In this document: positions 1 through 34,858 of the stretch, one piece after another
Layout of the letters: every line of letters starts with the position of its first letter
Numbering within the stretch: the stretch's first letter is position 1
Origin: Nanobdellota archaeon
GTDB taxonomy: Archaea > Nanobdellota > Nanobdellia > Pacearchaeales > GW2011-AR1
Assembly: GCA_038045485.1 (NCBI GenBank)
Contig: JBBSYA010000030.1
Location: forward strand, 1 to 34,858
Reading direction: 5' to 3'
DNA length: 34,858 bases
Made by a program: the position numbers and the translations under genes
Notes under the pieces: model-generated
Databases searched by the model: none
The model's input: the letters and a program-made list of their open reading frames with translations, nothing else
Told to the model about the DNA's origin: nothing

Positions 1-278
1 TTATCAAAAATCTTATGAACTGCCTTATTAAAATCCCATTCTTCAACACTTGCTTCAAAAGTCTGTGTTTGCCCCTTTATTTCTGCGCGAATAGTATATC
101 TCTTGCTCTTTGTCTTATTTTCAGGGCTTTTATTATAAGACCTTATATCTAATTTTAGAACAAAATCGCTTTTTGTCTTCCACTTTATTTTTTCCTTATA
201 AGTCTCTATTTCTTTATTAAGTTCCTGCTTTTCAGCTTCACTTAAACCCTCAATACCCTTTATTTCTATTGACTCCAT
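1..278 (-). CDS. Partial CDS with its C-terminus beyond the window edge. Tentatively a RaiA/HPF-like ribosome-associated factor.
   Basis: ATG at 278-276 and open to position 1; absent from the ORF track because it is truncated. The translation is MESIEIKGIEGLSEAEKQELNKEIETYKEKIKWKTKSDFVLKLDIRSYNKS..KRYTIRAEIKGQTQTFEASVEEWDFNKAVHKIFD. Its pattern and spacing resemble the RaiA/HPF (YfiA) family. No strict motif supports this. Confidence 0.35.
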   Translation of the reverse strand, partial: MESIEIKGIEGLSEAEKQELNKEIETYKEKIKWKTKSDFVLKLDIRSYNKSPENKTKSKRYTIRAEIKGQTQTFEASVEEWDFNKAVHKIFD

Positions 279-283
279 TTTTC

Positions 284-445
284 TTATTTAAGCTCATCAA
301 GCATTCGTTTTAATTCCCTTTCATATTCATCCGCAGATTTCAAAAAATTGAGCTGGGGAAACTCTATTTTCGATTCTTCTTTTTTAAGCAAATTCATTTC
401 TTTCTTAATTAGATGTTTAATTATCTCTTTTTCTTCTTTTTTCAT
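284..445 (-). CDS. Small K/E-rich hypothetical protein (53 aa), not in the ORF track
   Basis: ATG at 445-443 and TAA at 286-284. Translation: MKKEEKEIIKHLIKKEMNLLKKEESKIEFPQLNFLKSADEYERELKRMLDELK. It ends 5 nt before the ATG of the next reverse-strand ORF (278), which suggests co-transcription. It could also be a chance ORF in AT-rich DNA. Confidence 0.25.
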   Translation of the reverse strand: MKKEEKEIIKHLIKKEMNLLKKEESKIEFPQLNFLKSADEYERELKRMLDELK

Positions 446-498
446 ATTCTAACTCTAAGAGTGGAATTTAAATAGTTTACTAACCCCTAAAAAATAAT

Positions 499-792
499 AT
501 GTTACATAAAATATTTGGAATCGCAGATTTAATAGTGGCGGGAGCTTTTTTTCTTAATAATTGGTTCGATAAATCTAATTCCTGGTTTCCAAATAACATT
601 GTCTTATTTCTTGCGATTTACCTAATCGTCAAAGGCCTATTTTTCTTAGTAAGCTTAGATTTCGCCAGTATAATTGATATAATCTGCGGAATAATAATAA
701 TAATATCCCTATCGATACATATTCCTCTTGTTTTAGCTGCCGTAGTTCTTGTATTTTTACTTCAGAAAGCAATATTTAGTATTATTTCTTAA
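499..792 (+). CDS. Small hydrophobic membrane protein (97 aa, about 3 TM segments), function unknown
   Basis: ORF-track ORF composed almost entirely of hydrophobic helices. It overlaps the 3' end of the convergent MFS gene by 11 nt. Confidence 0.45.
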   Translation: MLHKIFGIADLIVAGAFFLNNWFDKSNSWFPNNIVLFLAIYLIVKGLFFLVSLDFASIIDIICGIIIIISLSIHIPLVLAAVVLVFLLQKAIFSIIS

Positions 793-2041
793 CGCCACAA
801 GAATTGCCATAGTAAACTCTGAACACAATCATTGCAAAAGCCGCAAATAAACTTAAAGCGAAACCATAAATAAAAGTATAGTCCTGATTAATATCAAATA
901 AAATTCCGCCAATAACTCCAGCAAATATTGCAGAAATACCTATTGCTGTTTGAAATGCGCCGATGGCAGTAGCCCTTAATTCTTCACTCGAACAATCTGA
1001 AACAAAAGCTCTTTGATTGCTAACAACCATGGCATTGGATAATCCATAAAGGACAAACATCAAAATTAACATTGGCATGGAACTAAAGAATAAGAATCCT
1101 GCGCAAACTAATGAAAACAAAAAGTATCCTGCAGCAATAATTCTTCTTCTGCCAATCTTATCTGACCATTTCCCAAAGGGTATTGCAAAACCGGCATAAA
1201 AAATATTAAAAAATACATAGAGTAAAATGGGCATTGTAAACTGATCATTACCAATTTCAGAGGAAAATATACTAAAAGTTTTCAATACAAAAAACATATA
1301 AGTAAAATTAGCCAAAGCAAAAATAACTGCGATAAAAATAAATGATTTCAGTGAGCTAGAAAGGTGTCTCAAACTTGAAAAGAAAAATATTTTTTTCTCT
1401 TTTCCATTACTTTTATTATCAATATTCTTAAGGAAATAAATTGGAATAAGGGAAGTAAATCCAAGTACTGCTGCAAGTAATATTAGGGGTTTAAAATGCA
1501 AGCCCAGAAAATGCACGATAGCCAATAAAACTATTGAGCCCAGAATTGCTCCACCTATATCAAATGCCCTTTGAATCCCAAAACCTCTGCCTTTTTCAGT
1601 GGGCATTGATTGAGATATAAGCGCATCACGAGGCGCTTCTCGAATACCCTTACCCAGCTTATTTATTCCCATAAATGCCATAATCGTCAACCAACCATTT
1701 GCAAAGTATAGCATCAATTTAGAAATTTCTGCAAGGAAATAGCCCCCAAAGATAAACTTCATCCTATTATGAGCCTTATCTGAAAAATATCCTGAAAAAA
1801 CCTTGATAAGATTAGGAAATCCATCCATAAAACCCCCAATTATACCGATAATCAAACCAGTTCCGCCTAATGAACTAATAAGCAAGGGCAAAATTGGCCA
1901 AATTAATTCGCTGCTAAAATCATTAAGAAAACTAACCAACCCTAAGAGAAATACATTAAATGTCCCAAATTTAGAAAAATCAAATTTGTTTTTCTTTTCA
2001 ACAACTACGGCTTTTGTAGCATTCTCAACCCCTTTTTTCAT
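782..2041 (-). CDS. Major facilitator superfamily (MFS) transporter
   Basis: 419 aa with a polytopic 12-TM-like profile. It has an MFS motif-A-like loop, GKWSDKIGRRR, and a central hydrophilic loop (KNIDNKSNGKEKK) dividing it into two halves. Confidence 0.8.
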   Translation of the reverse strand: MKKGVENATKAVVVEKKNKFDFSKFGTFNVFLLGLVSFLNDFSSELIWPILPLLISSLGGTGLIIGIIGGFMDGFPNLIKVFSGYFSDKAHNRMKFIFGGYFLAEISKLMLYFANGWLTIMAFMGINKLGKGIREAPRDALISQSMPTEKGRGFGIQRAFDIGGAILGSIVLLAIVHFLGLHFKPLILLAAVLGFTSLIPIYFLKNIDNKSNGKEKKIFFFSSLRHLSSSLKSFIFIAVIFALANFTYMFFVLKTFSIFSSEIGNDQFTMPILLYVFFNIFYAGFAIPFGKWSDKIGRRRIIAAGYFLFSLVCAGFLFFSSMPMLILMFVLYGLSNAMVVSNQRAFVSDCSSEELRATAIGAFQTAIGISAIFAGVIGGILFDINQDYTFIYGFALSLFAAFAMIVFRVYYGNSCGVKK

Positions 2042-2083
2042 AAAGCAAATAGAAGAAATATATATTTAAACTATTCTCTGTGC

Positions 2084-3019
2084 TTACTTTTCAAGCTCTT
2101 CAATCAACTTTTCAATAGGTATAGTCTGAATATCATTCACAAAAATCTCTAAATTATCCGACATCTTGCTTTTTCTTGCATAACCCTCTACTAAGATCTC
2201 ACTTCCAAGCAATTCCTTTCTTTTCGGCATAAAACTTTCAGAACTTTCTAATTCCGCTTCAGTCGCAATTTTTTTTATCTGTTCGCTAAAAAGAACAGCC
2301 CTTATATTCTCGCTACCATCATCTAAAATTAAGGTAAGTATTGCATTTCTTTTTGGCGCAACATTACCATGAGTTTCACATTGATTCGTTTCAGATACTC
2401 TTTTTTTGCATTCAGGGCAGACATTATAAAAAGTTGGTCCAAATATCTGAACTATAAAAGCTCTTGAGGAAATATTATCATTTGACTGAATTTGCACAAT
2501 TTCTTTTTTCTGAACAACAGGTTTTGTTTGAACTTCTCCCAAAACAACGCTACTCAACTTCAAATCTCCAAAACTTCCAAGATGAAGTTCAGAATTCCTT
2601 ATATCGCCATTAGAAATTTCAACACTATCTCCTTCCTTAATTACTCCGTTTTCTATTAATCCAATGTGGTTTGTATCCCATAAAACGACTCTTATATTGC
2701 TGGTATCATCCGCAAGTAAAAAGCTTCCGATTTTTCCACTCTTACCATTTTTATTATATTCTGCTACTCGATTCAACTTAACAATTTTGCCTACGAGGTT
2801 TATCTTCTTCATTCCAGAAAGCAAACCTGATATTTTCATCTTTTGCTTATCAAAGCTTATTCCGAGCTCAGAAGCAATAATCTGTGCTGCACCCTCTTTA
2901 GAAATTAATCCCGAAAGTTTAGCTCGTTTAGCTTCAATCTTTCGTTCTATCTCTTCAATAGGAAGCTTAGAGCTCTCTGAAATCATCTTTATTATCTGGT
3001 CGTAATTTCCTTGAATCAT
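2084..3019 (-). CDS. Replication protein A-like ssDNA-binding protein (OB folds plus zinc ribbon)
   Basis: The N-terminal helical domain (PIEEIERKIEAKRAKLSGLISKEGAAQIIASELGI) is typical of archaeal RPA. Two OB-fold-like segments follow, with a CxxC..CxxH zinc ribbon (CPECKKRVSETNQCETHG). I place the start at the ATG at 3019-3017 (MIQGNYDQ). The ORF-track start at 3049 is a TTG inside a conserved non-coding block. Confidence 0.8.
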   Translation of the reverse strand: MIQGNYDQIIKMISESSKLPIEEIERKIEAKRAKLSGLISKEGAAQIIASELGISFDKQKMKISGLLSGMKKINLVGKIVKLNRVAEYNKNGKSGKIGSFLLADDTSNIRVVLWDTNHIGLIENGVIKEGDSVEISNGDIRNSELHLGSFGDLKLSSVVLGEVQTKPVVQKKEIVQIQSNDNISSRAFIVQIFGPTFYNVCPECKKRVSETNQCETHGNVAPKRNAILTLILDDGSENIRAVLFSEQIKKIATEAELESSESFMPKRKELLGSEILVEGYARKSKMSDNLEIFVNDIQTIPIEKLIEELEK

Positions 3020-3058
3020 TTTATTTTTGTTCTTTATATTTTGTAGCAAAAATAAAAG
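3020..3058 (-). promoter_or_regulatory. Conserved 39-nt upstream block, copy 1 of 3; probable shared promoter and 5' leader
   Basis: Plus-strand text: tttatttttgttctttatattttgtagcaaaaataaaag. It has the same length and 35/39 to 34/39 identity with 18384-18422 and 19090-19128. In all three cases it abuts the ATG. In gene sense it reads CTTTTATTTTTG..AATATAAA..AAAAATAAA-ATG, which contains TATA-like elements. Confidence 0.6.
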
Positions 3059-3131
3059 TCAGAAATTCAGCGAATTTCTGAATGTAAAAAACTCTTCACC
3101 CAAAACCCGAAGGGCTTAGTAAGTTTTTTAC
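3059..3131. repeat. Structured palindromic module, either a candidate ncRNA or a cis-regulatory element. It consists of a 10-bp hairpin, then a 10-bp outer stem enclosing a GAA-triloop hairpin.
   Basis: Hairpin: TCAGAAATTC-agc-GAATTTCTGA (3059-3081). Outer stem: GTAAAAAACT (3084-3093) pairs with AGTTTTTTAC (3122-3131). Inner hairpin: CCC-GAA-GGG (3106-3114). The same architecture occurs at 18424-18498, 18557-18678, 19129-19250 and 30790-30861. Confidence 0.55.
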
Positions 3132-3230
3132 CTTGTTATTATTACTACCTATTTTTATAAGTTAAATTTAGTTTTATACTATATAAATACTATTATAAAA
3201 TAAAATAACGTTTGCAAATAAATCCATATC

Positions 3231-3238
3231 TTTATAAA
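3231..3238 (+). promoter_or_regulatory. TATA-box-like element for the aEF-1beta gene; the transcript is probably leaderless or has a very short leader
   Basis: TTTATAAA is centred about 26 nt upstream of the ATG at 3260, which matches the archaeal TATA-to-TSS spacing. Confidence 0.4.
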
Positions 3239-3259
3239 TCTCTTTTTCTCCAACCCTTT

Positions 3260-3532
3260 ATGGGATTTACAGCAATTCAAATGAAACTTATGCCTGATTC
3301 TCCAAGTGCAGACCTTAAAGCAATCGAGAAACTCGCGGAAGAACTTATTGTTTCACGACATAAAACAATGGTTAAGATAGAAGAGCAACCAATAGCTTTC
3401 GGCTTAAAAGCAATAATTCTCTCATTCGCCTGGAATGACGAAATAGATATAGAAAAACTCGAAGCAGATATGGCAAAAATCGAACATGTTTCAAGTTCAG
3501 AGATTCTTGATGTAAGAAAAGCCTTTGGATAA
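3260..3532 (+). CDS. ef1b: Translation elongation factor aEF-1beta
   Basis: About 90 aa from MGFTAIQMKLMPDSPSADLKAIEKL...EEQPIAFGLKAIILSF...VSSSEILDVRKAFG. It matches the archaeal EF-1beta pattern (VMPESP..., EPIAFGL, ...DVRR). The ORF-track start at 3212 is a TTG and adds a non-homologous extension. Confidence 0.85.
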   Translation: MGFTAIQMKLMPDSPSADLKAIEKLAEELIVSRHKTMVKIEEQPIAFGLKAIILSFAWNDEIDIEKLEADMAKIEHVSSSEILDVRKAFG

Positions 3533-3614
3533 AATTTTGGTTTTAGTTAACCGATTCTACTAAACCGATTGTAATTAAATCAACTTCTAACAGGTTCATA
3601 CAATTATTAATAAG

Positions 3615-3660
3615 GATTACGAGCGCAAGAAATCGAGCAAGAGAAGATTTCTGGAGCGAG
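3615..3660. repeat. Palindromic intergenic element, the 'empty' form of the nested family also seen at 29376-29523
   Basis: Sequence: gattacgagcgcaAGAAATCgagcaagagaaGATTTCTggagcgag. Both flanks (gattacga.gcg.aagaaat.gagcaagag ... aagatttct..agcgag) recur at 29376-29523, where about 100 nt of extra hairpins lie between them. Confidence 0.5.
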
Positions 3661-3724
3661 TTATTTGTCCATATGTTAGCTTATTTATACAAATCTATTT
3701 AAATTAGAAATCCTATTCTAATAA

Positions 3725-4156
3725 ATGATATTCGGTCCTGAAAAATATGAAAAAGGTGTTTGGCTAGATTTAACAATTTCAAGAGCAGCCATTGAAGTAG
3801 ATACAATGATGCAAGGTAAAAATGAGGATTATCCAAATTTCCGTAAACTTAAAACTATTCTTCAAAATCATTACGATAAAACAAAATCCCAAAATCAATT
3901 AGACTATCTTTGCGATGAAAGTCTACACAAGGCATTAGTTTTTGATGTAATTCCAAAAACCTTTAATATAACTCGAGAAAATTGCAGAGGGTATGATCTC
4001 CCCGTTTATCTTGCAGGTTTAGAATTAGTTCTAGGACAATTTCAAAGTATAGAAAGTGCAAGCCCTGAAAGATTAACCTTATTATTACACTTTATATGCG
4101 ATTTGGGCCAAAGCAAATTGGCACATCATGAAAAGTCTGTCCGATATGCAGCATAA
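3725..4156 (+). CDS. Hypothetical protein (143 aa)
   Basis: ORF-track ORF with soluble-protein-like composition. I recognise no motif. Confidence 0.45.
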   Translation: MIFGPEKYEKGVWLDLTISRAAIEVDTMMQGKNEDYPNFRKLKTILQNHYDKTKSQNQLDYLCDESLHKALVFDVIPKTFNITRENCRGYDLPVYLAGLELVLGQFQSIESASPERLTLLLHFICDLGQSKLAHHEKSVRYAA

Positions 4157-4197
4157 CAAATCAAAACCCTTATTAATCCTAAATACTCTCTATTTTT

Positions 4198-4875
4198 ATG
4201 GCGCTCACAGATGCTCAAGCAAAAACAATAAAAGAACAGCTTCTAAAACAAGCAGAAAAATTTCCAGAAGATAAAAAAGAAGAAGTAATCAAATACATCA
4301 AATCAATGAATAATGAGCAGCTTGAAGAATTTCTAAAAAAGAATCAAGCTATGGCAAAAGAAGAACAAGCCAAAGAAGGACCAAACAAACCCTCTTCAAA
4401 ATCCTCTGGAACAGATTGTGTATACTGTTTAATTGCGGAAAAGCAGATAGAATCTTCTGCTATATACGAAGATAAAGATTATCTCGCGGTTCTCGAAATA
4501 AATCCTCTTTCAGAAGGCCACATCGTATTAATTCCTAAGAAACACATCGCAGAAACAAAAAATCTCAAAGCAAAAGCATTTACAATAGCCGATAAAATAG
4601 GAAAACATCTCGTCAAGCAATTAAAGGCAGAAAATTTTCAAATATCCAGTTCAGATGAACTAAAACACGCAGTAATCAACATTATTCCTACCTATAAAGG
4701 TAAAAAACTTGAGAGAAAACAGGCAGATAAAAAACAAATTCAAGAACTTGCAATAAAGATAGGTGAACTAAAGAAGCGCGCGAAAAAATCTCCTGTTAAA
4801 AAAGAAACTAACTTAGCAAAAGAACAGAACAAACTTGTTAAAGACATAATAAAATTACCGAGACGAATTCCTTAA
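4198..4875 (+). CDS. HIT-superfamily-like protein with a degenerate histidine triad and K/E-rich N- and C-terminal extensions
   Basis: The core CVYCLIAEKQIESSAIYEDKDYLAVLEINPLSEGHIVLIPKKH matches the HIT N-terminal half. Where HxHxHxx is expected, the sequence is KHAVINIIP, with only the first His retained. Confidence 0.65.
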   Translation: MALTDAQAKTIKEQLLKQAEKFPEDKKEEVIKYIKSMNNEQLEEFLKKNQAMAKEEQAKEGPNKPSSKSSGTDCVYCLIAEKQIESSAIYEDKDYLAVLEINPLSEGHIVLIPKKHIAETKNLKAKAFTIADKIGKHLVKQLKAENFQISSSDELKHAVINIIPTYKGKKLERKQADKKQIQELAIKIGELKKRAKKSPVKKETNLAKEQNKLVKDIIKLPRRIP

Positions 4876-5466
4876 ACGTTTTCTATTCTTTCCTAATAAC
4901 TCATTAAAAAGAAGATTTAAAGGTAATATTAAAAGAGAGAAATAAGCCAAGATTAATATTAAGGAATAAAATTCATTTGTGGGCATAAATGAAATACATG
5001 ACTTAAACAAGCAGTTTACATTTGCTGCAGGACCTAAATAGAGAACTATTGGCAATAAAAAGAGGATATGGATCAGACTATAAGTCCACGCATTAATTTC
5101 TTTTTTGTTAATAATCCAAATAGCCAAAAATGCGAGAGGCATAGTCAAAACATGCATAGCTAATGAAACTGCCAGAGGTAATGCTGACCCAAAAAACTGG
5201 AAGTTTCCAGTATAAGAAATACCCCATAAAAGATAAATTATATAATCCATTACATAAACAAACATTCCAAAGAAGCCAATGCAGAATTCTGCAATAAGGA
5301 GTTTATTTGCTCTAAAAAGAATAGCAGTTCCCAATATCAGAGGGACATGATTACATAACCAAAAAAATTGAAAAATCGCATCAACTTGATAAAGGAAAAA
5401 AAGCCTCAACAAAGCTAAACTAATCAAGAATATACCAATTAAATTCAATATCTTGTTTCTTTCCAT
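4855..5466 (-). CDS. Polytopic membrane protein (203 aa), function unknown
   Basis: Hydrophobic ORF with about 6 TM segments. No motif recognised. Confidence 0.55.
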   Translation of the reverse strand: MERNKILNLIGIFLISLALLRLFFLYQVDAIFQFFWLCNHVPLILGTAILFRANKLLIAEFCIGFFGMFVYVMDYIIYLLWGISYTGNFQFFGSALPLAVSLAMHVLTMPLAFLAIWIINKKEINAWTYSLIHILFLLPIVLYLGPAANVNCLFKSCISFMPTNEFYSLILILAYFSLLILPLNLLFNELLGKNRKRLRNSSR

Positions 5467-5498
5467 AGTTGATTAATAGTTTTCTATATAATAAACTT

Positions 5499-5570
5499 TC
5501 TAAATCCTACTGATAAGTTTATTTGTAATTCTAAATCCTACTGATAAGTTTATTTGTAATTCTAAATCCT
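5499..5570. repeat. Tandem direct repeat: a 31-bp unit in about 2.3 copies, spanning the stop codon of the 5531-6079 gene
   Basis: The unit tctaaatcctactgataagtttatttgtaat occurs at 5499-5529 and again identically at 5530-5560. A partial third copy, tctaaatcct, occupies 5561-5570. Confidence 0.9.
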
Positions 5571-6079
5571 TCGAATTTGATTGCAAATTCTCCCGTATCC
5601 TGACAATGATAAACCTTATGAGTAATTGTATAAAACCAGCCACGTATCTGACTAAAATTAGCTTCTTTCAAAATAGGATAATTCCCTGAGTTTAAAACAA
5701 GATGAGGAGCCTCAAAAATATACGGAGATTTTCCAAAACACTTTTCAAATTCTCTTATTCCAACCTGCAGATACTCTAAATCTCTTACTTCTCTAAACTC
5801 ACCATACCTGTGAGTTACACCATGCATACCAAGAGTTTTATTTAAACTCAGGATATATTCACACCAACTCTTATTTTCAGCAATAGATTTATTTTCAAAT
5901 AAAGGAATAACCATCAAACTACTGCCCCTATCTAAAATTCCCTGTGAACAAGGAATAACCGGACTAACATCATCTATCTGTCTTGGTAAAATAGTGCGGA
6001 CGGCAATTAAAACAAGGAAAACAATAAGAATACCAATAATACCTCCAATAAAATAACTCTTTAATTTTTTAAGTTTCAT
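5531..6079 (-). CDS. Membrane-anchored DUF2334 / polysaccharide-deacetylase-like protein (tentative)
   Basis: N-terminal TM anchor, then LMVIPLFENKSI..NKSWCEYILSLNKTLGMHGVTHRYGEF. This resembles the ..vvP.....HGytH...EF pattern I associate with DUF2334. Its start lies 1 nt after the stop of the prepilin peptidase gene. Confidence 0.4.
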   Translation of the reverse strand: MKLKKLKSYFIGGIIGILIVFLVLIAVRTILPRQIDDVSPVIPCSQGILDRGSSLMVIPLFENKSIAENKSWCEYILSLNKTLGMHGVTHRYGEFREVRDLEYLQVGIREFEKCFGKSPYIFEAPHLVLNSGNYPILKEANFSQIRGWFYTITHKVYHCQDTGEFAIKFEGFRITNKLISRI

Positions 6080-6080
6080 A

Positions 6081-6959
6081 TTAAAAATAGATTATACTTA
6101 GCAAAATTATTAATGCAATCAAAAATGCTGGAATAAACGGAACTCCATATCTTATCAAAACTTTTTTCTTATAATTTTTTTGAATAAACAAAAGTTCTTT
6201 TTCTGACAACCCTTCCCAATCTGGCTTAATTATTTTCTTTCCAATCTTAATAGAAGATATCAATAAATCGCCAATAGTTAAGTCTCTTGCATCCACAGAT
6301 TTAACCATACAACTATTCTCAACCGCCTTAGCCCAAATCATCAGCAAAGGAGAGATAAATATCAAAAGCGCGAGAAATCTGCCAGCATAAAAATCCAAAA
6401 CCACAGACAAAACAAACAAAAGCAAACCCATAACTCCAACAGCATAGGCTATTTTCTTATGCTTTCTAAGAATCACAGAAAATTCTTGTTTAAATCTTTT
6501 AAAATTCATAAACATAAGAATTTTACTATAGACGATTCCATAAACCGCACCAGCAATCAGGAATATTAAAGTAAATAAAATTATTAATTCTAAGTTTATC
6601 TTCCAATCAAAACTGAGAGGAATTATTGTTCCTAAAGCCATCAGCATTTTCGCATCTCCGCCCCCAAACATTCGTCCATAATAAAAAGCGTTCATAAGAA
6701 TAAATCCAAAACCCAATCCAATCAAGCCCCAGATAAAATAAACAGCATTCACTTCAGAAACAGAAACAAAAGCCCTAAAAACAAGAACAAAAGCAATAAG
6801 CGAAAATGTCCACCAATTCTCAACCTCTCGGCCCTTAAAATCCTGAATAGAAGCAATCACCAGCCAAAATATAGCAACTGCGATTAAAAATAAATTGTTC
6901 GCAGAAAATAACTCAACAGCATCAATAGAAATAGGTAGAAAGTTCAGTAGATTTAGCAT
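6081..6959 (-). CDS. Prepilin/preflagellin peptidase (aspartic peptidase family A24; PibD/FlaK/EppA-like)
   Basis: Polytopic protein. The first catalytic Asp context is ASIQDFKGREVENW and the second is the signature FGGGDAKMLMALG. A C-terminal GVPFIPAF segment follows an inserted hydrophilic region. Confidence 0.8.
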   Translation of the reverse strand: MLNLLNFLPISIDAVELFSANNLFLIAVAIFWLVIASIQDFKGREVENWWTFSLIAFVLVFRAFVSVSEVNAVYFIWGLIGLGFGFILMNAFYYGRMFGGGDAKMLMALGTIIPLSFDWKINLELIILFTLIFLIAGAVYGIVYSKILMFMNFKRFKQEFSVILRKHKKIAYAVGVMGLLLFVLSVVLDFYAGRFLALLIFISPLLMIWAKAVENSCMVKSVDARDLTIGDLLISSIKIGKKIIKPDWEGLSEKELLFIQKNYKKKVLIRYGVPFIPAFLIALIILLSIIYF

Positions 6960-7218
6960 TTATTTTTGTCCTCTTTTAGGTTATAAGAATATAGATTTCT
7001 TTAAGTTTTAAAGGTTATCATCCACCTCGCCGAGTTCTTGCATTTTTAGCTAAGTCAAATATTTTCTCAAAAATGCTGGAACGAGTGATTCGCTCGGCTT
7101 TTTTCATTTTCTGCTTAGCATAAGTCCAATAAATAAAAAACTAATAATTAAACCCAAATCGAATTGAAGTTAAGGCATTATTAAGAAGTTTATTACACGA
7201 AGTGCAAATTAAAAAATC

Positions 7219-7344
7219 TCATTTCTTCGCAGACTCATCCGTTCGCCACTTTCCACCATGTCGATAAGGAAAGAGCTTTCTATTTTTCTTTTTATCTTTG
7301 CCCTTATTTCTTCTTTCACTTCCACCAGAATAATCATCACTCAT
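7219..7344 (-). CDS. Possible very small basic protein (41 aa), not in the ORF track
   Basis: ATG at 7344-7342 and TGA at 7221-7219. Translation: MSDDYSGGSERRNKGKDKKKNRKLFPYRHGGKWRTDESAKK. It lies between the pilin operon and the peptidase gene. There is no supporting motif and it may be non-coding. Confidence 0.15.
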   Translation of the reverse strand: MSDDYSGGSERRNKGKDKKKNRKLFPYRHGGKWRTDESAKK

Positions 7345-7378
7345 AGTTACAAAAGAATATAGAAGTTTAAAAAGTTAA

Positions 7379-7990
7379 TTAAGCAGAACTAATAATGCTT
7401 GCCTTACTGCAACAAATAGTATTTACGGGCTTATTTGCCAAGTCCGCAGTATCTTTTACACTCGCAGTAAGTTCTTCATAAACTTTAGTATCGGTAATAC
7501 AAGTAGCTTTCCATTCTCCGCCTAAACTGCTACAAGTTGGGTTCCAAGTTTTCCAGAACTTACAAGTTTCACCATTAATCTTATAGGTTTCCTTTAACTT
7601 TAATGCTGTATTCAAACAACTATCTCTTGCATTAGCTTTCCAAAGATTTTCTTCACAAATAACATTATTAGTATCAAACTGAGTTTTAGTAGCTAAATAT
7701 TCACAATTAACCATTTGTTTTGTTCCAGAAATAGTTGTTTCCTTAAACTTAGTATCACCACAATAAGAGGATTTAAGATCTGGTGATTGCGCTTCATTAA
7801 CACAAGTAGAAACTAATAAAGAATCGATAGGCAAATTTCCTTGTATGCCCCCCAACGTAGCGAAAAAGCCAGTCTGCCAAAGAATAACGGCTATAGCAAA
7901 TACGACTATTAAAACAATACCAACAAAATACTCCCATTCCACAGCTGCCCTTTTATTATCCATTTTCATGTTCTCTTTTTCTATTCCCAT
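7379..7990 (-). CDS. Cysteine-rich pilin-like protein with a class III signal-peptide-like N-terminus; last gene of the pilin operon
   Basis: N-terminus ..MKMDNKRAAVEWEYFVGIVLIVVFAIAVIL (basic stretch, small residue, then a hydrophobic helix). The extracellular part contains 10 Cys. Confidence 0.55.
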   Translation of the reverse strand: MGIEKENMKMDNKRAAVEWEYFVGIVLIVVFAIAVILWQTGFFATLGGIQGNLPIDSLLVSTCVNEAQSPDLKSSYCGDTKFKETTISGTKQMVNCEYLATKTQFDTNNVICEENLWKANARDSCLNTALKLKETYKINGETCKFWKTWNPTCSSLGGEWKATCITDTKVYEELTASVKDTADLANKPVNTICCSKASIISSA

Positions 7991-8019
7991 AATGAATATC
8001 CTATTTATAAATATTCTGT

Positions 8020-8454
8020 TTAGCTTAAAATCCCTTCATATCTGAATTGATATAGATAATTCTCTCTGTATAAATCTGAAGAAACTGAAACATTGACATC
8101 TAAGGCTATTTTCAAATGTTTATCCTCAACCACAATATGCTTTGAATCTATCATTTTTTCTATCTCCAAAAATTCAGGCATGATATAATTTCCATCGCTA
8201 TTCTTAAGTTTATCAAAAGTGGCTCTAAAACTTTCAGCAGAATCTGCTTTCGATGAAACTTCTCTTAAATAAAATTCAACAATCTCTGCACGAGAATAAA
8301 CTTTCTGAATTTCTACTCCTGAATTTATTTTACTATCCACTGTATTTTTCTTAATATTAAAGGCTACTATAGAAGTCATAGCAAGAACAAGCGTAAATAT
8401 TACAAAAAGTACGATAGAAATATGCATGCTGGATTTTTTATTTTTGAGTATCAT
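8020..8454 (-). CDS. Pilin-like protein (class III signal-peptide-like N-terminus)
   Basis: N-terminus MILKNKKSSMHISIVLFVIFTLVLAMTSIVAF. Its start overlaps the upstream gene's stop by 4 nt. Confidence 0.6.
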   Translation of the reverse strand: MILKNKKSSMHISIVLFVIFTLVLAMTSIVAFNIKKNTVDSKINSGVEIQKVYSRAEIVEFYLREVSSKADSAESFRATFDKLKNSDGNYIMPEFLEIEKMIDSKHIVVEDKHLKIALDVNVSVSSDLYRENYLYQFRYEGILS

Positions 8455-9008
8455 CCGAAATAAACCGATAATTTTAATTGCTTATCAGAGAGAATTGGAA
8501 GGCTGATTTTAGTAGAACTGCTAAATACAGGTCCTGCTTCTCCGGAAGTATCACTAATGAAATTATTTTCAGTAAAATAAACTTTATTTTCTCCCTTGAT
8601 CAGAGTTATATCGCTATCTTCCAAAGCATAATTCTTCTGCAAAAATTCGGTAGCTTTGTCTTCAAAAATCTTTTCCCTTTCATCCTCTTTTCCATCTTTT
8701 ATATCTGCCTTCAAGACTAAATCATAAATAGTTTCTCCATTGCCTACATCCGACTCCAAGAAGCCAACTAATGCTTTTGTTACAGCCACTTCTGAATTAT
8801 CATAAGTTATGGCTATAGAAGTTTCACTCTTATCCTTATCTGCATAGGTTATGCTTACAAGAATAAAATAAAGCATCATAATTAATATAATGACAAAAGT
8901 TGCGGCTATCCACACAATCGTTGATGCTTCACTCGAGTGTTTGGACAAAAGCAATCGACATCCTGATTGGGCACAAAGACGAGTAGAACGTTTATTGTTT
9001 ATTATCAT
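8451..9008 (-). CDS. Pilin-like protein with an atypically long basic, Cys-containing segment before the hydrophobic helix
   Basis: I place the start at the ATG at 9008-9006 (MIINNKRSTRLCAQSGCRLLLSKHSSEASTIVWIAATFVIILIMMLYFILV), 1 nt after the stop of the upstream gene (9010). The ORF-track start at 9074 would overlap the upstream gene by 65 nt. Confidence 0.5.
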   Translation of the reverse strand: MIINNKRSTRLCAQSGCRLLLSKHSSEASTIVWIAATFVIILIMMLYFILVSITYADKDKSETSIAITYDNSEVAVTKALVGFLESDVGNGETIYDLVLKADIKDGKEDEREKIFEDKATEFLQKNYALEDSDITLIKGENKVYFTENNFISDTSGEAGPVFSSSTKISLPILSDKQLKLSVYFG

Positions 9009-9009
9009 T

Positions 9010-9501
9010 TTATAGTTGATTTGATGCTGAAACAATTGAAAAAGTATATTTAATCTTAGTTTGTTCGTCTTCAACGATTAAATTATCTCTACCGCATTTA
9101 GCAAAATTTTCCTCCCTTTTTTGATTACTAAACTGATAATTGCACATAACTTCAAAAGTGCCCTTTCCACCCAAAATTTGCTTTATGGCTTTTCCAGATT
9201 CTGTTTCTTGAAGAGTCACATTAATATAGTAAAAATTCGAATCCTCAATTGTTGCCCTATTCAACCCACACCTTGAATAAATATCAAATTCATCTGAATT
9301 AAATTTTTCCAGAGTAAAATCTTTACTTAAACAATCCCCAAGTCGGTCCGTTAAAATTTGTGATTCGGCTAATCTCGCATCAGCCAGAACATCAAGAAAG
9401 ATTAACGCGCCTAAAACAATACAGCCCCCAATAATAATCCAATTTATGAACATCCAAATAGAAAGGTATCTTTCACCAGCTTGCTTATTTTTGATTATCA
9501 T
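9010..9501 (-). CDS. Pilin-like protein (class III signal-peptide-like N-terminus)
   Basis: N-terminus MIIKNKQAGERYLSIWMFINWIIIGGCIVLGALIFL. Its start lies 1 nt downstream of the preceding stop. Confidence 0.6.
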   Translation of the reverse strand: MIIKNKQAGERYLSIWMFINWIIIGGCIVLGALIFLDVLADARLAESQILTDRLGDCLSKDFTLEKFNSDEFDIYSRCGLNRATIEDSNFYYINVTLQETESGKAIKQILGGKGTFEVMCNYQFSNQKREENFAKCGRDNLIVEDEQTKIKYTFSIVSASNQL

Positions 9502-9502
9502 T

Positions 9503-9898
9503 TTAAGTTTTAATTGTTAACAGACATTTATTTGAATCAAACAATATATCCCCTATTTCTAATTGGCTAAAAAATCTAAAGCTATTGCCTTTATTATCTG
9601 AAGTTTTTACTGTAAGAATTCCCAAAGTATAATCCGCAGTAACTAAATTCTCTCCAAAATTGTTCTTAATTGCGGCTCTGCAAAGTTCACCAACATCCAT
9701 AACTAATTCTGTTCCGGGCTTCATCTGATCAATAGTCAAAGCTAATCTTCTTACTTCTTTTTTCTCGAGAAAATTATCAGTATTTCCTACTTGAGAGATA
9801 AAAAGCAGCATCAAACTAAAAAACAAAACATTCAAAATGATAAAAATAGTAACTCCTGAAAGTATATCGCTTTGAGATTTTTTATTTTTGAATTCCAT
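9503..9898 (-). CDS. Pilin-like protein (class III signal-peptide-like N-terminus)
   Basis: N-terminus MEFKNKKSQSDILSGVTIFIILNVLFFSLMLLFISQ. Confidence 0.6.
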   Translation of the reverse strand: MEFKNKKSQSDILSGVTIFIILNVLFFSLMLLFISQVGNTDNFLEKKEVRRLALTIDQMKPGTELVMDVGELCRAAIKNNFGENLVTADYTLGILTVKTSDNKGNSFRFFSQLEIGDILFDSNKCLLTIKT

Positions 9899-9914
9899 TT
9901 TATTTAAAAATAGT

Positions 9915-10910
9915 TTAACTTATGCTCTGAAAACGCTGAATATGTAATGCTGTTAGGTCTTCAGCCGTATAAGGTTTTAAGTATATTGAAGAGCAATATC
10001 TCTCCTTATTGTTCGAAACGAAATCATTCCAGGTATCATCAGCTTCAGAAGCAATAGCGCCTCCTGCTAATGAAACAATTATACCTGCAGCAACAACTGT
10101 AACAGAGCCTACCGCACCAACGGCGGCTCCAGCAATAGTACCTGCACCTGGTATAACGCTCCCATAAATAGCTCCTGCGAGTATAGCTCCTCCAACGGCG
10201 CTACCTTGCTTACTAAGTAAATTCCTTTCATATTCAACAAAAACAACACTATAAGGTTGATTTGTAGAAAGCTTCTTATCATTCAAAACATCTTCAGATG
10301 CAACTCTTAGAGGTATAACTGTCGGATTAGCTATATTAGCAAGATACTGAGCATAAGTATATGTTTTTTCGGGCACTTTTTCAGTATTCATATAATTATA
10401 AAATTTCTGAGTGCTCAATTCAGGATATTTTAATTTAGCATCATCACTAAAGCCTATTATTGAACATATAACACCATTTGAAGGGTTTGCAAAAAGTGAA
10501 AACTCTCTTGAAAAGACCATTCCGCCTTTTGACTCGCCCATCATACTCCAGCAAGCAGCCATGGAATCAGCTACTACTTTGTAAATTGCAGTTTCAGAAG
10601 AAACGATAGTTTTCGTATATTCCTTGCCCAGTAAGATATCACAATTAGTTTTATCTCCTTTAACCATCAAACAAATATTTTCAGTTTTACATCTTAAGGG
10701 AATATCCACCCACTTCCCGCCTACTAAAGGTTTCTCAATTCCTATTGTTTTTTTTAAAGTAACGCTCGAATAACATGTTTCTTCATTTATCTGACTTCCA
10801 AGATTTAACTGAGATAATAAAAATAAAATGACTCCGATACTTATTGCAAGAACTATAACTGCTAAAAGAAAATTCCAGTTTGTTTCTTGTGATTTTTTAG
10901 TATTCTTCAT
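9915..10910 (-). CDS. Large pilin-like protein (331 aa) with an additional C-proximal Gly/Ala-rich (glycine-zipper-like) hydrophobic region
   Basis: N-terminus MKNTKKSQETNWNFLLAVIVLAISIGVILFLL. Residues about 233-290 read GSAVGGAILAGAIYGSVIPGAGTIAGAAVGAVGSVTVVAAGIIVSLAGGAIAS. Several Cys lie in the middle domain. Confidence 0.6.
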   Translation of the reverse strand: MKNTKKSQETNWNFLLAVIVLAISIGVILFLLSQLNLGSQINEETCYSSVTLKKTIGIEKPLVGGKWVDIPLRCKTENICLMVKGDKTNCDILLGKEYTKTIVSSETAIYKVVADSMAACWSMMGESKGGMVFSREFSLFANPSNGVICSIIGFSDDAKLKYPELSTQKFYNYMNTEKVPEKTYTYAQYLANIANPTVIPLRVASEDVLNDKKLSTNQPYSVVFVEYERNLLSKQGSAVGGAILAGAIYGSVIPGAGTIAGAAVGAVGSVTVVAAGIIVSLAGGAIASEADDTWNDFVSNNKERYCSSIYLKPYTAEDLTALHIQRFQSIS

Positions 10911-10922
10911 TTTTTAGATTTA

Positions 10923-11048
10923 TTAAATTAAATTCTTAAATTTAATTATAACATAAACAACGCCCAGGGCTACCAAAAGATAGGCCGCCCACAGGAATAT
11001 TCTTGCGAGCCAATTAATCTGGGCTTTTTTTATTTTTAGCTCTTTCAT
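10923..11048 (-). CDS. Mini class III-like membrane peptide (41 aa), not in the ORF track
   Basis: ATG at 11048-11046 and TAA at 10925-10923. Translation: MKELKIKKAQINWLARIFLWAAYLLVALGVVYVIIKFKNLI. It fits exactly between the two flanking pilin-like genes, with gaps of 1 nt and 12 nt. Confidence 0.4.
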   Translation of the reverse strand: MKELKIKKAQINWLARIFLWAAYLLVALGVVYVIIKFKNLI

Positions 11049-11049
11049 T

Positions 11050-11646
11050 TTATACGGGCACTATTGTTAATTTATCATTAGCCTTATCATAAGTTATTTT
11101 CAAATTTTTGATATCTGCCTCAGTCCAGCCCTGAATAATTATGGGCTTGTGTTTGGTTCCTAAACCAATCAAATTAAGAAAGACACTATCGGAGGGATTA
11201 ACCGAAAAATCCTTTACCTTTATTTCAACGCAGATAGGATTTCCATCACAGGCTTCTCTAATATTTGTTTTAGTTGCGATAGCTCTTTTAGTGCCAGCTA
11301 TTCCCGAGATGCTTAAATCACAGAAGCACAAACAATTAGTCCATCCTTGAGAAATACAATAATTAGCACTCATTCCATCTTCAAGAGGCCAGCCAACAAG
11401 TGCCCAACCCTCAGGCCCAATAAGGGGATAATTTATAGTTTTAGCATCACGTTCCTGAAGATTAGAAATTACTCCTGAAAGTTTATTCAACTCGCCCTGT
11501 GCTCTAGCTGCCTCTTGCTTATCTGCAGATAAAAGATTGTAAACTGACGAACCTAAAAGAAGCAATGCCACAATACAAAGTGCAGCGATAATAAGATTAA
11601 CAGTATGCTCTCCTAATAACTCAAATGCTTTTTTATTTTTTATCAT
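11050..11646 (-). CDS. Pilin-like protein (class III signal-peptide-like N-terminus), Cys-containing
   Basis: N-terminus MIKNKKAFELLGEHTVNLIIAALCIVALLLLGSS. A Cys cluster reads NYCISQGWTNCLCFCD..EACDGNPIC. An AGGTGA Shine-Dalgarno-like sequence lies about 12 nt upstream. Confidence 0.65.
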   Translation of the reverse strand: MIKNKKAFELLGEHTVNLIIAALCIVALLLLGSSVYNLLSADKQEAARAQGELNKLSGVISNLQERDAKTINYPLIGPEGWALVGWPLEDGMSANYCISQGWTNCLCFCDLSISGIAGTKRAIATKTNIREACDGNPICVEIKVKDFSVNPSDSVFLNLIGLGTKHKPIIIQGWTEADIKNLKITYDKANDKLTIVPV

Positions 11647-11663
11647 CTTATTTTTATTTCACC

Positions 11664-12293
11664 TTAAATCCAGGGTACAAATCGAATATTATATTCTACA
11701 TGAAGCGGAAAACCTCTTCTTACAATGCTATTCTTATCTGGATAATTCTTAAAGATATCAAAAGTATATTCTCCATTTTTCGCCCAACCCGCATCTTCAA
11801 CTATCCTATCAATAAAATAATAGCTTTTAGTACCTATCATCTTGGGTGTATAATCTTTTTGTATATTCAAAAATAAAGAAACGATGGAAACATCATCTCG
11901 GATATCCCTTGTAACCAAAGCATAAGTTCTACATGCATACTTGGGATTTTTAGAATCCGCCAAATTTCCTATATCGTCTTTAAATTTTATTGCTACGTAA
12001 ACTAAACCGGGTTCAATAGTAAGACCATTAATATTTTTACCAGTTGCATCAGCCCAATAAAAAGCATAATCCAAACAGGGATCATCAGTTCTTAATTCAA
12101 GAGGCTGACTCGAAGCATCTCCAGAAGCCATTGCTTTATTTCCACTCCCAAAACTAGGCAGTACATTCTTCAGAATAGTAAGCCCATCTGCCATAAACAA
12201 CCAGTATAAAATTCCTCCAACAGTAAGGGCAACAATTAAAATAGCTACCACTGTTTCCGCATTTATCTCTGCTTTTTTATTTTTTATTTTCAT
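11664..12293 (-). CDS. Pilin-like protein (class III signal-peptide-like N-terminus)
   Basis: I prefer the start at 12293 (MKIKNKKAEINAETVVAILIVALTVGGIL) because it matches the M-x-[IF]-K-N-K-K-[AS] N-termini of the paralogs. The alternative ATG at 12311 overlaps the upstream small ORF's stop as ATGA. Confidence 0.6.
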   Translation of the reverse strand: MKIKNKKAEINAETVVAILIVALTVGGILYWLFMADGLTILKNVLPSFGSGNKAMASGDASSQPLELRTDDPCLDYAFYWADATGKNINGLTIEPGLVYVAIKFKDDIGNLADSKNPKYACRTYALVTRDIRDDVSIVSLFLNIQKDYTPKMIGTKSYYFIDRIVEDAGWAKNGEYTFDIFKNYPDKNSIVRRGFPLHVEYNIRFVPWI

Positions 12294-12307
12294 TTTATTT
12301 AAAGACC

Positions 12308-12466
12308 TCATCTAAAGCTAAGTAGATTTTTTATAAATTCAGTTATTTCTGTGCCTCGCGTAGTAAAGAGAACTATACCTCCAATTACCAATAAAGCCCC
12401 TGCAGCCCATAGGGCTATCTGACCTATAACTTCGATATTCCATGCTCCCTTTTTATTAAATACCAT
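12308..12466 (-). CDS. Mini class III-like membrane protein (52 aa), first ORF of the pilin operon, not in the ORF track
   Basis: ATG at 12466-12464 and TGA at 12310-12308. Translation: MVFNKKGAWNIEVIGQIALWAAGALLVIGGIVLFTTRGTEITEFIKNLLSFR. GAGGT lies 9 nt upstream of the ATG. Confidence 0.45.
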   Translation of the reverse strand: MVFNKKGAWNIEVIGQIALWAAGALLVIGGIVLFTTRGTEITEFIKNLLSFR

Positions 12467-12475
12467 CTTTTATCT

Positions 12476-12510
12476 ACCTCAAAAATAAGAATAAAAAGAA
12501 TTATATAAAC
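12476..12510 (-). promoter_or_regulatory. Putative promoter (TATA-like GTTTATATAA) and Shine-Dalgarno (GAGGT) for the pilin operon
   Basis: Reverse-strand TTTATATAA at 12509-12501 lies about 40 nt upstream of the ATG at 12466. GAGGT occupies 12480-12476. Confidence 0.35.
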
Positions 12511-12647
12511 CTTACTTAATCTATTGAATCAACAAGCCCACACCACCATCCACCTACTAAACCCCCCAATAAAAAAATCCCCTATATCTCAAAAACCCGT
12601 TACATTATTAAGTATTTATTATAATCGCTAAGCGCAAACTAAAATTC

Positions 12648-14822
12648 TCAAACCAAACTCGGCAGTGCAACAGCCGCAATGCTTGAAAGTGCGATTAAAG
12701 CTACAAGCGCTACAATATAATAAAGCAATCCACCAGAAAGAAGATTCTTGCCTATTTCATAAGTTGATTTTAATTCATCAGGTCCTGAATCAACAGTAAC
12801 TAATGTTTTTGTTAAAATAAAGATTATTTCAATAATATAAATTCCTACGCAGACTTGAAGAAAATAAGGCGGAATTAAATTTTCCACTCCAAATAAGCCA
12901 GTAATTTTGCCAGCTATTCCTGTATCTGTGCTTCCAGCCACATCAATAAGACTTTTTAACTTAGTAAGTATTAAAGTAATCATTGAAGATAAGCCAACAA
13001 CAAAACCCGCAAGTATTGGCGCAAGGAAAGTCATATTGCTCTTCATATCTGAAGTTACTTCTGCAAGTAAATCTCTAAGTCTATCATTAATCTTATTAAT
13101 ATTTCTTATATAATCCGCAATACTCATTAAAGAAGCAGCCGCAACCTGCAATCCTTTTTTTACGCTTTCCACAAGAATATGCATACTCGTTGAAATTAAA
13201 TTAGAAGGATAATTTATTATTGCTCCTCTTTTTGGATCAAATATAGCTCGATCTAAAGGCATTCCCATGGATTGAATATTTGAATTAACTGCTCTGAAAA
13301 AGTCTGCGGTAACTAATCCTTTCGAACTTTCGGCAACTCGCGCAAATGCAAGTTCAGCCGGAGTCCCATCGCCGATTCTATTGCCTAATTGAAAAAGAGA
13401 ATTATTAAATTCAGCCTCAAGCATTTTAGAATAATCGCGGGATTTTATTATTTCCTGTGTTCTTAATTTATAAGAAATAGAATAAAATAGGACAATAGAA
13501 AGCGGAATAAACATGCTAAGAATTAACGCAAAAGTGCCCATAGGCCCAACAGTTACTCCATTAGAAGTGATAAAATCAAAAAGTTTTGCGTCTCCTAAAA
13601 AAGATAAACCAATTTCATAAAAAGAATAGTCTGTTTTTAATCCGAGCCATACCGGAATCGGAGTATATTGAAAAATAAAGGGCAATAAACCTAATATTAA
13701 AAGGGGGACGGCTATTGCAGCAGCTTTCCAATAAGGCTTATGAGATTTATATTTAGCATAAAGGGGATTTAACTCCAAGATAGAAGATTCTCCATAACCT
13801 CCTGGCCTTCTAAGCATAATATTATTAGTCATATAGAAAACAAAAAAAGGCACGAGCAAATTAAAAAGAATAAAGACATGATACCATTTTATGGCACCGT
13901 TCATCAATGCAGAAGCAAGAGGAATAAGCGCGAGCGCAAGTGTTGGCAACACTATTCCAAGCATATAAAGATTAGTTAATGGCGCTTTTACATCATGAGA
14001 ATATTTCATCATCTTATCATAAACCCCATCAAGAATTACCTGAAGTGATCTTTCCAGAATTTGCATTCTGCGAGCTTCACTCGGCTCAAAAAGAGAAGAT
14101 TCTATAAGATTAAAACTTTCCACAAATTCAGAATTAGTTTCTCTCCAAGTTTCAAGATAAACATCAAGACTTTCTTTTATCGTAGAATATTTTCCTGTTT
14201 CAACATCCCAAAAAACTTTTTTCAAATCAAGCGCCAATGGCGGTTCTAAATGTTGTGACGCAAATCTTATAGCTCTCTCCAAATTAGAAGTATGTTTCAT
14301 ATAAACAACAGTATAAAGAATGCAGGGAACCATCTGCGAACCCGCCCTCAATCTCCATTGATTAGCCAGTCTCGAAGGCATACTATAAAAATAGTAAAAT
14401 AAAAATCCTGCAGTTAAAAAACATAAAAAGAAAATTAAAATTATGGGCGACATTTTTTGCCCTGTTCCAAAAGTTAAAAGATAAAGCGCGGCAGAAAGAA
14501 GGATGCCTGCAAAAAGAGTAAGAATAAAAGATAGCACCGCAAGAGATACAACATTCTCCGGTCTTGTTTCTAAATGTGCGGAATCAATATTCTTCTGTAT
14601 TTTTTTATTGTCTTTTTCTGAAAGTTTAATCTTTAGAGAGCCGCCAATATTATTGCACCAATTTTCATATCGTGAAAATTTAGGCAGCATCTCATTTTTG
14701 AATTGTTGAAATTCTGAAGATATATTCACATTTGAGGTGTTTGGCATAGGGCTGACTCGTGAAGAACTATCCAATCTTCCACCATATTTTCTTAGAATAT
14801 CATCTACGTTTTCAGTTGCCAT
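12648..14822 (-). CDS. Polytopic platform membrane protein of the type IV pilus/archaellum-like machinery (FlaJ/TadC/PilC superfamily)
   Basis: 724 aa. Two cytoplasmic helical domains each precede clusters of TM helices, as in the T2SSF-like architecture. It lies immediately upstream of the pilin-like operon. The assignment rests on architecture and context, not on a strict motif. Confidence 0.6.
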   Translation of the reverse strand: MATENVDDILRKYGGRLDSSSRVSPMPNTSNVNISSEFQQFKNEMLPKFSRYENWCNNIGGSLKIKLSEKDNKKIQKNIDSAHLETRPENVVSLAVLSFILTLFAGILLSAALYLLTFGTGQKMSPIILIFFLCFLTAGFLFYYFYSMPSRLANQWRLRAGSQMVPCILYTVVYMKHTSNLERAIRFASQHLEPPLALDLKKVFWDVETGKYSTIKESLDVYLETWRETNSEFVESFNLIESSLFEPSEARRMQILERSLQVILDGVYDKMMKYSHDVKAPLTNLYMLGIVLPTLALALIPLASALMNGAIKWYHVFILFNLLVPFFVFYMTNNIMLRRPGGYGESSILELNPLYAKYKSHKPYWKAAAIAVPLLILGLLPFIFQYTPIPVWLGLKTDYSFYEIGLSFLGDAKLFDFITSNGVTVGPMGTFALILSMFIPLSIVLFYSISYKLRTQEIIKSRDYSKMLEAEFNNSLFQLGNRIGDGTPAELAFARVAESSKGLVTADFFRAVNSNIQSMGMPLDRAIFDPKRGAIINYPSNLISTSMHILVESVKKGLQVAAASLMSIADYIRNINKINDRLRDLLAEVTSDMKSNMTFLAPILAGFVVGLSSMITLILTKLKSLIDVAGSTDTGIAGKITGLFGVENLIPPYFLQVCVGIYIIEIIFILTKTLVTVDSGPDELKSTYEIGKNLLSGGLLYYIVALVALIALSSIAAVALPSLV

Positions 14823-15070
14823 TTTTCCTCTTTTTATATTAAAGTTATTAAGATTGGGTTATTTTAAAACCTTCTCAATGCTTGCTTCGGCTCGCATAAT
14901 TTAAGTTTCGTAAACATTATTTAAATAAAAATTATTATTAATCTATAAAATTCGGAAGCAGAAGTTTAGACAACAAATCTCGCTAAAGAAGAGGTAATTA
15001 TCAGGGTTTTATGCGTTATTAAAAATTTGGGGAAATTGGCGAAACCTCTCTTAAAAAAGGCGAGCGCGAG

Positions 15071-15112
15071 AATTTGCATTTAAGTAGTAATTAGAATAAG
15101 AATGCAAATTCG
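15071..15112. terminator. Perfect 11-bp hairpin just downstream of the 15127-15630 gene; member of the nested palindrome family
   Basis: GAATTTGCATT (15071-15081) pairs with AATGCAAATTC (15102-15112) across a 20-nt loop. In reverse-strand sense it begins about 15 nt after the TAA stop and is followed by CGCGCTCGCCTTTTTT. The same arms, with one mismatch, occur at 29409-29419 and 29493-29503. Confidence 0.45.
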
Positions 15113-15126
15113 AGAATAAGCGAGCC

Positions 15127-15630
15127 TTATTTCTTCAGCAACAAAAATCCAACAACAACTACAGAAACAATAAACATTATGCTGTTCTTAATCGTATCAG
15201 AGTAAATATAATCCTTCAATTCTGAAAGTCCAGAGCCCAATCCTGCATTTGACGTGCTTGGCAAAACATGATTTAAGAGAGGAAACTGATGAAAAGCCCC
15301 AAGAATAATAACCAGCATACAGATAACAAAACCTATAATCGCAAGAGGTTTAGTAAACTGGACATCCTTTGCTACGAAAACCAGCACTAATAAAACTGAA
15401 AAAGATAAAATTAAAACTACCGACATCAAAGCAATCGCTCCAGCCATATATTCTGTTAATCCCGTTGAAGAAACAACAAGAAAGGTAAGCATAAAACTAA
15501 GCAACGCAAGAACAAAATTATTTCCTGGCAGCTTTATTTTTTTTAATCCGGCATAAATTAAGATTATCAGAGCTATCATCAGCCATATGGGCGTGTATTC
15601 TCCAAGGAAATTAAGTGAAATCATAATCAA
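15127..15630 (-). CDS. Small polytopic membrane protein, distant paralog of 22695-23261 and 23453-23941
   Basis: 167 aa with 4-5 TM segments. The first helix is followed by a basic loop and a short motif (LIYAGLKKIKLPGNNFVLALLSF), comparable to the paralog motif PFLL.F..VF.IL.KS.I.G...N.II. Confidence 0.55.
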   Translation of the reverse strand: MIMISLNFLGEYTPIWLMIALIILIYAGLKKIKLPGNNFVLALLSFMLTFLVVSSTGLTEYMAGAIALMSVVLILSFSVLLVLVFVAKDVQFTKPLAIIGFVICMLVIILGAFHQFPLLNHVLPSTSNAGLGSGLSELKDYIYSDTIKNSIMFIVSVVVVGFLLLKK

Positions 15631-15726
15631 GAATATTAATTTCTATTTTTAAAGCTTTCTATGTGTCGTAACTAAATAGTGGTGTTAAATAATAAGATTT
15701 AAAAAGATTGGTTATTTTAGGGGATT

Positions 15727-16578
15727 ATGAAAATAAACGCAACACTACATTGTCATGGGGCATGGACTGACTATGCTCACGGAAAATTCGACATAGAATT
15801 ATTTCCGAGATGTGTTGAGAAACTTGCAGATGTTGCAATTGCAAAAGGTTTAGACTTAGTAGGATTAACAGATATTTCTGGAAAACATGTTTGTGAAATC
15901 TATAGACCTCTTGTAGATCAAAGAGGAGACAGATATATAATAGAACAAGACGAAACTTCTACAGTTTTAACTCGAAAAGAAGACGAAAAGAAAGTAGTTT
16001 TTGCAAGAACACTTGAAGTTTTATCTAATGATGCGCATGTTCTGGTTGTTGGAACCGCTGCAAATATTCTTGGTGCAAGGCCACTTGAAGCAGTTATTGA
16101 TGAAACTTATTCTGTTGGCGGAAAAGCAATTGCAGACCATCCTTGTTATACTATTAAATTAGGAAAGGGAATGGGTGAACAAAAAGTAAGAAAATTTAGA
16201 AAAGAAGGAAAATTATTAGCCTTAGAAGAAAATGCAAATATCGCAAAAGTTATGGAATTTATCGGACATTATAATGAAAGAGCTATCGCCCTCGCACAAG
16301 AATTAGATATGCCAATTATAGCAAATTGTGATGGTAATACTGCAAGAGATATGGGCAGAATGTACACTACTTATTTTGTAAAAGAAAATACCAAACCCAC
16401 AGGATTGTATAATGTTATAATCGATTTGCTTGCTAAAGGCAATTTTGAAGACTCCCTGCTAATAAGAAGAGGCGAACCTAAAAGATTTATTTCGCTTCCT
16501 CTACACGTTGTTCGAGGAATCTATTCAATAGTTAGGGCAAAGAAAGGCTGGATAGAAAAAAGTCTTCCTGCCTGTTAA
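15727..16578 (+). CDS. PHP-domain (polymerase/histidinol phosphatase-like) family protein with partly degenerate metal-binding motifs
   Basis: N-terminal MKINATLHCHG has the HxH motif and IADHPCY lies mid-protein. At the position where its neighbour has SDAH, this protein has NCDGN. Confidence 0.55.
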   Translation: MKINATLHCHGAWTDYAHGKFDIELFPRCVEKLADVAIAKGLDLVGLTDISGKHVCEIYRPLVDQRGDRYIIEQDETSTVLTRKEDEKKVVFARTLEVLSNDAHVLVVGTAANILGARPLEAVIDETYSVGGKAIADHPCYTIKLGKGMGEQKVRKFRKEGKLLALEENANIAKVMEFIGHYNERAIALAQELDMPIIANCDGNTARDMGRMYTTYFVKENTKPTGLYNVIIDLLAKGNFEDSLLIRRGEPKRFISLPLHVVRGIYSIVRAKKGWIEKSLPAC

Positions 16579-16587
16579 TTCTTAAAA

Positions 16588-17499
16588 ATGAAAATCGACC
16601 TACATAATCATTTACTTATTGGATTTCAGCCAGAATGGCTTAGAGTTCAAGGATATAGCAGTAGAAATCTGGCATGGGTTCTTGTAAATTCAGCTATAAG
16701 AAAAGATATAGGATTGGTTGCTATAACCAGTGAAAATTTTGAAATTCCTGAAGGAAGTATTCATGATAGATTTACACAAATTTGTGAAGATGCTAAATAT
16801 TTCAATGAAGAAACCTGTGGTTGCTCTGCTGAAAAAATAGGCGAAAATGTATTAAGAATAGACAACCTCGGTCATCCCATCAATTGGAATTCAATTTATG
16901 TTGTTAACAGCCAAACAGTTATAGTTGAAGAAGCTGGAAGAAGATATGACCATTTAGTTATTGGAAGCAATCAAGTTCCTAACAGAAAAGATTTTGATTA
17001 TGCTCTTAAATATTGCAGAGATAATAATTTACTTAATTTTTTAGAACATCCGGCAGTAGAGAATCATTTAGGTACAGGACTTGTTAAAGCAGAAAGATTA
17101 ATCCAAAAATATGGCGACATAATCACGGGAATTGAAGGTCATAATGCTCAAATGATTTGGCCAGAATCCTGGGCAAAAGCCCCTTTAATCGGACCCTTTA
17201 ATAAAGGTGTTAATAAAAAAGCGATTGGACTCGCAAATAAAGTTGAAAAACCATTTATTGCTACTTCCGATGCGCATTCTCCTAATCAAATTGGCGCAGC
17301 TAATATTAAAACAGAAGATAATCCCCAATTTTCTAACGAATTAGAAGTTTTTTCTTATATAAAAAAGAAAATTAGTGGGCGAGAGTATTATAGTAATAAT
17401 AGTTATGTTAGCCCTTATTCTTGGATGAAAAATGCTGCAATCTTTCAAATCGGAAGAGCAATTTTTAGAATGCGCGCAAACAAATCTTATCTAAAATAA
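16588..17499 (+). CDS. PHP-domain metal-dependent phosphoesterase
   Basis: The motifs MKIDLHNHLL, FLEHPAVE, GIEGHNAQ and ATSDAHSPNQIG match the PHP family. It starts 9 nt after the preceding PHP gene. Confidence 0.7.
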   Translation: MKIDLHNHLLIGFQPEWLRVQGYSSRNLAWVLVNSAIRKDIGLVAITSENFEIPEGSIHDRFTQICEDAKYFNEETCGCSAEKIGENVLRIDNLGHPINWNSIYVVNSQTVIVEEAGRRYDHLVIGSNQVPNRKDFDYALKYCRDNNLLNFLEHPAVENHLGTGLVKAERLIQKYGDIITGIEGHNAQMIWPESWAKAPLIGPFNKGVNKKAIGLANKVEKPFIATSDAHSPNQIGAANIKTEDNPQFSNELEVFSYIKKKISGREYYSNNSYVSPYSWMKNAAIFQIGRAIFRMRANKSYLK

Positions 17500-18383
17500 T
17501 CTTCAAACGTTGCAGAATTCTTTGAGTTCGGACGTGGGCGAGCTTGCTGTTGATTTTGTTGATTATTCTGCTGTTGCTGTCCTTTTTGTTTTTGCTGTTG
17601 TGGTTGTCTATTTTGTTGTTGCATAGGTTGCTCGAAACTTTCTTGCTCTTCAACTTCTTCTCTCCTTCCTCTTTGTTTATCCAGAAGCGGATTAAGAACC
17701 TTCGAAAAAGATTGTTGGGTAGCTTTTAAATCTCCAGAAATACTCGAAATAGCATCACCATATTCTCCCATTTTTCTTATAACGGCTCTCTGAATATCCT
17801 GAATAACCGCTTCTATTTTTTTCATCCTATTATCAATATCCTGAAGCTGAAAACTTAATTCAGATTTTGATTTTACAAGAACATCAACTTGCTCTTTTGT
17901 TTTTTTCATAATTTCTTCAACTTGTTGTCGCGCAATATCTCTAACTGTTTCCAAATCTAAAGTCTGCTGATAGTAGCCTTCTTGCGGTTGTTCTGTATAT
18001 TGTTGCTGATATGCTGCGGGATCATATTGCTGCTGTTGAGCGTCCGCATATTGTTGTTGGGTGTATTGCGGTTGCGCATATTGTTGAGGCGCATATTGCT
18101 GCTGTTGGGCTGGAATAGGCGGTAACGTGGCTTCTTGTTGTGCCATCGGTTGATTGCTATAATTTGGAACAGACATATATTGTTGTGAAGAAGAATTGTC
18201 AGTCATTATACTTGGTTGCAATCCAGAATTCTCTTCAGAAACAACCGCACTCTTTATATTGGACTGAGAAATTGCCTCACTAACTTCTCTTGGAGAAACT
18301 CCTTCTTCCATAAGACTATTAGCAATCTGATTCTGAGACATTCCAGATTGTTTCATTGCAGATATTCGTTCTAATAGAGCCAT
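17487..18383 (-). CDS. Q/Y-rich low-complexity (prion-like) protein with a small N-terminal helical domain and a central coiled coil
   Basis: I place the start at the ATG at 18383-18381 (MALLERISAMKQSGMSQNQIANSLMEEGVSPREVSEAISQ). A Q/Y/P-rich segment follows (PAQQQQYAPQQYAQPQYTQQQYADAQQQQYDPAAYQQQY), then a coiled coil, then a Q/N-rich tail (QQQNRQPQQQKQKGQQQQNNQQNQQQ). The ORF-track TTG start at 18413 lies inside the conserved non-coding block. Confidence 0.7.
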   Translation of the reverse strand: MALLERISAMKQSGMSQNQIANSLMEEGVSPREVSEAISQSNIKSAVVSEENSGLQPSIMTDNSSSQQYMSVPNYSNQPMAQQEATLPPIPAQQQQYAPQQYAQPQYTQQQYADAQQQQYDPAAYQQQYTEQPQEGYYQQTLDLETVRDIARQQVEEIMKKTKEQVDVLVKSKSELSFQLQDIDNRMKKIEAVIQDIQRAVIRKMGEYGDAISSISGDLKATQQSFSKVLNPLLDKQRGRREEVEEQESFEQPMQQQNRQPQQQKQKGQQQQNNQQNQQQARPRPNSKNSATFEDYFR

Positions 18384-18422
18384 TTTATTTTTGTTGTTTA
18401 TATTTTGAGACAAAAATAAAAG
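18384..18422 (-). promoter_or_regulatory. Conserved 39-nt upstream block, copy 2 of 3
   Basis: Sequence: tttatttttgttgtttatattttgagacaaaaataaaag. It differs from copy 3 at 1 position and from copy 1 at 4. Confidence 0.6.
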
Positions 18423-18423
18423 A

Positions 18424-18498
18424 TCAGAAAATCAATGATTTTCTGAGTCTCAAAAAATTTTGTAAGGCCAAGACGAAGTCTTTAGTCTAATTTTTGAG
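18424..18498. repeat. Structured palindromic module: hairpin plus an outer stem enclosing a GAA-triloop hairpin
   Basis: Hairpin: TCAGAAAATCA-a-TGATTTTCTGA (18424-18446). Outer stem: CTCAAAAAATT (18449-18459) pairs with AATTTTTGAG (18489-18498) with a 1-nt bulge. Inner hairpin: AGAC-GAA-GTCT (18471-18481). Confidence 0.55.
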
Positions 18499-18556
18499 TT
18501 ATTTTTATCTCCTTTTTATTATTTGTATATGTTATTTTTGTTTACAAAAAGAACAA

Positions 18557-18678
18557 TCAGAAAATTCTTAATTTTCTGAATTTCAAAAAGCTTGTAAGTC
18601 AAAGCGAAGTCTTCAAAACGTAAGTTTTGAATGAATTAGGAAGTTTTTAATTTCCTAAGCTTTTAGTTGCTTTTTGAA
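18557..18678. repeat. Structured palindromic module, long form, with no ORF directly downstream (copy A of a 121-bp duplicate)
   Basis: Positions 18558-18678 match 19130-19250 at 119/121. The two differences (18559 a vs 19131 t; 18577 t vs 19149 a) are the two partners of one stem base pair. Confidence 0.85.
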
Positions 18679-18720
18679 TTCTTTTTTGTTATTTATTTAT
18701 GTTATTTAGGGTTTTAATAT

Positions 18721-19089
18721 TTAATGTTTCAATGCTTTTCTAATCATCTCTTCAACATCAGAAATTCTTGCAACTTCCATAGGCTGAAACATCTGAAATT
18801 GATGTTGCAAAACTTGAAACTCGTTTTTTCTAACATAATTATCAGAATCTTCAACTATCCTTTCAATAGCCATCTTTATTTTTCTTATTTCCTCAACAAT
18901 CAGATTCATCTGGCCCCTAAGCTTAGAAATTTCAGCCTGCGTATCTTCTTTTTCAGAAACAAGATTTTCTCCAATCATAATTACTCTATCTTTGATTATA
19001 TTCTGTTTTTCTTCTATATCTCGAAGTTTTACTGCAATATCTGCAATAAAAGATTCCAAAGGATTAGGATATTGTTCTTGGCTGGCCAT
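18721..19089 (-). CDS. Small coiled-coil protein (122 aa), function unknown
   Basis: I place the start at the ATG at 19089-19087 (MASQEQYPNPLESFIADIAVKLRDIEEKQNIIKDRV...). It has heptad-like E/K/I-rich helices. It is preceded by the conserved 39-nt block, so this strand is preferred over the mirror plus-strand ORF. Confidence 0.6.
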   Translation of the reverse strand: MASQEQYPNPLESFIADIAVKLRDIEEKQNIIKDRVIMIGENLVSEKEDTQAEISKLRGQMNLIVEEIRKIKMAIERIVEDSDNYVRKNEFQVLQHQFQMFQPMEVARISDVEEMIRKALKH

Positions 19090-19128
19090 TTTATTTTTGT
19101 TGTTTATAATTTGAGACAAAAATAAAAG
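19090..19128 (-). promoter_or_regulatory. Conserved 39-nt upstream block, copy 3 of 3
   Basis: Sequence: tttatttttgttgtttataatttgagacaaaaataaaag. Confidence 0.6.
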
Positions 19129-19250
19129 TCTGAAAATTCTTAATTTTCAGAATTTCAAAAAGCTTGTAAGTCAAAGCGAAGTCTTCAAAACGTAAGTTTT
19201 GAATGAATTAGGAAGTTTTTAATTTCCTAAGCTTTTAGTTGCTTTTTGAA
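19129..19250. repeat. Structured palindromic module, long form (copy B of the 121-bp duplicate)
   Basis: Hairpin: TCTGAAAATT-ctt-AATTTTCAGA (19129-19151). Outer stem: TTCAAAAAGC (19154-19163) pairs with GCTTTTTGAA (19241-19250). Inner hairpins: TTCAAAAC-gta-aGTTTTGAA and TTAGGAA-gttttta-aTTTCCTAA. Confidence 0.85.
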
Positions 19251-19333
19251 ATTGTTGTTTTTATCTCTTTTTATTATATTTTATATAGTGATATTGGGTT
19301 TAAAATCCTTCTCATATTCTAGAACTTAAAATT

Positions 19334-20161
19334 TTATTCTGCCAATAAATGTTCCTTATGAACAAAAAGACTTCTAATAAACCAATACATTGCATACAAT
19401 TCTAACGCAAATGGAAAATAGCCCAAATAACCTAAAATAGGCATCTCAAATATTTTAAAAAATCCTACAAACGGAATATCATAAGTCCATTTAGGAATAG
19501 CCCAATAATTCCAAAATTCCCAAAAAAAGCCCATAATTATTCCAGCCAATAAAAGCGCAAGAGGAATAGCTAATTTTCTATCTCTTAAATGTCGTATTAT
19601 ACTCGGTTGGTTATGAATATAATTAATCGGATCTAAAATAAGGAAAAAGCTTAGCCAGACTAAAGGAAAAGTAAATTTCGGAAGAATAATCGGAGCGAAA
19701 AAACATAGAACTCCGAGCGAAATCAGAGTATACAAAAACCACTTTCTTATTCTGTAAGATTTTTTAAGTTCTTTTCTTTCAAACAATCCAAGAGTTCTTA
19801 TCAGTTCTGCTGTTTCAAACATCGCAGGAAGAACTGTTGCAAATGAAAGTGCTCCAAAAAGATTTTTAGCGGCACCTAATCCGCCAGTTCCACTATAGTT
19901 CCAATTACTTAGGGGAATATTAATCATTTCAAAAATATACCAAAACAGCATGGATATAACAAACATTCCAAAAATCTGGCCAAATCTATTGCTTATTAAC
20001 GAGTTTTGTTTTAATTTATAGACTAATGCATCAATAACTAAAATATAACCTAACCAAACAATCGGAAAATACCAGCTTGCAAAGGGTTCTATTTTAAAGA
20101 AAAAATTCAGCTCTACTAAAATAATTAATAAAACGCCAATCAACCCATATTTTTTAAACAT
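19334..20161 (-). CDS. Polytopic membrane protein (275 aa), function unknown
   Basis: Hydrophobic ORF with about 8 TM segments. Trp/Phe-rich C-terminal motif: FWEFWNYWAIPKWTYDIPF. It is divergent from the ATPase gene. Confidence 0.55.
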   Translation of the reverse strand: MFKKYGLIGVLLIILVELNFFFKIEPFASWYFPIVWLGYILVIDALVYKLKQNSLISNRFGQIFGMFVISMLFWYIFEMINIPLSNWNYSGTGGLGAAKNLFGALSFATVLPAMFETAELIRTLGLFERKELKKSYRIRKWFLYTLISLGVLCFFAPIILPKFTFPLVWLSFFLILDPINYIHNQPSIIRHLRDRKLAIPLALLLAGIIMGFFWEFWNYWAIPKWTYDIPFVGFFKIFEMPILGYLGYFPFALELYAMYWFIRSLFVHKEHLLAE

Positions 20162-20262
20162 CTTTTAAACAGGAATTTGAGATTTATAATAGTTGCTCTC
20201 CACTACAGAAAGCTATTTTAAGCTTATTTAATATCTTCAATAAGAAAAAAAGGTACTAAAAT

Positions 20263-22542
20263 ATGTTATTCAAACCAGGAACCCCTGTCTATGCATTTGA
20301 AGTTGAAAGAGAAGGCGATCAAGATGTAATGTATATCAATTATCTTGGTGCATCTGCTGTTCCAAGTATTGCTGATTCTTCCGAAGTTATGGCAAGAGTT
20401 ATAGAATATCTCGAAAGAACACCAAACATAACCCGAATCGTTTTTGTACAGCAGAGAAACTATAGTTATGATTTTAGCCAGATAGTTCTTTTAAGAGATA
20501 TTGCAAATCTTGATATTTATTTAACAAAGCAAGAAAAAATCCTATCACCAAATAAACTTTCATTCAATAATCCCTACGAACTTGCGAGAAGGTATGAATT
20601 CGTAAGTTATATGCTTTCATTTCTAAAATCTGACCCCTTAACATGTTATTTTGATTTAAAAAACGAGATTATTTCTCAAAAAGCCCTACTCGAAAAGATT
20701 CCGGAACAGGCAAAATATGATTTAAGAGTTTATATTAAAACCCTCGAAAATTTTCACAATCTTTTAGAAAATACAAAATTAATAAAAATTCTACAGAAAA
20801 ATCTTGATGGATATTCTCGTGCTAACAGAAATCCCTACAGCAGTATTTTCAGACCAGATGTAATTCCTAACTTTACCTTTACAAGATTAGCTGCGCAAAT
20901 TCCAAAAGGCGCAGAAATTTTCGACCAATATGAAATTGGAACTGGCTATGATACTTCTACTGTAACAATTTTAAAAAAACCAGAAGAGGTTAAATTCCTT
21001 TATCATTTAATGCCACCAGAATATAGTTTAGAAGAAGAACATCATCTTCTTTTAAATCTTGCAAGAAATGTTTTGATTGAACATCAGCCAAAAGCTGAAG
21101 AGTTTACTGACCCTGAACGAGTAAGACAGGTTTTTTTCAATGTCGCTAAAGATTTACTTCAAGAACTTGCAGATAGCCAAAATATTAAATTAAGCTATTC
21201 AGACATAAATCGTTTAGCATCAATTCTTGTTCGCCATACTATTGGTTTTGGTTTAATTGAGGTTCTATTGCAGGATAAAAATCTGCAAGATATTGTTCTC
21301 AATGCCCCAATAACTCAAAATCCTATTTTTCTAAGACACACCCAATTTGACGAGTGTTACACAAATATTTTGCCAAGCCAAGAAGACGCAGACTCTTGGG
21401 CAGCAAAATTTAGAATGATTTCAGGACGTCCTTTAGATGAAGCAAATCCGGTTTTAGATACCGATTTATCAATTGGAGATTTAAGAGCGAGAATCGCCGT
21501 TGTTCAACAGCCACTATCTCCCTCGGGATTAGCCTATGCAATTAGAAGACATAGAGAATCTCCATGGACACTTCCACTTTTTATTAAAAATAAAATGATT
21601 AATCCGCTTGCTGCTGGATTGATGAGTTTTTTAGTTGATGGAAGCAGAACAATGTTGGTTGCAGGAACAAGGAGCTCTGGAAAAACATCTCTTCTCGGCG
21701 CACTTATGTTAGAAATTATGCCCAGATACAGAATAATTACAATTGAAGATACGCCCGAACTTGCAGTAGACACAATGCGAAAATTAAGATATGATATTCT
21801 TAGAATGAAAGTTCGTTCAGCATTACTTCAAACAACAACCGAGGTTGCAGCAGACGAAGGAATAAGAACTTCTCTTCGTCTTGGAGACTCTTCATTGATT
21901 GTTGGCGAAGTTAGAAGTCAAGAAGCTCGAGCACTATATGAGGCAATGAGAGTTGGTGCTTTAGCAAATGTTGTTGCAGGAACAATTCATGGCGCTTCAC
22001 CTTACGGAGTTTTTGACAGAGTTGTAAATGATTTAGGCGTTCCAGTAACTTCTTTCAAAGCAACTGATTGTATTATTGTTGCAAATCCTGTTAAAACAGC
22101 AGACGGAATGCATTCGATAAAAAGAATGATTGGTTTAACTGAAATAAGAAAACATTGGACAAAAGATCCTCTTGAAGAAAAAGGTTTTGTGGACTTACTA
22201 ACCTATAATGTTGAAAAAGATATTCTCGAGCCGACTGATGATTTAATTAATGGAGATAGTGAAATCATTAAAGATATTGCTGGCGGAGTTAAAGGCTGGG
22301 CAGGAAACTGGGATGCTGTTTACGATAACATTCTTCTTCGTGCAAAAACTAAAGAAGAAATAGTAAATATTGCAGAAAAATTAAACAAGCCCGAATTACT
22401 TGAAGCAGAGTTCACAGTTTTAAGCAACGCAATGTTCCATCAAATATCAGATAAAATTCGTGAAGAAATCGGCTTGCCTTGGGGCGATAGGGTTTTTCCA
22501 GAATGGCAAAAATGGGCAATTAATGCTGCAAAAAGGATTTAA
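20263..22542 (+). CDS. Type IV pilus/archaellum-type secretion ATPase (FlaI/PilB/VirB11 superfamily) with a long N-terminal region
   Basis: Walker A is VAGTRSSGKTSLLGA. The Walker B/Asp-box region is SSLIVGEVRSQEARALYEAM. A His-box-like AGTIHGAS is present. 759 aa. Confidence 0.85.
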   Translation: MLFKPGTPVYAFEVEREGDQDVMYINYLGASAVPSIADSSEVMARVIEYLERTPNITRIVFVQQRNYSYDFSQIVLLRDIANLDIYLTKQEKILSPNKLSFNNPYELARRYEFVSYMLSFLKSDPLTCYFDLKNEIISQKALLEKIPEQAKYDLRVYIKTLENFHNLLENTKLIKILQKNLDGYSRANRNPYSSIFRPDVIPNFTFTRLAAQIPKGAEIFDQYEIGTGYDTSTVTILKKPEEVKFLYHLMPPEYSLEEEHHLLLNLARNVLIEHQPKAEEFTDPERVRQVFFNVAKDLLQELADSQNIKLSYSDINRLASILVRHTIGFGLIEVLLQDKNLQDIVLNAPITQNPIFLRHTQFDECYTNILPSQEDADSWAAKFRMISGRPLDEANPVLDTDLSIGDLRARIAVVQQPLSPSGLAYAIRRHRESPWTLPLFIKNKMINPLAAGLMSFLVDGSRTMLVAGTRSSGKTSLLGALMLEIMPRYRIITIEDTPELAVDTMRKLRYDILRMKVRSALLQTTTEVAADEGIRTSLRLGDSSLIVGEVRSQEARALYEAMRVGALANVVAGTIHGASPYGVFDRVVNDLGVPVTSFKATDCIIVANPVKTADGMHSIKRMIGLTEIRKHWTKDPLEEKGFVDLLTYNVEKDILEPTDDLINGDSEIIKDIAGGVKGWAGNWDAVYDNILLRAKTKEEIVNIAEKLNKPELLEAEFTVLSNAMFHQISDKIREEIGLPWGDRVFPEWQKWAINAAKRI

Positions 22543-22694
22543 CACTTTTGATTTATGCTTCGCATTATCCCTCCTTATTTATTAATAATCTCTTAAACTA
22601 AATTAGACTTGTTAAGCCTCAATTAGACTTTACTTACCCTAAACTTATATTCCCAAATTATAGAATTAACAAAATTTTATTTTAAAATTACTTA

Positions 22695-23261
22695 CTATCC
22701 CTTTCCGGGTTGTTTTCCCCAAAAGACAATCATAGCAACTATACCAATCAAAATAAGTAAAGTTACAAGAGCAGAACCATACTGATCCCAAAGATTTCCA
22801 AGTGAATTATAACTGTCTGAAAAAGAAGAATACATTACAAATATAAAAATTATTACTCCAACTAGAATTAATCCCACATTAATATACTTCGCATTAGCCG
22901 TATCTGCCATAAACAAGCCCATCAAAATTATTGCTGCAAGCAAAATGCTTAAGCCAACAGCGAGATTTGGAATCATTGTCTGGAAAAAATCTGGAACAAA
23001 TCCTCCAACAAGTGAAAGCAATCCCAGAGCCAAGGCAATTATTACATTAACCCCTTTTGCGTCAGCTCCGAAAATATTTGATTTATTCAAAATTCCAAAT
23101 ACCATCGCGAAAATTAATAAGAATGGAAGAACATAGGCAAATATATCCATCCTTGCCCAGCTGTCCAACATATCAGAAAATCTCCATGCGGCAGAAACAA
23201 AATTCAAACTCAATAAAATTCCAATAGAAGCAACCGCACTCATCAACACACTTCTTTTCAT
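22695..23261 (-). CDS. Small polytopic membrane protein, paralog of 23453-23941
   Basis: Shares FAYVLPFLLIFAMVFGILNKSNIFGADAKGVNVIIALALG with VILPFLLVFTLVFAILEKSKILGDGKHQINAIIGFVFA in the neighbouring gene. Confidence 0.6.
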   Translation of the reverse strand: MKRSVLMSAVASIGILLSLNFVSAAWRFSDMLDSWARMDIFAYVLPFLLIFAMVFGILNKSNIFGADAKGVNVIIALALGLLSLVGGFVPDFFQTMIPNLAVGLSILLAAIILMGLFMADTANAKYINVGLILVGVIIFIFVMYSSFSDSYNSLGNLWDQYGSALVTLLILIGIVAMIVFWGKQPGKG

Positions 23262-23452
23262 ATCTATCTTAAATTTTGTTTATTTAAATACCTTTTGCTC
23301 GCCCTCGCTTTTTAATGTGGGGCTTACGCCCATTTTTCAATAAGTAATAATTCTATAAAACATCAAACTAGGAGCTTCTCAAAAATTCGCTTTCTAAGTG
23401 GGGGCATTATTAATAAAAAGGTTAAAATGATAAGGAAGTGCAAATAAAATAA

Positions 23453-23941
23453 TTATTTCTTCTCGTCTTTTCCAACCTTAAGAACAGTAACTATAGCACC
23501 AACAATAAGTGCAATAAATATAACATTGCTAACTACTTCAGGATTGCTTTTGACATAGTCCATCATTCCAGTAATATAAAGAGCTACAGCCCCAACAGAA
23601 AGGAGTGCTATAATCCCTAAAGTCCATTTTAAACCTTCAGAATTCTTCAGCATATCTCCGCTCGTTTCTCCCCAAATAAATCCATAAAGCATTAATGCTA
23701 TAAATAAAATAAATAGGGCTATAACAAAAAAGATTACAAAATTTTGCAACCAGTCGATATATTTAGTAAAACTAATTAAAATAGCCGCAAATACAAAACC
23801 AATAATGGCATTAATCTGGTGTTTTCCGTCTCCGAGAATTTTAGATTTTTCTAAAATAGCAAAGACAAGAGTAAAAACCAATAAAAATGGCAGAATTACA
23901 TCCTGAAAAATAGCATTAGATAAAAAGGTTCCTGTAGCCAT
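23453..23941 (-). CDS. Small polytopic membrane protein, paralog of 22695-23261
   Basis: See the paralog motif above. The gene is preceded (23942-24065) by a degenerate relative of the upstream module at 3020-3131; for example, aatgtaaaaaact is identical at 24005-24017 and 3081-3093. Confidence 0.6.
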   Translation of the reverse strand: MATGTFLSNAIFQDVILPFLLVFTLVFAILEKSKILGDGKHQINAIIGFVFAAILISFTKYIDWLQNFVIFFVIALFILFIALMLYGFIWGETSGDMLKNSEGLKWTLGIIALLSVGAVALYITGMMDYVKSNPEVVSNVIFIALIVGAIVTVLKVGKDEKK

Positions 23942-24079
23942 GTTGTTTTTACTTTTTTAATTTTAGTTATTGAGAAAAACATAGATGGAAATCATAACTT
24001 CCAAAATGTAAAAAACTTAACCTAAAACTAAAAAGTGTATAGGCGTCTTTTACCTTAGTCTTCCTCTTTTTGGGGCTGA

Positions 24080-24385
24080 TTAAGCGCTTTGACCGGATAA
24101 ATCCATTGTCTCGTCTTCTGACAAGCTTTCTTTTTCAGCTACTGGTAGATTTGCGCCGTTAACTACAAAAACATCACCTATAGCCTTAACAAATGGATGA
24201 GGGATGATTACTCCTCTTGCGCCATTAAGATTTCTTGCCATGTCCTTAGACACTCTTATTCTCCAGCTGTCAATTTTGTTCTCTGCAAGAATAACTTCTT
24301 CGATTTCACCAAAGAAATCACCAATATCTGTGAACACTCTTTTTCCAAGCATAGCACTTATTTTTTTTATTCTTAACATAATCAT
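24080..24385 (-). CDS. PRC-barrel domain protein
   Basis: The sequence KISAMLGKRVFTDIGDFFGEIEEVILAENKIDSWRIRV...GVIIPHPFVKAIGDVFVV follows the small PRC-barrel pattern (s.l.Gk.V....G..lG.v.dv.i). About 100 aa. Confidence 0.6.
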   Translation of the reverse strand: MIMLRIKKISAMLGKRVFTDIGDFFGEIEEVILAENKIDSWRIRVSKDMARNLNGARGVIIPHPFVKAIGDVFVVNGANLPVAEKESLSEDETMDLSGQSA

Positions 24386-24487
24386 AAAGTAAGAGGGGGC
24401 ATTTATATAGTTTTCTATTTTTCATAGGATATATCCGTGAATAGGCTTTGACGCAAGATTTTTATACATGGATAAACTAAAACTAGT

Positions 24488-25135
24488 ATGATTACAAAAA
24501 AAGAGTATATCCCGATTATAGTTTCTATTGCTCTATTCACACTTTTACTAACCTACAACAATGAAATTTTTTCTTTCGAAAAAATTCCTCTTTATTTAAT
24601 ACTTTCAACGGCAATTATTCTAATTTCTATTTTTGCGAAAAAAATAGCTGCGAAAAAAATTCATACGGAAATTGAACATAAGATTTGGGAATTCCAAAGG
24701 TATTGGTTTAGCAAAGGAAGTCACTTAAGACATCCTGTTTTAATTGGATTTTTTCTTCCTGCGCTTCTTGGTTTTTTATCGGGTGGTGCAATTAAATTTT
24801 TAACGTTTTTAGAATTTAATTCAAAAGAATTACCAGGAAAAGCCACTAAAAGATTTGGTATAAAAAGATTTTCAACTATGCTTGAGTGGGATGACGCCCG
24901 TATTGGATTTTTTGGATTAGTAGCAGTTATGGCTTTAGCAATAATTGCAAAATTCCTAATCTCATTTCAAGCTTTTCCTTTTATCGAGCTTTCAAAATAT
25001 GCGCTATATTTTGCAATTTATAATATAATTCCCTTCAGTACGCTTGATGGAATGAAAATACTCATGGGTTCTCGCCCGCTTTACATATTCTCTCTGGGAT
25101 TATTAATCCTAACCGGATTAGTTGTATTCTTCTAA
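24488..25135 (+). CDS. Site-2-protease (M50)-like membrane protein lacking a recognisable HExxH motif
   Basis: Polytopic protein. The C-terminal M50-type motif YNIIPFSTLDGMKIL (NxxPxxxLDG) is present. Where HExxH is expected after TM1/2, the sequence reads FAKKIAAKKIHTEIEHK. Confidence 0.5.
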   Translation: MITKKEYIPIIVSIALFTLLLTYNNEIFSFEKIPLYLILSTAIILISIFAKKIAAKKIHTEIEHKIWEFQRYWFSKGSHLRHPVLIGFFLPALLGFLSGGAIKFLTFLEFNSKELPGKATKRFGIKRFSTMLEWDDARIGFFGLVAVMALAIIAKFLISFQAFPFIELSKYALYFAIYNIIPFSTLDGMKILMGSRPLYIFSLGLLILTGLVVFF

Positions 25136-25218
25136 AAAGTAGAAAATAATTCTTCTTCTACCCACACGAAACTAAACTCTAAAAATACCTCCTCCTCATC
25201 CAGTCAAATTACTACTTC

Positions 25219-25405
25219 AAATTTTCTGCACAATATAAAAAATACAATTTCTGCAGAAAATTTGTTTTGATAATCAAAAAAACAACGCGCACCACGCCAT
25301 AAATGGTGTAGTTTGAATGCGCTTGTTTTTTGGAGATAGAAAAAATCTGAAGTTGCTCAGCAAAGCAACTTCTGCGGACTAAAGTCCGCAGTTTATTTTT
25401 TCTAT
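25219..25405. repeat. Cluster of three palindromic structures upstream of hef
   Basis: (1) AAATTTTCTGCA (25219-25230) pairs with TGCAGAAAATTT (25252-25263). (2) CAAAAAAACAACGCGCA (25275-25291) pairs imperfectly with TGCGCTTGTTTTTTG (25318-25332) and encloses CACCA..TGGTG. (3) ATAGAAAAAAT (25336-25346) pairs with ATTTTTTCTAT (25395-25405). The third encloses GAAGTTGCT/AGCAACTTC and TGCGGACT-aa-AGTCCGCA, forming a three-way junction. Confidence 0.7.
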
Positions 25406-25503
25406 ATTAGGAAATCGTGAGGCATTAAAGTTTAGGAAATCCCTAAGTTTAATTATTTTCTTAGTATACAAAAATAATTAAAGACTCCTCCAAGTTTCTA
25501 TTT

Positions 25504-27075
25504 ATGCCAGATTCAACACTCCTCTCAATTAAGCCAAGAAAATATCAGCAAGAGATCTATGAATCCTGCAAGGATAAAAATTGTCTTGTAGTTCTTCCAA
25601 CAGGTATAGGAAAAACCCTTATTGCACTAATGCTCGCAATAAACCGCCAAAAAGCTTTTCCAGGAAGTAAGGTTCTCTTTTTGGCGCCAACCCGCCCACT
25701 TGCGCAACAGCATCTAGATTATTTTACCAAACATCTTCCCGAACTATTCGCAGACCTTCAATTATTTACGGGTAAAATCGAAGCGCCACAAAGGAGAAAA
25801 ATTTGGCAAACTGCGGACATAATTTTTTCAACACCCCAATGCATCGGAAACGATTTAAAAAAGCGTCTCTATGATTTAACCGAAGTTTCCCTATTAATTG
25901 AGGACGAATGTCATCGCTGTCTAAAAAATTATGCTTACACCTATGTCGCAGAACAATATAAAGAACAATCAAAGAATCCAAGAATTCTCGGCTTAACAGC
26001 ATCACCTGGAAGTGAAAGAAAAACCATAGAACAAATAGCAAAAAATCTGAATATAGAAACAATCGAACTTCGCACAAGAGACAGTGCAGATGTAAAAGAA
26101 TATCTTCAGGAATTAAATTTTGAAGTTATTCGCGTAGATTTTCCAGAGGAATTTGATAAACTTCGTAATTTATTAAAGATTATATACAATAAAAAGATTG
26201 AAGAATTAAAAAGTAGAAAACTATTATTCGGTCCGCCAATGAAAAGGATTCTTCTTGAAACTCAAGGAAGAATTATGAAAGCCATTACTTCGGGAAATCG
26301 TCATTTTAATCTTTTAGTTGGAGCTTCAATCTGCTCTCAAGCAATAAAAGTAGAACACGCCATAGAACTAATAGAAACTCAAACTCTTTCTTCAGTTTAT
26401 GAATATTTTCACAATTTATTTCAGCAAGCAAAAGAAAATCAATCAAAAGCCGTAGTCAATCTCATCAAACAGCCAGAATTTAATCAAGCGTATATTCTTC
26501 TTAATGAATTAATAGCAAAAAAAACAGAACATCCGAAACTTCTCAAGGTAAAAGAACTATTAACAGAAAGTATAAAGAATAATCCTAAGAATAAAACCAT
26601 AATCTTCACTCAATTCCGTTCAACTGCAATAAAAATCTCTCGTGAAATAAATCAAATTCCAGATGTTAAAGCAGCAGTTTTCGTTGGACAGACTATAAAA
26701 AAAATGAAATCTGGCGAAGAAGTAGGCTTATCTCAAAAAGAACAGCATGCAATGTTAAGTGAATTCAGGGAAGGAAACATTAATGCTTTAGTTGCAACAA
26801 GCATTGGTGAGGAAGGATTAGATATTCCTGAAGTTAATGGTGTTATCTTCTACGAACCTATTCCAAGTGCAATAAGAAAAATCCAGCGCGCAGGCAGAAC
26901 AGCAAGATTAATGGAGGGCAGCCTAATAATTCTCATCACTCGAGATACCCGCGACGAAGCATATTATTACGCCTCGCTTAACAAAGAGAAAAAAATGTAT
27001 TCTGCTATTAAAAGTGTTAAAGATAATCTTGATTTAAATGAGCCTGCAGAAAAGAATGCACAACAAACACTATAG
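25504..27075 (+). CDS. hef: Hef-type helicase (SF2, DEAH/FANCM-Mph1-like helicase domain only)
   Basis: SF2 motifs: I VVLPTGIGKT, II IEDECHRC, III LGLTASPGS, VI QRAGRTAR. At 523 aa it matches the helicase portion of archaeal Hef. Confidence 0.85.
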   Translation: MPDSTLLSIKPRKYQQEIYESCKDKNCLVVLPTGIGKTLIALMLAINRQKAFPGSKVLFLAPTRPLAQQHLDYFTKHLPELFADLQLFTGKIEAPQRRKIWQTADIIFSTPQCIGNDLKKRLYDLTEVSLLIEDECHRCLKNYAYTYVAEQYKEQSKNPRILGLTASPGSERKTIEQIAKNLNIETIELRTRDSADVKEYLQELNFEVIRVDFPEEFDKLRNLLKIIYNKKIEELKSRKLLFGPPMKRILLETQGRIMKAITSGNRHFNLLVGASICSQAIKVEHAIELIETQTLSSVYEYFHNLFQQAKENQSKAVVNLIKQPEFNQAYILLNELIAKKTEHPKLLKVKELLTESIKNNPKNKTIIFTQFRSTAIKISREINQIPDVKAAVFVGQTIKKMKSGEEVGLSQKEQHAMLSEFREGNINALVATSIGEEGLDIPEVNGVIFYEPIPSAIRKIQRAGRTARLMEGSLIILITRDTRDEAYYYASLNKEKKMYSAIKSVKDNLDLNEPAEKNAQQTL

Positions 27076-27320
27076 CATGAAAAAGAAAGAAACCGGTTGG
27101 AGGCTATATATTCAAGATAAAGTAGAAATTCCTAACGCAAGATGCCCACCACATCATATCCCCCACAAGATACCTTTTTTTCAGAAACCAATAACAAATG
27201 AACCCTGCCATTACCATAATCGCAGATGGAGAATGTACCATCACATCCCTTTTTGTTGGCTGTTCTGTAAACACTATAAAAAAATGATTAAAGCCTACAA
27301 GAAGGAAAAAACACTATAAA

Positions 27321-28016
27321 ATGATCTATAACATCTTCAAAAATAAAAGTGACACTCTAACTCTAAAAAAGAGTAGTAACAATATTTCTAAGCTCTCTCC
27401 TCGGATAGTTGTAGACACAAGAGAAAAAAATTCTTTAGTCATTTCAGAGTTAGTTCACAAAAATGAAGCTAAAATAATATTTCAACAGCTCGAAATTGGT
27501 GATTATTTGGTGGGAGATACAATAATTGAAAGAAAAACCTTTCAAGATTTCATAGGAAGTATGATAAACAAAAGATTAATCGAACAATTAAAACAAATGA
27601 GCAAGTACGAAAAACGTCTTCTTATCCTTGAAGGCAAAGATTTTGAATCTTTCGAAGAAAAACAGGGCAAACTTAATCCCAATGCAGTTAGGGGCATGAT
27701 TCTCTCCATCTCCTTAGAATTTCAAACACCAGTAATATTCACAAGAAATAGCGAAGAAACTGCAAAATATCTTATTCTCTTAGCTAAACGCCAATTAAAA
27801 GGAAAAACAGAATTTACTCTTCACTCTCGCAAGCCCCCAAGTATAATAGAACAAAAACAATATATTCTTGAAAGCTTTCCGGGCATCGGCCCAAAAAATG
27901 CAAAAGCTCTTCTCAAAAAATTCAGCTCAATTAAAAAGATAATTAACGCGCCACAAGAAGAACTCGAATCAGAAATAGGCAAGAAAGCAGAAGCCATAGT
28001 TAAATTGAGAGATTAA
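27321..28016 (+). CDS. ERCC4/XPF-type nuclease with a C-terminal (HhH)2 domain (the Hef nuclease portion as a separate gene)
   Basis: VVDTREKNS and the ERCC4 signature IGDYLVGDTIIERKTFQDF are present. The helix-hairpin-helix region is FPGIGPKNAKALLKKFSSIKKIINAPQEELE. Confidence 0.85.
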   Translation: MIYNIFKNKSDTLTLKKSSNNISKLSPRIVVDTREKNSLVISELVHKNEAKIIFQQLEIGDYLVGDTIIERKTFQDFIGSMINKRLIEQLKQMSKYEKRLLILEGKDFESFEEKQGKLNPNAVRGMILSISLEFQTPVIFTRNSEETAKYLILLAKRQLKGKTEFTLHSRKPPSIIEQKQYILESFPGIGPKNAKALLKKFSSIKKIINAPQEELESEIGKKAEAIVKLRD

Positions 28017-28032
28017 TATCTTAAGCAACAAA

Positions 28033-28602
28033 ATGACTAAACCCGATATAGAAAATAAAAAATTAACTCGTTGTTTCATTGCATTAGAACTCTCACGAGA
28101 AGCCATAGATAAAATTGAAGAAATTCAAAAACTTATCAAAAAGAAGAACCTTTTTTATGGAAAGTTTACTGAACCAGAAAATCTGCATTTAACCCTGAAG
28201 TTTTTAGGCGAAATCGAAGAAAACAAAATTGAAGAAATAAAAAAAGTGCTTGCTAAAATTAAATTTGGGGAATTTGAAGTAAAGTTGGGTGAAATTGGGG
28301 TTTTTATTAATAAATACAATTCTATCCTTTGGTTAAAGCTTAATGGACCCGAAATTTGGAATTTGCAAAAAGAAATTGATAATGAACTTAAGGGTATTCT
28401 CCCATTAGAAGAAAAATTCATGAGCCACATTACTATTGCAAGGATGAAAAAAATAAGCAACAAAATAGAATTTTTAGATTATATCAAAAATATTAAAGTT
28501 GAAAAAATTAAATTTTCAGTCAAACAATTTACTTTAAAAAAATCAGAACTCAAGTCGGAAGGGCCTTCCTATGAGAATCTTAAAACATTTGACTCCGATT
28601 AA
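28033..28602 (+). CDS. 2H phosphoesterase / RNA 2',3'-cyclic phosphodiesterase (LigT-like 2'-5' RNA ligase family)
   Basis: Two HxT/S motifs with the correct spacing: ENLHLTLKFLG and MSHITIARMK. Confidence 0.8.
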   Translation: MTKPDIENKKLTRCFIALELSREAIDKIEEIQKLIKKKNLFYGKFTEPENLHLTLKFLGEIEENKIEEIKKVLAKIKFGEFEVKLGEIGVFINKYNSILWLKLNGPEIWNLQKEIDNELKGILPLEEKFMSHITIARMKKISNKIEFLDYIKNIKVEKIKFSVKQFTLKKSELKSEGPSYENLKTFDSD

Positions 28603-29267
28603 GCAACTCTCGCCTTCTTTATTCTTCTTAATTCATATAATTCGCCTAGCTTTTCTTCTTTTTTAGTTCTTCCAATGGAAAAAAGTTTATGATTTTTCAA
28701 AATATCTTTTTTTATCACAAGCAATAATAAAACCCCAATTAAGCCGAGAATTGCAACACCAATAAAAACCGAATTAAAACCCAACAAAGTAACTGCAGCT
28801 CCGCCCAAAATTCCTGCTATCCCCGGTCCTAAACCTACAGCAACTGCGTCAATACCCCATTCAGTAGATTCTTTTCCCTTATCCATATGCCTTGAAAACA
28901 GCGTAGTCCATCCCGCGGTTGACATTGCAAGTGAAGCTCCTAAAATTATCTGTAAAATATAAACATGCCAAGGTAAAGAAGCATAAAGATATCCAATTGG
29001 AACAAATGCCGCAATTAATAATCCCCAAAACATTAAATGAAACGAAATTCTCTGGCTCCTGTCTGCCATAACTCCAAATGGAACTCTCAAAAGCGAACGA
29101 ACAATTAAGTTAATTCCAGCAGCCATACCAACAACAAAAGCCGTCCCACCTATTATCGAATCAAGTAAAAAAATCGCGAATATGGGTGATATTAATCCCC
29201 AACCACTATAAAAAACTAAATCTGAATATACAAGATATTTAACTATTTTGTTAAGTTTGAAATTCAT
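28599..29267 (-). CDS. Half-size (about 6 TM) MFS-like membrane protein
   Basis: 222 aa. A motif-A-like loop, PFGVMADRSQRIS, follows TM2, and the TM helices are Gly-rich. Only one six-helix bundle is present. Confidence 0.5.
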   Translation of the reverse strand: MNFKLNKIVKYLVYSDLVFYSGWGLISPIFAIFLLDSIIGGTAFVVGMAAGINLIVRSLLRVPFGVMADRSQRISFHLMFWGLLIAAFVPIGYLYASLPWHVYILQIILGASLAMSTAGWTTLFSRHMDKGKESTEWGIDAVAVGLGPGIAGILGGAAVTLLGFNSVFIGVAILGLIGVLLLLVIKKDILKNHKLFSIGRTKKEEKLGELYELRRIKKARVA

Positions 29268-29375
29268 GTTTACGTATAAGTATACCTTTTTTATAAAACA
29301 AGTAATTACGCTAAGTTTATAATACTTACTCTAAACCCCCTAACAATAAAAATTTATTTAGGAATTATTAAAATA

Positions 29376-29523
29376 GATTACGAAGCGAAGAAATTGAGCA
29401 AGAGGCGAGAATTTACATTCCAGAAAAAACAATGTTTTTTAGGGCCCCGAAAATCATTGATTTTCGCGGTAAGTAAATTAAGATAAGATAAAAATGCAAA
29501 TTCGAGAAAGATTTCTAAGCGAG
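29376..29523. repeat. Nested palindromic element (three layers) immediately downstream of the M16 peptidase stop codon
   Basis: The outer flanks match 3615-3660, with AGAAAT (29389-29394) pairing with ATTTCT (29511-29516). The next layer, GAATTTaCATT (29409-29419) pairing with AATGcAAATTC (29493-29503), matches the hairpin at 15071-15112. The innermost layer holds AAAAAAC-aat-GTTTTTT (29424-29440) and CGAAAATCA-t-TGATTTTCG (29448-29466). Confidence 0.7.
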
Positions 29524-29525
29524 TA

Positions 29526-30737
29526 TTACTTATCTTCAGGAACCAACGCTATAAAAGAATATTTGTTAATTTTAGCTAACTTTTTTACATCGGCAAGTTT
29601 AACTTTTCTTATATTTTCTTCATACCTATAGCTTCTTTTTGCATCACCCCAAACTTCATTATAAAGCAAATCTATCATCTGCCCTTGTGAATCTTCTCGC
29701 GAAATCTTACTATTACCAATAAGTTGCTCCTTAACCTGATTTAGTTCATTCTCGCTAAGAGTTTTTAATTTGGTAAACTCCTCAATAATTAATTTTTTGA
29801 CGATTTCCACCTTATCTGCAGTAGTTCCAACAAAAATAGAATTATAACCGAATCTTTTGGCACCATTATATCCGCCCTTAACAACATAAGCTAAATTTCT
29901 TTTTTCTCTTATCTCCTGAAATAATCTCGAACTCATTCCACCAGTCATTAAACAAGATAAGACTTGCGAAACATAAGATTGCTTGGTGAACGCGCGAGGG
30001 GCATGATAAGCTAAAATCAAATTCGCCTGGTCAATTCCTTTTTTTCTCTCAATTTTCTGCCCATTCTTTAACGTAATTTTTGGTTCAGGAATTTTAAATC
30101 CAGATTTTTTAAAGTTTTTCTCGGCGAATTCACATAAGCTTTTAAAATCACAATCTCCAACGACACAAAGAATTAAATTTTGGCTTCCATAGGCTTTTTG
30201 AAACTTTTCACGCATTTTTTCTCGAGTAATGGAGTTCATTGATTTCTCTGTTCCTATTAAATCATGTCCAAGATTTCCTGCGTAAAGCAAGCCCTGAATT
30301 TTATCAGTAATAAATATACTTGGAACATCACGCCGCATTTTCATTTCTTCAAAGATAACTAACCTTTCCTTATTCATTTCATCCTCATCAAAAAGGGGAT
30401 TGAGAATCATATCACTCAAAACATCCAAAGCCATATCTAAATGTTTACTCGGCATCTTGCACCAGAAAGCTGTAAGTTCTTCTTCAGTAAAACCATTTAG
30501 AATTCCTCCGTTTTTTTCAATATCCTCTGAAATTTGCTTAGGCGTTCTATTCTTGGTGCTTCTATAAAGCATGTGTTCGATAAAATGAGAAATTCCTTTT
30601 TCTTCTTCTGCTTCATGCAACCCGCCATGCTGAACCGCAATAGCAACACTCACAACACCCGACCATTTTCTCTCTTCAAAAATAACAGTCATACCATTTT
30701 TAAGTATTTTCTTAAAGAATCGCGGTTTTTCAATCAT
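29526..30737 (-). CDS. M16 (pitrilysin/insulinase) family zinc peptidase
   Basis: The inverted zinc motif HxxEH occurs in GISHFIEHMLYRST. 403 aa, consistent with a two-domain M16 architecture. Confidence 0.85.
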   Translation of the reverse strand: MIEKPRFFKKILKNGMTVIFEERKWSGVVSVAIAVQHGGLHEAEEEKGISHFIEHMLYRSTKNRTPKQISEDIEKNGGILNGFTEEELTAFWCKMPSKHLDMALDVLSDMILNPLFDEDEMNKERLVIFEEMKMRRDVPSIFITDKIQGLLYAGNLGHDLIGTEKSMNSITREKMREKFQKAYGSQNLILCVVGDCDFKSLCEFAEKNFKKSGFKIPEPKITLKNGQKIERKKGIDQANLILAYHAPRAFTKQSYVSQVLSCLMTGGMSSRLFQEIREKRNLAYVVKGGYNGAKRFGYNSIFVGTTADKVEIVKKLIIEEFTKLKTLSENELNQVKEQLIGNSKISREDSQGQMIDLLYNEVWGDAKRSYRYEENIRKVKLADVKKLAKINKYSFIALVPEDK

Positions 30738-30789
30738 CTTTTCCTCTTTTCCATTTTCTTTTTTTTACTCCATTTTGAAAAAAGAAAAA

Positions 30790-30861
30790 TCAGAAATTCT
30801 TCGAATTTCTGAGCATTAAAAAGCTTGTTTGTCAAAGCGAAGCTTTTATCTGCTTTTTAAT
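30790..30861. repeat. Structured palindromic module, short form, upstream of the M16 peptidase gene
   Basis: Hairpin: TCAGAAATTC-ttc-GAATTTCTGA (30790-30812). Outer stem: ATTAAAAAGC (30815-30824) pairs with GCTTTTTAAT (30852-30861). Inner hairpin: AAAGC-GAA-GCTTT (30834-30846). An alternative pairing is AAAAGCTT (30819-30826) with AAGCTTTT (30840-30847). Confidence 0.55.
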
Positions 30862-30944
30862 TCTTCTTTCTATGAGTACCTAAAAACAAAGATATTTAAA
30901 TAACTTTAGCTTGGGTAAATCAGTAACAAAAAGGAGGTTTAAAA

Positions 30945-31103
30945 ATGGGAAAAGTAGGTGCAACAGTATTAGCTATAATCGCTGTGTTGCTTTTATTAAC
31001 AGCTGGCGGAATAAGCCTTGGCTCAGTTGTTGATACTTGGGCAATACCAATACTGGTTTTAATTTGGGCAATAGCCAAATTAAAAGTAAATTTCGTGAAG
31101 TAA
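30945..31103 (+). CDS. Small membrane protein (52 aa) with a strong Shine-Dalgarno sequence, not in the ORF track
   Basis: AAAGGAGGTTTAAAAATG places GGAGG 8 nt upstream of the ATG. Translation: MGKVGATVLAIIAVLLLLTAGGISLGSVVDTWAIPILVLIWAIAKLKVNFVK, with two TM helices. It is preferred over the antisense 63-aa ORF at 30920-31111. Confidence 0.5.
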   Translation: MGKVGATVLAIIAVLLLLTAGGISLGSVVDTWAIPILVLIWAIAKLKVNFVK

Positions 31104-31167
31104 AACTTCAAATTTTATGTTTATTTTTTTTAACTTAAAGAATTAAAATTTCTGCCGCGAAATTTTT

Positions 31168-31707
31168 TTATAACTTAGAGAACCCTTTAATCAGACTTTT
31201 CTGACGTACTTCTGGATGAAATAAAACACCATAGATTTCTTTTTCTTTGTGTTTTATTGCCTGACAAACTTCAGAAATATTATAATTCTCAAAATGCATA
31301 GGCAGATAGATAAAATTATTATGTAAATGATAAACTTCCTGCTCATCTTTCAAACCTAAAAATTCTTTATCAAAAATTTCCTTAAAAAAACCAATTTCAG
31401 TCTTTTTCCCAACATTAGCCCCATAAACTTTCCCAATTATTTGCATCCCTCCGCAAATTCCCAAAAGGGGCTTCTGAAAACTTTTTATCCATGAAAATCT
31501 TGTTTTAGCATCTTCAATAAACTCATTATCTTTAAGCGAAGTCCCACAAATTATAACCTTCTCGCATTTTTCCAAATCTTTTTGCTGAACTTCTTTGTAT
31601 CCCTTTGTAAAGAAGGTTATTTTATTTAATCTTAGAATATCCTCAGTCGGCTTAACAAACTCAAGATAATGCAGTTTCTCTTTACAAATATTTATTAAAA
31701 GTATCAT
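31168..31707 (-). CDS. Class I glutamine amidotransferase (stand-alone glutaminase subunit, GuaA-N/PabA-like)
   Basis: The nucleophile elbow is LLGICGGMQIIG and the His-Glu pair is VLFHPEV. 179 aa. Its start overlaps the GNAT gene's stop as ATGA. Confidence 0.75.
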   Translation of the reverse strand: MILLINICKEKLHYLEFVKPTEDILRLNKITFFTKGYKEVQQKDLEKCEKVIICGTSLKDNEFIEDAKTRFSWIKSFQKPLLGICGGMQIIGKVYGANVGKKTEIGFFKEIFDKEFLGLKDEQEVYHLHNNFIYLPMHFENYNISEVCQAIKHKEKEIYGVLFHPEVRQKSLIKGFSKL

Positions 31708-32138
31708 AATTTTTTCTCCATAATATACTTTTGTTTTTTATTATTAATTCTAATAATCTTATAACCGAGCCTTTCATAAAATCCAACTGCTGGATTTTTT
31801 ATTAAAACGTCCAATTGTGCTTTAGAAACTTGTTTAGCATATTGATTTTCAACAAAATTCATCAATTCTTTACCATAACCCTTTCCCTGATTTTTTGGAT
31901 TAACTAATAAGAAGCCAATCTCCAAGGTATTACTCTCAATTTCTACACCAATAACTCCCTCAAGACCTTTTTTATCTACTAAACCAAATACTTCTCCCTT
32001 TTGAAAAACTTCTAAAACAAAATCCCTAATGCCTTCTACAGAGTATTTTCTACCAAGTTTATCCCATAAGGGAAAAATTGCTTTTTTATGTAACTTAATA
32101 ATATCTTCAACAGAATTTTGATTAATTTTTTTTATCAT
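31704..32138 (-). CDS. GNAT family N-acetyltransferase
   Basis: The acetyl-CoA-binding motif is VNPKNQGKGYGKELM (Q/R-x-x-G-x-G/A). I place the start at the ATG at 32138-32136 (MIKKINQ), 1 nt after the upstream gene's stop. Confidence 0.8.
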   Translation of the reverse strand: MIKKINQNSVEDIIKLHKKAIFPLWDKLGRKYSVEGIRDFVLEVFQKGEVFGLVDKKGLEGVIGVEIESNTLEIGFLLVNPKNQGKGYGKELMNFVENQYAKQVSKAQLDVLIKNPAVGFYERLGYKIIRINNKKQKYIMEKKL

Positions 32139-32139
32139 T

Positions 32140-32802
32140 TTATTCAAACACCGCCCGCCATGCATTTCCTTCACCAACAACATCTTTTATTTTAACATCA
32201 AGTTTTTTCTTAAAAAAGGGGCAACTAAGCACAAGCGATTCAAACTCTCCACCTTCGCCAGCAGGATTTATTTTATACTTCTCCTGCATTTCTTTTATTT
32301 TTTCAATAAACTTAGTATCAATTCTTCTTCCAACCCATTTAGCATCAAAAGGATATGCAGCAACCCCTGAAATAATAACTTCAAACTTGCTTTTAATAAT
32401 CTCTTCAAGCAATTCTATCTGATTCTTCTGCCAAAGTGGATTAAAACATTCTATCCCAAGTTTATTGCAAATTGTTTGTATTCTTGATGCCTGATAAACC
32501 GAACCGACAGCACCCGTAACAATTCCATCAATCGCATGTTTTTTTATTGCTTTTTTTATTGCTTTTTCCAAGTCTATAATCTCATCTTCTTTTTCGCCAG
32601 CGGTTTCTTGTCTAACAAGAGGAATATCCATAAGCAGGGCTTGCTTTTCAACAAGTTCTATTCCAGGAGTATGAAACATAAAACTATCTTTATTTTCAGA
32701 ATATAAAGTTATCACACATTCTATAGCATATCCTTGTTTTTTTGCAAGCCAGGCTGCATACATCGAATCTTTTCCGCCACTAAATAAAACGCCCACTCGC
32801 AT
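32140..32802 (-). CDS. dph6: PP-loop ATP pyrophosphatase of the MJ0570/Dph6 family (diphthine-ammonia ligase-like)
   Basis: MRVGVLFSGGKDSMYA carries the SGGKDS PP-loop. The family-typical NPAGEGGEFESLV motif is present. 220 aa. Confidence 0.8.
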   Translation of the reverse strand: MRVGVLFSGGKDSMYAAWLAKKQGYAIECVITLYSENKDSFMFHTPGIELVEKQALLMDIPLVRQETAGEKEDEIIDLEKAIKKAIKKHAIDGIVTGAVGSVYQASRIQTICNKLGIECFNPLWQKNQIELLEEIIKSKFEVIISGVAAYPFDAKWVGRRIDTKFIEKIKEMQEKYKINPAGEGGEFESLVLSCPFFKKKLDVKIKDVVGEGNAWRAVFE

Positions 32803-32852
32803 GTATCTTAAAGAAAATAAATCTTTATAAAGTTAATATTAAACTCAACATT

Positions 32853-33299
32853 ATGAACGCCCCGGGTAATTTTTGGTTAGGCGAATTCAATTCTTCAGAT
32901 TTTGAAAGATTAAATTATGGGCCCCCATTATTAGATGAATTAGAAGATGAAAAAGGAAATGTAATAATCCCCCATTATTTTTACTTAGATATTGAAGAAG
33001 TAAAGAATGAAAAATTTTGTGGTTTTACAAGAGATATTCTGGGCCATGCTAAAATAGAAGGGTATCTTAAAAAAGTTTCGCCACATCTTCAAGTAGTATT
33101 GTTTACTCAAGAATATCTTTCTAAAGCAAGGAAAAATGGCGCCACTTCAAATGTCCTGGTTCTTAGGGCAGTGTTAACCTCTGCAAGACTAAAGCTTTCC
33201 GAAGAAAGGCAAGAATTAGCAACAGGAATACGAACCGGAAGAAATGAAAATTCGAGATATCCTTCAACAGAAGCTTTCATTATGCGAAAAATTTACTAA
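32853..33299 (+). CDS. Hypothetical protein (148 aa), possibly a distant paralog of 34316-34732
   Basis: ORF-track ORF. Its C-terminal ..STEAFIMRK resembles ..GSGAFIMEK in the other protein. Confidence 0.45.
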   Translation: MNAPGNFWLGEFNSSDFERLNYGPPLLDELEDEKGNVIIPHYFYLDIEEVKNEKFCGFTRDILGHAKIEGYLKKVSPHLQVVLFTQEYLSKARKNGATSNVLVLRAVLTSARLKLSEERQELATGIRTGRNENSRYPSTEAFIMRKIY

Positions 33300-33388
33300 A
33301 TACACAACCTTTTAAAATTCTCTTTAACATATACAATTATGTTGAACTTAAGGGAAGTTGAGTGTCAAGAAACCGAAGGTGTCTTACA

Positions 33389-34309
33389 ATGCCAGTAAAC
33401 GCGTCCTATGAATTCGCAAATGCGGAAAAGCAATTTCAATCAGCACAAACCGACGAAGAAAGACTCGAAGGTTTAGAAGAAATGTTACGAACCGTTCCCC
33501 GCCACAAAGGAAGTGAGAATATAATAGCAAATCTTCGAACTCGTTACACAAAACTAAAAGATAAAATAGAAAAACTAAAGTCTCAGAAAAAAGGCGGTGG
33601 CGGAGTTAAGTTTTCAGTTAAAAAAGGAGATATGCAAGTAACTCTTGTAGGATTAACAAATTCTGGAAAATCTTCTATTCTAAAATTACTCACAAATGCA
33701 AATCCTCACATCGCACCCTACGCTTTTACAACTCAAACTCCGGAAGTAGGTATTCTCTATTACGAAAATTGTCAAATACAAATAATTGACTTGCCGGCAA
33801 TTGGCGCAGACACTTTTGATACGGGAATAATAAACACCTCCGATACTGTTCTTGAAGTTGTTGAAAAGATTTCAGACATTCCAGAAGTAGAAAAAGTTCT
33901 TACAAAATTTAAAGGAAAAAGAATCGTTGTTTTCACTAAAATAGATAAATTAGATTTTAACACTAAAAGAAAAACGCTCGAAACTCTTAAAACAAAAAAG
34001 TATAATTTTGTAATGCTTTCGGCAAGAACTGAAGAAGGTTTAGATGAACTAAAAGAAAAAATATTCAAATCATTTAATAAAATCCGGGTTTACACAAAGC
34101 AACCAGGAAGAGCAGAACACGATAACGAACCAGTCATCATGCTCCCAAATTCAACAGTAGAGCAGATAGCAAGAATAATCTTCAAAGGTAGAACCGATGT
34201 AATAAAACGGACAAGAATTTGGGGTCCATCAAGCAAATTCGGAGGCCAAGAAGTAGGTGTTAAGCATGTTCTTAAGGATAAAGATATTTTGGAGTTCTTA
34301 ACGAGATAA
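33389..34309 (+). CDS. DRG-family GTPase with a C-terminal TGS domain (Obg/DRG class)
   Basis: G1 is GLTNSGKSSIL, G3 is IIDLPAIG and G4-like is FTKIDKL. A Gly-rich linker (KKGGGG) precedes the G domain. The TGS-like C-terminus is IRVYTKQPG...RIWGPSSKFGGQEVGVKHVLKDKDILEF. I place the start at the ATG at 33389; the track start at 33362 is a GTG. Confidence 0.85.
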   Translation: MPVNASYEFANAEKQFQSAQTDEERLEGLEEMLRTVPRHKGSENIIANLRTRYTKLKDKIEKLKSQKKGGGGVKFSVKKGDMQVTLVGLTNSGKSSILKLLTNANPHIAPYAFTTQTPEVGILYYENCQIQIIDLPAIGADTFDTGIINTSDTVLEVVEKISDIPEVEKVLTKFKGKRIVVFTKIDKLDFNTKRKTLETLKTKKYNFVMLSARTEEGLDELKEKIFKSFNKIRVYTKQPGRAEHDNEPVIMLPNSTVEQIARIIFKGRTDVIKRTRIWGPSSKFGGQEVGVKHVLKDKDILEFLTR

Positions 34310-34315
34310 TCAGGT

Positions 34316-34732
34316 TTAAAAAAGAAAAGATTTTTTTGGATTTTTCAATTTATATTTAAATAATTCCAATAAAACTTCTGAATCTCTAAATTTTTCCATT
34401 ATAAATGCCCCACTACCTCTCGGCTTATCCGCCCCCGCCATACTTCCATAAGTTCCCCGATAAATTCTTCCTTCTTTTCTACCCCGGTAATGCCATCTTC
34501 CAATTGGGGCTTCTGTTCTTTGATAACTATTATAATCTGTAATAAAATCTACTGTTACTGGAGAAAACCGTCCCTGAAATTGACCGCAGCCCAAATCATC
34601 AAATCTCTCTCCTTCTAAATTCATTCCAGTTCTTTTAGTAGTTAATAAAAAAGATAATCCCTGAGAGCCATTACTATCGTTAGTCCAAACAAAGATATAA
34701 TCCGGTTCTAATCTAGGCAAGAGAGGATTCAT
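34316..34732 (-). CDS. Hypothetical protein (about 138 aa)
   Basis: ORF-track ORF. I prefer the ATG at 34732 (MNPLLPRLEPDY...). It is Gly/Arg/Tyr-rich (GRWHYRGRKEGRIYRGTYGS). No motif recognised. Confidence 0.45.
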   Translation of the reverse strand: MNPLLPRLEPDYIFVWTNDSNGSQGLSFLLTTKRTGMNLEGERFDDLGCGQFQGRFSPVTVDFITDYNSYQRTEAPIGRWHYRGRKEGRIYRGTYGSMAGADKPRGSGAFIMEKFRDSEVLLELFKYKLKNPKKSFLF

Positions 34733-34858
34733 ACTAATATTAAAATAAAACAATATTTAAGCATTATTATAATCAAGTGACAATACAATTTATCTTCTCT
34801 CCACATTCCCACACTTCAAACAAGTAAATAATGTAACACTTTTTTCATTACCTAAAAT

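What the first reader, a model, noticed from the sequence alone, without database searches (positions are those of the whole stretch)
6081..14822. Dispersed type IV pilus-like system with an unusually large and diverse pilin set
One reverse-strand operon (12466 down to 7379) encodes eight proteins whose N-termini follow one template. The template is M-x-[IF]-K-N-K-K-[A/S] followed by a helix of about 20 hydrophobic residues:
- MIKNKKAFELLGEH
- MKIKNKKAEINAE
- MEFKNKKSQS
- MIIKNKQAGE
- MIINNKRSTR
- MILKNKKSSM
- MKNTKKSQET
- MDNKRAAVEW

This is the class III signal peptide logic, in which a basic residue then a small residue precede the cleavage site. It matches the A24 peptidase at 6081-6959 (GGGDAKM motif).

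The operon follows a FlaJ/TadC-like platform gene. The FlaI/PilB-type ATPase sits 5.4 kb away on the other strand. Genes in the operon are separated by -4 to +29 nt.

Beyond the N-terminal helix the mature domains show no obvious similarity to each other. Several are Cys-rich. I see no archaellum accessory genes (FlaC-H types), so this looks like an adhesion pilus.

If the organism is an episymbiotic DPANN-type archaeon, this is a prime candidate host-attachment apparatus, and its subunits are likely uncharacterised families.

A TM-anchored DUF2334/deacetylase-like gene is co-transcribed with the peptidase at 1-nt spacing. That hints at a surface-glycan modification step.
Basis: partly seen in the sequence, partly recalled or inferred. 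Interest (0 to 1): 0.65.

Follow-up and report, generated by a model that had tools for sequence, protein, structure and literature searches.

The report
Pacearchaeota type IV pilus-like operon
A tiny groundwater archaeon (Pacearchaeota, DPANN) carries a complete type IV pilus-like assembly machine with ten different pilin-like subunit genes; the layout is shared by hundreds of related species, the subunit genes change far faster than the machinery, and none of them is recognised by standard annotation.

Summary
The reverse-strand operon (12466 to 7379) holds ten ORFs, not eight. Each has a short K/N-rich leader ending in [KR/Q][G/A/S], then a hydrophobic helix of about 20 residues. The count is 10 against a mean of 0.2 in shuffles.

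The machinery is also confirmed:
- An A24 prepilin peptidase whose two catalytic Asp are both present and invariant in orthologs.
- A TadA/GspE/FlaI-family ATPase.
- A 724-aa membrane protein that escapes Pfam T2SSF. Remote homologs and a predicted fold link it to T2SSF platforms.

The contig comes from a Hainich groundwater Pacearchaeota-type DPANN archaeon. The platform gene had a pilin-like operon beside it in all 53 related loci with enough flanking sequence, in a conserved size order. The usual layout is ATPase, platform, pilins, peptidase. The "dispersed" layout here is a lineage-specific inversion.

The pilin block is hypervariable. Against one relative the flanks are 71–88% identical in DNA, but the block shows no DNA similarity.

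I conclude this is a divergent archaeal type IV filament system. A role in adhesion or host contact is plausible but untested. The proposed DUF2334 link is weak. Novelty is moderate: a new variant of a known kind.

The parts
20263..22542 (+). Secretion/assembly ATPase of the TadA/GspE/FlaI family, 759 aa. About 270 aa of N-terminal extension precede the conserved core. Walker A (GTRSSGKTS), Asp box (IITIEDTPEL), Walker B-like (LIVGEVR) and His box (GTIHGAS) can all be read in the sequence.
   Evidence: Pfam T2SSE, E 1.8e-14. NCBIfam TadA-family 3.3e-37 and FlaI 4.1e-36, both below the equivalog cut-offs. Best PDB sequence hits: A. fulgidus GspE 2OAP 8e-28, CpaF 2e-22, FlaI 5e-16. Adjacent to the platform gene and on the same strand in 51 of 67 related loci.
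12648..14822 (-). Divergent T2SSF-type (FlaJ/TadC/PilC-like) polytopic platform protein, 724 aa. It has two repeats, each a cytoplasmic helical bundle followed by TM helices.
   Evidence: No direct Pfam or NCBIfam hit. More than 3000 homologs at 55-90% identity in Pacearchaeota, Woesearchaeota and Nanoarchaeota MAGs. 18 of 33 distant full-length homologs carry Pfam T2SSF, best E 3.2e-10. AF2 model pLDDT 73.7. Foldseek matches: PilC model 3jc8_Ca (prob 0.94); EpsF/OutF cytoplasmic domains (prob 0.98-1.00, target-normalised TM-score 0.66-0.73). The two halves align with P = 0.0012 in hhalign.
12308..12466 (-). p52: mini pilin-like protein (MVFNKKG|AWNIEV...). It has a leader, one hydrophobic helix and a short conserved tail (IKNL.sF.), with no globular domain. 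Candidate Flp/EpdE-like filament subunit.
   Evidence: Orthologs found in 56 related loci, mostly as the first gene after the platform, with Gly at -1 in 46 of the 57 family members.
11664..12293 (-). p209: pilin-like protein (MKIKNKKA|EINAETVV...). It occupies the operon position that varies most in length among relatives (180-605 aa).
   Evidence: It passes the FlaFind 1.2 motif. It is 60% identical in L082 and undetectable in L004.
11050..11646 (-). p198: pilin-like protein (MIKNKKA|FELLGEH...), 7 Cys, with a conserved C-rich motif (nCLCiC).
   Evidence: Orthologs in 56 related loci.
10923..11048 (-). p41: second mini pilin-like protein (MKELKIKKA|QINWLARIFLW...).
   Evidence: Orthologs of 36-44 aa at the same operon position in 30 related loci. 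It passes the FlaFind 1.2 motif.
9915..10910 (-). p331: the largest conserved pilin-like subunit (MKNTKKS|QETNWN...). It has a long N-terminal helix, an alpha/beta head with invariant Cys residues and a CWSMMGE motif, and a Gly/Ala-rich hydrophobic segment (about residues 235-290).
   Evidence: AF2 model pLDDT 75.7, helix at residues 12-55, segment 238-290 at low confidence. No PDB fold match, prob <= 0.13. 146 homologs, none with a Pfam domain. Invariant C46, C74, C80 and C90.
9503..9898 (-). p131: pilin-like protein (MEFKNKKS|QSDILSG...).
   Evidence: Orthologs in 50 related loci.
9010..9501 (-). p163: pilin-like protein (MIIKNKQA|GERYLSIW...). The window has Gln at -2; relatives have KKG|GEkxLS.
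   Evidence: Orthologs in 50 related loci.
8451..9008 (-). p185: pilin-like protein (MIINNKRS|TRLCAQSGC...). About 22 residues containing two Cys are inserted between the cleavage motif and the helix. L082 shares the insertion.
   Evidence: Orthologs in 40 related loci, where KKA|QIGSTLTW is canonical.
8020..8454 (-). p144: pilin-like protein (MILKNKKS|SMHISIVLF...). It overlaps p185 by 4 nt.
   Evidence: Orthologs in 46 related loci.
7379..7969 (-). p196: last pilin-like gene (MKMDNKRA|AVEWEYF...; an alternative ATG at 7990 gives 203 aa). It has 10 Cys. It sits at the position held in relatives by a canonical pilin (KKG|AEMTIGTIIVIILALVVLV).
   Evidence: It passes the FlaFind 1.2 motif.
6081..6959 (-). 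A24-family class III signal (prepilin/preflagellin) peptidase, 292 aa. Catalytic Asp40 lies in IQDFKGRE and Asp102 in GGGDAKM.
   Evidence: Pfam Peptidase_A24, E 6.5e-13. NCBIfam FlaK 5.5e-11. Aligns to FlaK (3S0X) across both Asp motifs, E 4e-8. D40 and D102 are invariant in all 45 sequences aligned, the window's own included. Present downstream of the pilin block in 37 of 44 loci with a complete flank.
5531..6079 (-). DUF2334 protein with an N-terminal signal anchor, 1 nt downstream of the peptidase gene. Its membership of the system is doubtful.
   Evidence: Pfam DUF2334, E 1.1e-8. Found in only 5 of the other loci held, and its N-termini are not consistently class III-like.

Best explanation
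This is a complete but highly divergent archaeal type IV filament (type IV pilus-like) system of a Pacearchaeota-type DPANN archaeon.

Shown:
- Ten co-oriented, tightly spaced genes encode proteins with a 6-8 residue basic leader ending in [KR/Q][G/A/S], followed by a hydrophobic helix.
- The locus also encodes an A24 aspartyl peptidase with both catalytic Asp, a T2SSF-type platform and a TadA/GspE/FlaI-family ATPase.
- The same gene set, in the same order, flanks the platform gene in every related genome with enough sequence.

Inferred mechanism:
1. The precursors insert into the membrane with the N-terminus inside.
2. The peptidase removes the leader at the cytoplasmic face.
3. The hexameric ATPase acts through the platform to extract the N-terminal helices and stack them into a helical fibre.
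4. One or more small subunits form the shaft. Candidates are p52, p41 or the terminal canonical pilin.
5. The other, individually conserved subunits act as minor pilins that prime assembly and sit at the tip.
6. The large or length-variable subunits (p331 and the p209 position) are the candidates for contacting a surface or host cell.

The block of pilin genes evolves, or is exchanged, far faster than the machinery. That pattern fits exposed subunits under diversifying or host-specificity selection.
For: - Motif and clustering: 10 ORFs against a mean of 0.2 in shuffles.
- Peptidase.
- ATPase.
- Platform: remote homologs with Pfam T2SSF, and Foldseek matches to the PilC model and to EpsF/OutF cytoplasmic domains at prob 0.94-1.00.
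- Conservation: all 53 related loci with at least 7 kb of flank have 6-12 class-III-like ORFs next to the platform, 42 downstream on the same strand and 11 divergent. The size order is conserved and there are separate ortholog groups for 8-9 of the 10 positions.
- Cleavage site in relatives: among 359 proteins, position -1 is G in 213, A in 113 and S in 33; position -2 is K in 257 and R in 101. The window's A/S sites are therefore a drifted form of the canonical KKG site.
- Structure: the p331 model has an N-terminal helix from residue 12 to 55 followed by an alpha/beta head.
- Hypervariability against L004: ATPase 91%, platform 87% and peptidase 73% identical, but pilins 22-35% identical or undetectable. 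DNA similarity is lost exactly over 7348-12444.
- Hypervariability overall: pilin identity stays near 30% across platform identities of 50-87%.
[quoted passage not shown] DPANN dark-matter genes next to FlaI/TadC were already proposed to be diverse pilins (PMC6393860).
Against: - No pilin-like protein here or in relatives matches any pilin or class III Pfam family, even at E <= 0.1-1.
- Only 3 of the 10 window proteins, and 272 of 538 proteins in relatives, satisfy the strict FlaFind 1.2 motif.
- Many have 1-3 polar residues between the putative cleavage site and the hydrophobic helix; p185 has about 22.
- The window platform has no direct T2SSF hit, and the Foldseek E-values for the full-length model are not significant (0.07-2.6).
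- p331 carries a second hydrophobic Gly/Ala-rich segment that is odd for a filament subunit.
- There is no expression, proteomic or imaging evidence; no RNA run holds the sequence.
- A filament has not been seen, and the adhesion role is pure inference.
- Part of the gene-neighbourhood conservation may simply reflect general synteny among related small genomes.
Confidence: 0.75

Rival explanations
1. The machine does not build a long adhesive pilus. Instead it builds a short pseudopilus or piston, as in bacterial type II secretion or competence systems. It would be used to export proteins or to take up DNA or nutrients from the environment or a host. The ten conserved subunits would be stoichiometric parts of that device.
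For: Ten non-redundant pilin-like genes are kept in a fixed order with one-to-one orthology across many species. That resembles the fixed pseudopilin sets of T2SS and Com systems more than a simple adhesin pilus. The ATPase is closer to afGspE and CpaF than to FlaI. Pacearchaeota have minimal metabolism and are thought to depend on host resources (10.1101/2020.05.14.094862). No retraction ATPase or second ATPase is present in the window.
Against: The window holds no ComEC/DprA-like gene, no secretin-like gene and no candidate cargo gene. The extreme variability of the pilin block is more typical of exposed surface structures than of an internal piston. Archaea lack an outer membrane, so a T2SS-like piston has no obvious barrier to cross.
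Confidence: 0.13
2. This is a bindosome-like surface display system. The class III N-termini serve mainly to anchor and organise functional extracellular proteins at the cell surface rather than to form a filament.
For: Archaeal class III signal peptides are also used by substrate-binding proteins assembled by a type IV filament (TFF) machine (PMC3047682; 10.64898/2026.04.22.720090). The mature domains here are mutually unrelated and several are Cys-rich.
Against: None of the mature domains matches a substrate-binding or enzyme family. No ABC transporter is linked to the locus. Two members (p52, p41) have no extracellular domain at all and look like pure filament subunits.
Confidence: 0.05
3. 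These are ordinary Sec-dependent signal-anchored membrane proteins. Their K/N-rich N-termini reflect AT-rich codon usage, and their clustering near a peptidase and ATPase is only conserved synteny.
For: The genome is about 32% G+C, so Lys and Asn codons are common. Strict FlaFind passes only 3 of 10 proteins. The neighbouring DUF2334 protein has a superficially similar N-terminus that is not conserved as class III. Unrelated housekeeping genes such as HIT, aEF-1beta and RPA are also syntenic in related loci.
Against: In relatives the -1 residue is Gly in 213 of 359 proteins, encoded by GGN, which AT bias does not explain. The motif is position-specific, and the hydrophobic helix follows within a few residues in all ten proteins. 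Shuffles give a mean of 0.2 against 10 observed. The genes are always next to a T2SSF platform, whether the operon is co-directional or divergent.
Confidence: 0.04
4. It is an archaellum (a motility filament).
For: The ATPase hits the FlaI model at 4e-36 and the peptidase hits FlaK.
Against: No protein matches archaellin, FlaH, FlaF/G or FlaC/D/E families. The ATPase scores higher against afGspE and CpaF than against FlaI. The FlaI and FlaK hits are far below the equivalog cut-offs.
Confidence: 0.02

Closest known systems
Epd pili of Methanococcus maripaludis (archaeal type IV filament (TFF) 'system 1' / Makarova clade 1)
   Same: It is a multi-gene cluster (11 genes in M. maripaludis) with several different pilins. 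It also has a short major pilin lacking a globular domain, a dedicated class III peptidase, and a reported presence in some DPANN (10.64898/2026.04.22.720090; PMC4858521). An acidic or Gln residue near position +1 of the mature protein is common in both.
   Different: System 1 has two separate platform genes and a 9-TM EppA peptidase. Here there is one 724-aa platform, and the peptidase aligns to 5/6-TM FlaK over its N-terminal half only. No Pfam Class_IIIsignal (DUF361) match was found. All ten genes here are pilin-like. ATPase clade membership was not tested.
Euryarchaeal PilB/PilC adhesion pili (archaeal type IV filament (TFF) 'system 2', e.g. Haloferax volcanii)
   Same: It has a single platform gene, an ATPase with an extended N-terminal region, and multiple pilins and pilin-like proteins beside the machinery genes (10.64898/2026.04.22.720090).
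   Different: There is no match to PilA-type (DUF1628 / Pilin_N) families. No large adhesin-like or PilY-like protein was recognised. The platform is too divergent for a direct T2SSF hit.
Bacterial Tad/Flp pili, and the minor-pilin or pseudopilin sets of T4aP, Com and T2SS systems
   Same: The core is the same: a TadA/CpaF-like ATPase (CpaF E 2e-22), a T2SSF platform, an A24 peptidase and very short Flp-like subunits. These systems also use a fixed set of several non-identical pilin-like proteins.
   Different: This is an archaeal, single-membrane system with no secretin and no alignment-complex genes. It has ten pilin-like genes in one operon, against 4-5 in the bacterial systems (from memory, not checked here). 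The leader ends in KK[G/A/S] rather than G|FTLIE or G|xxxxEY.
DPANN 'dark-matter' pilin islands noted by Makarova, Wolf and Koonin 2019 (PMC6393860, Fig. 2A)
   Same: The reasoning and probably the kind of locus are the same: unannotatable genes with signal peptides next to FlaI/TadC in DPANN genomes, proposed to be diverse pilins.
   Different: That paper gives one illustrative locus. It does not report conservation across the lineage, the fixed gene order, the mini-pilins or the cassette-like hypervariability. I could not check whether its example is a Pacearchaeota locus.

Membership tests
Type IV filament (TFF) superfamily system | Secretion-superfamily ATPase (T2SSE/TadA/FlaI family) with Walker A/B, Asp box and His box | tested here: met
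   Pfam T2SSE 1.8e-14. NCBIfam TadA-family 3.3e-37 and FlaI 4.1e-36. PDB afGspE 8e-28 and CpaF 2e-22. The motifs can be read in the sequence.
Type IV filament (TFF) superfamily system | Polytopic platform protein of the T2SSF (PilC/TadB-C/FlaJ) family | tested here: inconclusive
   The window protein has no T2SSF hit at E <= 1, and its profile has no significant PDB sequence hit. However, 18 of 33 remote homologs reached by its profile carry T2SSF, best E 3.2e-10. The AF2 model matches EpsF/OutF cytoplasmic domains (prob 0.98-1.00, target-normalised TM-score about 0.7) and a PilC model. Membership is supported indirectly, not directly.
Type IV filament (TFF) superfamily system | A24-family class III signal peptidase with two catalytic Asp, the second in a GxGD motif | tested here: met
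   Pfam Peptidase_A24 6.5e-13. Alignment to FlaK 3S0X covers both Asp motifs. D40 and D102 are invariant in all 45 sequences aligned, the window's own included.
Type IV filament (TFF) superfamily system | At least one pilin: a short basic leader, [KR][GA(S)] at -2/-1, then a hydrophobic helix of about 20 residues at the mature N-terminus | tested here: met
   Nine of the ten window proteins fit the relaxed rule and p163 has Q at -2. Three of the ten fit the strict FlaFind 1.2 motif, as do 272 of 538 proteins in relatives. The p331 model shows helix 12-55 plus a head domain. Cleavage itself is not testable here.
Type IV filament (TFF) superfamily system | Assembly of the processed subunits into a helical surface filament | not testable with these tools
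   No multimer modelling, imaging or proteomics was available, and no RNA run holds the locus.
Known archaeal pilin families (Pfam Pilin_N / DUF1628, Class_IIIsignal / DUF361, archaellin) | Significant match to the family profile | tested here: not met
   No such hit for any of the ten window proteins at E <= 1, nor for ten representative relatives at E <= 0.1. They should not be filed under these families.
Archaellum | FlaH, FlaF/G, FlaC/D/E or FlaX, and archaellins accompanying FlaI/FlaJ | tested here: not met
   None was detected among the window ORFs scanned with Pfam or NCBIfam. Genes outside the window cannot be excluded.
Epd-type pili (archaeal type IV filament (TFF) 'system 1') | Two platform genes, a 9-TM EppA-type peptidase and ATPase clade 1 | tested here: inconclusive
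   There is a single platform gene. A crude hydropathy scan finds about 6 strong TM segments in the peptidase, and homology to FlaK covers residues 27-152 only. No ATPase phylogeny was done.

The most novel reading that the evidence does not exclude
The ten-subunit operon, conserved across the Pacearchaeota-type DPANN lineage, may build something other than a plain adhesion pilus. It could be a specialised host-interaction organelle: a filament or pseudopilus whose tip complex recognises or penetrates a host envelope, or takes up host material. Under this reading the whole subunit block is swapped as a cassette between lineages and sets host range. p331 would be a new kind of membrane-active pilin, given its head fold with no PDB match, its invariant cysteines and its glycine-zipper-like segment.
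Probability: 0.2. Interest if true: 0.8.

Novelty: new variant of a known kind. Interest (0 to 1): 0.55.

Why it matters
Pacearchaeota are among the most metabolically reduced DPANN archaea. In size-fractionation studies they appear strongly host-attached, yet no host or attachment mechanism is known.

At least one groundwater study assigned pili-bearing ultra-small cells to CPR bacteria. Its ground was that type IV pilus components are "missing in DPANN genomes" (10.1101/2020.05.14.094862). This locus and its relatives show otherwise. At least 577 stretches in GTDB species-representative genomes encode the platform. A complete machine with about ten pilin-like genes is present, but standard annotation cannot see it: the platform and every subunit lack Pfam hits.

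The locus offers concrete candidates for the host-contact apparatus. It defines about ten new pilin-like protein families. It also provides a hypervariable cassette that could serve as a marker of host specificity or strain-level diversification.

Tried and rejected
- tRNA and Rfam scans of the window, including the 419-nt gap at 6960-7378, found nothing. The gap instead holds a conserved 41-aa basic ORF.
- Direct Pfam and NCBIfam assignment of the platform failed, as did PDB sequence searches with two profiles (best EpsF hit E 0.46). Transitive homology and predicted fold had to be used instead.
- A fold search with the p331 model found no meaningful PDB match.
- Expression evidence was sought: only DNA runs hold the locus, and no RNA run was found. 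The major pilin therefore could not be identified.
- I tested whether DUF2334 is itself a class III substrate, or a functional domain carried on the pilus. I rejected this because its homologs have heterogeneous, ordinary signal-anchor N-termini.
- I considered the coiled-coil proteins cc298 and cc122 as pilus accessory components, because they are conserved next to the ATPase in 43 and 52 loci. This remains unresolved. They share a near-identical promoter/operator element with the RPA-like gene, which points to a different regulon. The two proteins are not detectably homologous to each other.
- I looked for a donor of L004's divergent pilin cassette among the 80 loci. None is closer than about 38% identity.
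- Single-linkage BLAST clustering merged several positional families through the shared N-terminal helix. Per-position HMM ortholog groups were used instead. The p209 profile still drifted into the canonical-pilin family.

Full report
**Origin and context.** The platform protein is encoded, with an identical sequence, on a contig named Hain_H43_01um in ENA assembly ERZ1292632. That name points to the 0.1 µm fraction of Hainich groundwater. The window is about 32% G+C. It carries archaeal housekeeping genes: a split Hef helicase and nuclease, aEF-1beta, an RPA-like OB-fold protein, a diphthamide-synthase-family protein and a DRG-type GTPase. Homologs of the platform gene come almost only from MAGs labelled Candidatus Pacearchaeota, Woesearchaeota or Nanoarchaeota.

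**The observation.** Two further members were missed:
- p52 (12308-12466, MVFNKKG|AWNIEV...).
- p41 (10923-11048, MKELKIKKA|QINW...). This ORF fills the apparent 139-nt gap between p198 and p331.

With corrected starts, the ten genes are separated by -4 to +29 nt. (The last gap is 50 nt if p196 starts at 7969.) A home-made rule for class-III-like N-termini finds 10 ORFs in the window, all contiguous on the - strand. These are nine of the ten pilin-like genes plus the adjacent DUF2334 gene, which has an ordinary signal anchor; p185 fails the rule because of its long spacer. The mean was 0.2 and the maximum 2 in 100 dinucleotide-preserving shuffles. The mature parts show no significant pairwise similarity, with E > 0.2 throughout. 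Several are Cys-rich. None matches any Pfam or NCBIfam family.

**The machinery.**
- *Peptidase (6081-6959).* It is an A24 peptidase: Pfam E 6.5e-13 and FlaK 3S0X at 4e-8, with both catalytic Asp motifs aligned. D40 and D102 are invariant in all 45 sequences aligned, the window's own included.
- *ATPase (20263-22542).* It belongs to the T2SSE/TadA/FlaI family. It is closest in the PDB to A. fulgidus GspE (8e-28) and CpaF (2e-22), ahead of FlaI (5e-16).
- *Platform (12648-14822).* The direct test fails: there is no T2SSF hit even at E = 1 and no significant PDB sequence hit. Three indirect lines support the assignment:
  1. Its profile reaches 1200 cluster representatives. Of 33 distant full-length ones (22-30% identity), 18 carry Pfam T2SSF, best E 3.2e-10.
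  2. An AF2 model (pLDDT 73.7) has two repeats of a helical bundle plus TM helices. Its best Foldseek matches are a PilC model (3jc8_Ca, prob 0.94) and the EpsF/OutF cytoplasmic domains (prob 0.98-1.00, target-normalised TM-score 0.66-0.73, rmsd about 2.9 Å).
  3. The two halves align to each other with P = 0.0012.

I therefore treat the protein as a strongly diverged T2SSF platform. That claim is indirect.

**Conservation in relatives.** A pattern scan of GTDB species genomes found at least 577 stretches encoding the platform; 80 loci were fetched.
- In all 53 loci with at least 7 kb of flank, the platform gene is next to 6-12 class-III-like ORFs. They lie downstream on the same strand in 42 loci and are divergently transcribed in 11.
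- The order of sizes is conserved: [about 110], about 52, 200-600, 190-290, about 40, about 330, about 135, about 160, about 185, about 150, about 170, [about 100] aa.
- Separate ortholog groups exist for p52, p198, p41, p331, p131, p163, p185 and p144, each found in 30-56 related loci.
- In relatives the -1 residue is G in 213, A in 113 and S in 33 of 359 proteins. The -2 residue is K or R in 358. The window's A/S sites are thus a lineage-specific drift from the canonical KKG.
- The published FlaFind 1.2 motif (PMC4307647) is met by 3 of the 10 window proteins and by 272 of 538 proteins in relatives. Failures arise at -1 = S or at +1/+2, not from lack of a [KR][GAS] context.

**Layout.** In 51 of 67 loci the ATPase lies immediately upstream of the platform on the same strand. 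The peptidase follows the pilin block in 37 of 44 loci with a complete flank. The window's "dispersed" arrangement comes from two changes: an inversion of the block cc298, cc122, tm275, ATPase, and insertion of two PHP-domain genes and tm167. The closest relatives L004 and L082 share this arrangement. It is a local rearrangement of an otherwise compact locus.

**Subunit structure.** For p331 I collected 146 homologs, none annotated and none with a Pfam domain. The AF2 model (pLDDT 75.7, pTM 0.75) has these features:
- A continuous N-terminal helix from residue 12 to 55, with one kink. This is the hallmark of type IV pilins.
- An alpha/beta head with invariant Cys46, Cys74, Cys80 and Cys90 and a CWSMMGE motif.
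- A low-confidence Gly/Ala-rich hydrophobic segment at 238-290.

The head has no PDB fold match. p52 and p41 consist only of a leader, a helix and a short tail. In that they resemble Flp/EpdE-type shaft subunits.

**Hypervariable cassette.** Percent identity to the window proteins is as follows:

| Gene(s) | L082 | L004 | L084 |
|---|---|---|---|
| ATPase | 95 | 91 | 77 |
| Platform | 90 | 87 | 70 |
| Peptidase | 75 | 73 | 56 |
| Pilin-like proteins | 48-76 | 22-35 or undetectable | 29-45 |

The relation between machinery identity and pilin identity is non-monotonic. At the DNA level the window and L004 are collinear at 71-88% identity on both sides. They show no detectable similarity across 7348-12444, which is exactly the pilin block. 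Over 1241 locus pairs, mean pilin identity stays near 30% while platform identity ranges from 50 to 87%. The cause is either cassette replacement by recombination or extreme diversifying evolution confined to the subunits. Either fits exposed proteins under selection.

**Function.**
- *Shown:* the gene set and motifs of a type IV filament system.
- *Inferred:* processing by the A24 peptidase, ATPase- and platform-driven polymerisation, minor-pilin priming and tip roles for most subunits, and surface or host contact as the function.

No archaellum accessory genes are present. No RNA runs hold the locus, so neither expression nor the identity of the major pilin could be addressed. The rivals below cannot be excluded, and I rank each below the pilus model:
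- a T2SS- or Com-like pseudopilus for export or uptake;
- a bindosome-like display system;
- ordinary signal-anchored membrane proteins.

**DUF2334.** The gene is real: Pfam E 1.1e-8, starting 1 nt after the peptidase gene. It was found in only 5 of the other loci held. Its N-termini are ordinary signal anchors, not conserved class III signals. The suggested role in glycan modification is therefore weakly founded.

**Relation to the literature.**
- Archaeal type IV filament systems are well known and were recently surveyed again (PMC4858521; bioRxiv 10.64898/2026.04.22.720090).
- Multi-pilin clusters such as the 11-gene Epd cluster exist.
- DPANN dark-matter genes next to FlaI/TadC were already proposed to be pilins (PMC6393860).
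- In contrast, a groundwater study stated that type IV pilus components are missing from DPANN genomes, and used pili to assign ultra-small cells to CPR bacteria. The same study found Pacearchaeota enriched in host-attached size fractions (10.1101/2020.05.14.094862).

This locus is thus a new variant of a known kind. What stands out is:
- the divergence of its platform;
- ten ordered pilin-like families with no existing family assignment;
- the cassette-like variability of the pilin block.

Its value lies in giving concrete candidates for how Pacearchaeota contact their hosts.

Noticed in passing
window 3060-3080, 18425-18445, 18558-18578, 19130-19150, 30791-30811: A perfect palindrome, CWGAAAWTY-N3-RAWTTTCWG, occurs five times exactly. 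Allowing up to 2 mismatches there are 7 matches against 0.44 expected. For the RPA-like gene (ATG at 3019), cc298 (ATG at 18383) and cc122 (ATG at 19089) it is part of a near-identical element of about 65 nt: palindrome, then CTTTTATTTTTG, then ...AACAAAAATAAA-ATG. This looks like a shared operator plus promoter, i.e. a small regulon. It also explains the spurious 'NKNKM' N-termini of the TTG-extended ORFs. In L004 the same palindrome lies just upstream of the platform gene and of one pilin gene.
   Followed up: partly
window 7219-7344 (-): A conserved 41-aa, very basic ORF (MSDDYSGGSERRNKGKDKKKNRKLFPYRHGGKWRTDESAKK) lies in the 419-nt 'gap' between the last pilin gene and the peptidase gene. 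It is conserved in L082, L004 and L084, and conservation drops after its stop codon. Its function is unknown, and it is probably cytoplasmic.
   Followed up: partly
window 15127-20161 and 20263-22542: Relative to most Pacearchaeota loci, the block cc298, cc122, tm275, ATPase is inverted. Two PHP-domain genes (15727-16578 and 16588-17499) and tm167 sit between it and the platform gene. L004 shares this arrangement, PHP genes included; L082 shares the inversion but has two other small genes in place of the PHP genes.
   Followed up: yes
window 22695-23261 (-) and 23453-23941 (-): Two paralogous multi-TM proteins (BLASTP E 4e-10; shared motif VLPFLLxFxxVFxILxKSxIxG) with no Pfam match are conserved near the ATPase in 37 related loci. 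A PRC-barrel protein (24080-24385) is conserved there too. Whether they belong to the pilus system is unknown.
   Followed up: partly
window 17487-18383 (-) and 18721-19089 (-): Two coiled-coil proteins, one with a Gln-rich middle region, are conserved next to the ATPase in 43 and 52 related loci. They are not detectably homologous to each other. They could be cytoplasmic accessory or regulatory partners, or unrelated syntenic genes co-regulated with RPA.
   Followed up: partly
window 9915-10910 (-), residues about 235-290 of p331: A Gly/Ala-rich hydrophobic stretch (GSAVGGAILAGAIYGSVIPGAGTIAGAAVGAVGSVTVVAAGIIVSLAGGAIA) is predicted with low confidence. It looks like a glycine-zipper or second membrane-active segment, which is unusual for a pilin. 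It is partly conserved in close homologs and replaced in distant ones.
   Followed up: partly
window 8451-9008 (-), residues 9-31 of p185; L082 15805-16386: In this sub-lineage p185 has an insertion of about 22 residues with two Cys (..RLCAQSGCRLLLSKHSSEA..) between the KK[G/S] site and the hydrophobic helix. Other relatives have the helix directly after the site.
   Followed up: partly
L082 17516-18370 (-): In the closest relative (platform 90% identical), an rve-family integrase or IS element plus a 147-aa ORF is inserted between the last pilin gene and the peptidase gene. This is one of the two boundaries of the variable block.
   Followed up: no
window 32140-32802 (-): This is a diphthamide-synthase-family PP-loop ATPase (Pfam E 9.6e-66). 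Makarova et al. 2016 noted genes of this family inside clade-1 type IV pilus loci of methanogens. Here it lies about 10 kb from the ATPase gene and is probably unrelated.
   Followed up: no
window 25504-27075 (+) and 27321-28016 (+): The Hef-like helicase (DEAD/Helicase_C) and the ERCC4-HhH nuclease are encoded as separate genes. A 93-aa ORF (27038-27319) lies between them, and the relatives L082 and L083 have a similar small ORF at the same place.
   Followed up: no

Follow-up and report, generated by a model that had tools for sequence, protein, structure and literature searches.

What kind of genetic element forms the hairpins at positions 18424-18498, and why does the same arrangement recur before several genes of one archaeal contig? 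The contig, a stretch of 34,858 nt analysed in full (the window), has an archaeal gene content that includes aEF-1beta, RPA with DUF2240, a FlaI-like ATPase and pilins; its host is a low-GC archaeon of Woesearchaeota type (DPANN) from Hainich groundwater. The original prediction described five loci sharing one structured module and proposed an ncRNA, leader or attenuator family. Every element it listed was found where it had been placed. The motif of its central hairpin (HP1), TCWGAAA-N9-TTTCWGA, occurs at exactly five sites in the window (3059, 18424, 18557, 19129 and 30790), compared with a mean of 0.16 in shuffled sequences, none of which reached five in 100 trials. Taken together, the cassette looks like a miniature mobile element residing in gene leaders, and not like a free-standing small RNA gene.

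The window holds five full copies of this palindromic module, one degenerate copy and one partial copy. The cassette is ~125 nt long, or ~175 nt where it carries a nested insert, and read in the sense of the downstream gene its order is constant: IR-A, HP1 and IR-C, each of them a hairpin-forming inverted repeat. In IR-A, an A5...T5 outer stem surrounds a mini-hairpin, C-TTC-G; HP1 closes a loop of 3 nt with a stem of 10 bp; and IR-C is a T-rich/A-rich stem with arms of 11-12 bp. The A/T-rich block that had been noted beside HP1 does adjoin it, but is itself the third inverted repeat, IR-C. The outer stem and the small hairpin with a GAA loop (TTC in gene sense) are present in all five full copies; the invariance claimed for this loop holds for these five, whereas CGAAG varies, with compensation, in copies found by a covariance model.

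The copy that raised the question (copy 2) lies, like the other full copies and the degenerate one, on the minus strand. Its IR-A, delimited by fold and alignment, spans 18449-18498, with outer arms at approximately 18449-18459 and 18489-18498 and the inner hairpin AGAC-GAA-GTCT at 18471-18481; in the IR-A alignment, columns 6-16 pair with 46-57 and columns 23-27 with 31-35. HP1 (18424-18446) is a perfect 23-nt palindrome, TCAGAAAATC-AAT-GATTTTCTGA. IR-C (18383-18421) pairs two 12-bp arms, 18383-18394 and 18410-18421, across a loop of 15 nt, and the last base to pair is the A in the start codon of gene 17487-18383 (minus strand). The minimum free energy fold recovered the three-hairpin layout on both strands, with Z-scores of -4.6 in gene sense and -3.4 on the plus strand of the window.

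Copy 1 (3019-3131, 90.9 bits with the covariance model) consists of IR-C at 3019-3057, HP1 at 3059-3081 and IR-A at 3084-3131 with the inner hairpin at 3106-3114, and precedes an RPA-like gene (2084-3019, minus strand; OB-fold/DUF2240). Copy 3 (18530-18678, 63.9 bits) stands in tandem with copy 2 without a gene of its own; an IR-C-like repeat at 18530-18555 is joined to HP1 at 18557-18579 and IR-A at 18582-18678. A 122-aa coiled-coil gene (18721-19089, minus strand) follows copy 4 (19089-19253, 60.9 bits; IR-C 19089-19127, HP1 19129-19151, IR-A 19151-19253). Copy 5 (30754-30861, 86.3 bits; IR-C 30754-30788, HP1 30790-30812, IR-A 30815-30861, inner hairpin 30834-30846) precedes an M16 peptidase gene (29526-30737, minus strand), and here a 16-nt tail containing a Shine-Dalgarno (SD) motif separates IR-C from the ATG.

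The covariance model, a check that the original prediction had proposed, also led to 23942-24056 (minus strand), a weak match (22.8 bits, E 0.6) upstream of gene 23453-23941 (minus strand). Its outer stem is GTAAAAGAC...TTTTTTAC, its HP1 (TGGAAGT-TATG-ATTTCCA) has decayed and contains a single G·T, and TGTTTTT...AAAAACA, which resembles IR-C, precedes the ATG; from this shared layout it may be assigned as a sixth, degenerate copy. The hairpin at 29448-29466 that had been called related belongs to a weak partial relative on the plus strand (29418-29483; 25.3 bits, E 0.24) and not to a full module. In this relative, located between the 3′ end of the M16 gene and an MFS gene, a mini A6C-ATT-GT6 hairpin is followed by a CGAAAATCA-T-TGATTTTCG hairpin, and 37 nt of it are 92% conserved in a related genome (L031:1750-1786). 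Similar hairpins clamped by A-tracts and T-tracts exist in other intergenic regions of the window (25277-25405).

Compensatory change between stem arms, which had been proposed from the window copies, is statistically supported in an alignment of 28 copies from several genomes. There, 94.4% of the cells were paired (79.9% in shuffles, 0/500 as high) and 111 were changed on both sides (36.5 in shuffles, 0/500); the covariation score was 0.377, against 0.109 in shuffles and at most 0.09 in slid controls. RNAalifold independently recovered the same helices, and one-sided changes were absent from all 23 of its pairs. Copies outside the window were found with search patterns imposing GAAA/TTTC, A5 and CGAAG, so that the apparent invariance of these positions there stems from the search; in the copies found by the model they vary, always with compensation.

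The covariation is real, but its pattern is of the palindrome type rather than that of a classic RNA. HP1 was Watson-Crick in 318 of 320 cells. G·U pairs were nearly absent, and mismatches read in gene sense were A·C in 16 cases and G·U in one, an asymmetry that simple selection on the fold of the sense-strand RNA would not predict. AAG and its complement CTT are equally frequent as HP1 loops. The TTC loop of the inner hairpin is never flipped. Because HP1 is near-strictly Watson-Crick, one-sided changes are missing, the loop occurs both ways and the mismatches are A·C, the pattern fits DNA palindromes, or constraint acting on the two strands alike, at least as well as it fits a single-stranded RNA. 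HP1 has conserved half-sites (TCWGAAA), as an operator of a dimeric factor would have, but its variable positions are also complementary: positions 3 and 8-10 match between the arms in 31 of 32 copies, where ~26% would be expected if the arms were independent. Distant copies alter the half-site on both arms (TCTGGAA..TTCCAGA, CCAGAAA..TTTCTGG, ACAGAAA..TTTCTGT).

The placement of the cassette relative to genes is nearly uniform. Of 28 copies, 21 have the A of the start codon as the last base of IR-C; in the others, IR-C is followed by an SD and then the ATG. The promoters of the window are canonical and mostly leaderless; in 14 of 27 genes, the distance from the start of the TATA element to the ATG is exactly 29 nt. 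Just upstream of the cassette, sense BRE/TATA elements of ≥7 bits that place the transcription start site (TSS) 0-30 nt 5′ of IR-A were found in 11 of 31 copies, and of ≥5 bits in 19 of 31, compared with 4% and 10% of random 36-nt windows, respectively, and with 4/31 for the antisense strand; about one-third of the copies are without a recognisable upstream TATA. SD-like motifs 5′ of IR-A are modestly enriched (8/32 against 9.5% by chance, P = 0.009), whereas a relic ATG at this position, considered as a general feature, did not differ significantly from chance (12/32 against 28%). "Leader" was therefore the right neighbourhood, given the fixed orientation immediately 5′ of the start codon. 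A stand-alone ncRNA finds no such support: no conserved promoter of the module's own was found on either strand, nor a match in Rfam.

Altogether, we found ~40 copies in the window, a relative and metagenomes. The syntenic Woesearchaeota MAG CAYIVX01, with a nucleotide identity of 74-89% (~80%), contains 11 copies in 48 kb, and metagenome contigs at least 20 more. Downstream genes encode ribosomal proteins and RNA polymerase subunits (uS15, uL14, uL30, Rpb3/RpoD, Rpb6/RpoK) as well as GINS51, a DHH/RecJ-like protein, MinD/ParA, GatA, LemA, RPA, M16 peptidase and pilins. This broad housekeeping set contains neither a coherent regulon nor a group of ligand-related genes, which speaks against an attenuator or riboswitch function. 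Some contigs end inside the element, i.e., the assemblies are broken there, and the element also creates spurious ORF extensions, such as TTG-extended ORFs.

Several observations point to insertion. The FlaJ-like gene of the window has a plain promoter-SD-ATG start region with an empty site (14823-14900), whereas in its syntenic ortholog (L005:6325-6413) a relic SD-ATG-AACTG comes first, then a cassette, then the SD-ATG in use. Two further copies have the start region directly duplicated on their flanks (L148:124, 34 nt, 16 of them exact; L123:363, 33 nt), and copies stand in tandem both in L013 and in the window (copies 3 and 2). Subtypes differ between orthologous positions; 5′ of uL14 in L147 and L236, the same site is occupied with different stems, which could equally mean long-term upkeep in situ by selection. 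Copies 3 and 4 contain nested 50-nt inserts in the loop of the inner hairpin (18610-18659 and 19182-19231), of which the first is absent from a near-identical contig of another sample and hence polymorphic. The nested insert, being polymorphic in the population, shows that these cells have active mobile DNA targeting hairpin loops. The main cassette itself showed no such polymorphism in the extra assemblies covering copies 1 and 2.

Being small, non-coding, multicopy and variably present between relatives, the cassette shares the basic traits of a miniature inverted-repeat transposable element (MITE). Other traits count against this assignment. No terminal inverted repeats bound the cassette as a whole, its outermost arms being both A-rich and not complementary. 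A constant short target-site duplication was not found: repeats of 16-34 nt are clear in only two to three of 29 copies, and three of 29 exceed the 95th percentile of controls, one of these being a tandem pair; flanks of the other copies do not differ from the control. A rule by which the duplication always starts at the native +1 was dropped because that of L148:124 starts upstream of the predicted start. No cognate transposase (DDE, RAYT or TnpA) was seen among the annotated window ORFs. The original prediction had named recent duplicates of a mobile palindrome as the outcome that would undermine an RNA-structure interpretation; the cassette does behave as a proliferating insertion, but its copies are not recent identical duplicates, since they are diverged yet still paired.

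We consider it an even call that the cassette represents a MITE-like family of palindromic insertions that has multiplied across genomes within one group of Woesearchaeota (DPANN archaea) and is co-transcribed as a structured 5′ leader. It sits in a single orientation after what would have been the original start signals of a gene, a canonical BRE/TATA and sometimes a relic SD/ATG; the ATG in use comes next and adjoins the last base pair of IR-C. Judging from the promoter-like sequences upstream, the gene's own promoter or an upstream cistron would co-transcribe the cassette as a gene-sense 5′ leader or intercistronic spacer. The U-tract hairpins IR-A and HP1 could then cause pausing or partial termination, or protect against 5′ exonucleases, and IR-C may present an AUG without SD at the base of its helix. 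Complementarity of the arms would be kept by the self-copying of the element, involving hairpin DNA and conversion from arm to arm or copy to copy, and by selection removing copies harmful to an essential gene. The leader part of this reading faces an objection: archaeal RNA polymerase would probably terminate at T5-T6 runs, and such runs lie here in leaders of essential genes.

A self-contained promoter/operator cassette is possible but doubtful. According to this explanation, a purine-rich junction together with the T-rich 3′ arm of IR-A (ACAAGC-TTTTTGAAAT) serves as BRE/TATA with a TSS ~29 nt further on at the end of HP1, HP1 (-22 to +1) is bound as an operator by a dimeric regulator of a large housekeeping regulon, IR-C constitutes the entire 5′ UTR, and IR-A also terminates read-through from upstream. 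The T-arm with ACAAG/GAAGA does lie at a constant distance from HP1 in all copies, the 29-nt rule places the TSS at the HP1/IR-C junction, where the IR-C helix starts, and the conserved TCWGAAA half-sites of HP1 would suit an operator. There is also little space for a separate intergenic promoter in nine copies because a co-oriented ORF ends 5-22 nt before IR-A. With a mean of 2.3 bits, the T-arm site exceeds random positions (-5.9) and other T5 runs (-2.9). However, it is far below real promoters (8-16 bits), and canonical promoters are enriched 5′ of IR-A. Two short-form copies (L122:662 and L236:6325) do without the T-tract arm; in both, TATA-like sequences recognised by eye would have transcription start at the base of the first hairpin or close to it. 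A protein-binding site also leaves unexplained why the degenerate HP1 positions are complementary and why distant copies change both half-sites.

We also regard as unlikely a more novel interpretation, in which the cassette, more than junk, would be a start-site module of a novel type in an archaeon whose mRNAs are otherwise leaderless. It would take one of two forms. Hairpin-DNA-dependent insertion into the region of transcription and translation start would leave variable duplications of ~16-34 bp; to our knowledge, no such mechanism, with long variable duplications and hairpin dependence, has been described for prokaryotic miniature elements. Alternatively, the cassette would have been recruited genome-wide for housekeeping genes, with HP1 as a hairpin or cruciform promoter/operator element and IR-C either as a clamp of the 5′ end by an SD-less AUG (pseudo-leaderless) or as a processing site yielding a 5′-AUG mRNA.

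That the cassette is a terminator or insulator appears distinctly unlikely. IR-A would be a bidirectional terminator and HP1 with its T-run a second one, together ending the transcript from upstream, the remainder being the upstream region of the next gene. This agrees with the T5-T6 and A5-A6 runs in the 3′ and 5′ arms of IR-A, its position shortly past a co-oriented stop codon in the nine copies mentioned above, strict Watson-Crick pairing without wobble on either strand, as a two-way terminator would need, and the similar clamped hairpins elsewhere in the window. Copies 1 and 5, however, lie between divergent genes, where there is nothing to end, other modules occur within conserved runs of ribosomal-protein genes (uL14, uL30), and orientation follows the downstream start codon and not the upstream 3′ end. 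Neither the conservation of HP1 nor IR-C would be explained.

The main idea of the original prediction, a regulatory RNA leader, now seems improbable. As a protein- or ligand-responsive attenuator, a thermometer or a riboswitch-like element, it would be under selection for RNA structure and not mobile. It would account for the strong two-sided covariation in three helices, the stability of the gene-sense fold, the leader position, an A/U-rich IR-C helix covering the start codon, the never-flipped TTC loop and the alternative pairings of some IR-C regions (e.g., GTTCGTT-TTGT-AACGAAC vs the long stem). Set against these are helices without G·U and with A·C as sense mismatches, an HP1 loop in both orientations, few conserved unpaired nucleotides apart from the A/T tracts, unlike ligand pockets, downstream genes that form no metabolic regulon, the lack of an Rfam match, and the occupied and empty sites and flanking duplications, which point to insertion. 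Highly improbable is a stand-alone small RNA on the plus strand, antisense to the genes and running from HP1 through IR-A to a terminal T-run: it folds well (Z = -3.4), ends in T-runs, would have its rare mismatches as G·U (16 vs 1) and finds TTTATAT in the plus-strand IR-C loop of copies 1, 2 and 4, but most copies have an IR-C loop of 3-4 nt without a TATA-like sequence, antisense promoter matches are rare, its promoter would otherwise lie inside unrelated coding sequence, and the element is bound to start codons.

Other candidates were rejected. An antisense promoter in the IR-C loop was set aside, its motif being confined to three near-identical window copies. HP1 is no bidirectional BRE-TATA-BRE promoter, as its centre is not TATA-like (e.g., ATCCCCGAT) and its flanks are not mirror images. 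A Bacteroidetes/crAss-like phage promoter (TAnnTTTG), suggested by TATTTTTG, was dropped because the gene content is archaeal. Origin repeats of the ORB type were rejected, with copies over 28 kb, each at a gene start, and without orc1/cdc6 context. C/D-box or H/ACA sRNAs, tRNA-like structures and known riboswitches were excluded by the lack of box motifs across copies and of Rfam or ARAGORN matches; Rfam gave no match at the gathering threshold for the whole window and none with E up to 1 for 18350-19320, and the window contains no tRNA or tmRNA. A pattern scan of IMG/VR, addressing a viral or plasmid origin, returned 48 chance matches, none confirmed by the covariance model. In the literature, we found no specific described DPANN promoter or palindrome motif.

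Bacteria have palindromic intergenic repeats carried in mRNAs, such as Correia/NEMIS in Neisseria, ERIC/IRU, and the pneumococcal BOX and RUP elements. Like these, the MITE-like cassette that we favour is a non-coding, multicopy element of ~100-150 nt with hairpin-forming inverted repeats, adjacent to genes, apparently co-transcribed and possibly affecting transcription or the stability and processing of mRNAs; its modular structure resembles BOX A-B-C. It differs in its archaeal (DPANN) host, its lack of spanning terminal inverted repeats and of a constant short duplication, its strict position before start codons with the last helix on the AUG, and its three perfect hairpins in tandem; it is not known to be linked to a transposase or to RNase III-type processing. 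Rickettsia palindromic elements (RPE) are selfish palindromes of obligate symbionts with reduced genomes; they lie in frame within ORFs and are translated. These are likewise palindromes of ~100-150 nt in small AT-rich genomes, tolerated where essential genes survive, and the relic start codons upstream of some cassettes suggest a comparable insertion into the 5′ end of genes, although in the archaeal case the ORF in use begins downstream of the element.

REP/BIME and the IS200/IS605-derived PATEs are hairpin DNA recognised as single strands; REPs lie at the 3′ ends of genes, and IS200/IS605 insertions make no target duplication. Common to them and the cassette are Watson-Crick DNA hairpins with compensatory stem changes between copies, and the nested insert, whose 50 nt comprise two hairpins and lie beside CTT within a hairpin loop, resembles a PATE-like insertion. 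In contrast, the cassettes lie at the 5′ ends of genes, and no GTAG-type head, RAYT or TnpA was identified (window ORFs). Intrinsic and archaeal oligo-T terminators share the A-tract/T-tract flanks of IR-A and the T5 run after HP1, but the cassette is tied to the downstream start codon, occurs between divergent genes too and always includes IR-C. Compared with classical MITEs, it is similarly small, non-autonomous, AT-rich and variably present, with about six copies in 35 kb and nested insertions, and differs in lacking terminal inverted repeats with a fixed target-site duplication, the duplications being variable (16-34 nt) and seen in few copies. In a census of archaeal MITEs, a "Woesearchaea" genome had one of the highest densities, 105 per Mb (PMC11602168), but the description given there cannot be matched to this cassette.

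DPANN archaea are uncultivated organisms with tiny genomes, whose control of gene expression is almost unexplored. By extrapolation from six copies in 35 kb, the element would fill ~2% of the genome, and recognising it improves the annotation of these genomes. It is either a well-tolerated parasite of essential genes or a shared device for their control or expression. Either way, the covariance model and coordinates provide a handle for mining metatranscriptomes, and the cassette is a natural test case for the translation of SD-less leadered mRNAs in an archaeon dominated by leaderless transcripts.

All elements of the original prediction, the hairpin HP1 and an outer stem enclosing a GAA-loop hairpin, were found in their predicted positions, and the observation proved richer than initially reported. 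The module is a ~125-nt cassette of three hairpin-forming inverted repeats, in gene sense (the strand of the downstream gene) IR-A, HP1 and IR-C. Copies 1 to 5 (3019–3131, 18383–18498, 18530–18678, 19089–19253 and 30754–30861, minus strand) all have the same orientation relative to a minus-strand gene. HP1, a 23-nt palindrome (TCWGAAA-N9-TTTCWGA; 10 bp plus 3-nt loop), occurs five times in the window vs 0.16 in shuffles. IR-A is a 9–12 bp outer stem (xxxAAAAAxx...xxTTTTTxxx) around a small C-TTC-G hairpin, 2–4 nt before HP1; 1 nt after HP1 follows IR-C, with a T-rich arm, a 3–18 nt loop and an A-rich arm before the ATG. Therefore, the A/T-rich block predicted next to the module exists, but it is itself the third inverted repeat. 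Copy 2 folds into three hairpins on either strand (z-scores −4.6 in gene sense, −3.4 on the plus strand and −4.6 with DNA parameters). Perfect inverted repeats of at least 9 bp number 50 in the window vs 19–31 in mononucleotide shuffles, and much of the intergenic excess is due to the module.

The window has a G+C content of 32% and archaeal genes, among them aEF-1beta, an RPA-like OB-fold protein with DUF2240, a FlaI/VirB11-type ATPase, a FlaJ-like membrane protein, a run of class-III-signal-peptide pilins, and Hef helicase and nuclease. Exact protein matches came from Hainich groundwater 0.1-µm-fraction assemblies (ERZ1292632, ERZ1292638, ERR3858118), and the nearest genome record was the syntenic Woesearchaeota MAG CAYIVX01 (74–89% nucleotide identity). 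Genome and metagenome collections were each scanned once by pattern; most matches were due to chance, and both scans also gave genuine full-layout copies: on CAYIVX01 contigs L005, L013, L025, L031, L043 and L104, and on 16 low-GC metagenome contigs. The patterns demanded GAAA/TTTC, an A5 run and CGAAG, so the invariance of these motifs in metagenome copies is by construction; covarying positions were left free. A covariance model of 28 copies (alignment A2) retrieved all pattern-found copies at 60–98 bits and additionally detected diverged copies invisible to the patterns: L005:1828, and those with HP1 as TCTGGAAATT...AATTTCCAGA (L186:4828, L217:3521), CCAGAAAATC...GATTTTCTGG (L186:4566) or ACAGAAA...TTTCTGT (L178:2581, L236:6325). 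In a short form (L122:662, L236:6325), a plain GC hairpin replaces IR-A. Neither Rfam nor the searched literature yielded a description of the module.

In the window, the model also matched a degenerate sixth copy (23942–24056, minus strand) and a weak partial relative (29418–29483, plus strand). The latter, like L031:1740-1815, consists of two successive hairpins, A6C-ATT-GT6 followed by CGAAAATCA-T-TGATTTTCG within a GC clamp. Located between an MFS gene and the 3′ end of an M16 peptidase gene and 92% conserved in the relative, it may be a terminator and bears only a loose relation to the module. More A-tract...T-tract clamped multi-hairpins occupy the intergenic region before the Hef helicase gene (25136–25503; hairpins at 25218–25264, 25277–25331 and 25336–25405, the last with two GC-rich hairpins inside). 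This region had no Rfam match; it may contain terminators, or else a different family of repeats or ncRNAs.

Genes behind the module encode uS15, uL14 (two genomes), uL30, Rpb3/RpoD, Rpb6/RpoK, GINS51, a DHH/RecJ-like protein, MinD/ParA, GatA, LemA, RPA, an M16 peptidase, pilins and a FlaJ-like protein; two others look from their sequences like LeuRS and CDC48. Such genes span a wide range of housekeeping functions and form no metabolic regulon. A single base separates HP1 from IR-C in 23 of the 28 copies, and in 21 the final base of IR-C is the A of the ATG, the others having an SD and then an ATG 13–19 nt downstream. Two adjacent module-led genes (17487–18383 and 18721–19089), both kept in the relative (L005), encode a Q-rich 298-aa and a 122-aa coiled-coil protein, neither with a Pfam family.

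Module-free genes carry a sharp canonical promoter, rwAAgs-TTTAWAAA (e.g., 15625–15660, 3690–3724, 23262–23300), whose TATA begins, in 14 of 27 cases, precisely 29 nt ahead of the ATG; judging from this spacing, mRNAs in the window should be predominantly leaderless. A minority of genes have 14–24 nt leaders with an AAGAGG-type SD. The leading rival, that the module is a self-contained promoter/operator cassette, would call on an internal candidate formed by the ACAAG junction and the T-rich arm of IR-A, 9–10 nt before HP1. Scored with a weight matrix trained on canonical promoters in the window, this candidate reached a mean of 2.3 bits, vs −5.9 for random positions, −2.9 for other T5 runs and 8–16 for real promoters, and we consider this rival rather improbable. 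Canonical sense BRE/TATA matches that would put the transcription start 0–30 nt upstream of IR-A were enriched: they reached at least 7 bits in 11 of 31 copies (4.3% of random windows) and at least 5 bits in 19 (10%), vs only 4 of 31 on the antisense strand. By eye, two short-form copies without the T-arm have TATA-like sequences at about the same distance from the first hairpin. In nine copies a co-oriented ORF ends 5–22 nt before IR-A, and the upstream TATA is weak there, a pattern that points to a shared transcript with the gene upstream. Overall, the module would most simply be a transcribed leader or intercistronic spacer, and it may contain a weak internal promoter.

Covarying stems had been put forward as a signature of selection on structure; the two-sided changes were borne out. 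With the three helices supplied, 94.4% of cells in A2 were paired vs 79.9% in 500 shuffles and 111 changed on both sides vs 36.5 (0/500 as high in both cases); the covariation score was 0.377 vs 0.109, and the signal collapsed when partner columns were slid by 1–3. RNAalifold predicted the same helices without being given them. One-sided changes were absent from all 23 RNAalifold pairs, HP1 was Watson-Crick in 318 of 320 cells, pairs flipped directly (e.g., C-G 14 vs U-A 14; A-U 14 vs C-G 12), and the HP1 loop itself flipped, AAG and its complement CTT being equally frequent (7 copies each). Rare gene-sense mismatches were A·C or C·A (16, several not independent since they recur across copies) vs a single G·U. 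Such variation is unusual for RNA, does not tie the helices to one RNA strand, and fits a DNA-palindrome constraint, a both-strand constraint, or arm-to-arm or copy-to-copy conversion. The TTC loop of the inner hairpin never flips, and the peripheral inner pairs include G·U in gene sense. A classical regulatory RNA, which the unflipped loop would suit, is less likely beside this pattern of variation and the housekeeping gene set. Likewise less likely are a terminator-only role, conceivable for copies just behind an ORF but set against an IR-C that runs to the ATG, and a plus-strand sRNA, despite the folding of that strand, given the few antisense promoter matches.

Signs of insertion are several. 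Copies 3 and 4 contain a 50-nt insert of two hairpins (18610–18659 and 19182–19231), placed exactly in the C-TTC-G inner-hairpin loop and bounded by CTT...CTT in gene sense. It recurs in two other module subtypes of other genomes (L188, ~3990–4060; L013:3723, ~3700–3760) and nowhere else in the fetched DNA. In L239, a near-identical, low-coverage contig from another Hainich sample, copy 3 lacks it and copy 4 has it; the insert thus looks like a recently mobile mini-element targeting hairpin loops, reminiscent of PATE and IS200/IS605 derivatives. The syntenic FlaJ-like gene offers a module-free and a module-bearing site: in the window, TATA and a 5′ UTR with SD precede ATGGCAACTG..., whereas CAYIVX01 has the same TATA, a relic AAAGGAGAATGAACTG, the cassette and a second SD-ATGGCACGAG. 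Start-region direct duplications including the ATG flank L148:124 (34 nt, 16 exact) and L123:363 (33 nt); of the 29 copies, 3 (including one tandem pair) had flanking repeats above the 95th percentile of mismatched controls, and 2 above the 99th. In 8 of 32 copies the 30 nt preceding IR-A contain an SD-like motif, where chance would give 9.5% (P = 0.009). Copies occur in tandem (window copies 3 and 2; L013:5461/5597), and orthologous positions hold different subtypes (copy 4 vs L005:1828; copy 3 vs L005:2366). Separately, a perfect 31-nt tandem duplication (TTCTAAATCCTACTGATAAGTTTATTTGTAA twice; 5498–5559) marks the junction of the minus-strand genes 5531–6079 and 4855–5466. A published census counts a ‘Woesearchaea’ genome among the archaeal genomes with the highest MITE density (PMC11602168). 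Unlike classical MITEs, the cassette has neither element-spanning terminal inverted repeats nor a constant short duplication, and no transposase was seen among the annotated ORFs of the window.

The best-supported reading, to which we give about an even chance, is that the cassettes form a family of miniature palindromic insertion elements which sit in the 5′ leaders of housekeeping genes in a Woesearchaeota clade and are probably transcribed together with them. Mechanical ORFs (17487–18413, 18721–19119, 2084–3049) run through IR-C to a common TTG, giving false N-termini of the MSQNINNKNKM- and MLQNIKNKNKM-type, and short-read contigs break within the cassette (ends of L289 and L239). The module is thus a source of both annotation and assembly artefacts in these genomes.
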